Below are positions 1 through 52,674 of a stretch of 52,674 nucleotides of DNA, one piece after another (the stretch's first letter is position 1; each line of letters opens with the position of its first letter). Position numbers and translations under genes: made by a program. A model generated the notes under the pieces. That model searched no databases and was not told the origin of the DNA. It saw only the letters and a program-made list of their open reading frames with translations. Source of the DNA: a virus (taxonomy: Duplodnaviria; Caudoviricetes); the IMG/VR virus record IMGVR_UViG_3300030333_004669, positions 1 to 52,674 of that record; one strand, written 5' to 3'.

Positions 1-650
1 GCGTCGATGTATCGCTGCTTTACATCTTCACGAGAGCGCTTGACTTCTTTCATCGCATCCTCGTTGAGCTCATGCTCAATGTCGTTGAGCACCTCGATGC
101 TGGCCTTGAGCCTGTGATCTTCGCCAGCCGTGAATGTGGTTCGCTTGATGTCGAACCCGTAGCTATCAGCCAACTGCTCACGGGATGGGAAATCAACGTA
201 GTCGAACTCACTTCCAAGCCGCTTCTGAGCATCCTCGCGGATACTGTCGTAGTCCTCGTTGACTATCTTCTCGACCAACTCCTCAGCCTTGAGCTTGTAC
301 TCCTTGAGTTTGCTCATAACGTCAGGACAATACTTTGCCTGTATCATACGCCAGCCATCCTCACCGTAGGCACTCGTGCGAAACGCAAGGTAGGCACGGG
401 CCTCGTTAAGAATCTTGGCGTGCTTCTCCATGTTCTCGCCCTGCATCTTTGTCAGTCGTGCACCAACTGATGCGAGGTCAATGCCCTTGAGCATCGCAGC
501 CTCCTTGGCTACACGGTCTGACTTCTTGACGGAGCTCGGCTTCCTGAGCTTGATCCGAATGAGCATGATGCTCTGAGTCATGCGACGAAGAACCTTGTCG
601 CGGTTCTTGCCCAAGTCCTTGTTCTTTATTTGTATGTGGTTAACTTGCAT
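1..650 (-). CDS. DUF3150-like phage protein (partial, runs off the left edge)
   Basis: ATG at 650, open to the window edge (MQVNHIQIKNK...ARAYLAFRTSAYGEDGWRMI...RLGSEFDYVDFPSREQLADSYGF). The motifs resemble the family that usually accompanies phage MoxR ATPases. Absent from the ORF track because it has no stop. Confidence 0.65.
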   Translation of the reverse strand, partial: MQVNHIQIKNKDLGKNRDKVLRRMTQSIMLIRIKLRKPSSVKKSDRVAKEAAMLKGIDLASVGARLTKMQGENMEKHAKILNEARAYLAFRTSAYGEDGWRMIQAKYCPDVMSKLKEYKLKAEELVEKIVNEDYDSIREDAQKRLGSEFDYVDFPSREQLADSYGFDIKRTTFTAGEDHRLKASIEVLNDIEHELNEDAMKEVKRSREDVKQRYID

Positions 651-701
651 TACTTGTTTACTTGTTAGCGGTTAATACTTTTAAGTATAAGGGGATTAAC
701 C

Positions 702-1832
702 TTACCCATTATTCTTTTCGTCCCATGTCTTGTAGGCATCGGACGCCTCGTATGTCAGTCGATTCTTACCGAACGCAAAGAACTGACCTTGGTATTCCTG
801 CGGCCACCTGCCGATGTATCGACAGAAGGCTTCGGTCTTGCGCTTGTCTTCGACAGCCACGCCTTCCTCGTTCACGGGGCCAGCGGCATCGACTAATGAG
901 ATAGCCGTTGCGTAGTAGAGTCCCGGCTCCTTGGGCAGCTTGGCTTTCATTGGGTCGGCCAACACATCCTCGGGCTTGGGACATTGCTCATGCTTTTTCT
1001 GGAACTCGATGAACGCAGTGCCAGCAGCACGGCCAATGGTTCCGTAGATGAGCGCGTTGATCACACGAGGATTGGTGTACTCATCCCTGCCTATCTCAAG
1101 ACAGCCCTCCAGCAAACGGATGGCGTTGTGGTAGGAGCGAGCATTGCACTTCGCACGCTCGGGGTAGCTGATGTCATCACCGAATACCTGCTGACGCTGG
1201 TACTTGGCGAACGCTTGGGTGTAAGCTGGCAGGTTTTCATTCCGTGCCCAGCGAACCCATTGATCTGCATTCTCCTCGCTGTTGTGGGCAACATAGAGAT
1301 GGGTCATCCTAGTTGCCAACGCCTCGGAGAATTGTGTCGTGCCGATGTCCGACTCACCGTTGCAAGCGGCGACGATCCTGACATTGGCGTACAACTTGTG
1401 GCCATTGACCGAGCGATCCAGTATTATCTGCAACGCTACGTTCAGAACCTCCATCGTTGACCGATCCAGTTCATCCAAGAACAGGACAGCCCACTCTGTT
1501 GGGTTGCCTTTGACGCTGACGAATCCTGCGTCCATCAGGTTGCCGCCCATGTCGAACCGTTGAAACGGCATGAGCTTTGATTGAAGCCACTCCACCATCT
1601 TCTTCTTGGCGTCGATGAATGGCATGCCTCCAATATCGGGCGGCTCTTTGTCGCTGCATCGGAAATCGAACAGCGCCCAGTCCAGTTCACGGCAGATGTC
1701 GTAAACGATGGATGACTTTGCACAACCCGGTGCACCGATCAGGCACATGGGTTGGTCTTTCATTATCCCTACCTTAATGGCAGAGCGGATGACATTTAAC
1801 GGATAGGCGATTGCCTCGTTACTAATGCTCAC
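702..1832 (-). CDS. MoxR/RavA-like AAA+ ATPase
   Basis: Walker A GAPGCAKS (the AKS variant typical of RavA/MoxR), Walker B LFLDE, sensor IVAACN, ALATRM arginine finger. Confidence 0.9.
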   Translation of the reverse strand: MSISNEAIAYPLNVIRSAIKVGIMKDQPMCLIGAPGCAKSSIVYDICRELDWALFDFRCSDKEPPDIGGMPFIDAKKKMVEWLQSKLMPFQRFDMGGNLMDAGFVSVKGNPTEWAVLFLDELDRSTMEVLNVALQIILDRSVNGHKLYANVRIVAACNGESDIGTTQFSEALATRMTHLYVAHNSEENADQWVRWARNENLPAYTQAFAKYQRQQVFGDDISYPERAKCNARSYHNAIRLLEGCLEIGRDEYTNPRVINALIYGTIGRAAGTAFIEFQKKHEQCPKPEDVLADPMKAKLPKEPGLYYATAISLVDAAGPVNEEGVAVEDKRKTEAFCRYIGRWPQEYQGQFFAFGKNRLTYEASDAYKTWDEKNNG

Positions 1833-1901
1833 TTTGTTTTATCTTTCTTTAGTTGTTAGACGAACAGCCGAATTGACTGCTCCCGTCAAACAACAGACCA
1901 C

Positions 1902-1950
1902 ATTGTATCACACTGTGCCACAATGTCAATATTATTTTTTTAATAATAAT
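1902..1950 (-). promoter_or_regulatory. Sigma70-type promoter for the AAA ATPase operon
   Basis: The minus strand reads TTGACA (1929-1924), 16 bp, then TG-A-TACAAT (1907-1902), with an A/T-rich UP-like tract upstream. Confidence 0.75.
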
Positions 1951-1978
1951 CCTGGGCTGGCCTGTTGGTTGATGGGAA

Positions 1979-2002
1979 CAGCCACACCGAATGGCGTGGC
2001 TG
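1979..2002 (-). terminator. GC-rich hairpin, possible terminator or processing structure
   Basis: Minus strand CAGCCACGCC-ATTC-GGTGTGGCTG, a 10-bp stem with one G-U pair, directly after palindrome copy 2. The U tail is weak. Confidence 0.45.
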
Positions 2003-2022
2003 AGTTATACTTGAAAGTATAA

Positions 2023-2247
2023 CTATTTGATCATGGCCCTGATGTCCGTGATGGATTCCTTGACCAGATACTTCTTGTTAGTGCACACGATCTTGGTGAT
2101 TACCTTGCCGCACCTCAGCTTGAATGGCTGGATGGACTCGATGTACCTCGGATTGATGTGACGTACCCGCATGACCGCATCTAGCTTTTTGATCTTTGGG
2201 TTGTTGTAACCTTGTTCGGTATCTCCTGACAGCGTGACAGTTATCAA
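2023..2247 (-). CDS. Small protein, FlbD/SwrD-like
   Basis: HINPRYIESIQ...TKIVCTNKKYLVKESITDI resembles the FlbD pattern LNxxxIExI...T.I.L.NGKK..VKES. Confidence 0.5.
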   Translation of the reverse strand: MITVTLSGDTEQGYNNPKIKKLDAVMRVRHINPRYIESIQPFKLRCGKVITKIVCTNKKYLVKESITDIRAMIK

Positions 2248-2573
2248 GCGTCCTCCTTTCGTATGCTCTCGATGGCCTTGGCAGCTATGGTGTGAGGGTC
2301 ATCCTCCAGCGGCTTGTCGCACTCAGTCTTGATGTGCTGATTAAGAATGCCAGCAGCAGTTTCAAATGCACCTGCTATCTGATCTCGTGCTGCCTGAGGC
2401 ATCAGCGGACAGTTGATAGTATCAACCTGATCTGTTGATGCGTGGCTTGAACCCGCAACCCTGCCGCCGATGTGAGGCAAGAAGTCTCTGCTTACAGCTT
2501 CCCGAATATTACGGGCGAACTTCTGCATTAACTCTGACTGGCTTGCGAGTCTCTCTATTTTCTTGGTGTCCAT
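2244..2573 (-). CDS. Hypothetical protein
   Basis: 109-aa ORF in a tightly packed leftward run; overlaps the next gene by 4 bp. Confidence 0.75.
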   Translation of the reverse strand: MDTKKIERLASQSELMQKFARNIREAVSRDFLPHIGGRVAGSSHASTDQVDTINCPLMPQAARDQIAGAFETAAGILNQHIKTECDKPLEDDPHTIAAKAIESIRKEDA

Positions 2574-2577
2574 TAGC

Positions 2578-3018
2578 TTATACTTTCAAGTATAACTCCT
2601 CTTTCATAGGGTGCTCATAGCGCTCACGCTGCCTAGCAATAGCTTCTACTGGCACGTTGTGCTTACATCTAGCTGCCAACTGCTCATCAGTTAGCCCAGC
2701 AGGCGAGTCGTAGATGTCAACCACACCCCATTGGTATCCCCAATGGATGGCAAGTTGCACATAGTTTTCCCACTCCCACCTCTCAGTGTTTGTGTTGTCA
2801 ACTATGACAGTAGAGTCACCTCTATTTATGGCATAGATGAAGCGACTAAGGCATTGAGCATGAGCCTTGCCTAGTAGGCTTGGGTCGAAGTGGTATTCAT
2901 CAAGCCCCATCTCAAAGAACCTATCTGCTGAGCACACCGATGCATTGGGGAAGTTTGTATTCGCCCAATGAGTTTTGCCTGAGCCAGACAAGCCTTGCAT
3001 TATTATTACCTGTTTCAT
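2578..3018 (-). CDS. P-loop kinase (AAA_33 / N4BP2-like)
   Basis: IIMQGLSGSGKT Walker A, CSADRFF, VIVDNTN, R.KHNVP motifs. Confidence 0.85.
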   Translation of the reverse strand: MKQVIIMQGLSGSGKTHWANTNFPNASVCSADRFFEMGLDEYHFDPSLLGKAHAQCLSRFIYAINRGDSTVIVDNTNTERWEWENYVQLAIHWGYQWGVVDIYDSPAGLTDEQLAARCKHNVPVEAIARQRERYEHPMKEELYLKV

Positions 3019-3425
3019 TCGCTTATACTTTCAAGTATAGGTTTCACCATCGGATGGTTGGCCATGTTGGGGTTGATGCAGTACCGAGAACCGATAGTCC
3101 CATTGAGGCCCAGCGCCTTGATTTGTTTAGCCACATCCCTCGGGATAACCTCCCACTCATCCCAAGGTATTCGCCTACCTTTCGGCATCCTAGCTATCAC
3201 CTCGTCAACAGTTAACGGAGGGCAGTACCAACCTGCCTTGTCCCAGTCACCGTAGTGTCGGTAAACGATGCCTTCATCCTTGGACAACTGCTTCATTATC
3301 GCTTTCTCCTCAGGCCCGTATGGGTCAAGGGCAGGCAACTTTACCCAACCTTCTGGCGCTGGTTCCTCTGTTTTGTTTTTACCAGTGAAACCACGACGCC
3401 GCCTGTATTCGCTTATGTATGGCAT
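3015..3425 (-). CDS. Hypothetical protein
   Basis: 136-aa ORF with an ATGA overlap with the kinase gene. Confidence 0.7.
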   Translation of the reverse strand: MPYISEYRRRRGFTGKNKTEEPAPEGWVKLPALDPYGPEEKAIMKQLSKDEGIVYRHYGDWDKAGWYCPPLTVDEVIARMPKGRRIPWDEWEVIPRDVAKQIKALGLNGTIGSRYCINPNMANHPMVKPILESISE

Positions 3426-3430
3426 GGCTG

Positions 3431-3610
3431 TTAGTCTCCGATTGTTCGCAGTAAGCAGGAGAATGCATACTCATCACCTTCTGGTGGAGTAGGCACTCTG
3501 TCTTTGTCATCAATGGTGTAGTCGATTGACTGCACCATAGCCTCGGTATCCTTCGGTTGAGGATACCCCTCTGGGATTGCGTGAGACGCCGCCGCGTTTT
3601 GGTTTATCAT
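3431..3610 (-). CDS. Small hypothetical protein (59 aa)
   Basis: MINQNAAASHAIPEGYPQP...LLRTIGD*, preceded by A-rich AAACAAAGTA. Fills the gap between neighbours; below the ORF-track cutoff. Confidence 0.55.
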   Translation of the reverse strand: MINQNAAASHAIPEGYPQPKDTEAMVQSIDYTIDDKDRVPTPPEGDEYAFSCLLRTIGD

Positions 3611-3628
3611 TACTTTGTTTTTACTTGG

Positions 3629-3706
3629 TTACTTGATGAGTGCTCCACCATTAATGGTAGGTGAAGCGAGATAGCTTAACGCCATGATGGCGAATGCTGC
3701 GTACAT
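3629..3706 (-). CDS. Possible 25-aa hydrophobic peptide
   Basis: MYAAFAIMALSYLASPTINGGALIK*, with the ATG 2 nt after palindrome copy 5. Confidence 0.3.
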   Translation of the reverse strand: MYAAFAIMALSYLASPTINGGALIK

Positions 3707-3737
3707 GATTATACTTAGAAGTATAAGCCCGATGGTT

Positions 3738-4109
3738 TTAATGGCTCGCATTAATAGCCTCCTGTTGGGCCATAGCCTCCAGTTCGTCGTTCAGTACCGT
3801 GTCCCTATCGACATCGCCCATGAGGTTCTTAACCAGAGAGCGTTTCTCCGCTACGGGAATCAGTTCGCCGCGCTGTATGGCCAAGGCGTACATCCTTGCG
3901 ATAGGCAGCAGCCTGCCGCAGGATGAATACTCCTCGTCTCCCAACTTTGGATACCACCAGACAAATAGCTCACGAGGATTGATGGTTACCGCATTATGGT
4001 AGTCAGCAAACCGCATCACCTCGGCAATCTCTTTGAAGACTATCTGAGGAATTGCGTCATCAAACGTGCCGCTTAGGCCAGCGGCTTTGAAGAGTTCATT
4101 CTTGTTCAT
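3738..4109 (-). CDS. Hypothetical protein
   Basis: 123-aa ORF whose ATG overlaps the last base of palindrome copy 6. Confidence 0.75.
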   Translation of the reverse strand: MNKNELFKAAGLSGTFDDAIPQIVFKEIAEVMRFADYHNAVTINPRELFVWWYPKLGDEEYSSCGRLLPIARMYALAIQRGELIPVAEKRSLVKNLMGDVDRDTVLNDELEAMAQQEAINASH

Positions 4110-4123
4110 TATACTTATAAGTA

Positions 4124-4321
4124 TTATTTAATGGGGGAGTCCTTCAGCATTAAACCGAAGCCGATGTTCCCAAACTTGTGCTCGTTTGGATTGCGTTTGG
4201 TGCGGACGTAGTTGGTCACATGGGCCAACGGCTTCCCGTTCAGGGAACGCCAGCGCCGCACGTTGTTCTCGACCTGCTCTGGAGTAGCAGGTTCGCCGAT
4301 GTAGACATTATTCTTAGTCAT
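4124..4321 (-). CDS. Hypothetical protein (65 aa)
   Basis: ATG at 4321 after AAGGAAAAATAAA is more plausible than the TTG at 4372, which lies inside a hairpin. Confidence 0.6.
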   Translation of the reverse strand: MTKNNVYIGEPATPEQVENNVRRWRSLNGKPLAHVTNYVRTKRNPNEHKFGNIGFGLMLKDSPIK

Positions 4322-4356
4322 TTTATTTTTCCTTATGCTTATACTTCCAAGTATAA

Positions 4357-4392
4357 GCCCGTTAACCCTCAAGCGCGTGAGAGCTAACGGGC
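4357..4392 (-). other. 15-bp RNA stem-loop
   Basis: Minus strand GCCCGTTAGCTCTCA-CGCGCT-TGAGGGTTAACGGGC pairs fully only with G-U pairs, which indicates structure in the minus-strand RNA. Confidence 0.65.
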
Positions 4393-4432
4393 AAAAGGAA
4401 AGGGGCCACGCCGTAGCGTGACCCCCTTCTCC
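4393..4432 (-). terminator. Rho-independent terminator-like hairpin
   Basis: Minus strand GGGGTCACGC-TACG-GCGTGGCCCC (cUACGg tetraloop) followed by TTTCCTTTT. Confidence 0.65.
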
Positions 4433-4450
4433 TGATTATACTTTCAAGTA

Positions 4451-4675
4451 TTATTCAGCCACCGACCTGATGACTTTCAAGGCGTCCTCGAAACTGACGC
4501 CTGTTTCTGCCTCTATTATCTGAGCCTGCGAGTATTCGCAGGGACGCTGTTCGTTTGACCTCTTCATGGCGTCGATTCGCCTCCTCCTATCCTGAGCGTA
4601 CTCAGGGACGGGATGGTCAACGCCCACGACGAATTCCAACGCGCGTTGGAGAACCTTTTTTTGTGTCTTGGTCAT
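4451..4675 (-). CDS. Hypothetical protein
   Basis: 74-aa ORF bracketed by palindromes 9 and 8. Confidence 0.7.
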   Translation of the reverse strand: MTKTQKKVLQRALEFVVGVDHPVPEYAQDRRRRIDAMKRSNEQRPCEYSQAQIIEAETGVSFEDALKVIRSVAE

Positions 4676-4693
4676 AGCTTATACTTTTAAGTA

Positions 4694-5248
4694 TTAACCT
4701 TGAGCCTTCTTGGCTTCGACCTTGCCCTCTTTGACGAGGCGAGCAGCAGCCAACGCAGCAGCGCTGATTGCCTTTGCATCGTATTCGCCTTCGCCCAGCA
4801 TCAACGCCATGACATCGGTGAAGCGGTTGACCAAGCTCTCGTTTTTAACCTTGCGACCACCACCCGCAGCGCGAATACGCTCGCCCTTTTTGGCACGCAT
4901 CTCACGGAACTTGTTGCCGATGTGGCTGTCAGAATACCCCGCTTCGATTGCCCATGCCTTGATGGTCTTGTCCGAATATCCCTTGTTTTGCAGGATTGCA
5001 ATGTGACGGAACAGATTGCTCTCGCCCTTGAGCGCGTGCTGGCAGGTCTGGATGAACATCGCCCGATCTTCTGACGATTCATCTTCGCACTCAGTGACCA
5101 CCGACTCGCTGACTATTTCTTCCAACTGTTTCTCGTTATACTTTGGAGTATAACCTTTTCCCATTGAGAACTTTTTAATGGCTGAGTCCTCAGTTGATAA
5201 CGCGAACATGTCAATTTGTTCGCCCGATTTGTTAGCTTTATTTTTCAT
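4694..5248 (-). CDS. Hypothetical basic protein, first gene of the leftward early run
   Basis: The ORF is open from 5275. The ATG at 5248 (after ACAAAGTA) matches the start context of neighbouring genes. Confidence 0.7.
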   Translation of the reverse strand: MKNKANKSGEQIDMFALSTEDSAIKKFSMGKGYTPKYNEKQLEEIVSESVVTECEDESSEDRAMFIQTCQHALKGESNLFRHIAILQNKGYSDKTIKAWAIEAGYSDSHIGNKFREMRAKKGERIRAAGGGRKVKNESLVNRFTDVMALMLGEGEYDAKAISAAALAAARLVKEGKVEAKKAQG

Positions 5249-5601
5249 TACTTTGTGTGCGGGTACTACCCGCATTCACTAGGTAAAAACTCACGCATCA
5301 AAAAAGCGCTTTCACTGTTCGTTATCGTTTCATCCTTTGGGACATTTTCAGCCCAGCCCATTTTTCGCGTGGGAAAAAATCGTCCCAACAATAATCCAAT
5401 ATATTGAGATTCCTGCTGTTTACTGGGTATATATGGGGGTTGCTGGGAAATCGCTAAATCATAGGATACATACCCACCCCACAAGCGGGGTCGGTAGCCC
5501 TCGGGCTCTGGTATATAATATATGGGTCTTCTAGTTTTCTGAGCCAAAACCCGAAAACGGCCTTAGCGCGGGATCGCTAAAGCTGATATACTGAGCAACT
5601 C

Positions 5602-5739
5602 ATGTCTGAATTGATCAGTAACCTCCAAGAAGCGCTTGAAGAAATGGCAAAAACAGGAAATCAAAAAGGAATAGACGTACTCGAAAGAGCACTGAGGCAG
5701 GCAAATAAAATGATTAATACCAGACAGCCCTCAGATTAA
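5602..5739 (+). CDS. Small hypothetical protein (45 aa)
   Basis: MSELISNLQEALEEMAKTG...; extended -10 TG-A-TATACT ends 9 nt upstream of the ATG. Confidence 0.55.
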   Translation: MSELISNLQEALEEMAKTGNQKGIDVLERALRQANKMINTRQPSD

Positions 5740-6045
5740 GTGACCTTTAAATATATCGCGCTCTTTTAGGTAGTCTGAGAACTTAAAAAACTGGTGTCGC
5801 CGCTTGGGATCGGCATCCAAATCGTTCTTTACCTTAATAATCGCGTTATAAACAATCGTCCTGTCACGATTCCAGAACATCCCGATGATGGATTTCTTTA
5901 TTTGAGCCCGATCTGCGATATACATGCAGACATTTCTGGGCCAAGTGAGGCGTCTTAATCTGGAATTTGATTTGAGTTGCTCTAAATCCTGCTGGAAAAA
6001 TTCGGATGCAGCTTCAGCGAGCACCCTTTGATTGCGTAATTTCAT
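5731..6045 (-). CDS. Stand-alone DnaA C-terminal (domain IV) HTH protein
   Basis: LKSNSRLRRLTWPRNVCMYI...IGMFWNRDRTIVYNAIIKV aligns by eye to DnaA-C (SKSR.R..V.PRQIAMYL...IG..F.RDHTTV.HA..KI). Confidence 0.8.
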   Translation of the reverse strand: MKLRNQRVLAEAASEFFQQDLEQLKSNSRLRRLTWPRNVCMYIADRAQIKKSIIGMFWNRDRTIVYNAIIKVKNDLDADPKRRHQFFKFSDYLKERDIFKGHLI

Positions 6046-6230
6046 TCTGCGGCTGGCTTATTCTTATGCATGGGGCACTTATCGGACAAATAGAAGACTG
6101 GTTTACCGTCTTCCCCGGGCCATCCACGGCCATTTCTGTTATCAGGCACGGGACAAAGGCAGCCTTTACCTACGGCTGCGATGCTTCCCGGTGTTAGTAG
6201 TTCGCTTGGTGACTTTTCTTGCTTTTGCAT
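6042..6230 (-). CDS. Small Cys/His phage protein
   Basis: PGS..A...GC.CPV.DN..GRG...CPMH pattern. Confidence 0.65.
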   Translation of the reverse strand: MQKQEKSPSELLTPGSIAAVGKGCLCPVPDNRNGRGWPGEDGKPVFYLSDKCPMHKNKPAAE

Positions 6231-6567
6231 TTGTAGATTTTCGCTTCGCTTTCTTCCTTGGGGTTAGCATTGAGGCCATCCACTTGAAGGCATCTGGGTT
6301 ATCAGCCCATACAGCGCATATCCCATTGGTGATTCTGTTGGTGAGGTTCTCCTCATCGGTGGAGTTGATCCCCATTCCGTAGTGCACGGCATGTATGAGC
6401 TCGTGCAGGAAGGTGTTGGCTAGGGCGGTCTTAGGTTGATCCTCGATGATCCAGATGGTTAGCCCTGTAAAGTCGCACCAGCCCAGCTTGTCGCCCCCAG
6501 AATCGTCCTTCCCAGTCCACTTCACCTCGTATTGCAATCCGAGTACATTGACATTAGTGGGGCGCAT
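6166..6567 (-). CDS. Zincin-like HExxH metallopeptidase-domain protein
   Basis: G.CDF...TIWI...NTFLHELIHA with a downstream EE; basic C-terminal tail. Confidence 0.75.
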   Translation of the reverse strand: MRPTNVNVLGLQYEVKWTGKDDSGGDKLGWCDFTGLTIWIIEDQPKTALANTFLHELIHAVHYGMGINSTDEENLTNRITNGICAVWADNPDAFKWMASMLTPRKKAKRKSTNAKARKVTKRTTNTGKHRSRR

Positions 6568-6860
6568 TAGTTGTTCTCAGGTTTCTTGATCCAAGGGAGA
6601 ACGCGGTCATTGCCAAAGCATTCATTGTAAAACTGCTGCAAGGTGACCAGCCTGCCAAGTATGAACGCTGATTCTGGGGATAACATGCGAGTAACCTCAA
6701 TGTAGTTACTGGCTCCGATCTCAATGCTTTTGATTCCCTTAGCTGCAAACTCCTTGCCCAGTATTGAGGTAATACAATCTATCTCACCAAGCAGGTCTTC
6801 CTCGTTGGTTATTTCCAGCGGTTGGTTAGTAACATCGTAGCTATGGCCCCGTAATTGCAT
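6567..6860 (-). CDS. Hypothetical protein
   Basis: 97-aa ORF with TAATG coupling to the downstream gene. Confidence 0.55.
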   Translation of the reverse strand: MQLRGHSYDVTNQPLEITNEEDLLGEIDCITSILGKEFAAKGIKSIEIGASNYIEVTRMLSPESAFILGRLVTLQQFYNECFGNDRVLPWIKKPENN

Positions 6861-7222
6861 ATATCTATGGCGGTATCTTCTAATGATTCATCTTTTACCT
6901 TCGCCCCTTTGCCTTCCATTTTCTTTTGGGAGAGGTTGAGCAACCGCTGTACTTTATCATTTAACCTTATAGCCACGCCAATGACGTTCATGTCCCTGGA
7001 ATCAGAGAACGCGATGTTCTTTGAACCGTAATCGTGTTGCTTGTTATCAAACAGCTTGCACGCTTTTAGCGCTGTCTTGAGGCGCTCTTGCCCCATCTCT
7101 GTCTTGAGATTTAGCTGTTTCGCTAGAGTTGCCGCTATCTCGTCCTCCCTTCGCACTTGGGAAGGTGTCGAGGTAATCGGCCCAGTCGTCGTCATTCCAG
7201 AACCAAAAGGGAGATCGTTCAT
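6809..7222 (-). CDS. DUF1599 / nucleotide-modification-associated domain 1 protein
   Basis: KQHDYG..NI...GVAIRLNDKVQRL.NL...DESLEDT..D..NYGAI. Confidence 0.85.
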   Translation of the reverse strand: MNDLPFGSGMTTTGPITSTPSQVRREDEIAATLAKQLNLKTEMGQERLKTALKACKLFDNKQHDYGSKNIAFSDSRDMNVIGVAIRLNDKVQRLLNLSQKKMEGKGAKVKDESLEDTAIDICNYGAIATMLLTNRWK

Positions 7223-7494
7223 GTTTTTGCATTTAAAAATTCATAGTTATCCAACCAAGACCATAGTTTCTGATCCACGACTCGGACATCGTGATCAGGG
7301 CATTCTTGTTTATGGCTTCTTATGGCAGCCGCCAGATCGTTAATGACGGACTGCTTGTGAGCTACGAGGTCTTCCTCATCCATGATGAGGGGTTTCTCTT
7401 TTTTCTTATTGGGAATAATTTGTCCCATACGAATTACTTTAAAATTATCAGGCATTGTCTTTGGGAAAAAAAATTCCCAGCAACAAGGTGACAA
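7219..7494 (-). CDS. Hypothetical protein (start uncertain, possibly 7455)
   Basis: ORF in the operon with an ATGA overlap. Confidence 0.55.
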   Translation of the reverse strand: MSPCCWEFFFPKTMPDNFKVIRMGQIIPNKKKEKPLIMDEEDLVAHKQSVINDLAAAIRSHKQECPDHDVRVVDQKLWSWLDNYEFLNAKT

Positions 7495-7596
7495 ACGGAA
7501 ACCTTGTTACTGGGAAACGAGGGGTTTCAAGGGCGGGAGGAGCTAAGAAATCCCACCGTTCGGAGCTATTACCTCCGACACCATTCCCTCGTAAAT

Positions 7597-8271
7597 TTAG
7601 AAAGGATTACCTTCTCCGCTGTCAGAAGGGGCAACCGAGTGAAGCACTCCGATGTCGCCCACCATCTTCAACTTGGCTTTGGTGGTTCCGTCTTTGGCTT
7701 CGTAGACCTCTGCTGATGGTCGCCCTTGTGCGTAAACCATTGTGTCTGCCGTAAGGGAGTCAGCCTTACCTACGTTGCGCTCTCCAAAACCTACAAAATC
7801 CCAGTAGGTCTTGAATGTTTTGTCGGCATAATCGCCGCTACCTTGTTCTTCAGTTACGATGGTTCCACCGATAAACTGCTTCCCACTTGCCTTGCCAGTG
7901 AGAACATTGATGTCACGAACTAACCTTCCTGCTATAGCTGTATTATTCATATTTATTCTAGTTTCTGCTTTTTTGATTAAAGATGCTCTGACCTTAGCAA
8001 TAGCACTTATTTCAATTTGCTGGACGCGCTGACGGGAAATACCCATATCCTCAGCCACTTGTGACTGGGTTTTTACAGTATTTAAATCGAGTAGCTCCCT
8101 CTCAGTACCACCATACTCCTTTAATAAAGTCCTTCTATTCCTTTGGTCGAGTAAACACCTCAGGCAGATTTCTACTGGTTTTTCTAACGGGGAGAAGTAA
8201 ACGCTCCTGCAAGAAACACATAGGTAGAAACAACCTCTGCCTGACGCACAATTTATTGCATAGTCACACAT
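7597..8271 (-). CDS. ssb: Single-stranded DNA-binding protein (7597-7950) in frame with an upstream CxxC/sigma70-region-4-like HTH
   Basis: MNNTAIAGRLVRD...YWDFVGFG...VYAQGR...Y..KDG OB-fold with an acidic tail ending in PF. Upstream TQSQVAEDMGISRQRVQQIEISAIAKVR HTH and CVSC/CLRC. Confidence 0.8.
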   Translation of the reverse strand: MCDYAINCASGRGCFYLCVSCRSVYFSPLEKPVEICLRCLLDQRNRRTLLKEYGGTERELLDLNTVKTQSQVAEDMGISRQRVQQIEISAIAKVRASLIKKAETRINMNNTAIAGRLVRDINVLTGKASGKQFIGGTIVTEEQGSGDYADKTFKTYWDFVGFGERNVGKADSLTADTMVYAQGRPSAEVYEAKDGTTKAKLKMVGDIGVLHSVAPSDSGEGNPF

Positions 8272-8805
8272 TGTGCAACACTTTTCTTAATCTTTTTTCG
8301 AGATAAATTCGATTTCCTTTGGCGGTTATAACAGCGGGTAAATTAGTAACTGACGGTTAGGTTAAATCAGGTTATCGGGTTTGTTTTTCCGTCCTTTGTC
8401 GGCAACGAGTTTTGGTTACAGCACCCCCTTGGAAATCATATTAATTTCCTTATTTTGTTAATAAGCTCCTTTCCCAATCCTTACCCCCGTTATCCCCGAG
8501 GGTAGGCTAAAACATTATTAATCCTTGGCGTTTTGCCTAGTTTTCTTGGCGTTGCAGGCTGGGATTATTTGGTCTGTTTTTCCTTTCTCGTATAACTGAG
8601 TCTGGCTACAGCAATCATATCCTCAAACGCCGCGTGCAACCGATGTAACGTGCAGGTTTCCCTGCTTGGATATGCCCTTTTTACGGTCTTGGGGGTCGCT
8701 AATGAGTTGATCACGCTAGTGGCCCTACCAAGAAAACCTATGTGCGGGAGAGGTATAAATGTGTTATTGCATACTGTCAAACAATTTATTACATTGTGCC
8801 ACAGA

Positions 8806-9060
8806 GTGGTGCAGCATGTTGAGTTTTTTGTTGAGCACAGAGATGAGGAATGGTGGGTGATGAGCAAGAGCAGATCGTTCCCGAATCCAAACCCAGTGGG
8901 GCAGAGGTTCGTGAAGATGGAGTACGGCCCGATTCTGAAGGTGGTTCATCAGACGGAGGAGGAGGCGATCAAGGAGAGGGACTGGCTGGAGGATCACATC
9001 AAGCGGTACGAAATGCGGAAGGCGAAGACCATGAGAAAGAGGCGGCGAGCCACTTCATAA
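8806..9060 (+). CDS. Hypothetical protein (start uncertain)
   Basis: The 3' part of ORF 8650-9060 looks protein-like; its 5' part overlaps promoter-like sequence. Confidence 0.45.
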   Translation: MVQHVEFFVEHRDEEWWVMSKSRSFPNPNPVGQRFVKMEYGPILKVVHQTEEEAIKERDWLEDHIKRYEMRKAKTMRKRRRATS

Positions 9061-9782
9061 ATTATGTGGCTGCTAGGGTAGGGGCTAAGCCCAGTGTGAT
9101 GAAGGCGGTCTGGGCTGCGATTGTGCAGGAAGCGCCAGCTTACTTACTGGAGGAGCAGCGCAGCATTAACATGGGCTTTGTTGAGTTGACCGCTATCCCG
9201 TACAGGGAGAACTGGAAGCAAATCATGCATGCCAAGTTTCCGAAACTGGTTCCGTCCTTAAAGAAGGTTCCCCGGGAAATGGCTGATGCTTATCTTTTTA
9301 ATGTAGGCTGGGATGCCGAGCTTCTTAATTCAGAGCTTTGTGAGTTCCATAGGAATGGCAGTCATTACGGATGGGCGATTGAAGCCCACGAAAAGAGGCA
9401 ATGGCAGCTAATTTCCTATGAATATGAGAGAAAACAAAGGGAATCACTGGGTGCTGCTCGATACGCATCAAGGTGGATCAAGGTGGTTCGCAAGGCTGCA
9501 AGAAGGATTTTAAAGTATTTTTTAAATTATGTGGCGAAAACGTCTATTCCGTGCGCGGCAGTTCGTGATGGCGGCAACAAAAGGGGCAATTATCTTGTGC
9601 CACACACCCCCAAAGGGAAAGTGCGCCCAACGGCTCCTCAGAACTTTGTTGTTCATGCTGTCAACGATCCGCAAGAAGGAGAAATTAAATCGCCAGAGGG
9701 GGCGACTTTATCTGGCCCGACTAAAAAAGTGCCACCAGTGCCCTTTATTTCATCCGATCCTAAAGACTTGTGGAAGCGCTGA
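8850..9782 (+). CDS. Hypothetical protein with an HU/IHF-like segment
   Basis: FINYVAARVGAKPSVMKAVWAAIVQEAPAYLLEEQRSINMGFVEL resembles HU helices 1-2 and strand 1. The N-terminus is low-complexity. Confidence 0.6.
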   Translation: MVGDEQEQIVPESKPSGAEVREDGVRPDSEGGSSDGGGGDQGEGLAGGSHQAVRNAEGEDHEKEAASHFINYVAARVGAKPSVMKAVWAAIVQEAPAYLLEEQRSINMGFVELTAIPYRENWKQIMHAKFPKLVPSLKKVPREMADAYLFNVGWDAELLNSELCEFHRNGSHYGWAIEAHEKRQWQLISYEYERKQRESLGAARYASRWIKVVRKAARRILKYFLNYVAKTSIPCAAVRDGGNKRGNYLVPHTPKGKVRPTAPQNFVVHAVNDPQEGEIKSPEGATLSGPTKKVPPVPFISSDPKDLWKR

Positions 9783-9936
9783 TACAATAGATGACGGAGG
9801 GGAACCTATGGGTTGCCTTTGCTTTATGCCTTTTAAGGCAAAATTAAATGTAGATTGTTGGTTAAGAGAAAATGAAGACAGATACGGGCCAATCGCCAGA
9901 GAGTACGGATGGGCAGACCCCATCAGAAATAACTAA
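9529..9936 (+). CDS. Cys-rich phage protein, putative zinc binding
   Basis: RLKKCHQC...CG...GCLCFMPFKAKL..DCW, a pattern common in small phage Cys-rich proteins. True start uncertain. Confidence 0.65.
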   Translation: MWRKRLFRARQFVMAATKGAIILCHTPPKGKCAQRLLRTLLFMLSTIRKKEKLNRQRGRLYLARLKKCHQCPLFHPILKTCGSADTIDDGGEPMGCLCFMPFKAKLNVDCWLRENEDRYGPIAREYGWADPIRNN

Positions 9937-10396
9937 TCCACCCATTGAGGTAGGCAAAGGAAAGGTTGAACCTGAGAAAATAACATCTCAGGAGATCGAC
10001 GATGCCGCTCGGGAGCTTGGGCTCAAGAAGATCGGGGCCGCTACGATCAAGAGGCTAAGTGACGTTGGGATAGCTGCTGAGCAGTATGGAGCTATCAAGG
10101 TGGCCCTAGGCAGGGTGGTTGTATCTGATGATCGGCTGGATCGGCTCATGGAGGTTGTCCTCGATGTGGCTGAAAATTCAGAGGAGCCCGAGATTCAAAT
10201 CAAAGCAGCGGCAGCGGGTTCTTCTCTTGCTCAACAGATTTCTAAGAACGCTGATCTCGTTTACAGAATGCAGAATGATAAGATGATTCAATCAAGTTCT
10301 GATAAGAGAAAGTTTCAATCTTTTGGCCCAGATCATGTGGTTGTCCCGGTGCAATCCAACGTGCAGGTCAATTTGTCGAAAGACGAGGAAAGCTGA
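9872..10396 (+). CDS. Hypothetical protein, possible terminase small subunit
   Basis: Helical 174-aa protein with EIQIKAA and a C-terminal VQVNL strand. The TerS call is a guess. Confidence 0.35.
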   Translation: MKTDTGQSPESTDGQTPSEITNPPIEVGKGKVEPEKITSQEIDDAARELGLKKIGAATIKRLSDVGIAAEQYGAIKVALGRVVVSDDRLDRLMEVVLDVAENSEEPEIQIKAAAAGSSLAQQISKNADLVYRMQNDKMIQSSSDKRKFQSFGPDHVVVPVQSNVQVNLSKDEES

Positions 10397-10411
10397 TAAA
10401 ATGCCGCTGAT

Positions 10412-10798
10412 ATGGCGGTTAATGGAACCCGACGCTTAGGGCGGTCAGACAGGCTGACACCAGATCAGAGGGAGAGGATAACAAGTAACTTGGTTAAGGA
10501 TGAAGATTCCTTAACGAGTGACAGCCCTCATCATGTGCCTACCCAGCAATCAGTGAAGCACTATGTGGATAATAAATATTCCCAGCTTCGCTACACTCAC
10601 ACCCAATCCACCTCCGCTAACCCTTGGTCAATCACGCACAACCTTGGGTACTATCCTGACGTTACGATAATGAAGTCTGTAATTGGCGGGGGATCAGATG
10701 ACTACGAGGAGGTAGAGGCTCACATTCAGCACAACAGCGTGAACGATTTAACAATAAACTTATCTGGAGCAACATCAGGTAAGGCACTTATGAGATAA
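10412..10798 (+). CDS. Small fibre-associated virion protein
   Basis: DEDSLTSDS..VPTQQSVKHYVD fibre motif plus a YTHTQ..W.ITHNLGYYPDV domain. Confidence 0.65.
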   Translation: MAVNGTRRLGRSDRLTPDQRERITSNLVKDEDSLTSDSPHHVPTQQSVKHYVDNKYSQLRYTHTQSTSANPWSITHNLGYYPDVTIMKSVIGGGSDDYEEVEAHIQHNSVNDLTINLSGATSGKALMR

Positions 10799-10802
10799 CA
10801 TC

Positions 10803-13800
10803 ATGGCAGATAAAAAAGTTTTTACTAATCTTCAGTTTGAAGGAAACGCGGAGTTAAAATTTCCAAGGGTACACCCCGATGGTTCAGCACCAGCATCCAA
10901 AGGGCCGGGGCAAGCCTACTTTGATACAGGAACAGGAGGCACACTAAACCTACAGTTCGCAGAGGCAGGGGGAACTAACGATTGGCGGGCAGTACACACC
11001 TCTGGCGTTCCGTTCAGCACCGATCAAGTGTTTACCTCCAGCTTGGCTACTGGGACTGCACCGTTCACGATTACGTCTACCACTAAAGTCGCAAACCTTA
11101 ATGTTGATAAACTGAATGGGCGTACTTGGTCTGAATCGACTACTGGTGACACTATTGTATCAAGAGATGGATTAGGCCGAATAAAAGTAACAGCACCTAG
11201 TTCCTCGGACACAAGCTCATCTTTAAATTTATACGCAGTCAATAAGGGCTACGTCGATAATGCGATTCAAGGGCTGGATCACAAATCATCTGTTCGGGTA
11301 GCCACGATAGGAGCTAACATTGACATTAGCGGAACCGCTACAGATATAGACCACGGCGATACCTTTAATGGAGTAAAATTAACAGAAGGAGATCGTGTTC
11401 TTGTTAAGGATCAAACTGTTAAAGCGGAGAACGGAATCTATGTTGTGGGGGCGGCGAATCAAGGAGTCTCAAGAGCTACTGATGCTGACACTACGGGTTC
11501 CACGGATATATCTGCTGGATCGGATGGTAGCGGTTTTACGGGGTCAGGCAGCGATGCAATATTAGGATGGTCAGCGTCTTCTGGGACACCATCTGTTTCC
11601 TCTGGGGCTTTATCATGGACGCATCCAAGCAACACAGATTGGCATTCTCTTAACACTACGTTCACGGCAGAATCGGGGAAAACGTATGTAATCAAGGCAA
11701 CATTCACGGGGAACACCACAGGGGCGTGGAATTTCAGAGCAACCGATGAAAATAGCCAGCATTCTACTGAATACGGAAATATTGGGGGAAGTTTCAATAA
11801 CGAGTCTGTTGAGTTAATCGTAACACCAAATATAAATGGTACTGTCTATGTTTATTTTAACAGTCAGGCAAGCGGGGCAGTAATTGAGTTGTCGGCGTTG
11901 TCAGTTTTAGAGACAGCTTTAACGGATGGTGCGTTTGTTTTTGTTGAAGAAGGGAATGCGTTGGCTAATACAGCTTGGGTATTGAGCGATGCTTCTCATG
12001 TTGGCGACTGTCTATGGACACAATTTTCTGGGGCTGGTCAGATTACCGCTGGAGATGGTTTAGCCAAGAATAGTGATATTTTAAGCGTTGATCTTGCCGC
12101 TGGAACACCCCTTCAGATTTCCAGCAACAAATTGTCTATGGCAGCGATTGGGGTGAATGACCTAGCCGATGACGCAGTAACCGCTGCCAAGCTGGATGAT
12201 GACGGTAACTTTACAATGGCCAAGTTAGGTCTAGGGGGTTCTCCTACGGCGACACAACTCGGTTCATCCAGTTGGCCTACCAACGCTTTAGATGTCAACG
12301 GTGCTATTCGTTTGCTTGGGGGAGGATACGCAACGTATGCGGCAAAACTAACAGCAAGATTAGACTCAGAACATTGTTTGACGTTAGAGTCACAAATTAA
12401 TGACACTACTCCGTTTGAGGTTATTGGGACGTATGCAGGAAGTGGTGGAGCAAGCCCACGGGTTGTGTTGTCAGCGAATGGCAAACCAGTAGGAATAAAT
12501 GTTACCGACCCCAGCGGAACCCTGCACGTTCAAACGGCGAGGTATGGGAGTAATCTTTTAACAGGATCAAAGGCGTTTACTACTACTAGCGGAACTGATT
12601 GGGCTGTTGAAGCAGGATGGTCTTTAAGCGGAGGAACCGCCACAAGGAATAGTAGCTCATCCGATGAAAAGTGGATTTACGTCACTTCATTAACTTCAGT
12701 TGGTAAACGCTATAAATTCTCATTTAATTTTAATAGGACTGCTGGTTCTGGTCATTTGGAGGTAGTGCAGTTTAACTCTGGCTGGATAGTAATTACAGAC
12801 AACGTGGCTAACGCTGACGGAGCAGGGTCAGTAACAGGTTATTATAACACTACAACAGGCAGTAATGGGGGTTTTTACATTCGGAACTCTGGAGAATGGC
12901 AGGGGACATTTACTGGACTGACGATAGTAGAGGACACACTAACCGCCAATGCTTCGGCTACGGAAGCTGGAGGTTTGTCGGTCAACGCTGCCGCCGATGA
13001 TCTGGTTATAGCGAACAACGATCACGGTGGTTTGTCTATTATTACTCCAGCGGATAAGAAGGGTATAATATTCTTTGGAGACAAGAACGACAATGACCGT
13101 GGTGGAATTAAATATGACCATGCCGAAAACAACAGCGAAGTAGCCACCGATGAACGTATGGAGTTTTCAGTTAACGGAGACAATAAAGCGTTAACTCTGC
13201 ACTCTGATCTGTCAGCAAAGTTTGAGGGTGGAATAGGTATAGGCACGGTAGAATCAACTGCTGGACATATTACTGCATTAGATACAACTCCATTAATCAC
13301 CGCAAAAAACAGCAACGACAATTTAGCCGAAATAGGGGCAGGATCAACGGGGGGTAAGTTTTATGCGGGAGGAGACAATGGGGCTATCTTGTTATCTACA
13401 TTTGGAACGTCATATCTTAATTCGGGTAATGTGGCTATTGGTGGGGATGCTGCTTCTGCAAAATTAGAGGTAATAACGGGCAGCAATACTGACGGCATTC
13501 AAATTCGCCGCAACAGCGCAAACGCAACGTCAACAGCATTACTCGGCTTTAGGACATCGTCTGGAGCTAACGCAACAAACACCTCTAGTATAGCGGCAGT
13601 TAGAACTAATTTACCTAACGCTGGAGACAACAAATTAGTTTTTCAAACACAAGCGTCTGGAGCGTTAGCAGAGCATTTGACCATTGACGGATACGGAACC
13701 CATGACCACAAAGCCAACCCCATCGTTAACTCCGCTACAGTCCAAGGATTGCAGGACGGGGCTTGCTACGATTTTGACGGGGAAAACACTACCCGCATAG

Positions 13801-16800
13801 CACTTCCCACGGCAGCTTATGATGCAGTTAAAGGCGACCGAATTACAGTTGCAGCATGGATTAAAAGAACATCCGATTCTGGCGAATATGACGGGATAGT
13901 GTCTGTTGATGGTTTGGTCAACCAGGCCGAAGGGTTCGCTCTTTTAATAGACGGTACAGACGATAAGCTATTTTGGCAATACGATGCTGGTAGCCAAATA
14001 GACCATAACGATTCTGGCGGCCAAGTGTTGGCACTAAATGTGTGGTATCACGTTGTTGGTATCTATGATGGGAGCAACCTCAAAACCTATGTAAATGGCG
14101 TTTTGGATCGCACACAGTCTGGTGCAGGAAAGGCTTTAAGTGGAACTAATAAGACCATTGTAATAGGCAACCAACACACAAATGCTAATAAATATTTCCG
14201 AGGCCAAATCAGAGACGTTAAAATCTTCCCCTCCGCACTTTCCGCTGGAGACATTCGCAAATTATATAGCGGCGAGAATCCGAAGAAGAATAACAATGTA
14301 GACTTGCTGGAAGGATACGGTGATGGCGAATCAGCAAGTGTTTCGCAATGGACAAACCAAAGTGGGGCTACAATTTCATCTGAAGATAACACTTTTAAAG
14401 TCACAACTACGGCAGCTTTTGTTGCGGCAAAAAGGAATGTCGCAACTACCGAAGGAAAACTTTATAAGGTTAGTGCGCTGGTCAAGGCTGGATCAGTTGG
14501 GGCTTTATTGGAAATAACTGGCACGGGTCTTTCATCTATTAACTCTGGAACCGTTACAAGTTCTTCTTTCGTTCGCAAAACCATATTCTTTACCGCTGCC
14601 TCGTCTACCTCAGTAGTTGAGCTTCAAGTGCAGACAAGCAGTAGTAGTGGAGGTACTGCTTATTTTGACGACATCACTTTTGAAGAAGTAGGAACCCTCG
14701 TAGATTTTACCCCTCAATCAGCTTCATCGTCCAAATGGAGAAACGAGGCACTACTTGGGTTTTACGATGGCACGGTAAACAACGCCACTCTGTCGCAGGG
14801 CAACTCTTATTGGAACAACATTAAGCAGGATGGGACAGCGACAACAATAGACGGATCGCTTGAGGTTCAAACTGCTTCTGGGGGTGAACTTAATTTTGAC
14901 CGAAACGGAAATAGCGGAGTTGCGATTCAGCTAAAGAACAACGGTGATATAGCCAGCGGGACACTTAAACTTGCTGGTGGTTCTGGCGTTACATTGTTCA
15001 CCAACGAAACTGAAGCACTATCTACTGCGGGTGGCGATGTAAAGGTGGCAGCCAAGCTAGGCATTGGAGACGTTGCTGACAATAACCATGATTTACGAAT
15101 ACATAACACTTCAAATTACGGTTTACTATTTTCTGGAACGAACGGGACTATTAAGTCTAACAACAATTTAGTAGTAGAGGCTACTCATAACATATATTTA
15201 CGACCCCAGACTAGTACCCAAGATTATGCTGTTCGTGTGGATACTGGTAAAGGGTTAAGAGTTACGTCTGGGACTGTAGGAATTGGAGCAGGAGCAGCAA
15301 ACCCTTCTACCGAGGGGTTGGAGATTGCTAATCCATCTGCCGATACGACTTATGATTTAAATAGCCAAGCGGATAATCTTCTGGTTATTCGGAATAGCGA
15401 TACATCAGCTAATTTGAATCGGTTTGCTGGGTTCCAAATGAAGATTAATTCCGATTCTTTAGCAGCAGAGGGAACTATACGAACCCAGTTTGCCGAAGAT
15501 GGTGGAGCGGATTTAATATTCTCAACAACAAAGAGTGGGAGTGGAGTTGACCGATTAACATTAGACAAGGACGGTGTTCACAATCACCACGGCAACCACA
15601 CAGTTAACTCCGCTACAGTTCAAGGATTGCAGGATGGGGCTTGTTACGATTTTGATGGGGCTAGTGGTTCTGTTTACACTTCATTAGCTGAGAATCCATT
15701 TAAAGGTGGTGGCACAATTTCTTTGTGGATAAATGGAAGAACGGTCGGGGAAGGCTCGTTAGGGAGGTTGTTTGACTCTGTTGGGTACGGAGTGTTATCT
15801 CACCTTGACGGTGCAAGCGGAGGGGCATACCGAGTTTATTTTTCTCAAGCTCACTCAACGGATTTAGGAGGGTGGCACAGCGGTTACGCTTTTGAGCTAA
15901 ACAAGTGGAACCATGTAGTCATCTCTTATAACAACGCATCAACTTCTAACAACCCATCAATTTGGATAAATGGTGTTTCACAGACTGTTACCGAAGCCTA
16001 CACACCAGATGGGACAGCTTCTGATTCAGCAAGTGGTCAGATATATTTAGGCGGGAATAGTGGCGATAACAGAACATGGGACGGCAGTATAAGAGACGTA
16101 AAAATCTTCCCCTCCGCATTGGAAGATGCCGATGTTCGCAAACTCTATAGCGGCGAGAACCCGAAGAAGAATCTTAATGTAAACTTAGTAACTAACGGAG
16201 ATTTTAGTTCTGCGCTGGGAACTACATGGGCGGCACGGAGAAGCGCAGTAGTCTCAATCGTCAGCGGGGAGTTAAAGGTTGTAAACGCTGGGGGTGTAGG
16301 GAGTGGTATAGCGGAACAAGCCATAACTCTTACGGGGGGTAAAACCTATAAGCTAAAAGCAGACGTAAAATCTTTTTCTGGGCTGACTCAAGCGTATATG
16401 CGGGTTTGGACTACATCTGCGACTTCGGGTGGTTCCGCTGATCTAGATAAAGTTGTAACCGCAGGAGATGACCAAGAGTTTGTTTTTACGGTTTCTGGTA
16501 GTGGTTCAGTTACTCGCTATGTGACCCTACAAGGTTATGGCGGCAGCAATGATGACTATGTAGTTTTTGATAATGTTTCCCTAACAGAAGTCGGAACCCT
16601 CGTTGATTTCACCTCTGATTCAGCAAGCACTAGCAAATGGTACAATGATGCACTACTTGGTTTTTATGATGGCACAGTAAACAACGCCACGCTTTCGCAG
16701 GGTAACTCGTACTGGAATAATATAAAACAGGACGGCGATGGTGTTGAATTTAAAAATAATATAGGTATAGGTACTGCCCCTACTACATGGAAGGCAACGA

Positions 16801-19800
16801 TAAGCGATGGCACTACTACGGGATTCATAAATGCGTACAACAACGCTCTCAGTTTCGGAACCAACACAGATCACGCTCTAAAACTTTACCAGAACGGAAC
16901 TGTTGCTTTTCAGTTGGACGCTGACGGTAATACTGAAGTTGAAAACAAGCTCGGCGTTGGGGGTGTTGCTACTTCTGCAATGACCCTTCACATGGCGGGT
17001 GGTAGTTATACTACAGATGCTACTAGCGGATTTATTATTAGTAACACAAGTTCTGGCCGTGCAACGCAAAGGATTCGTACCGTCAACGACAATGCTGCCG
17101 AGTTGTTTTTTGATGTAAACGGTGCTTCACGTTGGGATTTTTCATGCAGGAATAGTGGAAGTGATTACAAACTAAACCTATACAGCCAAGCTGGCACACC
17201 TTCATACACCGCCGTATCTGGCCCAGCAATGACATGGTTGCAAAATGGCAACGTAGGAATTGGGAACGATGACCCCAAAGCATTACTTCACCTAAAAAGT
17301 TCTGGCGGCACAACACTACGACTAGAACGCAATGACACCACAATCGTTGCTGGCGATATATTAGGTCAGATTGAATTTGAGGGGCAAGACACTAGTGATA
17401 CAGCCGCAGCGTCTGGTATTCGGGCTAAAATACTAGCGATAGCGGATGATCAGAACGGCTACGCACATAGAGGAGCGACAGGGTTATCATTTCGCACATC
17501 ATCATTAGGAGGAGGGGGTGACAATACTGACGCAACTACAGAACGGTTGCGTATCACAGATGACGGCACTCAAGACCACCACGGCAACCGCATTGTAAAC
17601 TCCGCTACGGTCGCTGGGTTGCAAGATGGGGCTTGCTATGATTTTAACGGCACTACCTCAAGCATAGACCTTGGGTCAGAGGTTATCGGTACTGGTGCGG
17701 TAACGGTTTCAGCATGGGTTAAGTCCGATGATTACGGGGAGCATGGAGGTAATGATTTTGGGAGAATAGTCGATAACGGAACTCAATATTTGTATATCGC
17801 AAGTGCAAGTTCGGGTCAAATTTTGTTTAAGCGTTCAACTGGGGGAACAGCAGCAGAAGCACCTTGGCCAACATCTAACCACGGCAAGTGGATTCATGTT
17901 GCAGCAACATCTACTGCTGCGGGTGCTATAAAGATTTATATTAACGGGGTAGACTCTACTACTACCGCTGGAGCGGGATCACCTACGGCTGGGAATACTA
18001 ACACATTTATTGGTAACAATTCTGATTCAGACAGAACATGGGACGGTAGCATAAGAGACGTTAAAATCTTTCCCTCCGAATTGGACGCTGCCGATGTTCG
18101 CAAACTGTATAGCGGCGAGAATCCGAAGAAGAATGACAATGTTGAAAAAGTTACCAACGGAGACTTTAGCACCCAACTTACCGTAACTACTAACGGGGGA
18201 AGCTCGGGTGGTTGGACTAATTATAACGCTACATCAATTTCCACTAACGGCAGCGCACAACTTGTTGTAGATGACACAACGGGTGTTGGCGGTAATAGTG
18301 CTGCCATTCAAAACTTAAACCTAACATCGGGTAAGAATTATTTAGTCAGCCTTGATTTAATTGCAGTAGGGGGAACTGGAACCACGGGCTTATACGTTAG
18401 TGCTAGGGGTTCGTCTACTAATCCTAACCCTACTGGTAATTGGCAAATCAGCGCAAATAGCACTCTTGGAACGCACCGATTTTTAGTTGAGGCGACCTCA
18501 GATTCGTATTTGTGGATATGCGCTAATGGGACTTCAACGGTAACAGTAGATAACGTCTCTGTTAAAGAAGCGGAAACCCTTGTAGACTTCACTCCGCAGT
18601 CAGCTTCGTCTTCAAAATGGAGGAACGAAGCAATACTTGGTCTTTACGATGGTACAGTCAACAACGCCACCTTGTCGCGGGGTAACTCGTATTGGAATAA
18701 TATTAAGCAGGATGGGCAAGCTGTAGAATTGTCTGACACTTTTGAGGTAACAGGGGCAAACGAAAAGATTAATTTAAAGCTGGGCGCACCTCATAGCACT
18801 ATTACTCAGCGGGGTTGGCTGAAACTGAGCAACGCTACAAATAACACTACAGTTTACACAAACGCTGGAGCTTCAAATGGTGAGTTTGGAATACATACTT
18901 TTAAGCAAAGCAAGGGCGATGGCACAGATGCACGGTCAATTCTCACTCTAGGTGAAACTAGCAATACAAATGTAAAAGTCCACGGCAAGCTCGGCGTTGG
19001 TGCTGATGCTGATGCAAATGCTGCGTTGAATGTTAATGGAGGGATGCTTGGAACATATTTCCGTATGTCTGATTACGGAGAAATCCGAGCAGATGACGCT
19101 GAGTTGTATTTTGAAAATACAGCTAATAATCGTTATTGGCGTTGGAAGTTAGCTGAAGAAGGATCAACTGATACATTTAATTTTATACTAGACCACTACA
19201 ACGGAACCTCTACATCAAATGTTTTACAATTTACACCAACTGGCAACGTAGGAATAAACAGCACAGCCCCAAAAGCACTACTTGATATTAACTCAACTGC
19301 TACTGGAACGTATCCATTGCTTATAAGGGGCGACTTGGATGGAGCAGGAAGATATACGGGCATTAAGTTTGGGCTGAATGGAACAGGAGCCACAAACAAT
19401 TATTTTAAGGCCGCAATTCAAGTGCGAGGAACGGGTGGTCATGTCCAGCCCGATATGCACTTCATGTTGCAAAGTGCCGCCTCATCAACTTCGGTAGAAG
19501 ACACAGCAAGTGACAGAGTTCTTACGCTCAGAAATGACGGCACACATGACCACAATGGCAACCGCACGGTAAACAGCCAGACGGTCAGCGACTCATGGCG
19601 ATCTTCGGAACCTTCTTTGCGGTTTGATGGGAGTAATGATGTAGTTACTGTAGGATCAACTACTAATTACGGATCAAAAGCTACTGTTGCTGTTTGGGTT
19701 AAATTTAACAAACATGATGCAGCAGATAATGGCAGAGAGGGAATAGTCGGTTCAAAATATTGGTCTGATAACGACTTCTCGTTGCACCTACATGATTCTG

Positions 19801-21341
19801 GTAGGCTAATGTTTACTAGCGGTTCTGGTGTCTATTCTAGTTGGGTTGCTGATACTGCTTATGATGTCGGAGTGTGGAATCATTTGTGTCTTGTTTATGA
19901 CTCAACGCAAAGCACTAACGCTAATAAAGCGAAGCTATATATTAACGGGGTTCTTATAACTCATTACTCAGCAGGAAATCATGCTGGCGATTTAAAAACT
20001 GATACAGGTTTAAAGATTGGTAAAACAGAGGATACGCATGATGGAGAAATCAAAGACGTTCGCATTCACAACCGTGCGATGGATGCCGATGAGGTCAAGG
20101 GGTTGTATAATGGGGAGAGTACGCCTTTTGCTTATGCTGACTCCAGCAACATATTTAACGACACGGCAGCTTCCGATAGTTCAAGTTCCTACGGCACTAA
20201 CTCCGACTCTACTGTTGCTCATGCTTCAGACCATTACACCCTTTCAAACAACACTTCATCGCATGGAGCATGGAATTACCATTCGTTTGTTTCTGGTAAA
20301 GCCTATCGCTTCTCAGTTGACATCAAAGACGGGACTGAAGCGAATGTGGAGGTGAGGTTGCAAGCGCAAGTTGCAGCAAACAGCGGTTGGGTATTAAACG
20401 ATATAACCACTACCTCATCCTTTGTAACGTACACTTTAGAGTTTACTGCTGTCGCTTCTGGTTCGCAAAACTATGGTTTGTGGCCGATGGTAGACATGAA
20501 TAACGACAACATCCAGTTTAAGAATTTTAGGCTGGATGAAATCGGAGAAGTCGCAGCTTACACGCCGAAGTCTATTGGGGGAGGTAATAGTAGAACATGG
20601 TTTGATTCCACTAGCAACAGAAACCACGGGTCTGTAACAGGAGCAACGGTGGTGAATCCAATGCGGATTGGCCCTATGGAACTGAGTGCAGACAACTTGG
20701 TCAACTTCCGATTGGACGCTGCCGACTCTGTTCCGTTGCAGTTAGAAAACAGAAACAAAACAAACGGGGATGTTACGGCAATACGTTGGAAATTTGAGGA
20801 TGGTAACTCTACTGCTGGTTACTACCCCGTTGAACTTGGTGGTGTCATTGGAACTTCAGTTGGTGATGCTGATGCTCGCAATGCCGACTTTAAGTTGTGG
20901 GTTTCCGATACTGATAATGTAAACAGATCAAACGATTGTAGACTTCACGTTACTCATGCAGGTGAGGTTAAAGCAACCTCTGCAACCAGCACCAACCTCA
21001 AGCAAGTCGCACGGGGTTTTACCACTACAATTATCCAGCCATCAGGCAAAGCATTTACAAGTTTTAGACTGAATCACGCTTTGGGAACTCAGTTTATCCA
21101 CGTTTCGGTTATTGAGTCTGGAGGTAATCAAGAGGTTGTGGAATGTGCAATTAGAATAGGTTCATGGACGGAGGGGCAAACAGGAGCAAACATTTCGTCT
21201 GCGGGTACTGGGGTGACAGGAGTAACAACTATGGGAACAGAAAACACAAACGCTGCGAACAAGGAAGAATACTGCATGGTTACTTTTGCTACCGCCCCTG
21301 CTGTTGGGACGAACTATAAAGTAGTGGTCATAGGAATTTAG
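10803..21341 (+). CDS. Giant (3512 aa) fibre/adhesin with four LamG-like and several CBM-like domains
   Basis: NKGYVD..QGLD.K.SVRVAT..GDRVLVKDQ..ENGIY fibre domain, GNVGIG shaft repeats, LamG motifs (TVAAWIK, WYHVVG.YDG, YVNG, F.G.IRDV.I) and NGDF-type CBM-like modules. Confidence 0.85.
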   Translation: MADKKVFTNLQFEGNAELKFPRVHPDGSAPASKGPGQAYFDTGTGGTLNLQFAEAGGTNDWRAVHTSGVPFSTDQVFTSSLATGTAPFTITSTTKVANLNVDKLNGRTWSESTTGDTIVSRDGLGRIKVTAPSSSDTSSSLNLYAVNKGYVDNAIQGLDHKSSVRVATIGANIDISGTATDIDHGDTFNGVKLTEGDRVLVKDQTVKAENGIYVVGAANQGVSRATDADTTGSTDISAGSDGSGFTGSGSDAILGWSASSGTPSVSSGALSWTHPSNTDWHSLNTTFTAESGKTYVIKATFTGNTTGAWNFRATDENSQHSTEYGNIGGSFNNESVELIVTPNINGTVYVYFNSQASGAVIELSALSVLETALTDGAFVFVEEGNALANTAWVLSDASHVGDCLWTQFSGAGQITAGDGLAKNSDILSVDLAAGTPLQISSNKLSMAAIGVNDLADDAVTAAKLDDDGNFTMAKLGLGGSPTATQLGSSSWPTNALDVNGAIRLLGGGYATYAAKLTARLDSEHCLTLESQINDTTPFEVIGTYAGSGGASPRVVLSANGKPVGINVTDPSGTLHVQTARYGSNLLTGSKAFTTTSGTDWAVEAGWSLSGGTATRNSSSSDEKWIYVTSLTSVGKRYKFSFNFNRTAGSGHLEVVQFNSGWIVITDNVANADGAGSVTGYYNTTTGSNGGFYIRNSGEWQGTFTGLTIVEDTLTANASATEAGGLSVNAAADDLVIANNDHGGLSIITPADKKGIIFFGDKNDNDRGGIKYDHAENNSEVATDERMEFSVNGDNKALTLHSDLSAKFEGGIGIGTVESTAGHITALDTTPLITAKNSNDNLAEIGAGSTGGKFYAGGDNGAILLSTFGTSYLNSGNVAIGGDAASAKLEVITGSNTDGIQIRRNSANATSTALLGFRTSSGANATNTSSIAAVRTNLPNAGDNKLVFQTQASGALAEHLTIDGYGTHDHKANPIVNSATVQGLQDGACYDFDGENTTRIALPTAAYDAVKGDRITVAAWIKRTSDSGEYDGIVSVDGLVNQAEGFALLIDGTDDKLFWQYDAGSQIDHNDSGGQVLALNVWYHVVGIYDGSNLKTYVNGVLDRTQSGAGKALSGTNKTIVIGNQHTNANKYFRGQIRDVKIFPSALSAGDIRKLYSGENPKKNNNVDLLEGYGDGESASVSQWTNQSGATISSEDNTFKVTTTAAFVAAKRNVATTEGKLYKVSALVKAGSVGALLEITGTGLSSINSGTVTSSSFVRKTIFFTAASSTSVVELQVQTSSSSGGTAYFDDITFEEVGTLVDFTPQSASSSKWRNEALLGFYDGTVNNATLSQGNSYWNNIKQDGTATTIDGSLEVQTASGGELNFDRNGNSGVAIQLKNNGDIASGTLKLAGGSGVTLFTNETEALSTAGGDVKVAAKLGIGDVADNNHDLRIHNTSNYGLLFSGTNGTIKSNNNLVVEATHNIYLRPQTSTQDYAVRVDTGKGLRVTSGTVGIGAGAANPSTEGLEIANPSADTTYDLNSQADNLLVIRNSDTSANLNRFAGFQMKINSDSLAAEGTIRTQFAEDGGADLIFSTTKSGSGVDRLTLDKDGVHNHHGNHTVNSATVQGLQDGACYDFDGASGSVYTSLAENPFKGGGTISLWINGRTVGEGSLGRLFDSVGYGVLSHLDGASGGAYRVYFSQAHSTDLGGWHSGYAFELNKWNHVVISYNNASTSNNPSIWINGVSQTVTEAYTPDGTASDSASGQIYLGGNSGDNRTWDGSIRDVKIFPSALEDADVRKLYSGENPKKNLNVNLVTNGDFSSALGTTWAARRSAVVSIVSGELKVVNAGGVGSGIAEQAITLTGGKTYKLKADVKSFSGLTQAYMRVWTTSATSGGSADLDKVVTAGDDQEFVFTVSGSGSVTRYVTLQGYGGSNDDYVVFDNVSLTEVGTLVDFTSDSASTSKWYNDALLGFYDGTVNNATLSQGNSYWNNIKQDGDGVEFKNNIGIGTAPTTWKATISDGTTTGFINAYNNALSFGTNTDHALKLYQNGTVAFQLDADGNTEVENKLGVGGVATSAMTLHMAGGSYTTDATSGFIISNTSSGRATQRIRTVNDNAAELFFDVNGASRWDFSCRNSGSDYKLNLYSQAGTPSYTAVSGPAMTWLQNGNVGIGNDDPKALLHLKSSGGTTLRLERNDTTIVAGDILGQIEFEGQDTSDTAAASGIRAKILAIADDQNGYAHRGATGLSFRTSSLGGGGDNTDATTERLRITDDGTQDHHGNRIVNSATVAGLQDGACYDFNGTTSSIDLGSEVIGTGAVTVSAWVKSDDYGEHGGNDFGRIVDNGTQYLYIASASSGQILFKRSTGGTAAEAPWPTSNHGKWIHVAATSTAAGAIKIYINGVDSTTTAGAGSPTAGNTNTFIGNNSDSDRTWDGSIRDVKIFPSELDAADVRKLYSGENPKKNDNVEKVTNGDFSTQLTVTTNGGSSGGWTNYNATSISTNGSAQLVVDDTTGVGGNSAAIQNLNLTSGKNYLVSLDLIAVGGTGTTGLYVSARGSSTNPNPTGNWQISANSTLGTHRFLVEATSDSYLWICANGTSTVTVDNVSVKEAETLVDFTPQSASSSKWRNEAILGLYDGTVNNATLSRGNSYWNNIKQDGQAVELSDTFEVTGANEKINLKLGAPHSTITQRGWLKLSNATNNTTVYTNAGASNGEFGIHTFKQSKGDGTDARSILTLGETSNTNVKVHGKLGVGADADANAALNVNGGMLGTYFRMSDYGEIRADDAELYFENTANNRYWRWKLAEEGSTDTFNFILDHYNGTSTSNVLQFTPTGNVGINSTAPKALLDINSTATGTYPLLIRGDLDGAGRYTGIKFGLNGTGATNNYFKAAIQVRGTGGHVQPDMHFMLQSAASSTSVEDTASDRVLTLRNDGTHDHNGNRTVNSQTVSDSWRSSEPSLRFDGSNDVVTVGSTTNYGSKATVAVWVKFNKHDAADNGREGIVGSKYWSDNDFSLHLHDSGRLMFTSGSGVYSSWVADTAYDVGVWNHLCLVYDSTQSTNANKAKLYINGVLITHYSAGNHAGDLKTDTGLKIGKTEDTHDGEIKDVRIHNRAMDADEVKGLYNGESTPFAYADSSNIFNDTAASDSSSSYGTNSDSTVAHASDHYTLSNNTSSHGAWNYHSFVSGKAYRFSVDIKDGTEANVEVRLQAQVAANSGWVLNDITTTSSFVTYTLEFTAVASGSQNYGLWPMVDMNNDNIQFKNFRLDEIGEVAAYTPKSIGGGNSRTWFDSTSNRNHGSVTGATVVNPMRIGPMELSADNLVNFRLDAADSVPLQLENRNKTNGDVTAIRWKFEDGNSTAGYYPVELGGVIGTSVGDADARNADFKLWVSDTDNVNRSNDCRLHVTHAGEVKATSATSTNLKQVARGFTTTIIQPSGKAFTSFRLNHALGTQFIHVSVIESGGNQEVVECAIRIGSWTEGQTGANISSAGTGVTGVTTMGTENTNAANKEEYCMVTFATAPAVGTNYKVVVIGI
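13701..18716 (+). repeat. Three conserved blocks, each present three times with about 1.9-kb periodicity inside the fibre gene
   Basis: Block A (VNSATVQGLQDGACYDF) at ~13701/15579/17571; block B (IRDVKIFPS..RKLYSGENPKKN) at ~14208/16089/18051; block C (LVDFT..SAS..KW.N.A.LG.YDGTVNNATLS.GNSYWNNIKQDG) at ~14685/16587/18567. Confidence 0.92.
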
Positions 21342-21342
21342 A

Positions 21343-22098
21343 ATGGCATCAAAAAAACATTTCGCAGGGATAGACTTCCAAGGTGGAGCTTCCATTAAGG
21401 TAGGAGGCACAGCGGGGAATAATCAGTTCCTTAAAGCAAGTAGTGACGGGGGATTGTCTTGGGCAAGCGGAACCACTTCTGCATCTGGAATGGGTGATGT
21501 CGGGATTACAAACTATGAAGGATTGATCCACTCTGGAATTACCAGTAGCCAGAACGCCAATTTTGCATTAGCTCAAAGTAGTGGTGGGCTTACGGTATTA
21601 AACTCAAAGGCTGGCAAAGGGCTTTATCTACGAACAGAGGGAGGAAGCTCGGCAACAGATCAGATTATCATTGATGGCGGCACACTCAGTTTCCAAGGGA
21701 GCATTGGTAGCGAAGGGAATGTACTGACAGTTAACTCCAGTAATAAAGCTGTATGGGCTGCGCCTAGCGGGGCAAACAAGAAAACCTATGAGTTTCGCTG
21801 GGATACAAGCTCTCCTCCAACTGGCTGTTCATTCCATAACACCAACCTCGGTGGTTCCTCTACTAAACATGATACTGTTAGGTTAACGCATACATTTGGA
21901 GAGATTACCATTGTTAACATGATTGACGTTAATGACTTATTCGGATCAGGCATAACTAATTATGGTTTGCAAATGGGATATGATGTCTCGGTATCTCAAG
22001 GGAATAACACTATGGACATAATCCTTACTGGGATAGATGCCGACGATGTGCCGACATATTCCAGCAACAAAAACTTTAAAGTGATTATAATGGGCTAA
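21343..22098 (+). CDS. Fibre-associated virion protein
   Basis: The N-terminus MASKKHFAGIDFQG resembles the giant fibre's MADKKVFTNLQFEG, and the C-terminus FKVIIMG resembles YKVVVIG. Confidence 0.65.
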   Translation: MASKKHFAGIDFQGGASIKVGGTAGNNQFLKASSDGGLSWASGTTSASGMGDVGITNYEGLIHSGITSSQNANFALAQSSGGLTVLNSKAGKGLYLRTEGGSSATDQIIIDGGTLSFQGSIGSEGNVLTVNSSNKAVWAAPSGANKKTYEFRWDTSSPPTGCSFHNTNLGGSSTKHDTVRLTHTFGEITIVNMIDVNDLFGSGITNYGLQMGYDVSVSQGNNTMDIILTGIDADDVPTYSSNKNFKVIIMG

Positions 22099-22331
22099 TG
22101 GAACACAGCCACACCATAATTGAGCTACTCCTAGTAATCGCAATGCTGGGAATACTGTACTCTATGTATGTGGGGTCATTGGCACGGGCTAGAGAGGCGG
22201 CAGAGAGGGCTATATGTAAACAATATCAATGGGAGTGGAGAACCCTTCGGGAGACAGAGGATATTCCTGACATGGTGCGAGTAGCGGATAGTTGTTTCAA
22301 CTGCCACGCAACTGCTCCACCCAACTGGTAA
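22098..22331 (+). CDS. Prepilin-like (DUF1559-style) mini-protein with a C-terminal CxxCH
   Basis: HTIIELLLVIAMLGILYSM...LARAREAAERAIC versus the consensus FTLIELLVVIAIIAIL...LARARE.A....C; CFNCH near the C-terminus. Confidence 0.75.
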   Translation: MEHSHTIIELLLVIAMLGILYSMYVGSLARAREAAERAICKQYQWEWRTLRETEDIPDMVRVADSCFNCHATAPPNW

Positions 22332-22332
22332 A

Positions 22333-22794
22333 ATGGAAACGAATTTAGTAGAACAATTAGCAAACAAGGAAGTCATGGAGGGCGTGGCTAAGAACCTTGT
22401 TGGGGAATACGCATGGCTGCTGGTAGCCGCCGTGGTGATGTTGTTCCTCAAGGACACGGTGATGAATTTTGTCGCAGGGATAGGTGTTTGCTTTGGCTCC
22501 CATTGGCGAGCAGACGAGGTTCTCTACATTAGTGGAAGACAGGCGCGGATAGTTCGCGTTGGGATAAGGTCAACCACGCTATACATGAGCGATAGGAGAA
22601 CGAAGATGGTCGTGCCTAATGAGAAGTTGAAAGACTTAGTTGTGGAGAAGACGCTGCCTAAAAACGGTGGTGAACCATATCTTCCTAAAGGCGGCGATCC
22701 TCAGTTTGTAGGCACAATGGAAATACCCATAGCCCCTGAGCCACAAAAGGTAGAGATCGTAGATAAACCAAAACGAGGAAGACCGAGAAAATGA
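22333..22794 (+). CDS. Truncated MscS-family mechanosensitive-channel-domain protein
   Basis: TM segment, then KDTVMNFVAG...DEVLYISG...IVRVGIRSTTL...VVPNEKL. The C-terminal cage domain is missing. Confidence 0.75.
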   Translation: METNLVEQLANKEVMEGVAKNLVGEYAWLLVAAVVMLFLKDTVMNFVAGIGVCFGSHWRADEVLYISGRQARIVRVGIRSTTLYMSDRRTKMVVPNEKLKDLVVEKTLPKNGGEPYLPKGGDPQFVGTMEIPIAPEPQKVEIVDKPKRGRPRK

Positions 22795-23027
22795 AGAGAT
22801 GGCTTACAATAGCGGCACTCAGCATATTCACCATTTGGGTGGGTAGTGGGTGTCAGAACATAAAATCTTTTGAAGCGGATTTCGGGGGAGTGGACATAGA
22901 GTATTATCCAACACATCCCTCTCAGGAGGAGAAATCAATTTTTGACTTTAGCGGCACAGCACAGGACTTGGTAGTTCCAGCAGATTGGGACGGGCCTTTG
23001 CTGATGCCAATGACGAGAGATAAATAA
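22791..23027 (+). CDS. Putative lipoprotein
   Basis: Signal peptide MKRWLTIAALSIFTIWVGSG followed by Cys. Confidence 0.65.
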   Translation: MKRWLTIAALSIFTIWVGSGCQNIKSFEADFGGVDIEYYPTHPSQEEKSIFDFSGTAQDLVVPADWDGPLLMPMTRDK

Positions 23028-23029
23028 TT

Positions 23030-23536
23030 ATGGCTAACATTAAATACGATGTAACAAGATGGGACGTAAGTTGCGAGTCGGCTGACCCAACTAAGGTCTG
23101 TAGTGTGATTCTAGGCATAACAGCCACGGATCAAGAATCGGGCAAATCTGCCTACAAGGATGAGCGTATCTCCGTTCCGTGCCAAGACCTGACAGAGTTT
23201 GAGGCGCAGAGTGAGAAGTTCATAGAGGGAGTGCTGGGCAGTCAGGGCTGGTTTCTCGAGTTACAGACTCGGATTGCAAATCAGCTAACTGCTCCTGTTC
23301 CCGCGCCAGAGGACAGGGAGAAACCAGATTTTTCCTCGATGACAATCGGTGACGGCTACCAGAACCTCCCAGACGAGGAGAGTGAGGAAGCCCCAGCCGA
23401 GGAGTCTAGCGAGGAAGAAGCCGAGGAGGCTCCAGCGGAATCTGAGGAGGAATCTAGCGAAGAGGCCGAGGAATCCAGCGAGGAAGAGTCCAGCGAGGAA
23501 GAGTCCAGCGAGGAAGAGTCTGAAGGTGGCGAGTAA
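23030..23536 (+). CDS. Hypothetical protein with a highly acidic tail
   Basis: About 115-aa globular part followed by EESSE repeats. Confidence 0.75.
   Translation: MANIKYDVTRWDVSCESADPTKVCSVILGITATDQESGKSAYKDERISVPCQDLTEFEAQSEKFIEGVLGSQGWFLELQTRIANQLTAPVPAPEDREKPDFSSMTIGDGYQNLPDEESEEAPAEESSEEEAEEAPAESEEESSEEAEESSEEESSEEESSEEESEGGE
23376..23525 (+). repeat. Degenerate 15-bp coding tandem repeat (GAGGAAGAGTCCAGC)
   Basis: Near-identical units at ~23465-23524 and more degenerate units upstream; they encode EEESS. Confidence 0.8.
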
Positions 23537-23654
23537 ATGCACCAACAAGGACTGCTTTGAGGATACTTGCAAGGGTGGGTGCAAACCAAAGAAGAGAAAG
23601 AAGCCGCCTAAAGAAGACTGGCCTTGGTATCGGCAAGTCAAAGCAGGTGAATAA
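23526..23654 (+). CDS. Small Cys/Lys-rich protein
   Basis: GTG start, MASKCTNKDCFEDTCKGGCKPKKRKK...; this is the 3' part of ORF 23349-23654. Confidence 0.4.
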   Translation: MASKCTNKDCFEDTCKGGCKPKKRKKPPKEDWPWYRQVKAGE

Positions 23655-23713
23655 TCCTCAGCTTGTCAGTGATTAGCACGACTTGGCTTTAAAGTGCTAA
23701 AATCAGCACGCTT

Positions 23714-23905
23714 ATGGCTGAACAGAGCAAAGAGCAGGCGCAGGCTGCTGTAAATATCCTGTTTAACGCTGCAAGTCAGGCACGCCTGACCGCAGCAGAG
23801 CACGACCAAGTTAAGCAAGCTGCTCAAATAGTGGCGGCTGGACTTGGTTTAACGGAAGGGCAAGACAATACCGAATTGGTAATGCCTGATGAAAGTGAAG
23901 GATAA
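23714..23905 (+). CDS. Small helical protein
   Basis: 63-aa ORF with an extended -10 element ending 10 nt upstream. Confidence 0.7.
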   Translation: MAEQSKEQAQAAVNILFNAASQARLTAAEHDQVKQAAQIVAAGLGLTEGQDNTELVMPDESEG

Positions 23906-23917
23906 AGAGTGTGTTGG

Positions 23918-24067
23918 ATGGATGATTGCAAGGTACTTGGTTCCTTCGCCCTTGGCTTTGGTAACTGGATGCTGGAGATAGACCTTGTTTTAAAGGTGGC
24001 AATATCTTTAGCAACCCTTGTTTATGTTATCCTTCGCATACGAAATCTCATCAAATACAAACAATGA
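23918..24067 (+). CDS. Holin-like membrane protein (49 aa)
   Basis: MDDCKVLGSFALGFGNWMLEIDLVLKVAISLATLVYVILRIRNLIKYKQ*: hydrophobic helix with a basic C-terminus; ATGA overlap with the next gene. Confidence 0.55.
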   Translation: MDDCKVLGSFALGFGNWMLEIDLVLKVAISLATLVYVILRIRNLIKYKQ

Positions 24068-24390
24068 AATATAGATTGTATATACTAGGGGCGTTGTTGC
24101 TTTTTGCAACGAACGTCAACGCGGGTTTGTTTGGGGCAGCGCTGAAGCCTGATCCCAATATTACCCTTTTTGGGCAAAAGCTAAGCTGGCCTATCCCGAG
24201 CCTGTGCATAGGCGCTAAAGCTGGGGTGCTGCCTGACGCTGGAGTTTCATCCGATGGAATCAATTTTAAGATTCCTTATTTCTCGGTTGATCTGCCGTTT
24301 CCCTCCTTAACCATTAAAGGCACTAATGCTGTCACTAAGGTTAAGATTGGGGCCGTGGAGAAGACAGTGACCAAGGAGGTGAAGAAGTAA
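24064..24390 (+). CDS. Secreted hypothetical protein
   Basis: Sec signal MKYRLYILGALLLFATNVNA; beta-rich mature part. Confidence 0.7.
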   Translation: MKYRLYILGALLLFATNVNAGLFGAALKPDPNITLFGQKLSWPIPSLCIGAKAGVLPDAGVSSDGINFKIPYFSVDLPFPSLTIKGTNAVTKVKIGAVEKTVTKEVKK

Positions 24391-24566
24391 TGCTACGCTC
24401 AAAAACGACTTGGACTGCTTTGACTGGTGCGCTTGCCGGGATCGCTGGTTATTTTACTGGAGAGCTTGAGCTTGGTGCTGCCGCTAACGTGGTCATCACC
24501 AGTCTGCTGGCTCTGTTCCTTAGGCACGGAATCAAGAAAACCGAAAAAGCGGTAACCGGGGAGTGA
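24390..24566 (+). CDS. Holin-like two-TM protein (58 aa)
   Basis: MLRSKTTWTALTGALAGIAGYFTGELELGAAANVVITSLLALFLRHGIKK; the SKTxW start is common in small holins. Confidence 0.6.
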   Translation: MLRSKTTWTALTGALAGIAGYFTGELELGAAANVVITSLLALFLRHGIKKTEKAVTGE

Positions 24567-24572
24567 ACCCAA

Positions 24573-25019
24573 ATGGGTATTCTCAACTTAATAGCTTCAA
24601 TTCTAAAGGCCGTCCCAATTTTGGGGCGGCTTTTTGTGAGGTTTGCAGATGATAAGCGAGAGTTAAAGGCACAAGAACGGTATGAGGAAAAACTTAATCT
24701 TATTGATAGCGCTGTTGACAAGTATCATAGGGCAGGGCTGCACGACAGCGGTGAAGTACAACAACAGCCAGGAATTGATGGAGCACCCGCAATTTCCGAG
24801 AGCAGCGTTTCACGCGCCAGCGTTCACAAAGCAAGCTCTAAAAACGATAGCGGAACTGGAGTATCAGTTAGAAAGAAAAAAGTAGCCAAGAAGAAAGCTG
24901 TTAAGAAAAAAACAGCTAAAAGAAAGGTATCTAATGCCAAAGAAAAAAGACCCACGCCTCGCCGCAGCGGGCGTAAGCGGATACAACAAGCCGAAAAGAA
25001 CACCAAATCACAAAACTAA
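24573..25019 (+). CDS. Putative i-spanin (Rz-like)
   Basis: N-terminal hydrophobic anchor followed by a coiled segment; contains a nested lipoprotein gene. Confidence 0.55.
   Translation: MGILNLIASILKAVPILGRLFVRFADDKRELKAQERYEEKLNLIDSAVDKYHRAGLHDSGEVQQQPGIDGAPAISESSVSRASVHKASSKNDSGTGVSVRKKKVAKKKAVKKKTAKRKVSNAKEKRPTPRRSGRKRIQQAEKNTKSQN
24682..24885 (+). CDS. Putative o-spanin lipoprotein (Rz1-like), nested
   Basis: MRKNLILLIALLTSIIGQG-C lipobox-like signal, in the +1 frame entirely inside 24573-25019. Confidence 0.65.
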   Translation: MRKNLILLIALLTSIIGQGCTTAVKYNNSQELMEHPQFPRAAFHAPAFTKQALKTIAELEYQLERKK

Positions 25020-25221
25020 ATCTCACGTTGTTGTGGCCAAAGATGGCGACAAAATTAAAACGATAAGATTTGGGCAGCAAGGTGTTAGGGGTGCTGGTAA
25101 AAACCCTACTAGCGCGAAGGATAAGGCTCGTAAAAAATCCTATTACGCAAGACACAATGCTCAGGACTCAAGTCCTGATAAAATGAGTGCGAGGTATTGG
25201 TCGCATAAGGTTAAATGGTGA
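24934..25221 (+). CDS. Basic small phage protein
   Basis: NKPKRTP.H.TKSHVVVAK.G..IKTIRFGQQG...RKKSYYARH...SARYWS..VKW, recognised as a family seen in aquatic phages. Confidence 0.8.
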   Translation: MPKKKDPRLAAAGVSGYNKPKRTPNHKTKSHVVVAKDGDKIKTIRFGQQGVRGAGKNPTSAKDKARKKSYYARHNAQDSSPDKMSARYWSHKVKW

Positions 25222-25361
25222 TGAGTTTGTATAAGAACATAAACAAAAGAAAGAAGTCGGGAACTAGCCGATCAAAGAAGAACTCAACTATTTCAAAGGA
25301 ATCCTACGCCAACATGAAAGCAGGCTTTCCTAAGAAGAAGAAGAGTGGCAAAAAACCGTAA
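25221..25361 (+). CDS. Small basic protein (46 aa)
   Basis: MSLYKNINKRKKSGTSRSKKNSTISKESYANMKAGFPKKK; TGATG coupling to the previous gene. Confidence 0.65.
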   Translation: MSLYKNINKRKKSGTSRSKKNSTISKESYANMKAGFPKKKKSGKKP

Positions 25362-25381
25362 TCCTTTTAAATCTCCAAGGG

Positions 25382-26854
25382 TTAGATTGGGACGGAAGTT
25401 AACGAAAGTCTTCCGCTTTTCGGATCGTTGGAAATTTCTAGGTCGGCTGACATCTCTCCGATCAGGGCGTAACTCAGGCTATCAAAGCTGTGCTTATTGT
25501 CATCATTGACAACGTACTGCCCAACACTCTTCCCCTTCCTTAAAAACTTCATCATATCAATCGTTCGGTGGCAGTGAGCACTAATGTGCAACCTGTTGAG
25601 CATTAGTAAATCCTTTATCAGCTTAACCCTTTGCCTGACTGATCCCGCAAACTTTGGTGCGCCAATCATGTTGATTTTCCCATCGCTGGCAGCGGCTACC
25701 ACCCTGTGATCGTATGTGTTTCCTGATGCCCTAAAGCGATTCATGGCAGACATGTCAGACCAATGCGTCCACCTAACTGGCCTTCCTATGTGACTCTCTA
25801 GCTGCTCGATCCGATCCATTGCTTCGCCTGTGAAATCCTCAAGGGATACATCTGCGTGGAGTACAACGAGCTCATCCAGTACCGCCCATCGAACACCATT
25901 CATCGTGCGAACCTTCTCCATGATGTGAAAGGCGTGGTTTCTGTCTCCTAAATCCCAGCCCCCAATTAATTCCGTGCAGTTATCGGAAGGCAATATCACC
26001 TCCCATTCATCCTCTATGGGGGAGTCTGTGTTGCCAACCACATGCAGCGGCGTCTTAAACACCTTTCCAAAATGGGAATCGGTACTACTGGCTGTCCACT
26101 TGCCCAGTACATAACGGTCATATAACTCAGGGTCTGGTCTGAATGTGGCGATCAAATCCTTCCTGTCGTGGTCAGAAAGGTAAGGATTGTCGTGAATCAT
26201 GGATTCAATGATCTGGAACTGCTCGGCGTACTCAGGGTCTGGGTGATCCTCTTGGAACGGCTCCTCGTACCAGAGCTTATAAATCCAGCTAGTCGTTCCT
26301 TCTTCTGCTGGGTTGGTATCTCCGATCCACTGATGTCTGTGGTAATCCAGCCCGGGCAAACGAAGCTGCCCCTTACTGATCGAGAACACGCATGAGTCTT
26401 TGAAGTTTGATAGCTCTGAGAAAAATATCATACTAAATCGGGTTCCCTTGATCTTCTCCTCGATGTCGTGATCTACGTCTAGCGAGTGGAGTTGGATTTC
26501 TGTTTCGCCTCCATGCATGTTGGCGACTTTCATGTAGTTCATCTTGGTCACCCCATCCACTTTGGGTTTAACCGTAATCTCAAATCCGTCCAGATTCTCC
26601 TCCCATTCTGGAATAATCAGGTCAGTCAGGTCAGACCAGACTCCAGATTTAGCGTTGCGAATAGTTTTACAGAAGACGCCAACGCGCCCTCCTTTTGTTT
26701 CCCAGCAATGGCGAACCAGCCTGTGTAGGACACCGATTGTCTTACTGGAATAACGCGGCCCAGAAACAAGCAGGTATCGTTTGGAGCAGTTGAATATTTC
26801 CAACTGTTTTGGGCTGATCGAGGGATACCATGCGCCACTAGCATCAAGAGGCAT
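25382..26854 (-). CDS. terL: Terminase large subunit
   Basis: P.Q..IF...KRYLLVSGPRYSSKT Walker A, Walker B variant IFFSE, DTNP coupling motif, DNPYL, RYVLGKW, nuclease GWDLG...DEL...HSFDSLSY. Confidence 0.9.
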   Translation of the reverse strand: MPLDASGAWYPSISPKQLEIFNCSKRYLLVSGPRYSSKTIGVLHRLVRHCWETKGGRVGVFCKTIRNAKSGVWSDLTDLIIPEWEENLDGFEITVKPKVDGVTKMNYMKVANMHGGETEIQLHSLDVDHDIEEKIKGTRFSMIFFSELSNFKDSCVFSISKGQLRLPGLDYHRHQWIGDTNPAEEGTTSWIYKLWYEEPFQEDHPDPEYAEQFQIIESMIHDNPYLSDHDRKDLIATFRPDPELYDRYVLGKWTASSTDSHFGKVFKTPLHVVGNTDSPIEDEWEVILPSDNCTELIGGWDLGDRNHAFHIMEKVRTMNGVRWAVLDELVVLHADVSLEDFTGEAMDRIEQLESHIGRPVRWTHWSDMSAMNRFRASGNTYDHRVVAAASDGKINMIGAPKFAGSVRQRVKLIKDLLMLNRLHISAHCHRTIDMMKFLRKGKSVGQYVVNDDNKHSFDSLSYALIGEMSADLEISNDPKSGRLSLTSVPI

Positions 26855-26886
26855 ATCCGTGCTAATTTAACGGATTGGAGGCATTT

Positions 26887-27126
26887 ATGGCAAATGAGAT
26901 CACAATAGACCTAACAGACCCTGTTCTCGCTGAGGCTTTAGCTGAGTGTGACCCGGGTGAAACACACACGATCACGATGGATATAAACGTGACAGAGAAG
27001 ACCACCCAACTTGTTGGAACGGTTACTCCAGAATCGGTTGAGAAGTATGGGGAAGAGGAAGAGGTTGCCGAGGAAGCCCCTGCTGCGCCAACTGAAACTC
27101 CTGCTGCCGTTGAGGCGGTCATGTAA
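26887..27126 (+). CDS. Small acidic hypothetical protein
   Basis: GGAGG ends 5 nt before the ATG at 26887. Confidence 0.7.
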   Translation: MANEITIDLTDPVLAEALAECDPGETHTITMDINVTEKTTQLVGTVTPESVEKYGEEEEVAEEAPAAPTETPAAVEAVM

Positions 27127-27377
27127 TGCCGAAGCGGAAGCCTGAGGTTACCTACAACAAGGACGGCACGGTCAACTTGACCCTGCGCTTTTACAACCTA
27201 AGGCCAAAGAAGGGTAGAAACTTTAGGAGTGTAGAATACCACGATGCAGTTTTGAAAAATTCTGATCTAAACGCCTATGTGAAGATTTGGCGAAGGATGC
27301 CAAGGGCAAGGATCAGGAAGATTATGGTAGAATACGCCAAGAATCGCATGATTCAAAACAGTCCAGTTATTATATGA
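27126..27377 (+). CDS. Small basic hypothetical protein
   Basis: Coupled by TAATG and ATGA overlaps on both sides. Confidence 0.65.
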   Translation: MPKRKPEVTYNKDGTVNLTLRFYNLRPKKGRNFRSVEYHDAVLKNSDLNAYVKIWRRMPRARIRKIMVEYAKNRMIQNSPVII

Positions 27378-29656
27378 TTGATCTGAATGTTCTAAATAGT
27401 CGGGGAGTAAACACGGACAAACTAAAGTCCGTGTTCAATCGTGATGATCACTCTGTCCCTGACAAGGCCGTGCCTCTGCTGGACAGAATCCGAGACAGGA
27501 TAGATGACGGGCTTCAGTGGTGCATTAAGAACCACAAAATATATCACGCACTTGATCTGGCTTGGGAAACTCCTTTCCGTCAGGTGAGCTCTACTCTTGC
27601 CTATTCACTCATCAACAAAGACTTGGATGAGAAGACTGTAAAGGAAGCTGCTCGCGATTGGGGGCTGACAGGCATGATAGATGAAGTGACTGACAGCAAG
27701 GGAACATCCCGCAACCTCAACCTGCCGATTTTCTTTAATGTATTTGTTCCGATAGTCCGCGCTTATGTGACCATTCGTTGGGCCAGAATCTACAACGACA
27801 GAAGGCAATATCCTCTGTTTAAGTATGAGATGGCCCAGAACACAACGACCAATAAACTTCGCAGTGACATCATCACGGATCGAATCCAGACGATGGCGAA
27901 CAACTATGGGTATTCTGAAACCTTGAAGCAGGGCATCTTTCACATGCTGCACTACGGCTCCTGCATGATGTTCCCGCAGGAGGAGTGGCATTCGGAGAAG
28001 CAGATACTTAGGAACGATGTAGGAGCAGAGGAGGAGAAGTATGTCAGAGAGGGACTGCGATACCATCTGCCTCATCCTTCAAGAATCTTTTTCGATCAGG
28101 CGCATAGGACAACTACTTTTAACACTGATAGCGGCTGCGAGTTTGCAGGCTATTGGAGGATCATGCGCTACGGTGATATTCGCAGGAATGAAAAGTTCTG
28201 GAACGTGGAGAAAATAAGGTACGGCAGGACTACTGACATGCTTGCGAGTGCCAAGACCTACCTTGAGCTCGTCTCTCCCTGCACAATGGAATTTCCGACA
28301 TCAAGAAATGCTTATGGGATGTTAGATAGGGAGGAGGAGATAGATAGATATTACAATAAATCCGACGATGACAAAGCTGTACTCATTACTGAATACTTTG
28401 AAAAGATCATTCCGTCTGAGCATGGCCTTGGTGATTATGATCATCCTGTATGGTTTCGTTTTTGCTTGGCTAATGATGATACTATTCTCTATGCCGCTCC
28501 TCTACCTTATTGCCCGGTTGTTTACTACGCATACGACCCGCACGAAGGAAGATCAATTAATGCTTCACTGAGTTTAGAGATCGTTCCGTTCCAAGATCAG
28601 ATTGGGAATCTACTATCCCAGTACCTGTTGTCAGTTAAGCAAAACCTAGCCAACATTACATTTGTTGACTCTGATCAGGTTCCCAAGTCGATGATCGACC
28701 AGCTTCAAAACTGGGGGGAGAAAATATTTAGGGGCTTGAACTTCATGCCCTTTAGTTCGCGCCAGAACAAATTCGCTCAGTCTGATGTTAGAGAGGCATT
28801 CAATTCAGTTCGGTTCTCCACGCTCGACACCAATGGGATCGTCGGGGCGATGCGACAAGTCATCGACATGCTGGAGAGGTTACTCGTCATATCCGCACAG
28901 GAAGTTGCTCAGGTCGCAAGCCACGAACAGACGGCTGAGGAAGTCCGAACCGTTGCTTCAACAACATCCACAAGGCTTGCTTTCACGGCAACTGGCGTCG
29001 ATGACGCAATCAACGCATGGAAGGAACAACTTTATCGCGGCCTTATGGCTTACGGTGAAGATGAAATTTACGCAAATATTAACTCCCAGTACACGGTTGA
29101 CTCCCTTCATGCCCTTGGATTCACCGTTACAGAGAAAGACGAGGATCGTTCTGGCTCTGTCAAGGTACGAGGACAAAAGAGCGCACTTGCTCTTGAAAGC
29201 ATTGGTTCTTACCGCGACAGCTTGGATCGGGTTTCTGACAATGCAATGGCTGCTGCTCTGACTCAGTTCTATCAGATAGTGGCCAACGACCCAGAGATTA
29301 GGCAAAGCGTTGGCACTGATCAGATATTGGATGTGATTAATCGAGTCGGCCAGATGCTTGGGTTGCCAAGAGATTTTAAACTTCAAAAGATAAGTGAAGA
29401 CCAAGGGCCAGAGCAGCAGGCCGAACAAATGGCTGCTATAGCGGAGGAAATAAAAGGCTCCGTATTGCAGGAAGTTGGACAGGCATTAGAGCCTATAGCC
29501 CAAAACACTCAACAGAACTCAAGCGCAATAGAACAACTGGTTCAGTTGATTAGTCAGGCTCCACAACCACCTGCCGAATCGCAGTATGATAACATTAACC
29601 AAGCTCCCAGCGGAGTCCCAGAAGGTACTCCAAATCCAGAACTGGTTGAGGCATAA
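27374..29656 (+). CDS. Portal protein (putative)
   Basis: About 760 aa, located between terminase and scaffold/capsid, with a TAEEV motif and a Q/P-rich helical C-terminus. The ATG at 27374 (ATGA overlap) is preferred over TTG 27287. Confidence 0.7.
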   Translation: MIDLNVLNSRGVNTDKLKSVFNRDDHSVPDKAVPLLDRIRDRIDDGLQWCIKNHKIYHALDLAWETPFRQVSSTLAYSLINKDLDEKTVKEAARDWGLTGMIDEVTDSKGTSRNLNLPIFFNVFVPIVRAYVTIRWARIYNDRRQYPLFKYEMAQNTTTNKLRSDIITDRIQTMANNYGYSETLKQGIFHMLHYGSCMMFPQEEWHSEKQILRNDVGAEEEKYVREGLRYHLPHPSRIFFDQAHRTTTFNTDSGCEFAGYWRIMRYGDIRRNEKFWNVEKIRYGRTTDMLASAKTYLELVSPCTMEFPTSRNAYGMLDREEEIDRYYNKSDDDKAVLITEYFEKIIPSEHGLGDYDHPVWFRFCLANDDTILYAAPLPYCPVVYYAYDPHEGRSINASLSLEIVPFQDQIGNLLSQYLLSVKQNLANITFVDSDQVPKSMIDQLQNWGEKIFRGLNFMPFSSRQNKFAQSDVREAFNSVRFSTLDTNGIVGAMRQVIDMLERLLVISAQEVAQVASHEQTAEEVRTVASTTSTRLAFTATGVDDAINAWKEQLYRGLMAYGEDEIYANINSQYTVDSLHALGFTVTEKDEDRSGSVKVRGQKSALALESIGSYRDSLDRVSDNAMAAALTQFYQIVANDPEIRQSVGTDQILDVINRVGQMLGLPRDFKLQKISEDQGPEQQAEQMAAIAEEIKGSVLQEVGQALEPIAQNTQQNSSAIEQLVQLISQAPQPPAESQYDNINQAPSGVPEGTPNPELVEA

Positions 29657-29894
29657 GGAGTGTTCAGACCTCAAATCCCTTCTACTGGGAGACATAGCTT
29701 CTCTACAGGAGAAGGCTTCTCGCGTTTTAATACAAGCAAACGAAGATGAGCGTAAGGTTGCAGATGCTAGGGCAGCGGCATCTGAGGCTGAAGACCTAGT
29801 TAAGTTCGTTGATATGTTGGATAAGATTCAATCTGGAGACTATGAATTTCAAAGAGTCAAAATAGGAGTTTCGGAGAAAATACTATGGAAGTAG
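29586..29894 (+). CDS. Small helical protein between portal and scaffold
   Basis: Typical position in podovirus head modules. Confidence 0.65.
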   Translation: MITLTKLPAESQKVLQIQNWLRHKECSDLKSLLLGDIASLQEKASRVLIQANEDERKVADARAAASEAEDLVKFVDMLDKIQSGDYEFQRVKIGVSEKILWK

Positions 29895-31342
29895 CAGACC
29901 CAGTACAGGAACAGGTTGACATCCAAGCGCCCCCGGGAGTGCAGATGGTCAGCGCCGCAGACTTAGGCAAGCCCCTTATTGATCAAGTACAGGAGCAGGC
30001 AAGTCAGGAGGAACCCGAGCAGCAACAGGAGGAGACTCCTCCCGAGGAGCCGAAGGAGGAAATCAAGGATGCCGCTTCTAGTTTGATGGAGCGCCTTGGG
30101 TACAAGAAACCCAGCGAGGAACCGCCAGCGGAGCCTGAGCCTGAACCCGAGCCTGTTGAAGAAAAGGTCGAAGAGGAGCCAGTGGCTGAGGAAAAGCCAA
30201 AGCGAAAGAGAGGTAGGCCACGGAAGGATGAGTCTATCACGGCCAACGAGATCAAGGACATCATCAGGGAGACAGCTTCATCGGTAGCTGCTGCCAATTC
30301 ACCTAAGGATACTCCACAACAAGTCACGAGTTATGATGAGATAGAGGCACTCAACAAGGATGACTTGGAGATATTTGCCTCACTTGAGGAGAAAGACCCC
30401 AAATACGCAGGCATCAGGGACAAGTACAAAAAGTATCTAGGTTCCTTGAGTGGATACAAAGAGGCATGGGCCAAGGATAATCCCGGTCTTACCTTTAACC
30501 CGAACGATGCAGAGCATGAGGACTGGGTTAACTCCAACATGCCAGAGTTTGATGACAGGGACTTCGATGATGCGAGGATCGAGACAAGGGCCAAGCGCCT
30601 GATAAAAGATCAGGAGCAGAAGTACATGTCTGAACTGGATTCAGTTCGATCTGAGGTGGCAGAAGCCAACATGAAGACCGAGCTACAGGATGGGGCCAAC
30701 AACTCTATTGCTGAGGTTGTCAGCAACATTGATGAGTCCTACTTGAAAATGATTCAAGAGAATGGCGGCGAGGCTTTGGAAGAGGCTGATCCAATCGCTC
30801 ATCATGTCCTAAATGACACACTCTCTCGCAGTGAGAACATGCTCTATGAACTTGAAAAACTGTCCCACCCAAGCAGGAAGTTTAAACTGAATGCAGCAAA
30901 CGAGACACACAAGGAGTTGCTTCAGTTTGCTATGGGTAAGGAGAAGGAGATAGCGGCCCTCTCTCCATCAGATCAAATACACGAAGGGAAGCGCTTTGCT
31001 ACTACTGAGCAGTACGCGAAGATGAGTGATGCCCAGCGACAAAACCATTGGAGGCTGGAGCCATCTCATATCAAGACGATGTATGTGAGCCAAATAAGCC
31101 AAGAAGCGAAGAATCGCATACAATCAGAAAGGGAAAGGTTTGAACGATATATTTCTAAAAAATCCTCTGGGACAAAAAATTCCCAGGGAGGTTCAGTGAA
31201 AAATATTATTAGCCCTGCAAAACGCACGAAACCTCAGCCTCCAGCAACAAGCGGAGAAGCTGTTTCGTCAACAAGCACTGGTGACCCCGGGAAGAACAAT
31301 CTCGGTGATCTGCCAACTTTGAAAAAGTTTCTATGGGGGTGA
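29885..31342 (+). CDS. Capsid scaffolding-like protein
   Basis: Acidic E/P-rich N-terminus, coiled-coil body, directly upstream of the capsid gene; KRKRGRPRK AT-hook-like motif. Confidence 0.6.
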   Translation: MEVADPVQEQVDIQAPPGVQMVSAADLGKPLIDQVQEQASQEEPEQQQEETPPEEPKEEIKDAASSLMERLGYKKPSEEPPAEPEPEPEPVEEKVEEEPVAEEKPKRKRGRPRKDESITANEIKDIIRETASSVAAANSPKDTPQQVTSYDEIEALNKDDLEIFASLEEKDPKYAGIRDKYKKYLGSLSGYKEAWAKDNPGLTFNPNDAEHEDWVNSNMPEFDDRDFDDARIETRAKRLIKDQEQKYMSELDSVRSEVAEANMKTELQDGANNSIAEVVSNIDESYLKMIQENGGEALEEADPIAHHVLNDTLSRSENMLYELEKLSHPSRKFKLNAANETHKELLQFAMGKEKEIAALSPSDQIHEGKRFATTEQYAKMSDAQRQNHWRLEPSHIKTMYVSQISQEAKNRIQSERERFERYISKKSSGTKNSQGGSVKNIISPAKRTKPQPPATSGEAVSSTSTGDPGKNNLGDLPTLKKFLWG

Positions 31343-31373
31343 TACAATCCCAACCTTTAACTCTTTAGGGAGG
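31340..31373 (+). promoter_or_regulatory. Extended -10 element and Shine-Dalgarno of the capsid gene
   Basis: TG-A-TACAAT at 31340-31348; GGGAGG at 31368-31373, ending 8 nt before the ATG. Confidence 0.6.
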
Positions 31374-31381
31374 AAAATATT

Positions 31382-33367
31382 ATGGCTGTAACACAGAACA
31401 CGAATGATGGAGCCCATGCAGGTCATGGGACTAATCAAGCCAATCTCTATCAGGATACGATTGCCGCGAAGGACTCGCAGGGGAATCCAACATCAGCAAA
31501 AACCGCTGTATGGAACTCCTACGCATCTTGCGGAACAATCACACGATCCAATGTAGGATTGGCTGCGCCCGCAGACTTGGATGATATATTTAAGTCGAGT
31601 GGCAATTATCGGGACATGACCCACTTGCTAACAACCCAGATGGAGTTGGCAACTTGCGGGGCTCGTCAGTATGGAATGTATGACTGGTTGATTTCTAGCG
31701 CTAAAAGCGTAGGTAATTTAGTCAACACCAAGAAGATTCAAGGTTCTGGATTTGAGGTTGATCCTTTTATTCTGGCTGCCCAGAAGGATATTATTAAAGA
31801 CAACTACTGGCTGGTTGAAAGGCTTTACACCTTTGAATACAAGACCATGAATGCCACGAGTGGAACCACACTTGTGACTGCTCACGCAGATGACCAGTTG
31901 ATTACCTCTGGATTGGGCGCAGATGCAAAGAACCACAACATCATTAAGGTGAAGGTTCCTGCAACTGGCAACCAGCCAAACTCGGCTAGTTATTTTGCCC
32001 CGGGTATGCACTTCCACTACTTCGTAAAGACTTCGACTGGTAGCGCATATCGCTTAGAGTTTGAGGTCATTCAAGCTATCGGTGGAACGACAGGTTCTGG
32101 TGCAACAACATCGACCGCATCTGCTGAATACATCGACATCGAGTGTAAATTCGTTGGCGGCTACGGTGGGGGCGCTTCGATCAAGTTGGGCACAACTGGT
32201 TCATCTGTTGCTGGCGACTGGGATGCTGACTTTAAGGTTGGCAGTTCAGTGAACGAAACCGCTTTGTCGCTTTTGATTTCAAGGGCTAAAGGCGGCATAG
32301 TTGTCGTTGGCTCTAACAACGTGTCTGATTTTGAGAAATGGTGCGAAAATCGCCCTGCACTTAATACTTTGAAGCACGTTCCGTTTTGGTTCCAGACTTC
32401 ACGTTACTCCCTCTGCGTGGATCAATTCTACAAGGAGTGGTTGGAGCGTATGATGAGGAGCAACGCCTACTTCCAGAAGTTTGGCGATGTTCCACTGGCA
32501 GAACGCAACAAGCAGTTGGGCTTACAGTTCCAAAAAGAGTGGGTTAACCAGTTCTTCTTTGGTCAACCACTTAATGGTCAAACGCTTGCTGGTTATCAAG
32601 CTAACCTTTCTCCGATTAATTCTTACGACCCGAGCCACACTGAACTCACTTCTGGCATGGAGGGTAAGTTCATCAGTTACCGAGCCAATGCTACTGGTAT
32701 TTATCGCCAGTTGCAGGACACGGGCCGCGTGACCGATAAGCAGGGAGGGCAGCTAAACCTCGAAACAGACTTGTTCGATAAGCTGTTTGAGTTGGTTCGC
32801 TCTCGGAAGGATCAAGGCAAGCCAGCCGATTCCGTTGATGTCTTTACCGACTCGACTACGGCTCGCAAGATTATGAAGGCGATGATTGCCTACTATAAGG
32901 CAGAAGGTCTTGATAACGTGAACTACAATATGGAAGGGGGTAACTTGTTTGGTGGGTTCTACGCCACATCTTACAACTTGCATCACCCTGCTGGAGTTCA
33001 GATGAACGTCATCACGAACGAGTTCTTTGATGATATGGCTACTGTTGCCGCATTAGGTGACACCCGCACATACAAGTCTGGTGGCACTGCTGCCACTTCT
33101 GACGGTTCTGCTGGTCGATTCTTGATGATCCTTGACTTGGGTGGAGGTATCTACCCGGGCATGATTGATTCTAATCGTGTGGTTCACACTACTGGCGAGT
33201 TGGAAAACTTGGCCAAGGTTAACGAGGATTACGCTTGCGTGATGAAAAACCCAACGAAGGAGGTTACTCTTAACTCCCAGACTTGGACGGCGATTGTTGA
33301 GTGTCCTACCGATAACCTGATTATCGAGAACTTCGACAGCCAGACGCCAGCACACGGTAACGCTTAA
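31382..33367 (+). CDS. Major capsid protein (putative, with a large insertion)
   Basis: Follows the scaffold, has the strongest SD in the window and is followed by a terminator. 661 aa with a G/T/S-rich internal domain; EWVNQFFFG backbone-helix-like motif. Confidence 0.7.
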   Translation: MAVTQNTNDGAHAGHGTNQANLYQDTIAAKDSQGNPTSAKTAVWNSYASCGTITRSNVGLAAPADLDDIFKSSGNYRDMTHLLTTQMELATCGARQYGMYDWLISSAKSVGNLVNTKKIQGSGFEVDPFILAAQKDIIKDNYWLVERLYTFEYKTMNATSGTTLVTAHADDQLITSGLGADAKNHNIIKVKVPATGNQPNSASYFAPGMHFHYFVKTSTGSAYRLEFEVIQAIGGTTGSGATTSTASAEYIDIECKFVGGYGGGASIKLGTTGSSVAGDWDADFKVGSSVNETALSLLISRAKGGIVVVGSNNVSDFEKWCENRPALNTLKHVPFWFQTSRYSLCVDQFYKEWLERMMRSNAYFQKFGDVPLAERNKQLGLQFQKEWVNQFFFGQPLNGQTLAGYQANLSPINSYDPSHTELTSGMEGKFISYRANATGIYRQLQDTGRVTDKQGGQLNLETDLFDKLFELVRSRKDQGKPADSVDVFTDSTTARKIMKAMIAYYKAEGLDNVNYNMEGGNLFGGFYATSYNLHHPAGVQMNVITNEFFDDMATVAALGDTRTYKSGGTAATSDGSAGRFLMILDLGGGIYPGMIDSNRVVHTTGELENLAKVNEDYACVMKNPTKEVTLNSQTWTAIVECPTDNLIIENFDSQTPAHGNA

Positions 33368-33412
33368 TACTATTTCCTAATACTGCTACTGTTATCTAGG
33401 AATAAGCATCAG

Positions 33413-33443
33413 CGGGGAGGTTGTCACGACCTCCCCGTTTTTT
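33413..33443 (+). terminator. Rho-independent terminator after the capsid gene
   Basis: CGGGGAGGT-TGTCACG-ACCTCCCCG followed by TTTTTT. Confidence 0.85.
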
Positions 33444-33461
33444 GTTATACTACTGGCTGCT

Positions 33462-33875
33462 ATGGCGAAGCCGAAAACGCACTACTGGAAGAAGAATAAT
33501 CCTCGTAATCCTGTACCATTAAAAAATGGGGGATACCTTGAGTTAGAAATAATAGCTCAAAATGAAGGGGTGGCCCAAGTTACCGATCCCGAGATACAGG
33601 AAATACTTATTGGCATGCTTGGAACCTATGGGCTTGAGCAAATAGATAAAGCCACCTACGAGGACTTAAAAAAAAACAGGTCATCAACCTTCTTAAAGCC
33701 TCAGGTGCGAGAGGAAATTGGGGGGATCAGTCAGGCGCAAGACCCAACATTCAGCCCTCAAACAATCGAGGTGGATGCAATTGTGCAAAGCGATGAGCCT
33801 GCCAGTCCTAATCAGGCTTTGCCTTTGCCAGAAGATTACAAGCCGACAGCCTCTAAACGATCCAAACCTAAATGA
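33462..33875 (+). CDS. Hypothetical protein
   Basis: 137-aa ORF with an ATGA overlap with the next gene. Confidence 0.7.
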   Translation: MAKPKTHYWKKNNPRNPVPLKNGGYLELEIIAQNEGVAQVTDPEIQEILIGMLGTYGLEQIDKATYEDLKKNRSSTFLKPQVREEIGGISQAQDPTFSPQTIEVDAIVQSDEPASPNQALPLPEDYKPTASKRSKPK

Positions 33876-35638
33876 AATTTAATGACCTCGTATCAGAGTT
33901 AAGTGCAGACATCTGGCCCGAAGGGGTTCCAGAGAATCTGCTTGCACCGATCAAGAAGAACTTTGCGTCGGCGGCAGTCAGCTTGCAGCGGTATATTCCA
34001 TGTTTCCAAGAGAAGAACATCAACCGCTATCCGCAGTGCTCCACATACTACCAGAGAGGTATGACAGTATTCGATGCGCCCAAGGGCAGGATCGAAAGAC
34101 TTTATACCATCCAAGATATTGATGAGGACTATCCTGCGGTATTCAAGCAGACATCGAAACACGAGGTTGAGTGCCACGCATTTGCGTACATCAGAAGCAT
34201 CTACCCTCCTACCAATGAGGGCATGGATGTTTTGCCGTTGGGCTTTAAATACCCAGAAGAGGACAGTGACTTTGCCGTAACTGTCAGCGGAGTCACTGCC
34301 ACCAAGAAAACAACGAAGCACCCAAGGGCGCTGATCGGGCTTTGGGCGGTCGAGAACGGTAAGATTTATGTCTCGCCTTGGATCAACAGCTACGAGGTGG
34401 CTGTTGTTGAGTGGAGCGGGCTCAAGCAAAACTATTCAGATGATGACATTGTTTATGATTCATCTGATTGGAGGCGTGCTGTTCGCCTGTATGTCCACAA
34501 GGAATACGCGAGAGACTTTGATAGCGATTACGAAAAGTACAAGTTCCTGACTGTAGAGTACAACGAGGCGCTGGCTGATCTGCTGTACGAGTGCAAGAAG
34601 GAGAACGAGGTTAAACCGTTCCTTTATTGTGATGAGGCTTTTGACATTCTTGCTGCTCGCCGTGACGCGCAAACAACTGCTGGAACAACGGATGCCGCAA
34701 CTGTCACCTCTGAATATGTCTTCGCCCAGATTGGAGACTTTGGGGCTTCTTCTGGATCGGGAGACTATGATGGAACCAACGCTGGCAAGGTGGCGACACT
34801 CGTTAAAGGCTGGAGTCCGCAGTTCATTATTACAACAGGTGACAACACGGGCGACGATGATGGCACTGACATGGATGCTGGCGAAAATTTTTACGATGTA
34901 AACGTAGGGCAGCATTACAGCGACTACATTTTTCCGTTTGGAACCAGTCAGTCTGCCACCTACACATCGTCAGCAACTGAGAACAAGTTTTTCCCTGCTG
35001 TAGGTAATCACGATTATGTCTCTGACAGCCTAGCTCTTTATAAAAGCTACTTCACCCTGCCCGGGAACGAGAGATACTACGACTTTCAAAGAGGAGGTAT
35101 CCACTTCTTCTGCCTCAACAGCGGCATAGCAAGTGACGGCGATGTGGTGGAGCCCGATGTGCTAAGTGGGTCGGCCACTCAGCACAGAGGTGAGGAATCC
35201 ATAATGGCTGACTGGTTGCAGAGTAAACTGGCTTCGTCAAAGGCGCACTGGAAAGTGGTTTACTTTCACCACAGTCCTCATACATCTGAGACAACTAAAG
35301 CCCCGGGATCAACTGATATGCGCTGGGACTACGAGGGCATGGGCGCTGATATTGTTATTGGCGGTCATTCGCATAGCTATGAAAGATTAAGGGATGCAAA
35401 TAGTTTTCCTTACATTGTGAACGGGGCAGGCGGTTCACCTCTTAGGGGTTGGAGCGGTAGTCCCGGGTTGGCATCTGGGATCACAAGCGTAAAGCAATAC
35501 AACGCCAAACATGGTGCGCTTAAAGGAACCGTGTCAGGCGACACTCTCAAGTTTGAGTTTTATGATTTCGACGGAACTGTTCAAGACACCCTGACTTTAA
35601 CAAAGGCAGCGAACGCAACCTCAACGACTTACGCATAA
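33872..35638 (+). CDS. Putative head-tail adaptor fused to a calcineurin-like metallophosphoesterase
   Basis: The N-terminal ~265 aa is in the adaptor position (MKFNDLVSEL...KIYVSP...AVRLYV). After a T/A linker come IGDFG, TTGDN, VGNHD, YFHH and GGHSH motifs. Confidence 0.75.
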   Translation: MKFNDLVSELSADIWPEGVPENLLAPIKKNFASAAVSLQRYIPCFQEKNINRYPQCSTYYQRGMTVFDAPKGRIERLYTIQDIDEDYPAVFKQTSKHEVECHAFAYIRSIYPPTNEGMDVLPLGFKYPEEDSDFAVTVSGVTATKKTTKHPRALIGLWAVENGKIYVSPWINSYEVAVVEWSGLKQNYSDDDIVYDSSDWRRAVRLYVHKEYARDFDSDYEKYKFLTVEYNEALADLLYECKKENEVKPFLYCDEAFDILAARRDAQTTAGTTDAATVTSEYVFAQIGDFGASSGSGDYDGTNAGKVATLVKGWSPQFIITTGDNTGDDDGTDMDAGENFYDVNVGQHYSDYIFPFGTSQSATYTSSATENKFFPAVGNHDYVSDSLALYKSYFTLPGNERYYDFQRGGIHFFCLNSGIASDGDVVEPDVLSGSATQHRGEESIMADWLQSKLASSKAHWKVVYFHHSPHTSETTKAPGSTDMRWDYEGMGADIVIGGHSHSYERLRDANSFPYIVNGAGGSPLRGWSGSPGLASGITSVKQYNAKHGALKGTVSGDTLKFEFYDFDGTVQDTLTLTKAANATSTTYA

Positions 35639-37992
35639 TGAATTTTGATAACGTCAAAACCGCAGACTGTTTAAAGAAGGCATCAACACCGCAAGCTGAT
35701 GTCTTAAAAGATAATTATGTGCCGCCAACTACTGATGATCAGAATTGTAGCGACCATGAGTATGCGGCACTAAATCCAAGCAAGTGTTCTAACCCTCCTT
35801 CAATAGGGAGGTTAATCATTGAGCCATCTTCTGGCGCTCAAGTGGAAGAGGGGAAGGTTGCTAAGTTCGATGCTAAGCTGGAGTTTGTTTTTGCTGATGG
35901 AAAGGTGAAGTACAAGGTCGTAACTGATGTCTGCGACTGGTCATCATCTGATGTGTCTCTAGCCTCGCATACTGTAGACGGCAAGTTTGACATAGGGGAG
36001 GTAGCTGCTGACACCTCAGTGGATATATTTGCGAGCTACCAGCCAGAAGGGTCAGGTACAACTTACGATGCGTCAGCCCCATTAACCATTACCGACAACT
36101 GTTTACGGGTTGGGATGGATATTGTTTTGGTGATGGATCGAAGTGGATCAATGCTTCGTAAGAACGCATCAAATGTGAGTCGATTGGATTCTGCCAAGGA
36201 GGCTAGTAATGCTCTGATTGATGGGGCGAATCTGCCTGACATGGAGCAGGAAGGGATTACCACATCAGGGGATTATGATCGGATCGCGGTTCTTTCGTAT
36301 GCAGGGAATAAGGAAACTGGTTCCAATGTTACCACCCATATTAAGCTGGCCCCAACTAAGGAGTCGGCTCGCGCTGGGGTAGCGGATATTCAAGTTTCAG
36401 ATGAATGTGGCGGTCAGAGTACGAGTCTGAAAACATGCGCCACGGGTATAGGTGGTGGGTTATCCGCTGCATACGAACTTCTTAAAAGTGACGGTAAGTT
36501 AGGAAAGAGAAAAGTCATCGTCCTTCTTACTGATGGCCATGAGAATGTTTGTGAGACAGGTAAGTATCCCAAGGTTATCGCAGACACGATCAAGGCTGAT
36601 GTTGAAAGGACAGCGAGCTCGATAACTGAGTCTAGCGGGACAGCTACAGCCACAACCTCTGAGGCTCACGGGTTCTCAACTGGAGACAATGTTCACATCA
36701 CTGGAGCCACAGGTGCGAACGCCGCAACGTACAACAACCTTCATTACATCACAGTAACCAGCACTACTCAGTTCACATTCCCGGTTACATCAGGAACAGG
36801 TAACGCTGCTGGAACTTTAAAGGCGGCACGCAATGCGGCCAACACAATGATAGTGGCTGTTGGCTTTCACACTAGCGGCAGTAAACAAATCAGGCGATGT
36901 GACGGAACACAAAGAACCATAGATCAGTTTCTCGGAACAGACATCGCATCATGCAACCTCTACTACACTGCTGCTGATACAGCTTCACTGGTTAATGTGT
37001 TTCAGAAGATTCACAAACTGATCTGCGATAACAATCAGAGCGGAAGTCCTTGTCATTATGTGGCTCCACCCAGCGAGGTGTTTGAGAACCCATGTCTAAA
37101 GGATCGTTACAACTATTACGGGTTTAAAAACTGGGAGTTAACCAAGGGCAGGGTGGACATTATGGGGGCCGATATTTGGAACTCCCTTGCCCCGGGTAAC
37201 GGCCAGTATGTCGGCTTAATTGGCAATCGTGGCACGATCATTGGATCAACAAATATAAATGAAATATCTGGCACTAACTGCCAGAGGTTTTGGACTCCGT
37301 GGGATGAGCAGTTCGGTGGGATTCAAACACAGGATGAATTTACCCTTACCGCTGGTAAGTATGAGTTGGTTGTTAAGCTGGCAGGCAACAGGGAGGTCAA
37401 CTTTCCTAATCTTGGAAACCAGCTTTGTTCCACAGTCCGAGTGTCTGTTGGGGGAACGCAAGAGGGAGAGTTGCATCAGGGAAGATATGCAAAATCACCT
37501 GATTCTGTAGGAACGGTTCAATGGGGCTTTAAGGATAATACTGCTAGACTTGTCACTAGGAGGCTGAAGGACACGGTGGTTGAAAAGATTCTCACAATCG
37601 AGCCCATGTCCTCCTTTAGGGAATACCGAGTGCAGTTTGATGCAGATGGGCAGGACGCTAAAATCAGAGTGGAGCAGTATCCTCTCGGGTGGAATTTAAA
37701 CCCATACACATTCACCGTTGATGATGAAGTTTTTGAGGGGAAGGGGTGCAGCAATGTGGTTAACCCTGTATCTGTCAAGGAGTATGGGGGGTACTGGACT
37801 CGCAAGGGATTTATGGTTCCTAATGAAAGGTTTGAGAGTAACCGATACGAAACAAGCGGCGCTGATGAGTTTATAGGCCCAAGTCCTTTTGGCGTTCTGT
37901 TTGGCGAGGCTACGCTTGTTCGGATCGAGGATGATGGAACTAAGACAACAATTTTTACTGACAACTTTGATAGCGAAAATCTTTGCACCTAA
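35638..37992 (+). CDS. Virion-type protein: Ig-like + vWA + beta-sandwich
   Basis: WSSSD Big_2-like motif, MIDAS DRSGS...T...LLTDG, and a C-terminal DUF642/galactose-binding-like segment. Confidence 0.8.
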   Translation: MNFDNVKTADCLKKASTPQADVLKDNYVPPTTDDQNCSDHEYAALNPSKCSNPPSIGRLIIEPSSGAQVEEGKVAKFDAKLEFVFADGKVKYKVVTDVCDWSSSDVSLASHTVDGKFDIGEVAADTSVDIFASYQPEGSGTTYDASAPLTITDNCLRVGMDIVLVMDRSGSMLRKNASNVSRLDSAKEASNALIDGANLPDMEQEGITTSGDYDRIAVLSYAGNKETGSNVTTHIKLAPTKESARAGVADIQVSDECGGQSTSLKTCATGIGGGLSAAYELLKSDGKLGKRKVIVLLTDGHENVCETGKYPKVIADTIKADVERTASSITESSGTATATTSEAHGFSTGDNVHITGATGANAATYNNLHYITVTSTTQFTFPVTSGTGNAAGTLKAARNAANTMIVAVGFHTSGSKQIRRCDGTQRTIDQFLGTDIASCNLYYTAADTASLVNVFQKIHKLICDNNQSGSPCHYVAPPSEVFENPCLKDRYNYYGFKNWELTKGRVDIMGADIWNSLAPGNGQYVGLIGNRGTIIGSTNINEISGTNCQRFWTPWDEQFGGIQTQDEFTLTAGKYELVVKLAGNREVNFPNLGNQLCSTVRVSVGGTQEGELHQGRYAKSPDSVGTVQWGFKDNTARLVTRRLKDTVVEKILTIEPMSSFREYRVQFDADGQDAKIRVEQYPLGWNLNPYTFTVDDEVFEGKGCSNVVNPVSVKEYGGYWTRKGFMVPNERFESNRYETSGADEFIGPSPFGVLFGEATLVRIEDDGTKTTIFTDNFDSENLCT

Positions 37993-38999
37993 TGATTAGC
38001 TTGGAGGAAATAAGAAGGCGAGAGTACAAGCCCGGGAGCAACCCCGGGCCTGAGAGCTTTTGTACTATCATTGATTCTAAGGGCTTATGGGAGGGGATGT
38101 TTAGCCTGTACTCGATCAGAAGGTTTCACGATCAACCGATTTATGTTGTTTGCGACGAGGAGACGCGAAGTGTTATCGAACATTTAGGGATCAAGGACGT
38201 ACACGCAAGGCTGGATGTAAACAAAAAGTCGAACGACAAGATTCTCAACGGAATATTTAAGGGTGGTTCTAATAAGTTCAACGAAGACTGGCACTTCTTT
38301 CATCCTATTGAGCTCATGTTTAGAAAGCCCGATGTGGTGGACTATGCGCTTAGTGAAAATAGCAACACGCTGTTTGTTGATGGAGACATCTACTACGTCA
38401 ACCCAACCCATGTGGTCTACGACTCAGAGGTGGGGCTCTATCCACAATGCGCCAACTACTTTTTAGGTAAGGATGATATTTGGCGGGAGAAGATGGAGGC
38501 GAAGTATGGGCTGGCGACAGGTTCGATGGTCTATACCAAGTGCAAGGACTTCACTGATTGGTGGCGCGAGGCGACGATTAACGACAGCGTTTACTATGAA
38601 CAGGAATGCCTGACTCGTGCAGATGAGGTTTACGATGTGAAGTTTTTCCCAGCTACCGAGCAGCTACAAAGCTATCACTTTCAAGGTTACGGAGATATGA
38701 GTCCGTACATGGATTTGCCCTGCGAATCCGCACTTGAACACACAGGCTGGAAGATCGACAACGGATTACATGTGCAGGCAGGGGAGGTTACTTCATTTCA
38801 TTTCCACCTAGACTTGGGTGGCGTGCAGGCACGAGGCCAAGAGGTGGATTACAAGGCAAAGATATTGGGCAGGATATTCCTTACCATGCTGGCAGAGTCA
38901 GATAGGGAGGAGCATGCTGATCTGCTTCAGTTTTACAACGACCACATTCGCGTGAACATCAACCCAGAGTGTGAATTTAAGGAGGCGGTAAATGCCTAG
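37992..38999 (+). CDS. GT-A fold glycosyltransferase-like protein
   Basis: SLYSIR....IYVVCD...K......L...TLFVDGDI (DxD)...YYEQ.CL...FHFH; TAATG coupling. Confidence 0.7.
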   Translation: MISLEEIRRREYKPGSNPGPESFCTIIDSKGLWEGMFSLYSIRRFHDQPIYVVCDEETRSVIEHLGIKDVHARLDVNKKSNDKILNGIFKGGSNKFNEDWHFFHPIELMFRKPDVVDYALSENSNTLFVDGDIYYVNPTHVVYDSEVGLYPQCANYFLGKDDIWREKMEAKYGLATGSMVYTKCKDFTDWWREATINDSVYYEQECLTRADEVYDVKFFPATEQLQSYHFQGYGDMSPYMDLPCESALEHTGWKIDNGLHVQAGEVTSFHFHLDLGGVQARGQEVDYKAKILGRIFLTMLAESDREEHADLLQFYNDHIRVNINPECEFKEAVNA

Positions 39000-40320
39000 C
39001 AAGATCACACCAAAAGACTTTGAGCGATTCCTCCCCGAGGAGCGCGACACTATTGCCCAAGGGCTCGTGAAGTATATCCAGTTCGCTATCTTGTTTTGGC
39101 GCTGGTATCGCAGGGCATACGCATCAGATGGTGATATGTCTAATGCATTCAAGATCGCCACATGCGGCACTGGCTGCTTAGGCGGCAAGCCTGTAGAGGA
39201 GGGCAAGCCTGATGTTGGGGATGGTGGATCGCAAAATGAAGATGGCACGGGTGAGCCTTCTGATGGCGCTATTGATGATGGCTGGCCAGACGAACCAACT
39301 CAGCCACCAGTAGTTCCTCCTCCAAATAATCCAGCCCCCGGCGACTTTGGTGACTGCTGCAAGCCAACAGTTCCGAATTATGAGGAGTTTTTCTTTTGGG
39401 AGAATGTTAAAAATGTAGATTTAAAATGCGGTAATTATAAGAAAATGGTGGCTGTTAGAAACGGCACACCATTCGGTGTAAATTTTGATACAGGCTTAGA
39501 TGACAACACCAATTTTAATAAGTTTGTTTCATGGGCTTGGAATTCAAAAAGAGGCACAGTACATGGTTCCATTCCTATTGAAGGCGGGGTTGGTGGAGTT
39601 GATGAGGCGGGGGGGCTGGTAAGTAGATGGGACAAAGTGATTGTTCAAATTTATGGAAGTGTGCCGCCTTTAAGGAGACTTGTTAACGACACTCAACTTG
39701 AAACATACCCTTCAGTACAAGGCGCTATATATTATAATAACAATAAATCTCATGTGCCGTTTGAGTTAGGCAACGGAGCCAAGCAAGGCACATTTGGTGT
39801 TGAAGTTGAATTAAGAAATTTTGCACCAACAAACCTTTCAACATTTGGTGAAGAGATCAGGAATTTTAGAATACACATAAGCCCTCATCACACTAAACCT
39901 GTTGGCTCAAGGGATGTAACCAGAGATGACAGATTTCCACTGGAGGTTAAAAAGGGAAGAATAATGCAGGAGCAACCATACCTAGCTTTTATTTATGGCA
40001 TCAGATTAATAATGCTACCACATGGTGCGAGCAAAGATGACTTAACTGAGCCTTGGCAAATTAACTCTGATACAAACAGTGTGCATCCTTTTGCAGCTTT
40101 AATGGATGAACGCTGGCAAAACGAGATACCTTGCTATGAGCCAACGGCTATTCCTGAGTACACACTGGGCAAAAGTCCATTGGCTTATGCCCCTTTGTGG
40201 ACAACTGAAGCGCATAACCCTACAGGTGTGTTTGAGATTTACACAGAGAGAGAATTTAATGATATGCCTTTGACGTATGCAAAGAGCATTCAAGTAGGAC
40301 AACTTAAACCAAGGGGGTAA
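38992..40320 (+). CDS. Tail appendage protein (paralogous N-terminus with the next gene)
   Basis: The first ~62 aa align with 40325; Pro/Asp-rich linker. Confidence 0.55.
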   Translation: MPSKITPKDFERFLPEERDTIAQGLVKYIQFAILFWRWYRRAYASDGDMSNAFKIATCGTGCLGGKPVEEGKPDVGDGGSQNEDGTGEPSDGAIDDGWPDEPTQPPVVPPPNNPAPGDFGDCCKPTVPNYEEFFFWENVKNVDLKCGNYKKMVAVRNGTPFGVNFDTGLDDNTNFNKFVSWAWNSKRGTVHGSIPIEGGVGGVDEAGGLVSRWDKVIVQIYGSVPPLRRLVNDTQLETYPSVQGAIYYNNNKSHVPFELGNGAKQGTFGVEVELRNFAPTNLSTFGEEIRNFRIHISPHHTKPVGSRDVTRDDRFPLEVKKGRIMQEQPYLAFIYGIRLIMLPHGASKDDLTEPWQINSDTNSVHPFAALMDERWQNEIPCYEPTAIPEYTLGKSPLAYAPLWTTEAHNPTGVFEIYTEREFNDMPLTYAKSIQVGQLKPRG

Positions 40321-40324
40321 TTAA

Positions 40325-42562
40325 ATGCCATCACCAGTAACACCAAATGAAATTAAGAACACCCTGCCCAATGTGGACAGCGGTGTTTGCGATAGGCTTA
40401 AAAAGGTAATCATAGATTTCCCGCGCAAGGTATATGCGTGGATGAGTTATGTTTATAACGATGACGGATCGTTTACGGAGGAATTCAAGCAGGAGCTCTG
40501 TCAGATTAAATGTGATGACATTGATGTAGGAACATCTGGGCCAACCACTGATCCGACAGGAGGAGGCCAAGGTGGTTCTATTCCTAAAGTTACCCAGCTT
40601 ATTGCCACCCCAGCGACTAGGAGCACTGGAGGGATAGTATTGGTTTGGCAGCATGTAGATCAGGCTATTTCATATAACATATATAGGACACCTACAATTA
40701 CTGTTAATCATGCCAGCCCGGGAACGCAGTACGCTGCAAATGCAACAAATATAAATGTTGAGCCATTGCTTGAGGAAGTAGAGTCAGGCAAGAAGATCAC
40801 GTTCGACAACGGAACCGTGTTGACCACCAACGCAAAAGCTATCGTAGGTGCAACAGCCCTCAGCGGTTCATTGAGTGGTGTGCTTCCAGACAGCGAGGAA
40901 GGCCACCTTCCCGGTGCTGACGCGAAGCTGCTAGTAAAAGACAGGACGGTGTGGACTTCTCCAAATTGGCGGCAAGCTGCGGCAGGGAAGATATGCATGC
41001 GCTCAGATAAATCCTGCACATTTCTTGATGAGCATGGCATGGAGATTTGGGATGGTAGCCAGATGAGCAGCGTGGACGGGGATAACAACCTGCTGAACTC
41101 TCTTAATGGCGGCCATCGTTACAACTATTTTGTAGTTGGGAAATCTCGCGGAGGTGAATACTCAGCTTACTCCAAAGCTGTTGGCGGTTATTCGCAGGTC
41201 GTTAAAGGATTCTCAGCAGTCGATGCTGACACTGGTTTAATTTACTCTGGAGGGGGAGACGCTGCCTATGAGCAAACTGTTCCTAATGGCCAATCGTTCA
41301 TGCGAGTTGTTCTTCGTGGTGGAGGTGGAGGAGGTGGAGCAGGTGGAGATTACAAGGAGCCTTCTGCTATTCAGTACCATGTTAAAAATATTAGTTATGC
41401 TGGGGGAGCTAACGATACAATTACATTCACACTTGGGGGATCATCGACGCCAGACATCAACCACTGGAGTACGCAGGTTGGTAAGAATGAGATTAGATTG
41501 CTGGATAACGGGAATAATAATTTTGAAAGATTGTTTGAGGTTATATCCGTAAGTGGAAGCACGTTTGTTTGTAAAGCGATAGCAGCACTCGCTGGTGAAA
41601 CACCCACCAGTAACGGGACTAATATTCCAAGCACATCTGACGCATCCTTTGGTAGGGTTTACAGGACAATAGATAAGCAAAAGGTAAAGGTTCCCGGTGG
41701 TGGCGGTGGCGCAGGGGGTCTGCTTGTTTGTGTCTTTGCTATTACAAACGCAATAACGAAGGTTCGGGTAAGAACTATTGACTCAACTGGAAGCCCTAAG
41801 ACAGTAAACTATTCAGACACTGGAACAGGCGCTTTCAAACAATTCGTTGGAAACTTGAGCGACTCAATAGGTGATGAGTTTGTTACTTACAATAGAGGTG
41901 GGGAAGGCAGGCAAGACGCGACAACCCACCCGACAGCAGGTGAGCCGTCAACGAACCCGGGAGCTCATACGGCAGTAGCCTTCAATGGTGATCCCGTTAA
42001 CAATGACGGCATTAGTAAGAGCACTCTCTTGGCTCCATACTTTACTCTGCTTGAGGTTTACAATGGCAGTTCATGGCTTGAGGTTGCTCGTGTTGCTGAT
42101 GGTCAGGGAGGTGGATACAGAAATGGCTTCACTCAATACCGATCACTAGGAGGCAAGGGCGGTTCCACTCACACCACTACAAATGTCACAGGCTGCACCC
42201 TCAGGACAGGGGCATTATCGAAACTTGTATCTGGTGGGAAGTTCTTCAAGGCGGGAGCCGATGGGAAGGATGGAACAACCCCAACCTATTTCGGCCCAGA
42301 AGCCCCGGGCATTGCTGGTAAAGGAGGCTTTGTTTGGGATGGGCATAGGCCATTTGGAACGAATAGCCCGCTTGAGATTTCCAAAAAAGGAGACATCACT
42401 GGTAACTCTGGTTGCTCTTTTGATTTAAGCGCCCCGGGGAGTGGAGGCTCAGGATCAACTGGTTCATCAATCGAAGAGGACACCAAGTTCTGTATAGGTG
42501 GCCACGCAATGGCGGGTTGTGCTTGGGTCACATATTCTACAACTGCATACGACAAATACTAA
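40325..42562 (+). CDS. Tail fibre/spike protein with FN3-like and glycine-rich domains
   Basis: IVLVW..V..A.SYNIYR and YNYFVVG FN3-like motifs; GGGGGGGAGG glycine-rich repeats. Confidence 0.65.
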   Translation: MPSPVTPNEIKNTLPNVDSGVCDRLKKVIIDFPRKVYAWMSYVYNDDGSFTEEFKQELCQIKCDDIDVGTSGPTTDPTGGGQGGSIPKVTQLIATPATRSTGGIVLVWQHVDQAISYNIYRTPTITVNHASPGTQYAANATNINVEPLLEEVESGKKITFDNGTVLTTNAKAIVGATALSGSLSGVLPDSEEGHLPGADAKLLVKDRTVWTSPNWRQAAAGKICMRSDKSCTFLDEHGMEIWDGSQMSSVDGDNNLLNSLNGGHRYNYFVVGKSRGGEYSAYSKAVGGYSQVVKGFSAVDADTGLIYSGGGDAAYEQTVPNGQSFMRVVLRGGGGGGGAGGDYKEPSAIQYHVKNISYAGGANDTITFTLGGSSTPDINHWSTQVGKNEIRLLDNGNNNFERLFEVISVSGSTFVCKAIAALAGETPTSNGTNIPSTSDASFGRVYRTIDKQKVKVPGGGGGAGGLLVCVFAITNAITKVRVRTIDSTGSPKTVNYSDTGTGAFKQFVGNLSDSIGDEFVTYNRGGEGRQDATTHPTAGEPSTNPGAHTAVAFNGDPVNNDGISKSTLLAPYFTLLEVYNGSSWLEVARVADGQGGGYRNGFTQYRSLGGKGGSTHTTTNVTGCTLRTGALSKLVSGGKFFKAGADGKDGTTPTYFGPEAPGIAGKGGFVWDGHRPFGTNSPLEISKKGDITGNSGCSFDLSAPGSGGSGSTGSSIEEDTKFCIGGHAMAGCAWVTYSTTAYDKY

Positions 42563-44557
42563 ATGCACATTTCACCAAAAGCTAAACTGTATGAGATGCG
42601 CCCGTTGACTGGGCCGCTCGATCCTCAGTCATCTCCTGACGGTGTAGCTGCTGGTGCACATCGTTGGGTGCAGAACTTTAGGGTTAACAAAGACGGCAAC
42701 CTTCAGAGGTCGGAAGGCTTTAGGCGGTTCATGTATTCAGATACATCAAACAATAACGCCGATCTTCACAATCAGTTTCCCAAAAATGACACCGCACAAG
42801 AATCGCAGATAGCTACGGGAACCGAGGAGGACTTGACGCTACTGTTCCAAGCCACATCAACAAATGGTGATACTCGATTACTCGCTGGCGGCTCAAAGAG
42901 AACCTACTGTTATAACCAGAAGACAAATAACTGGAGGGTAATCCGCAACTCGTCCACAGGTACTGGCAAGTGGAAGGCTGCCCAGCTTGAGGATGATGTG
43001 ATTTTTGTAAACGACAGCGCCAAGCCTCATTACTGGAAGCTGGATCAGCCGATGGAGAACTCCACGACTGATTCGATCAGGGAGATTAAATCGTTTTCCG
43101 AGATGGGTCTTAACCGTGTGCGTCACATACAGGAGTGGCGGGGTCTGATGTTTTACGGGAATGTCAACGAGGGCAACGAATGGATTCCAGACAGACTTAT
43201 CTGGTCTGATTTCAAGAAGCCTTTCAGCATAGCCCCGGGTGATGAATCACTGGCTGGATACCAAGACCTTGGACACGGGGAAGAGATCGTCGGCATGGAG
43301 CCGCTAGGCAATGCGCTTCTGGTCTACACCACTAAAGGCGTTTGGCAGTTTGAGGTTTCTGGTGGCACGGGCACTGATGTGTTGTCCTTTAGGAAGCGGT
43401 ACACGGATGAGGACAACGGCAACACAATCCCTGCTTACCCGAACACAATCATTAGCGCATCTGATAATCATTTCTATTTAGGCCGAGACGGAATCTACTA
43501 CTACAATATTTACCGTGCAGCCCCAGATCAGCCCGACTGGCTGAAGGACGCCAGCGCTGTAATCTTTGATAACATCAATGCCTCGGAGTGTGAGGCTCCG
43601 ATAGCAGCATACAACGCCAAGACTGACGAGGTGTGGATTAGTTGGCCAGTTGCGGGGGCAACTGAGAACTCAAAGACACTAATCATCAACGTCAAGCACC
43701 AGCATGTTAGTTATTACGATGCTGGTTTTTCTGCGTTCACCAACTTCACCAAGAAGGATTACACCAGCATTGGGGATTGGTTGACCACGAAGAACTATGT
43801 TTGCAGCCCGGGAGCTATTGCTGGGTTCCGTGACAGCACAGAAGGATCAACTGTCTGCTCAGGCAGCGCATCCTTTAGTAGCTCAGTTGGAACGCCTTCC
43901 TTAACCAACATATACTCCACGACAAATCTGGTAGTAACCGAAGAGGGAGAGGAAACTGACACCCTGATCACTGAGAACTGGGGCGCAGATACTGCTTCCG
44001 CTTTAAGCCTGTACGGGAATCTTGGTAGCCAAACATTTGCAGACATCTGCACGCAGGGATGTCCTGATGACATTCGATTTGTGATGGCCTATGTAAAAGA
44101 CAACTGTCTCAAGGAGGATGGCGGCGCTTACTACAGGGAACGCTGCACCAACAAGGCTAATTGCGGAACCTACACACAGGATAAGGATTACAAGAGCGTC
44201 CTTCGATCTCCTGCATTACGATTTAACAACCCGAAGAACAACAAGCTACTGCGTGCTTTGACCGTTGAGTTTGAGCACGCTCAGGCAGGCGGTAAGATGA
44301 GCCTGCGAGTAGGTAACGCAGCGCAGGCTGTTGATCCAAACAACCCCAAGTGCGGATTGCAGTGGCGTGAGCATGACGAAAAAGATGTGGCCTGCATTGC
44401 AGACCCAAGTGACCTAAGCCTCCGCGCCGTGGAGGAACTGACATGGCCGCTTTATGAGCAGGGAAGGAACCTGTACTACGAGCTCAGCGTGTACGGCACG
44501 GTGGGCAAGTTTGAAACCTCAGCGATAAGACTCTATGCCGAAACTAAAACGTCGTAG
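42563..44557 (+). CDS. Packaged-DNA stabilisation / tail nozzle (beta-propeller) protein
   Basis: QNFRV..DG.L.R..G, RL.WSD, L.VYT..GVW, YLGRDGIY.Y and EVWISWP motifs typical of P22 gp10 / T7 gp12-like proteins. Confidence 0.7.
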   Translation: MHISPKAKLYEMRPLTGPLDPQSSPDGVAAGAHRWVQNFRVNKDGNLQRSEGFRRFMYSDTSNNNADLHNQFPKNDTAQESQIATGTEEDLTLLFQATSTNGDTRLLAGGSKRTYCYNQKTNNWRVIRNSSTGTGKWKAAQLEDDVIFVNDSAKPHYWKLDQPMENSTTDSIREIKSFSEMGLNRVRHIQEWRGLMFYGNVNEGNEWIPDRLIWSDFKKPFSIAPGDESLAGYQDLGHGEEIVGMEPLGNALLVYTTKGVWQFEVSGGTGTDVLSFRKRYTDEDNGNTIPAYPNTIISASDNHFYLGRDGIYYYNIYRAAPDQPDWLKDASAVIFDNINASECEAPIAAYNAKTDEVWISWPVAGATENSKTLIINVKHQHVSYYDAGFSAFTNFTKKDYTSIGDWLTTKNYVCSPGAIAGFRDSTEGSTVCSGSASFSSSVGTPSLTNIYSTTNLVVTEEGEETDTLITENWGADTASALSLYGNLGSQTFADICTQGCPDDIRFVMAYVKDNCLKEDGGAYYRERCTNKANCGTYTQDKDYKSVLRSPALRFNNPKNNKLLRALTVEFEHAQAGGKMSLRVGNAAQAVDPNNPKCGLQWREHDEKDVACIADPSDLSLRAVEELTWPLYEQGRNLYYELSVYGTVGKFETSAIRLYAETKTS

Positions 44558-44996
44558 TGATGAAGACGGGGAAAGAGTCGATGAGCTTTTAAACGAGGCC
44601 CGAACAAGGACACTAACCCCAGAGGAGCTAAAGGAGATCGTATGGATACTGTCTCCTATCACAGACACTCCTGCTTTCTATTACGATGGGCAGGCGTTTT
44701 ATTTTGATCACACATCAGGGGAGCTATACACAAAGCTCGATGGCGAGGAGCGTTCCTATGTTGGGCTAATCCCAGATGATCTTTCATCATTTATCTCTGG
44801 CGGCTCAGGGGGTAGAGGTGGTGGCATATTTGCTAGGCTTGCCCCTACTGCTAAAAGGTTAACGATTCCGCTACCTCCGTTCCCTAAGATACCCCCTAAT
44901 GTGAAAGCCAAGTTTCCTGAGCTAACAGAAAGCTGGGATAAGTGGGAGGATTCCGTAGATCAGTGGGTGCAGTATGTTCAAAACCAGTTAAGTTAA
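44535..44996 (+). CDS. Hypothetical protein (paralog of the next gene)
   Basis: Shares EL..I.W/YYDG/P.FP/W.....W features with 44997. Confidence 0.65.
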   Translation: MPKLKRRSDEDGERVDELLNEARTRTLTPEELKEIVWILSPITDTPAFYYDGQAFYFDHTSGELYTKLDGEERSYVGLIPDDLSSFISGGSGGRGGGIFARLAPTAKRLTIPLPPFPKIPPNVKAKFPELTESWDKWEDSVDQWVQYVQNQLS

Positions 44997-45602
44997 ATGC
45001 CTGAGTGGACGCCAGAAGAGGAGCTTCTCCTCAGCTACATGGACTTTTACGGGACTAGCCCCGATGAGCCAGTTGGCGCAACAAATTTCAGAGAGCTTCG
45101 GCTTACTGGCTGGAGCGAAAGGGATGAGAGAAACCTTAACTCTAACAACTGGAGGGAGTACATAAGCCAGTTTACCCCGGGGATTTTATCATACTGGCAA
45201 GCGGCTGCTGTAATGACTTTCGCCTTGCGAAGAGAACTAGCCGAGGATGAGTTGGATGTAATTACGCTTTGGTGGGACGCATTTAAAGAAGGCGATTATT
45301 ACATGTATTATGACGGCGATAAGATATATGGCCATGCAATCCATCTTGATCCCTCAAAAGCCATTGATGATACCCCCACAATTTTAAGAGTCTCTGGGAA
45401 TTTAAATTCCCAAGGTCAATTACAGTTACCTACTGTTGAGTTGGAGATTACCAAGCCTCGGGAAATACCCCAGTTTCCCCAATGGGATGATAAAATAATT
45501 AATAGGTTTCATCGTTCCACTGACCCAGAGATGCAGGAGTACACAAAGGCCATAGGAGACTGGTCTGCACTCATGCATAACGCCATCAGTCAGTTAGCTT
45601 AA
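44997..45602 (+). CDS. Hypothetical protein
   Basis: 201-aa ORF abutting the previous stop codon. Confidence 0.65.
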   Translation: MPEWTPEEELLLSYMDFYGTSPDEPVGATNFRELRLTGWSERDERNLNSNNWREYISQFTPGILSYWQAAAVMTFALRRELAEDELDVITLWWDAFKEGDYYMYYDGDKIYGHAIHLDPSKAIDDTPTILRVSGNLNSQGQLQLPTVELEITKPREIPQFPQWDDKIINRFHRSTDPEMQEYTKAIGDWSALMHNAISQLA

Positions 45603-45633
45603 AGCCACTCCCGTGTGTTAAAATGCAGCCGTT

Positions 45634-46554
45634 ATGGCTGTTTTTGACAGGTTAAGAGATAAGCAGATCGTAAGGACGCAGGCGGCTCCACTGATGCAGA
45701 CTTCTGTCCAGCAGCCGCAGGAACAAAAGAACCCATATCAAGTCCTTGAAACCCCCCGTTCATCCGAGCTTGCGGATAGAATTAAAAGCATTTTAGGCGC
45801 GGCAGATAAGCAGCAAAAAAGCGCAGACAAATCCATACGAAGCTATGAGTCAGCGCTAAAGCGTTCCCCAGCTAAGTCTTTTGCGGATCAGGAAAGCAAT
45901 TACCTGTCCCGGTTCTTTGATTCCAGAGCACAGCAGGACTTGGAGGGCATGCGAACAAGGCAAGCTGACGCCCTCCGCAGGGCCGCTGACATTGCCCGAG
46001 GAAATGTTCGCCGCGACCTAAAGGCGGCTGGCTTTGCCAGCGGTGCTGGAAGTGGTAGCCGACTGGATCGGATGGCTCTGGATCGCAACATGGCCATCGA
46101 GGCAGACATTGCCAACCGCATGGCGGCTAGTGAGAGAGGGGACTACGATTATCTAAACCGCATGCGAGGTGCTGCTGTTGGACAGCGTGGCTCAATCTAT
46201 GACCGTTTAGCTGGCAGGGAGCTTCTTCCCATGCAGGCGAGGCAGCAGCAACTCAACACACAGCTTGGATTGCTGGGCAACATTGGCCAGCAGCAAAGAG
46301 CGAACACATTGTATCACCTAGCTGAGACACCTGAGTACACCCAGAACAGGGAGTATCAAGCCATGCTCGCAGAGCAGGGGATACAGCCGATCCCGGGTAC
46401 AGGGTACTCAATGGACATGTCCCAGACTGATCCGTTCGCAAGATTTCCCAAACAACCATTCATAGGATACGGGGTCAATCCACTGAATAACCTATACGGT
46501 TATCAGTATGCGGCTCCCCAATACAACTACCCAACTGTTTTAAGGCAGGTCTAA
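45634..46554 (+). CDS. Putative internal virion (ejection) protein
   Basis: A/Q/R-rich helical protein with GFASGAGSG; located after the tail genes. Confidence 0.55.
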   Translation: MAVFDRLRDKQIVRTQAAPLMQTSVQQPQEQKNPYQVLETPRSSELADRIKSILGAADKQQKSADKSIRSYESALKRSPAKSFADQESNYLSRFFDSRAQQDLEGMRTRQADALRRAADIARGNVRRDLKAAGFASGAGSGSRLDRMALDRNMAIEADIANRMAASERGDYDYLNRMRGAAVGQRGSIYDRLAGRELLPMQARQQQLNTQLGLLGNIGQQQRANTLYHLAETPEYTQNREYQAMLAEQGIQPIPGTGYSMDMSQTDPFARFPKQPFIGYGVNPLNNLYGYQYAAPQYNYPTVLRQV

Positions 46555-48539
46555 TGGCTACTATATTTGAAAACCTACGGCGTACTGCGTATCAGCGCCC
46601 GTGGATGAAAAACTATAAGCCGATGTTCGGAGGATTATCCTCTGGCAGCGGCTCTAATCGTTTAGGTGCATCGAACTTCGCATCAGCGGGAACCCAGTAC
46701 ATGGATTCCCCGGGCGGCGAAGGCTTTCAAGGTGGCCAGAAGTTCTTCTCAGCGCTCACCCCGGGCATCGCGTATGACTCATTTGAGGAGGCACTGGCTG
46801 TAGGTAAGGAGGCGCAGGACGCTCAGGACATCGAGGACTACACTCGGTATGCCAAGTCGCTAGGGCTGCCAACTACTGCCCAAGGCTTTGATGGGTATCG
46901 CAAAGAGAAGGCGCAGCAACGACAGCTTGAGCAGCAGACTGCCCAAAAGAATCAGCAGCTTGCATTGCAGCAGGCAAACAGAGACAGGGAATTTGCCTTT
47001 AAGATGGCTCAGGCTAGAGAGTCAGCAGCTAGGGCAAACCGAGCGGCAGCGCAGGCTGATCAACGAAACAGGCTTTCCTACATGAACTACCTCCAGAAGC
47101 TGAACAAAGGAACTGGAACAGGTAGGGGCGGCTCTAGTTCTCGTAGCAGCGGCGGCAGTTCAGGTTCTCAAATAAACAGGTTAATGAGCGGCATCAAGGC
47201 TGGCGCTTACAATCAGTATAACCCAAATGAAATAGCTCAACTGGTTCAGCGTTATGGCGGTGACGAGATTGACCTTCAGACAGCGTTCGATGCTGTAGAG
47301 CAGTCCACTTTGGATCGCTCTACCAAAGCATCCACTGCAAGCCGACAAGCAAGTGACAGGGAAATCAAGCAGCAGGTCGATACCATCAACGGGTTGCTTC
47401 AAACAGATAATCTAGCTGAGTTAAAGAACGCTGATGTAGATGCTATCCCATACGAAACCGCTGCATTACTGCACAACAAGATAGACACTGTTCGCAATCA
47501 GGCTGAGCGAGACGCCATAATGTTGCAGCAGGCCAAGGATAAGATGGCTGCAATAGAGGCTGAAGAAGATGACGCTGAGGATTGGCAAACAGGAGATTAT
47601 TTTAAGGAAAAGAAGGAAGAATTAATAAGCCGATTTCCAAATCACATCGTTGGTGATGCTGATAATTATAGTTATGTAGAACAAGATAAAGAGATAGGCG
47701 AAAGCCTAGCTGACATCAGCCCGTTCGCTGACCTGTTTATAAATGACAATCAGGATGAAGTTCCTGATGGGGGAACGATTGATGCCGCTAAGGAACTGCT
47801 TGATAACCCTGTCACAAGTGAGGACTCCTTTGATTTTAATCTTACCCCAGCAGAGCAGGCGCAAGCTGATGCTGTAGATGCTGCCCGATTGAGAGAGCAG
47901 CAAGAAGCGTTTGCTGAAAATTTAAGGCAAGGCAGGGATGATTTAGCAAGGTCAGCGGCTAATCAGGTTATGAACCCTGAGTCGGAAACAAGGCAGACAT
48001 TAGGCCAGCTTGCTGATGCTTATAATGCTATCCGACCACGATCCATTCCCGGGGATGACTATGTTGATCAAAGAGACATTGATGAATTTAACAGACTAAC
48101 AAGGCCAGAGACTGTTGCTGACCCAGTGCCTCCTGCATTTGTTGGCAGGGATACTTGGTTTAATGATCCTACTACCCCTTGGGATATGGGCTCTACCGTT
48201 GAAGGATCATCTATCCCTCAAGGAACTATGGCGTGGGAAAACATAAAGGCTATGCCGATGAGCACATTGGGGATTGCCCCAGATGCTTATAGGGCAGCTT
48301 TAATGGGCGAAAAAAGCCAGACAATTAGGCAGCCCATGCTAAACCCCACTGCGTACACAGGGGGAGTTAAGCCGAAGATCACGGCTGAGTATGCGAAGCG
48401 CCTGCTGCCAAGGTATATAGAGATTCAAAAGAACATGCCTAACCGCGACCAAGGCGTTAATGAGTCTGATTTTTTTGAACGCAATGCTATTGCCATGCTT
48501 TTGGAACAGTATGAAATTGTTGATAAAGAATTTTTATAA
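46554..48539 (+). CDS. Putative internal virion protein
   Basis: Q/A-rich coiled coil, G/S linker, acidic C-terminal half. Confidence 0.55.
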   Translation: MATIFENLRRTAYQRPWMKNYKPMFGGLSSGSGSNRLGASNFASAGTQYMDSPGGEGFQGGQKFFSALTPGIAYDSFEEALAVGKEAQDAQDIEDYTRYAKSLGLPTTAQGFDGYRKEKAQQRQLEQQTAQKNQQLALQQANRDREFAFKMAQARESAARANRAAAQADQRNRLSYMNYLQKLNKGTGTGRGGSSSRSSGGSSGSQINRLMSGIKAGAYNQYNPNEIAQLVQRYGGDEIDLQTAFDAVEQSTLDRSTKASTASRQASDREIKQQVDTINGLLQTDNLAELKNADVDAIPYETAALLHNKIDTVRNQAERDAIMLQQAKDKMAAIEAEEDDAEDWQTGDYFKEKKEELISRFPNHIVGDADNYSYVEQDKEIGESLADISPFADLFINDNQDEVPDGGTIDAAKELLDNPVTSEDSFDFNLTPAEQAQADAVDAARLREQQEAFAENLRQGRDDLARSAANQVMNPESETRQTLGQLADAYNAIRPRSIPGDDYVDQRDIDEFNRLTRPETVADPVPPAFVGRDTWFNDPTTPWDMGSTVEGSSIPQGTMAWENIKAMPMSTLGIAPDAYRAALMGEKSQTIRQPMLNPTAYTGGVKPKITAEYAKRLLPRYIEIQKNMPNRDQGVNESDFFERNAIAMLLEQYEIVDKEFL

Positions 48540-51500
48540 TGCCAATTAAAGTTCACAAATTTGCCCCAAGACAAAACCTCCCTTCTTCAAGCGGAGGTTT
48601 ATATAGTAAATACAAGCGTCTGTTTGACGATGAAGAGTACCGCAAGCTCGTAGCCGAGCAGGGTCAAACTATTGCTGAGCTAGGTGAGGACACCATAGAG
48701 ACAGTCGGGGCTAACCTTTATGAGGGAACAAAGGCCACGCCTGAGGCTATGTACCAAACAGGTACAGAGTTATACGAGTTTGGGGCTGAGTTGTTTGGGG
48801 CTGGCGAGGATACAATGTACGACGCAAGGCAAGCTCGTCGTGCTGCTCAGGAGTTATCTGCACAAACAAAGCAGGAACTTGTCGGTGATGTTCCCGGTGG
48901 GGGTATAAGCGAATTTGGTTACGAACTTGGCAGCACTGCAACTCAAGAGATTCCCTTTATGATCGGCTCTGCTGGTGTTGGGACGGTTGCAAAAAAAGCA
49001 GGCCAGAAGATAGTCAAAAACAAGATACGACAACGCCTTGGTCAGGAGGCGCTTGAAGCTGCGCCTGACACTTTTGTTGGCAAGGCCGTAGGTAAGGCCA
49101 TACAAGATCAGACCGAGAAGATCGGCACGCGAGCAGCCATATCATCAATGGCTGCAATACATGGAGCGCGTTCAACATCGGGAACATTTGGCGCTGCTAC
49201 TGACAAACTGCATGAGGACTATTCCAAGGCTCTCAAGGCTCAGAACCCTGACATGCCGTGGCAGGAGATTGATCGGATGGCTTACGAGCAAGCTCGTGCT
49301 GATGCAGTTGCGCCTGCTGTAGCCAGTGGTGTTATTACTGCTGGATTAATTTCTGCCTTCGGAGCCACAGGTGTTGAGCGATTCTTTGCGAACCCAACTA
49401 AGTCGCGTCCAGTATTTCAGGAGTTCCTTAGCGCATTCGGATTGGAAGCAACTGAAGAGGGCGCGGATCAATTTCTTCAAGGTGTACTAGCCAAGCACAG
49501 CTACGATCCGTCTCGTTCTTGGGATTCGATCATGGCTGAGACAGCGCACGCTGGATTACTGGGTGGCACGATAGGCGTAAAGCTGGGTGGAACGAAGATA
49601 CTTGCGGAGAGGGGTGTTGATTTCTATCAGAACAGACCTATCACGAAACGCTTAGCTGCTTGGGCTGAAAGGAGAGCAGGGGCAAGAGTCAAGGACAAGG
49701 AAGGGCTTGCCAAGTGGATTGAAGATCACACAGACACCAGCGGGACAGAGGCCAAGGAGGCTGCCGCTGCGATAGCCAGTGCTACAGATCAGATCAAGGC
49801 TAGGCTTAACAAGGAATCCCAAGGTGCATCTGAGCGTGAAGCTAAATCAGAAGCTGCACAGGAGCAGCGCCCAACTGAAGAGGAACTGGATCAGCGGGAG
49901 GAACAGGGCGAGGATGTTACTGTTGAGCGAGATGTTGCTGAGGAACTGAACCAGCATAAGGCGCGAGGCAGGGCGGCTGCCGAGGACAAGGTGGAGAACC
50001 CTGAGGAGATCGCCTCCCAGATAGAGGAAGAGGATTCCATTGAAGCTGCCGAGAAGTTTGTTGAAGGCTACAACGAGGTAGCAATAAAAGAAGAAACCGA
50101 GCAGGAAGAGTTTAGGAGTGAAGACCTAGACCAAGACTATTTTGATACCTTCCCGGGAGCAGAGGAAGAGGTAACCACTGAGCAGTCAGCAGTTACTGAA
50201 CAGGAAGATGAGGCTCCTGTTAGGCAGGAAGACGATCCGAATCAGGAAGACTTCTTTGGCCTAATGCTGGCCCCAGCCGCAGAGCAAATCGCAACCAAGG
50301 AAGAAACCGATCAAGCTGATGTCGAGAACGACTCGATGGACTTGTTTGATCAGGCGCAGCAGCAGGTTGTCAACGAGGATAGGGATGTATTTGGGCCGCC
50401 AGTGGAAGAGGCACAGCGTGAGCTTGATCTCACTGAACTAGAAGAAGGCGAGGAGCGTGGCCGTGTCGATGTCCCTCAGCGCCCGCTTGGCCCGCCAGCG
50501 CCTGATCCGCAGCGTGACCTTGTTGTAGGTGAGGAGACTGAGCCTGACTTTACCACTGAGAACTTGGAGGCTAAAGAAGCCCCAGAAGATCAGTTTGTTT
50601 TGTCGATTGAAAGGCCATCAAAGAGCAGGCTGTCACACTACCAGAAAGCTGATGGTTACTATGCAGATGAGTACATTCACGTTGGCAAAAAGTTTGCGGA
50701 CAATGGCAGGGAAGTCATTGTTAAACACAACCAAAACACTAAGAGCATAGACATTGGATTCTTTAATCAGCAGGGCAGATTCATCCCTACCCATAGGCTC
50801 AAAGATTATTCGCAAGTTAAAGAGTCAAATCAGAAGAGAGGAAACTCTCAACAGCCTCGTGCATATTTTATTCCGAAGCAGCTACTAAGCGACAAGAACC
50901 TAGCTAACACTGATGTCTGGGAGTTGGCTCCTCGCTCCCCAATACAAGCCAAGTTTGAGAAAGCTCAGGCGGCCCAAGTTGGTGAGTCCGAGATGGCTCG
51001 TAGAATCGTAAGCAATGTCAGTGATCCTGTTCTTCGTGAGACATTGCAGCTAATGCTTGCTAATGGTCAGCTTGGCGTTGAGTCGGTTAATGCCTTAATA
51101 CTCGCTGCCAATCAATACAAGCCTAAGGGGGCTAAGCGGGTAAACCCCAGAACACTTGCTGATCGTGGTGACGCTGAAGGTCTTGCCGAGAATCTTGAGA
51201 AATCAATCTCCCTGCTACGCGATAAGAATTTATTTTCCCAAACTGTTAAGAAAGGTGATGCGGGCTTTACCGAGGAAGCGGTTAATAGCTTGGTTGCAGG
51301 GCTAGAGGCTAGGACAGATTTAACTGTTAATGATCTCAAACTTGTAGATAAGGGGAGGGCTGATGAGGAGTTCCTAGCTGCTGAGTTTGAGCCTACCGAA
51401 GTCAATAGAAACCGGGGATTCCGAGCCAGCGTTAAGCAAAGTAATAAAAGGGACAATGACCAAAGAGGTCTTGCTCAGGTGGTAAATGAAACAACTACTA

Positions 51501-52674
51501 CCAGTGAAGGGGCTGAGGTCAAAAGAGTTGAGGTTGAGTTAGTGAATCCTGAGAGGATTCCTTTAACAATGTTAACTGACTCAATGAACGCTTTGTTCCA
51601 AGGAAAAGGAATTGAGTTTGCTATCAACAAGTCAGGAGATAAGCCAACGCTTAGCGTTTCTGGAAAAACTGAAGCTCTGGATGAATCAACCCTCAATAGC
51701 ATTCGGGGCGTAGCTGCACATGTCAGCATGAAGGCCAAGAATGCTGAGGTTAATTCTAAGTACCAAGCTGTACTGGATAAGATCGCATCAATAAACAGGC
51801 CGCAGGACAAAAGAAAACGAAAGCATGGTGAGTATAAGACGGAAGGGTTGACTGAAGATGAATACAAGGCAACTGAAGTGGGGCGCAGAGGGAAAAAGAG
51901 ACTCACTGAGAATGACAAGAAAGTATTAGAAGAGGGTGGGGCAATCCCTGAGTGGTGGGCAGGTATTTTAACCCCTTCAAAATTAGGCAAGGCTGGCGCA
52001 GATAGAATCCAAGAAGGCCCACAAAGAGGCGAAATCCAACCTGCATTAAATTTATTTAATCCTACAGGCAAGAAGCCTGCGAAAATTAATAAAGTCATAA
52101 TCGAGAAGAGCCAACTAGATGAAGGGGTTGAGCGCTACAGTATTGATGGCAGGCAGGTATTCATTATTAAGGATAAACGAGATGGTAGGTACTATTACAC
52201 AATAGGCTCTCGACCCTCTACCGAGAACATTGGCGTTGCGATGGATGCCACTGTTAAGACTCCGTTACAGGCGAAGAACTTTATTGTCGGCCAGATCAAC
52301 AACCTAAACAAGGAGCTCAAGCTCGCTCCGCTGTCACTGCTTATCGGCAAAGCGAGAGACACCTTCGGGCAGGAGCAGCAACAAGCTGTAGAGGTAGAGG
52401 CGGCAGAGGGCGAAGGAGCAAGTGTCGAAACCAGAGGTAGATGGAGAAGTAAGGTTCAACCATCAGAGCCAATGCCTCAGGTTGAAGGCGTTGAGCGCCA
52501 AGACCCCAATGAACCAGCAGCATACAAGACAGGCAGGGAGATGCCTAAGGGCTTTGTCCTTGAGCGAAGAAAGCTGATCCCTGCTGCCAAGCAGTTCGAT
52601 AACGATTTCCGAGCCAGTGTCGGGTTGCCTCCTGTAACCAAGCAAGGAGGCAGGTATGCTTTACCCTCAAGTCC
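48539..52674 (+). CDS. Large internal-virion / polyvalent-type protein (partial, >1378 aa)
   Basis: ATG at 48539 (TAATG coupling), open to the window end. A/G-rich hydrophobic N-terminal region with EATEEGADQFLQ, then long acidic stretches. Confidence 0.75.
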   Translation, partial: MPIKVHKFAPRQNLPSSSGGLYSKYKRLFDDEEYRKLVAEQGQTIAELGEDTIETVGANLYEGTKATPEAMYQTGTELYEFGAELFGAGEDTMYDARQARRAAQELSAQTKQELVGDVPGGGISEFGYELGSTATQEIPFMIGSAGVGTVAKKAGQKIVKNKIRQRLGQEALEAAPDTFVGKAVGKAIQDQTEKIGTRAAISSMAAIHGARSTSGTFGAATDKLHEDYSKALKAQNPDMPWQEIDRMAYEQARADAVAPAVASGVITAGLISAFGATGVERFFANPTKSRPVFQEFLSAFGLEATEEGADQFLQGVLAKHSYDPSRSWDSIMAETAHAGLLGGTIGVKLGGTKILAERGVDFYQNRPITKRLAAWAERRAGARVKDKEGLAKWIEDHTDTSGTEAKEAAAAIASATDQIKARLNKESQGASEREAKSEAAQEQRPTEEELDQREEQGEDVTVERDVAEELNQHKARGRAAAEDKVENPEEIASQIEEEDSIEAAEKFVEGYNEVAIKEETEQEEFRSEDLDQDYFDTFPGAEEEVTTEQSAVTEQEDEAPVRQEDDPNQEDFFGLMLAPAAEQIATKEETDQADVENDSMDLFDQAQQQVVNEDRDVFGPPVEEAQRELDLTELEEGEERGRVDVPQRPLGPPAPDPQRDLVVGEETEPDFTTENLEAKEAPEDQFVLSIERPSKSRLSHYQKADGYYADEYIHVGKKFADNGREVIVKHNQNTKSIDIGFFNQQGRFIPTHRLKDYSQVKESNQKRGNSQQPRAYFIPKQLLSDKNLANTDVWELAPRSPIQAKFEKAQAAQVGESEMARRIVSNVSDPVLRETLQLMLANGQLGVESVNALILAANQYKPKGAKRVNPRTLADRGDAEGLAENLEKSISLLRDKNLFSQTVKKGDAGFTEEAVNSLVAGLEARTDLTVNDLKLVDKGRADEEFLAAEFEPTEVNRNRGFRASVKQSNKRDNDQRGLAQVVNETTTTSEGAEVKRVEVELVNPERIPLTMLTDSMNALFQGKGIEFAINKSGDKPTLSVSGKTEALDESTLNSIRGVAAHVSMKAKNAEVNSKYQAVLDKIASINRPQDKRKRKHGEYKTEGLTEDEYKATEVGRRGKKRLTENDKKVLEEGGAIPEWWAGILTPSKLGKAGADRIQEGPQRGEIQPALNLFNPTGKKPAKINKVIIEKSQLDEGVERYSIDGRQVFIIKDKRDGRYYYTIGSRPSTENIGVAMDATVKTPLQAKNFIVGQINNLNKELKLAPLSLLIGKARDTFGQEQQQAVEVEAAEGEGASVETRGRWRSKVQPSEPMPQVEGVERQDPNEPAAYKTGREMPKGFVLERRKLIPAAKQFDNDFRASVGLPPVTKQGGRYALPSS

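Follow-up and report, generated by a model that had tools for sequence, protein, structure and literature searches.

The palindrome array

In an uncultured marine phage, ten copies of a short palindrome punctuate the non-structural region, and these copies may be the joints of a cassette array that are used by recombination, a tentative reading to which we give somewhat less than an even chance. The same architecture is conserved in relatives, other palindromes take the place of this one in sister lineages, and gene cassettes turn over at the joints. The DNA analysed, called the window, is the whole record IMGVR_UViG_3300030333_004669 (52,674 bp, estimated to be 74 % complete); its source is an uncultured marine phage of a family with genomes of about 65–71 kb. 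All genes in positions 1–8271 are located on the minus strand, thus "upstream" and "downstream" have to be read on that strand, and the palindrome-bearing genes are inferred to be early genes. A scan with 0–1 mismatch revealed 10 matches to TTATACTT-NN-AAGTATAA, all in 673–5153 and none elsewhere in the 52.7 kb, at a chance expectation of 0.01; none of 100 shuffles reached 10 matches. With 3 mismatches allowed, a single additional site appeared at 29376 (chance expectation 0.2), hence the motif is absent from the remaining 47.5 kb. A preliminary description of this DNA had reported 10 copies in 4.5 kb and none elsewhere, a gene-boundary bias of nine copies and the central dinucleotides TT, GA, TC, TC, AG, AT, CC, TC, TT and TG (plus strand), all of which were borne out. 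Its further details on stops and starts at the junctions hold once they are read on the minus strand, only the perspective of orientation had to be corrected.

On the minus strand, a fast-evolving 184-aa gene (4694..5248; 32 % identity to its ortholog in the related locus L052) opens the palindrome-bearing unit. A by-eye reading of its protein suggests an HTH-like core and a basic GGGRK stretch. Upstream of the gene lies a GC-rich 15-bp palindrome, GCGGGTA-C-TACCCGC (5259..5273), at a site which is occupied in L052 by a copy of the AT-rich palindrome. Copy 10 (5136..5153) is the exception to the boundary rule, being located within the 184-aa ORF and translated as Y-T-P-K-Y. Copy 9 (4679..4696) opens with the TAA of the 184-aa gene (4694–4696) and is followed after 3 nt by the ATG of a 74-aa cassette (4451..4675), whose own TAA (4451–4453) opens copy 8 (4436..4453). 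Between copies 8 and 7 a non-coding unit (4357..4425) consists of an intrinsic terminator (stem 4402–4425, T-run 4393–4401) and a hairpin with a 15-bp stem (4357–4392); a non-coding unit between two palindromes is also present in L052 and in the lineage-2 loci L206, L208, L210 and G001. Copy 7 (4339..4356) is the first joint past the terminator and precedes a 17-nt leader with AAGGA and the ATG of a 65-aa gene (4124..4321). A Shine-Dalgarno sequence is absent from many genes of this phage anyway. The TAA of the 65-aa gene (4124–4126) forms the first three nucleotides of copy 6 (4109..4126), the last A of which starts the next ATG (a spacing of -1 nt), that of the 123-aa gene (3738..4109). From the stop of this gene it is 11 nt to copy 5 (3709..3726), and 2 nt behind the copy a hydrophobic ORF of 25 aa starts with its ATG; the 25-, 59- and 136-aa genes (3015..3706) are joined without an intervening palindrome. 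The 136-aa gene reads through copy 4 (3023..3040), and 4 nt on its TGA overlaps in an ATGA with the ATG of an AAA_33/polynucleotide-kinase-like cassette (146 aa, 2578..3018). This cassette is bounded by copies 4 and 3, and its TAA (2578–2580) provides the last three nucleotides of copy 3 (2578..2595); a 109-aa gene begins 4 nt on and occupies with a 74-aa gene the space between copies 3 and 2 (2023..2573). Copy 2 (2005..2022) adjoins the TAG of this 74-aa gene (2023–2025) and is followed by a GC-rich hairpin and a predicted sigma-70-type promoter (1902..1929; TTGACA-16-TACAAT, 11/12, with TG) behind an A/T-rich stretch, which would drive the unit of the AAA_5 (MoxR-like) ATPase (702..1763). 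Copy 1 (673..690) is situated 11 nt after the ATPase stop (702–704) and 22 nt before an ATG at 650, with the A-rich leader ACAAGTAAACAAGTA.

The intercistronic gap on the minus strand is the palindrome, with the preceding stop in or against its 5' end. On its 3' side follows an ATG at -1 to +4 nt, a short leader (17 and 22 nt after copies 7 and 1) or a terminator hairpin, GC-rich hairpins standing directly behind copies 8 and 2. The palindrome itself is a bare dyad of 18–22 bp, with neither promoter nor terminator within.

Conservation in relatives and sister lineages

The ATPase served as marker for finding relatives, which yielded 18 metagenome loci that were scanned at a cut-off of at most 3 mismatches. 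Nine loci carry 2–11 copies, and one of these, L195, matches the window with 100 % identity; two have one 3-mismatch match each, which may be chance, and seven have none. The related locus L052 has 9 copies. Sister lineages possess other palindromes of 16–19 bp with the same architecture. The lineage-2 palindrome ATAWCTGG-S-CCAGWTAT occurs in 3–17 copies per locus in six loci, in an alike arrangement, and several lineage-2 homology blocks end 0–4 nt from it. A complete lineage-2 genome has 19 copies, seven of them outside the dense array (one in the replication region, six in the minus-strand region), and at least three of these seven are placed at clear junctions between late genes.

Conservation is mirror-symmetric. 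Among 45 distinct copies, T7>C and A12>G were observed five times each, T2>A 15 times and A17>T nine times; in lineage 2, G8 (43/43) and C10 (42/43) flank one central base. RNA folding of 19 copies predicted hairpins of -1.3 to -10.4 kcal/mol, which is weak for most of them. The symmetry up to the 1–2 central bases and the weakness of these hairpins favour a symmetric dimer that recognises the duplex DNA over a hairpin in the RNA.

Gain, loss and replacement of cassettes

Closely related loci differ by whole cassettes. L197 and L198, with flanks of 98–99.9 % identity, are distinguished by a single 132-aa gene and a single palindrome, and the motif is the overlap of both blastn pieces. Where the window has copy 6 alone, L198 has two palindromes that enclose an additional 74-aa gene, and its DNA homology to the window stops 2 nt past copy 3; between the palindromes matching copies 3 and 2, the DNA of L197 and L198 is largely non-homologous to that of the window, although the proteins are 39–41 % identical. 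Flanking palindromes have private variants in common. The kinase cassette and the 74-aa cassette at 4451..4675 are not present in L052, and the DNA of the 123-aa gene has no match there. Gene and motif are not always one unit: at the 59-/134-aa orthologs, L198 has a palindrome in between which is missing in the window, and L052 has there an extra gene of 99 aa with a palindrome on one side of the gene only.

Population data were obtained from contigs of four runs from four independent seawater studies, matched at a likeness of at least 85 %; joints below 95 % may come from other organisms, and the supporting contigs are mostly at 95–99 %. In X6 and X7 a joint 2575>3021 skipped 445 nt, the kinase cassette, with 19 letters fitting both sides. 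All four runs had a joint 4456>4703, by which 246 nt with the 74-aa cassette were skipped. In X2, 225 letters were inserted together with a 33-nt duplication that covers copy 6, and contigs diverged from the window at 2026 in three runs and at 4102, in the 123-aa gene, in two (X6 and X7). Both between related contigs and in the contigs of the four studies, genes thus turn over with breakpoints in the motif or a few nucleotides away from it. One junction departs from the motif: that of the 74-aa cassette is located 3–6 nt outside the palindromes and shares just 4 letters, therefore it is not a crossover at the motif centre. Phage mosaics, if viable, break at gene borders anyway, and here the gene border is the motif.

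Recombination enzymes and proposed mechanism

The complete genome G001 (71,220 bp, estimated 100 % complete) of a sister lineage encodes a XerD-like tyrosine recombinase (PF00589, E 6e-20) about 10 kb from the dense array, with a palindrome ending 1 nt before its ATG. At nine of 21 recombinase loci, the lineage's own palindrome stands 0–11 nt before the gene. G001 has also AAA_24 and PD-(D/E)XK/DUF2800 genes, a Sak4/PD-(D/E)XK recombination module; this region and the recombinase are missing from the window, for which the statement of the preliminary description that no cognate protein is identifiable still holds. The window's motif was found at none of the 21 recombinase loci and in none of 10 whole records, nor was a tyrosine recombinase seen in the window's own lineage in this set. 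The recombinase-bearing G003, G007, G008 and G009, searched for the lineage-1 and lineage-5 motif variants and in G003 also for that of lineage 4, yielded none of these. The earlier suggestion of exchangeable cassettes at recombination sites is matched by the pattern of gain, loss and replacement with breakpoints in or a few nucleotides from the motif, but not in its serine recombinase, of which none was present in the two records searched (G000 and G001).

Each copy would serve as a joint by being essentially the whole intercistronic space on the minus strand, or by bracketing a terminator. Since every joint carries the same 18–22 bp, recombination can add, remove or replace one gene-sized module with the neighbours undamaged, and the exchange might take place within one genome or between co-infecting relatives. 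A two-fold symmetric protein would read the sites as duplex DNA. The exchange itself could be performed by the XerD-like tyrosine recombinase of the family with the palindrome as core site, in which the outer arms TTATAC and GTATAA would flank a lineage-specific spacer of 6–7 bp, whose central 1–2 free bases could set partner compatibility; 18–22 conserved bp are short compared with Xer-, Cre- and FLP-type sites. Alternatively, the Sak4-like/PD-(D/E)XK homologous recombination of the family might use the joints as micro-homologies. We rate these two options about evenly.

Alternative explanations

A regulatory role may coexist with the role as joint. As operators or roadblocks proper, the palindromes would each be occupied by a dimeric phage-encoded DNA-binding protein that shuts down or times the accessory-gene operons, recombination being a by-product of site identity; this is a serious competitor, though an unlikely one. 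Operators for one dimeric protein had been proposed before, and they fit the mirror-symmetric conservation to within 1–2 central bases with symmetrically tolerated substitutions, the half-site spacing of about one helical turn, the own sequence per lineage expected under co-evolution with a protein, the intragenic copies, which the window and L052 both have in the unit's first gene but at differing positions, and the predicted sigma-70-type promoters driving the units. Precedents are the L5 stoperators, the conserved inverted repeats of phiC31, the P1 C1 operators and the KorB sites of RK2. However, a binding protein was not identified; a sigma-4-like HTH/SSB fusion has its recognition helix unchanged between two lineages whose palindromes differ, and a DnaA-domain-IV-like protein is missing from the syntenic place in L052. 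Single copies are dispensable, copies that immediately precede a terminator or follow a unit's last gene are positioned where a roadblock is idle, and the 7 of 19 copies outside the dense array extend to late operons of the sister lineage. Across lineages the outer arms are alike and the inner bases differ, probably the reverse of what an HTH operator would present. The RNA hairpins of the preliminary description are disfavoured, and we regard as improbable any RNA-level element that would fold in the polycistronic mRNA for translational coupling, start control, processing or stabilisation of single-gene units, or would bind a translational regulator at the start codon. The palindrome is always located in the transcribed space between cistrons, and many ATGs at -1 to +5 nt from it lack a Shine-Dalgarno sequence, but many genes of the window phage lack one anyway, and the 136-aa gene stands behind a palindrome in L198 and L052 and behind none in the window. 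The sense-strand centre is purine-rich (AA 20 and GA 9 versus TT 1), the first gene is preceded by a palindrome of differing sequence in the window and L052, and copies 8 and 7 are predicted to pair around two hairpins (-65.7 kcal/mol, z -8.7); T4 RegA, the MS2 operator and the Cluster K start-associated sequences (PMC3203893) offer analogies. Against this stand the weak hairpins predicted for most copies and the bases beside the 1- or 2-nt centre, which are conserved and complementary though unable to pair in a hairpin. T7>C, which leaves a C.A mismatch, and A12>G, which is compatible with wobble pairing, occur equally often (5 versus 5) and never in one copy, and the known RNA operators bound by proteins show the opposite of the conserved stem and free loop seen here.

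Selfish REP- or MITE-like mini-elements spreading in intergenic space, with secondary effects on expression or recombination, would likewise be many-copy, lineage-specific, extragenic, transcribed and individually dispensable, and one motif-only presence/absence difference between the window and L198 as well as the genome-wide dispersal of copies in G001, G004 and G006 agree with them. This is nevertheless highly improbable: G000 and the complete G001 have no Y1 (RAYT-type) transposase, the elements are far shorter than REPs, and the reading-frame-aware packing of stops and starts into the arms points to a long coexistence with genes rather than recent insertion. That a phage-specific RNA polymerase starts near-leaderless single-gene transcripts at the motif, used as a T7-like promoter or an N4-like hairpin promoter, is scarcely credible. 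Motif length and ends resemble the T7 promoter (TAATAC...TATA, then purine), and among cultured phages the N4-like ones have the closest relatives of the ATPase (26–29 % identity). Yet PHROG and Pfam scans of ORFs chosen from the window and relatives gave no RNA polymerase, the 3512-aa ORF of the Laminin_G_3 protein being without polymerase match too; a PF00940 search of G000 and G001 was without match, as were its controls, so it carries no information. The units lie between sigma-70-type promoters and intrinsic terminators, copies occur before terminators and inside genes, and a dyad as perfect as this one is unlike the promoters of single-subunit polymerases.

Comparison with known systems

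Stoperators are asymmetric 13-bp sites for the monomeric immunity repressor of a temperate phage. In Cluster A phages (PMC9283540), as for the phiC31 inverted repeats, many short protein-binding sites lie in the intergenic spaces of transcription units. The window sites are in contrast dyad-symmetric, and no repressor was found; 11 candidates searched in reference bacterial genomes gave only two distant matches (22–24 % identity), so that no prophage relative emerged. Integrons resemble the array in their promoterless genes of the same orientation, each delimited by an imperfect palindrome near the stop, in the cassette as unit of gain and loss and in an element-encoded tyrosine recombinase, the latter here in relatives only. 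The attC sites of integrons comprise 57–141 nt, are conserved in structure and are recombined as folded single strands by IntI, whereas the sites here are of 16–19 bp and conserved in sequence, the candidate recombinase is XerD-like, and no equivalent of attI or Pc is defined.

In Cluster K mycobacteriophages, the SAS repeat stands a few nucleotides before many starts of non-structural genes, as in the window, and stops are sometimes within it (PMC3203893); its function is not established there, and the accessible part of the article does not speak of cassettes turning over at the SAS. The 13-bp SAS is asymmetric and has a Shine-Dalgarno core, which the window palindrome lacks, and ESAS are 17-bp imperfect inverted repeats with spacers of 4–13 bp and a subcluster-specific consensus, whereas the window has one tight palindrome, which, unlike SAS, also precedes terminators (PMC3203893). 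The array may find its best reading in a modular shuffling like that at the PeSL (promoter-early stem-loop) elements of T4-type phages, where recombination between repeats has been proposed as the driving force (PMC2839356). PeSL are composites that extend over about 100 bp and combine a strong sigma-70 promoter with a terminator stem-loop, and each one forms a transcription unit of its own (PMC2839356), whereas the window element lies inside operons, often overlaps stops and starts and changes in sequence between sister lineages. Common to both are a repeated intergenic motif beside small accessory genes and a gene flanked by two repeats in one phage that corresponds to a single repeat in a close relative (PMC2839356).

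Palindromes as proposed joints of the accessory gene array

In a family of marine phages, the intercistronic joints are palindromes specific to each lineage, and accessory genes turn over there. The observation is confirmed and goes further than the preliminary description. In the window, which comprises one whole viral record (52,674 bp, estimated completeness 74%), the palindrome TTATACTT-NN-AAGTATAA was present in all ten copies claimed (copies 1 to 10 at 673, 2005, 2578, 3023, 3709, 4109, 4339, 4436, 4679 and 5136), each with at most one mismatch, against 0.01 copies expected from a dinucleotide-preserving shuffle. Its reported absence from the rest of the window was borne out: the late region has zero copies, and allowing up to three mismatches added one doubtful site at 29376. 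GC skew and ORFs place every gene of 1-8271 on the minus strand, and the stop codons that had been assigned to the palindromes all hold on this strand. The TAA stop of the preceding gene is the palindrome start in copies 9, 8 and 6, the TAA stop of the kinase gene (2578-3018) is the palindrome end in copy 3, and copy 2 adjoins a TAG stop. The next ATG, described before as close to copies 9, 6, 5, 4 and 3, was found at distances of 3, -1, 2, 4 and 4 nt, respectively, without a Shine-Dalgarno sequence. Leaders of 17 nt and 22 nt separate copies 7 and 1 from the next ATG, GC-rich hairpins closing a transcription unit come after copies 8 and 2, a 136-aa gene reads through copy 4, and copy 10 sits within the 184-aa ORF (4694-5248).

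The palindrome-bearing stretch codes mainly for small proteins of no assigned function, together with an AAA_33/polynucleotide-kinase-like protein and an AAA_5 MoxR-like ATPase (702-1763, minus strand). A near-consensus sigma-70-type promoter (TTGACA-16-TACAAT with TG, 1929-1902, minus strand) and an intrinsic terminator between copies 8 and 7 in the minus-strand unit were identified, thus the units are probably transcribed by the host polymerase.

Relatives and sister lineages

An exact-motif scan of viral contigs yielded 78 stretches, almost all single chance matches. One relative, the 8.8-kb locus L052, has 9 palindrome copies at syntenic junctions, and it was also the only match to a conserved 18-nt stretch of the promoter region. 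A profile search with the ATPase retrieved 18 metagenome loci, in which the array extends several kb beyond the left end of the window. At up to three mismatches, copies were counted in L195 (4), L196 (2), L197 (7), L198 (11), L199 (2), L202 (4), L203 (2), L204 (2) and L205 (2); L195 is 100% identical to the window and therefore not independent. The survey of relatives proposed in the preliminary description thus shows the palindrome kept, with 9 copies in L052 and 2-11 in nine ATPase loci. L208 and L209 have one three-mismatch match each, possibly by chance, and at this threshold none was found in L200, L201, L206, L207, L210, L211 and L212. The single-protein locus search of viral contigs with the ATPase gave no matches, and a scan with a TAATAC variant gave single chance matches only. 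A locus with three near-matches (L177) was rejected as an unrelated AT-rich repeat region.

Other lineages have other palindromes. In lineage 2, with an ATPase 40% identical, the 17-bp palindrome ATAWCTGG-S-CCAGWTAT occupies the same architecture (L206 14 copies, L208 17, L209 7, L210 10, L207 4, L211 3). Its first base is part of the upstream stop, the next ATG comes 1 nt later or takes in its last two bases, and some copies stand before hairpins. Lineage 3, the 55% lineage, has ATTACT-CGCC-AGTAAT, with one copy each in L200 and L201 and three copies in 6.2 kb of the related record G012. Records found via the recombinase described below added lineage 4, with TTATACTGT-N-ACAGTATAA (G005 14, G006 20 and G010 10 copies), and lineage 5, with TTAWACTAT-S-ATAGTATAA (G004, 6 copies). 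The outer arms are similar between lineages (TTATAC, ATAWC, ATTAC); the inner 6-7 bases differ by lineage. In the complete lineage-2 genome G001 (71,220 bp), 12 of the 19 copies lie within an 8-kb accessory array and the other 7 are scattered: one immediately ahead of the recombinase gene in the replication region, several at or near late-gene junctions on the other strand with unchanged sense orientation, and one within a giant gene.

Gene turnover at the joints

The relatives L197 and L198 are 98-99.9% identical on both flanks, and a 132-aa gene with one palindrome is present in only one of the two; the alignment pieces overlap on the palindrome. At the place of copy 6, a lone palindrome in the window, L198 has two palindromes enclosing an additional 74-aa gene, and L052 lacks the 74-aa (4451-4675) and kinase cassettes of the window, a single palindrome remaining. 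Between copies 3 and 2 (109-aa and 74-aa genes) the DNA is largely non-homologous to the matching interval of L198, despite which the proteins are 39-41% identical to their counterparts. Palindromes flanking recent cassettes have private variants in common, and in lineage 2 the ends of several homology blocks lie 0-4 nt from palindromes.

In seawater, natural populations are set apart by the presence or absence of entire cassettes at these sites. The window stretch was present, whole or in part, in 20 DNA runs of 8 studies, and contigs of four runs from four studies were compared at 85% minimum likeness. In two runs the joint 2575>3021 skips 445 nt, with 19 letters fitting both sides; the kinase cassette is missing and the flanks are joined inside the palindrome. 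The joint 4456>4703, observed in all four runs, skips 246 nt corresponding to the 74-aa cassette; it lies 3-6 nt outside the palindromes and has 4 shared letters. One run had a 225-letter insertion and a 33-nt duplication spanning copy 6, a joint 4134>4102 was seen in run contigs, and contigs part from the window at 2026 (three runs) and 4102 (two runs). The exchangeable-cassette option of the preliminary description is supported as a pattern, the breakpoints lying inside the palindromes or a few nt away. Not every turnover event couples a gene with a palindrome: the 99-aa gene of L052 has one palindrome only, and one junction has a palindrome in L198 and none in the window. Gene borders are also where viable mosaics survive in any phage.

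Candidate proteins

No repressor candidate survived. The preliminary description found no cognate protein in the window, which remains the case, and named three helix-turn-helix (HTH) candidates (7950-8271, 5731-6045, 4694-5248). The first gene of the leftward unit codes for a 224-aa protein (7597-8271, minus strand) in which a Cys-rich N-terminus is combined with a sigma-70 region-4-like HTH and an SSB/OB-fold domain. Lineages 1 and 2 have the same recognition helix in this fusion protein despite their different palindromes, hence it is not the specificity factor and was rejected as palindrome binder. A 104-aa protein (5731-6045, minus strand) matches the DnaA C-terminal DNA-binding domain (E 6e-10) and has a homolog of 42% identity in L208. 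The half-site TTATAC resembles the start of a DnaA box. As a binder this protein is weakened by its absence at the syntenic place in L052, and a search of L206 found no homolog. The 184-aa first gene is fast-evolving and has positional counterparts in lineage 2; searches of families, structures and the atlas gave no match. The window and L052 share the palindrome but differ in the HTH-like helix of this gene.

Relatives encode two candidate recombination machineries. In G001 the ATG of a 291-aa XerD-like tyrosine recombinase lies 1 nt past a palindrome; PF00589 matched in this complete genome (E 6e-20) and had no match in the 74%-complete window. G001 also encodes a Sak4-like AAA_24 protein, a PD-(D/E)XK/DUF2800 nuclease and a DnaB helicase. 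A search for recombinase homologs retrieved 31 proteins, and the contigs that carry them reach 77 kb. A homolog is present in 21 related viral loci; in 9 of these (all 5 of lineage 2 and 4 of lineage 4), the palindrome of the lineage lies 0-11 nt before the recombinase gene. Four recombinase-bearing records had no lineage 1 or 5 palindromes, and G003 among the records also none of lineage 4, in the variants searched. Among the recombinase loci and whole records searched, none showed a recombinase in the lineage of the window, and no resolvase was found in the whole records G000 or G001. The recombinase-profile search of bacterial genome contigs, one genome per species, found no prophage relative: of 11 stretches, only 2 distant matches (22-24% identity) passed, and neither was such a relative. 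An ordinary lysogeny integrase is unsupported, and weakly opposed by this absence of prophage relatives.

Recognition and possible function of the palindromes

Conservation is mirror-symmetric across the 45 distinct copies of lineage 1, with ATAC and GTAT invariant. Mirror substitutions occur on both sides (T7>C 5 and A12>G 5; T2>A 15 and A17>T 9), and C7 combined with G12 in none of the 45 copies. In lineage 2, G8 (43/43) and C10 (42/43) stand on either side of the single central base. Since complementary bases so near the centre cannot pair in a hairpin, the pattern speaks for duplex DNA contacted with two-fold symmetry. The sense-strand centre is purine-rich (AA 20, GA 9, TT 1), which speaks against a purely DNA-level view and in favour of an RNA element; common descent of the copies or their location in translation-initiation regions could also be its source.

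How phages shuffle small accessory genes, such as those for host takeover or counter-defence, without wrecking their neighbours is a long-standing question. The palindromes may quite possibly be cassette joints. The phage family offers an unusually clean, testable case for this question, as one short sequence marks the joints and sister lineages have different versions. An extended proposal, in which the XerD-like recombinase acts on 16-19 bp palindromes as minimal core sites of a phage-borne, integron-like cassette system with a compatibility code, is rather unlikely. In such a code, exchange of accessory genes between joints, and between phage lineages, would depend on the inner bases specific to each lineage together with the 1-2 free bases at the centre. 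Should the joints prove to be recombinase substrates, the phages would possess a viral cassette-capture system. The integron element encodes its tyrosine recombinase, and its attC sites measure 57-141 nt with a conserved structure and a non-conserved sequence, whereas the palindromes measure 16-19 bp and are near-invariant in sequence within a lineage. The core sites of lox, FRT and dif are inverted binding arms around a 6-8 bp strand-exchange spacer. The palindromes can be parsed likewise (TTATAC|TTNNAA|GTATAA, TTATAC|TGTNACA|GTATAA, ATAWC|TGGSCCA|GWTAT), with spacers that are themselves palindromic and conservation ending at 18-22 bp. A published description of the palindrome or of a similar phage system was not found in the literature; the motif letters in PMC12658196 belong to unrelated primers. 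Of the known systems, two come closest. The PeSLs of T4-type phages (PMC2839356) are promoter-terminator composites of about 100 bp, with a modular shuffling that matches the behaviour of the palindrome joints. Shared is a gene flanked by two repeats versus a single repeat (L197/L198, window/L198, window/L052, and the joints 2575>3021 and 4134>4102 of the run contigs); the sigma-70-type promoter (-35, -10, upstream A/T tract) and the stable terminator stem-loop within the PeSL repeat are absent from the palindrome. The start-associated sequences of Cluster K (PMC3203893) are asymmetric, 13 bp long, contain the Shine-Dalgarno core and lie 3-7 bp ahead of the start codon. The palindrome is similarly placed (-1 to +5 nt from the start for about half of the copies in the window), but symmetric and without GGAG or AGGA.

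Operators or roadblocks, bound by a DNA-binding protein, are an unlikely though not far-fetched explanation of the same sites; the dyad symmetry agrees with it, and the loss of all repressor candidates does not. The stoperators of Cluster A are asymmetric 13-bp sites bound by the phage immunity repressor, unlike the dyad-symmetric palindromes. Operators at the joints would mean stoperator-like global control in a phage family without detected prophage relatives. It is improbable that the palindromes act in the transcript as RNA elements, as the preliminary description had suggested: besides the conserved bases beside the centre that cannot pair, the hairpins predicted for the palindrome, at -1.3 to -10.4 kcal/mol, are weak and lack a T-run, and the terminator-like hairpins beside copies 8 and 2 are sequences distinct from the palindrome. 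The RNase III sites of T7 type are irregular RNA stems of about two helical turns, which single copies with predicted stems of at most 9 bp do not form; long structure arises only from copies 8 and 7 together. Selfish mini-elements are a very improbable source of the copies. REP elements go with a Y1 (RAYT) transposase, and no Y1 transposase (PF01797) was found in G000 or G001, in a scan that detected control domains in 6 of 14 genomes. That the palindromes are promoters is hardly credible. Eight promoter-like sites occur in 1-9000 (shuffle mean 10.1), seven of them clear of all palindromes; one weak plus-strand match (TTGAAG-17-TATACT, 9/12) ends in copy 6, and no shared -35 was present in the 12 nt upstream of the copies. 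Hairpin promoters of the N4 type go with a giant phage-encoded virion RNA polymerase. No phage RNA polymerase was found among the scanned ORFs, and the 3512-aa ORF (10803-21341, plus strand) matches Laminin_G_3 only, in four stretches (ConA-like lectin). The idea of a T7 promoter, prompted by a resemblance of the palindrome, was dropped because no polymerase was found. As cassette joints or as operators, the palindromes are a handle to find this phage family and to delimit accessory genes in metagenomes.

Affinities of the phage and further sequence features

The 3512-aa ORF had first prompted the idea of an N4-like phage, which was rejected for this lectin-domain protein without polymerase similarity; it matched no PHROG, and a comparison with solved structures gave no polymerase. 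The nearest cultured relatives of the ATPase are N4-like phages, at only 26-29% identity. The large terminase subunit (25382-26854, minus strand) and the structural genes are encoded on different strands; its sole cultured-virus matches, to haloarchaeal tailed viruses, are weak (about 25% identity across half of the protein). No cultured phage matched 1-8000 in a megablast search. The late region of G001 has giant ORFs of 3160 aa and 2602 aa.

Rfam and tRNA scans gave no matches. On the minus strand at 4335-4458, copies 8 and 7 pair as RNA around the terminator and a second 15-bp hairpin in the predicted fold (-65.7 kcal/mol, z -8.7); mutual complementarity holds for any two copies. Hints of RNA repair among the cassettes are the polynucleotide-kinase-like AAA_33 protein (2578-3018, minus strand) and, in L202 at 4034-4462, a weak match (E 1e-4) to a tRNA-ligase cyclic phosphodiesterase domain. 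In L206 (17147-18412) the replication genes are followed by arrays of a repeat of about 36 bp (GAACGAGTCA and GAGAGAACCA words, 10-15 copies), which may be coding repeats or iterons; similar arrays occur in L207, L209, L211, L242 and L243. A second, non-palindromic leader type, (A)CAAGTAAACAAGTA or ACAAAGTA, directly precedes ATGs that have no palindrome (651-672, 3611-3628 and 5249-5258) and was found again in L052, L197, L199, L202 and L204; lineage 3 repeats GAAAGGAACCAT before ATGs in its place. Before the 184-aa gene stands the GC-rich perfect palindrome GCGGGTA-C-TACCCGC (5259-5273), and L052 has a copy of the AT-rich palindrome exactly there. Between two leftward gene blocks, a 45-aa ORF (5602-5739, plus strand) is preceded by a TGGTATATAAT-type sequence (5508-5527) and is kept in L052.
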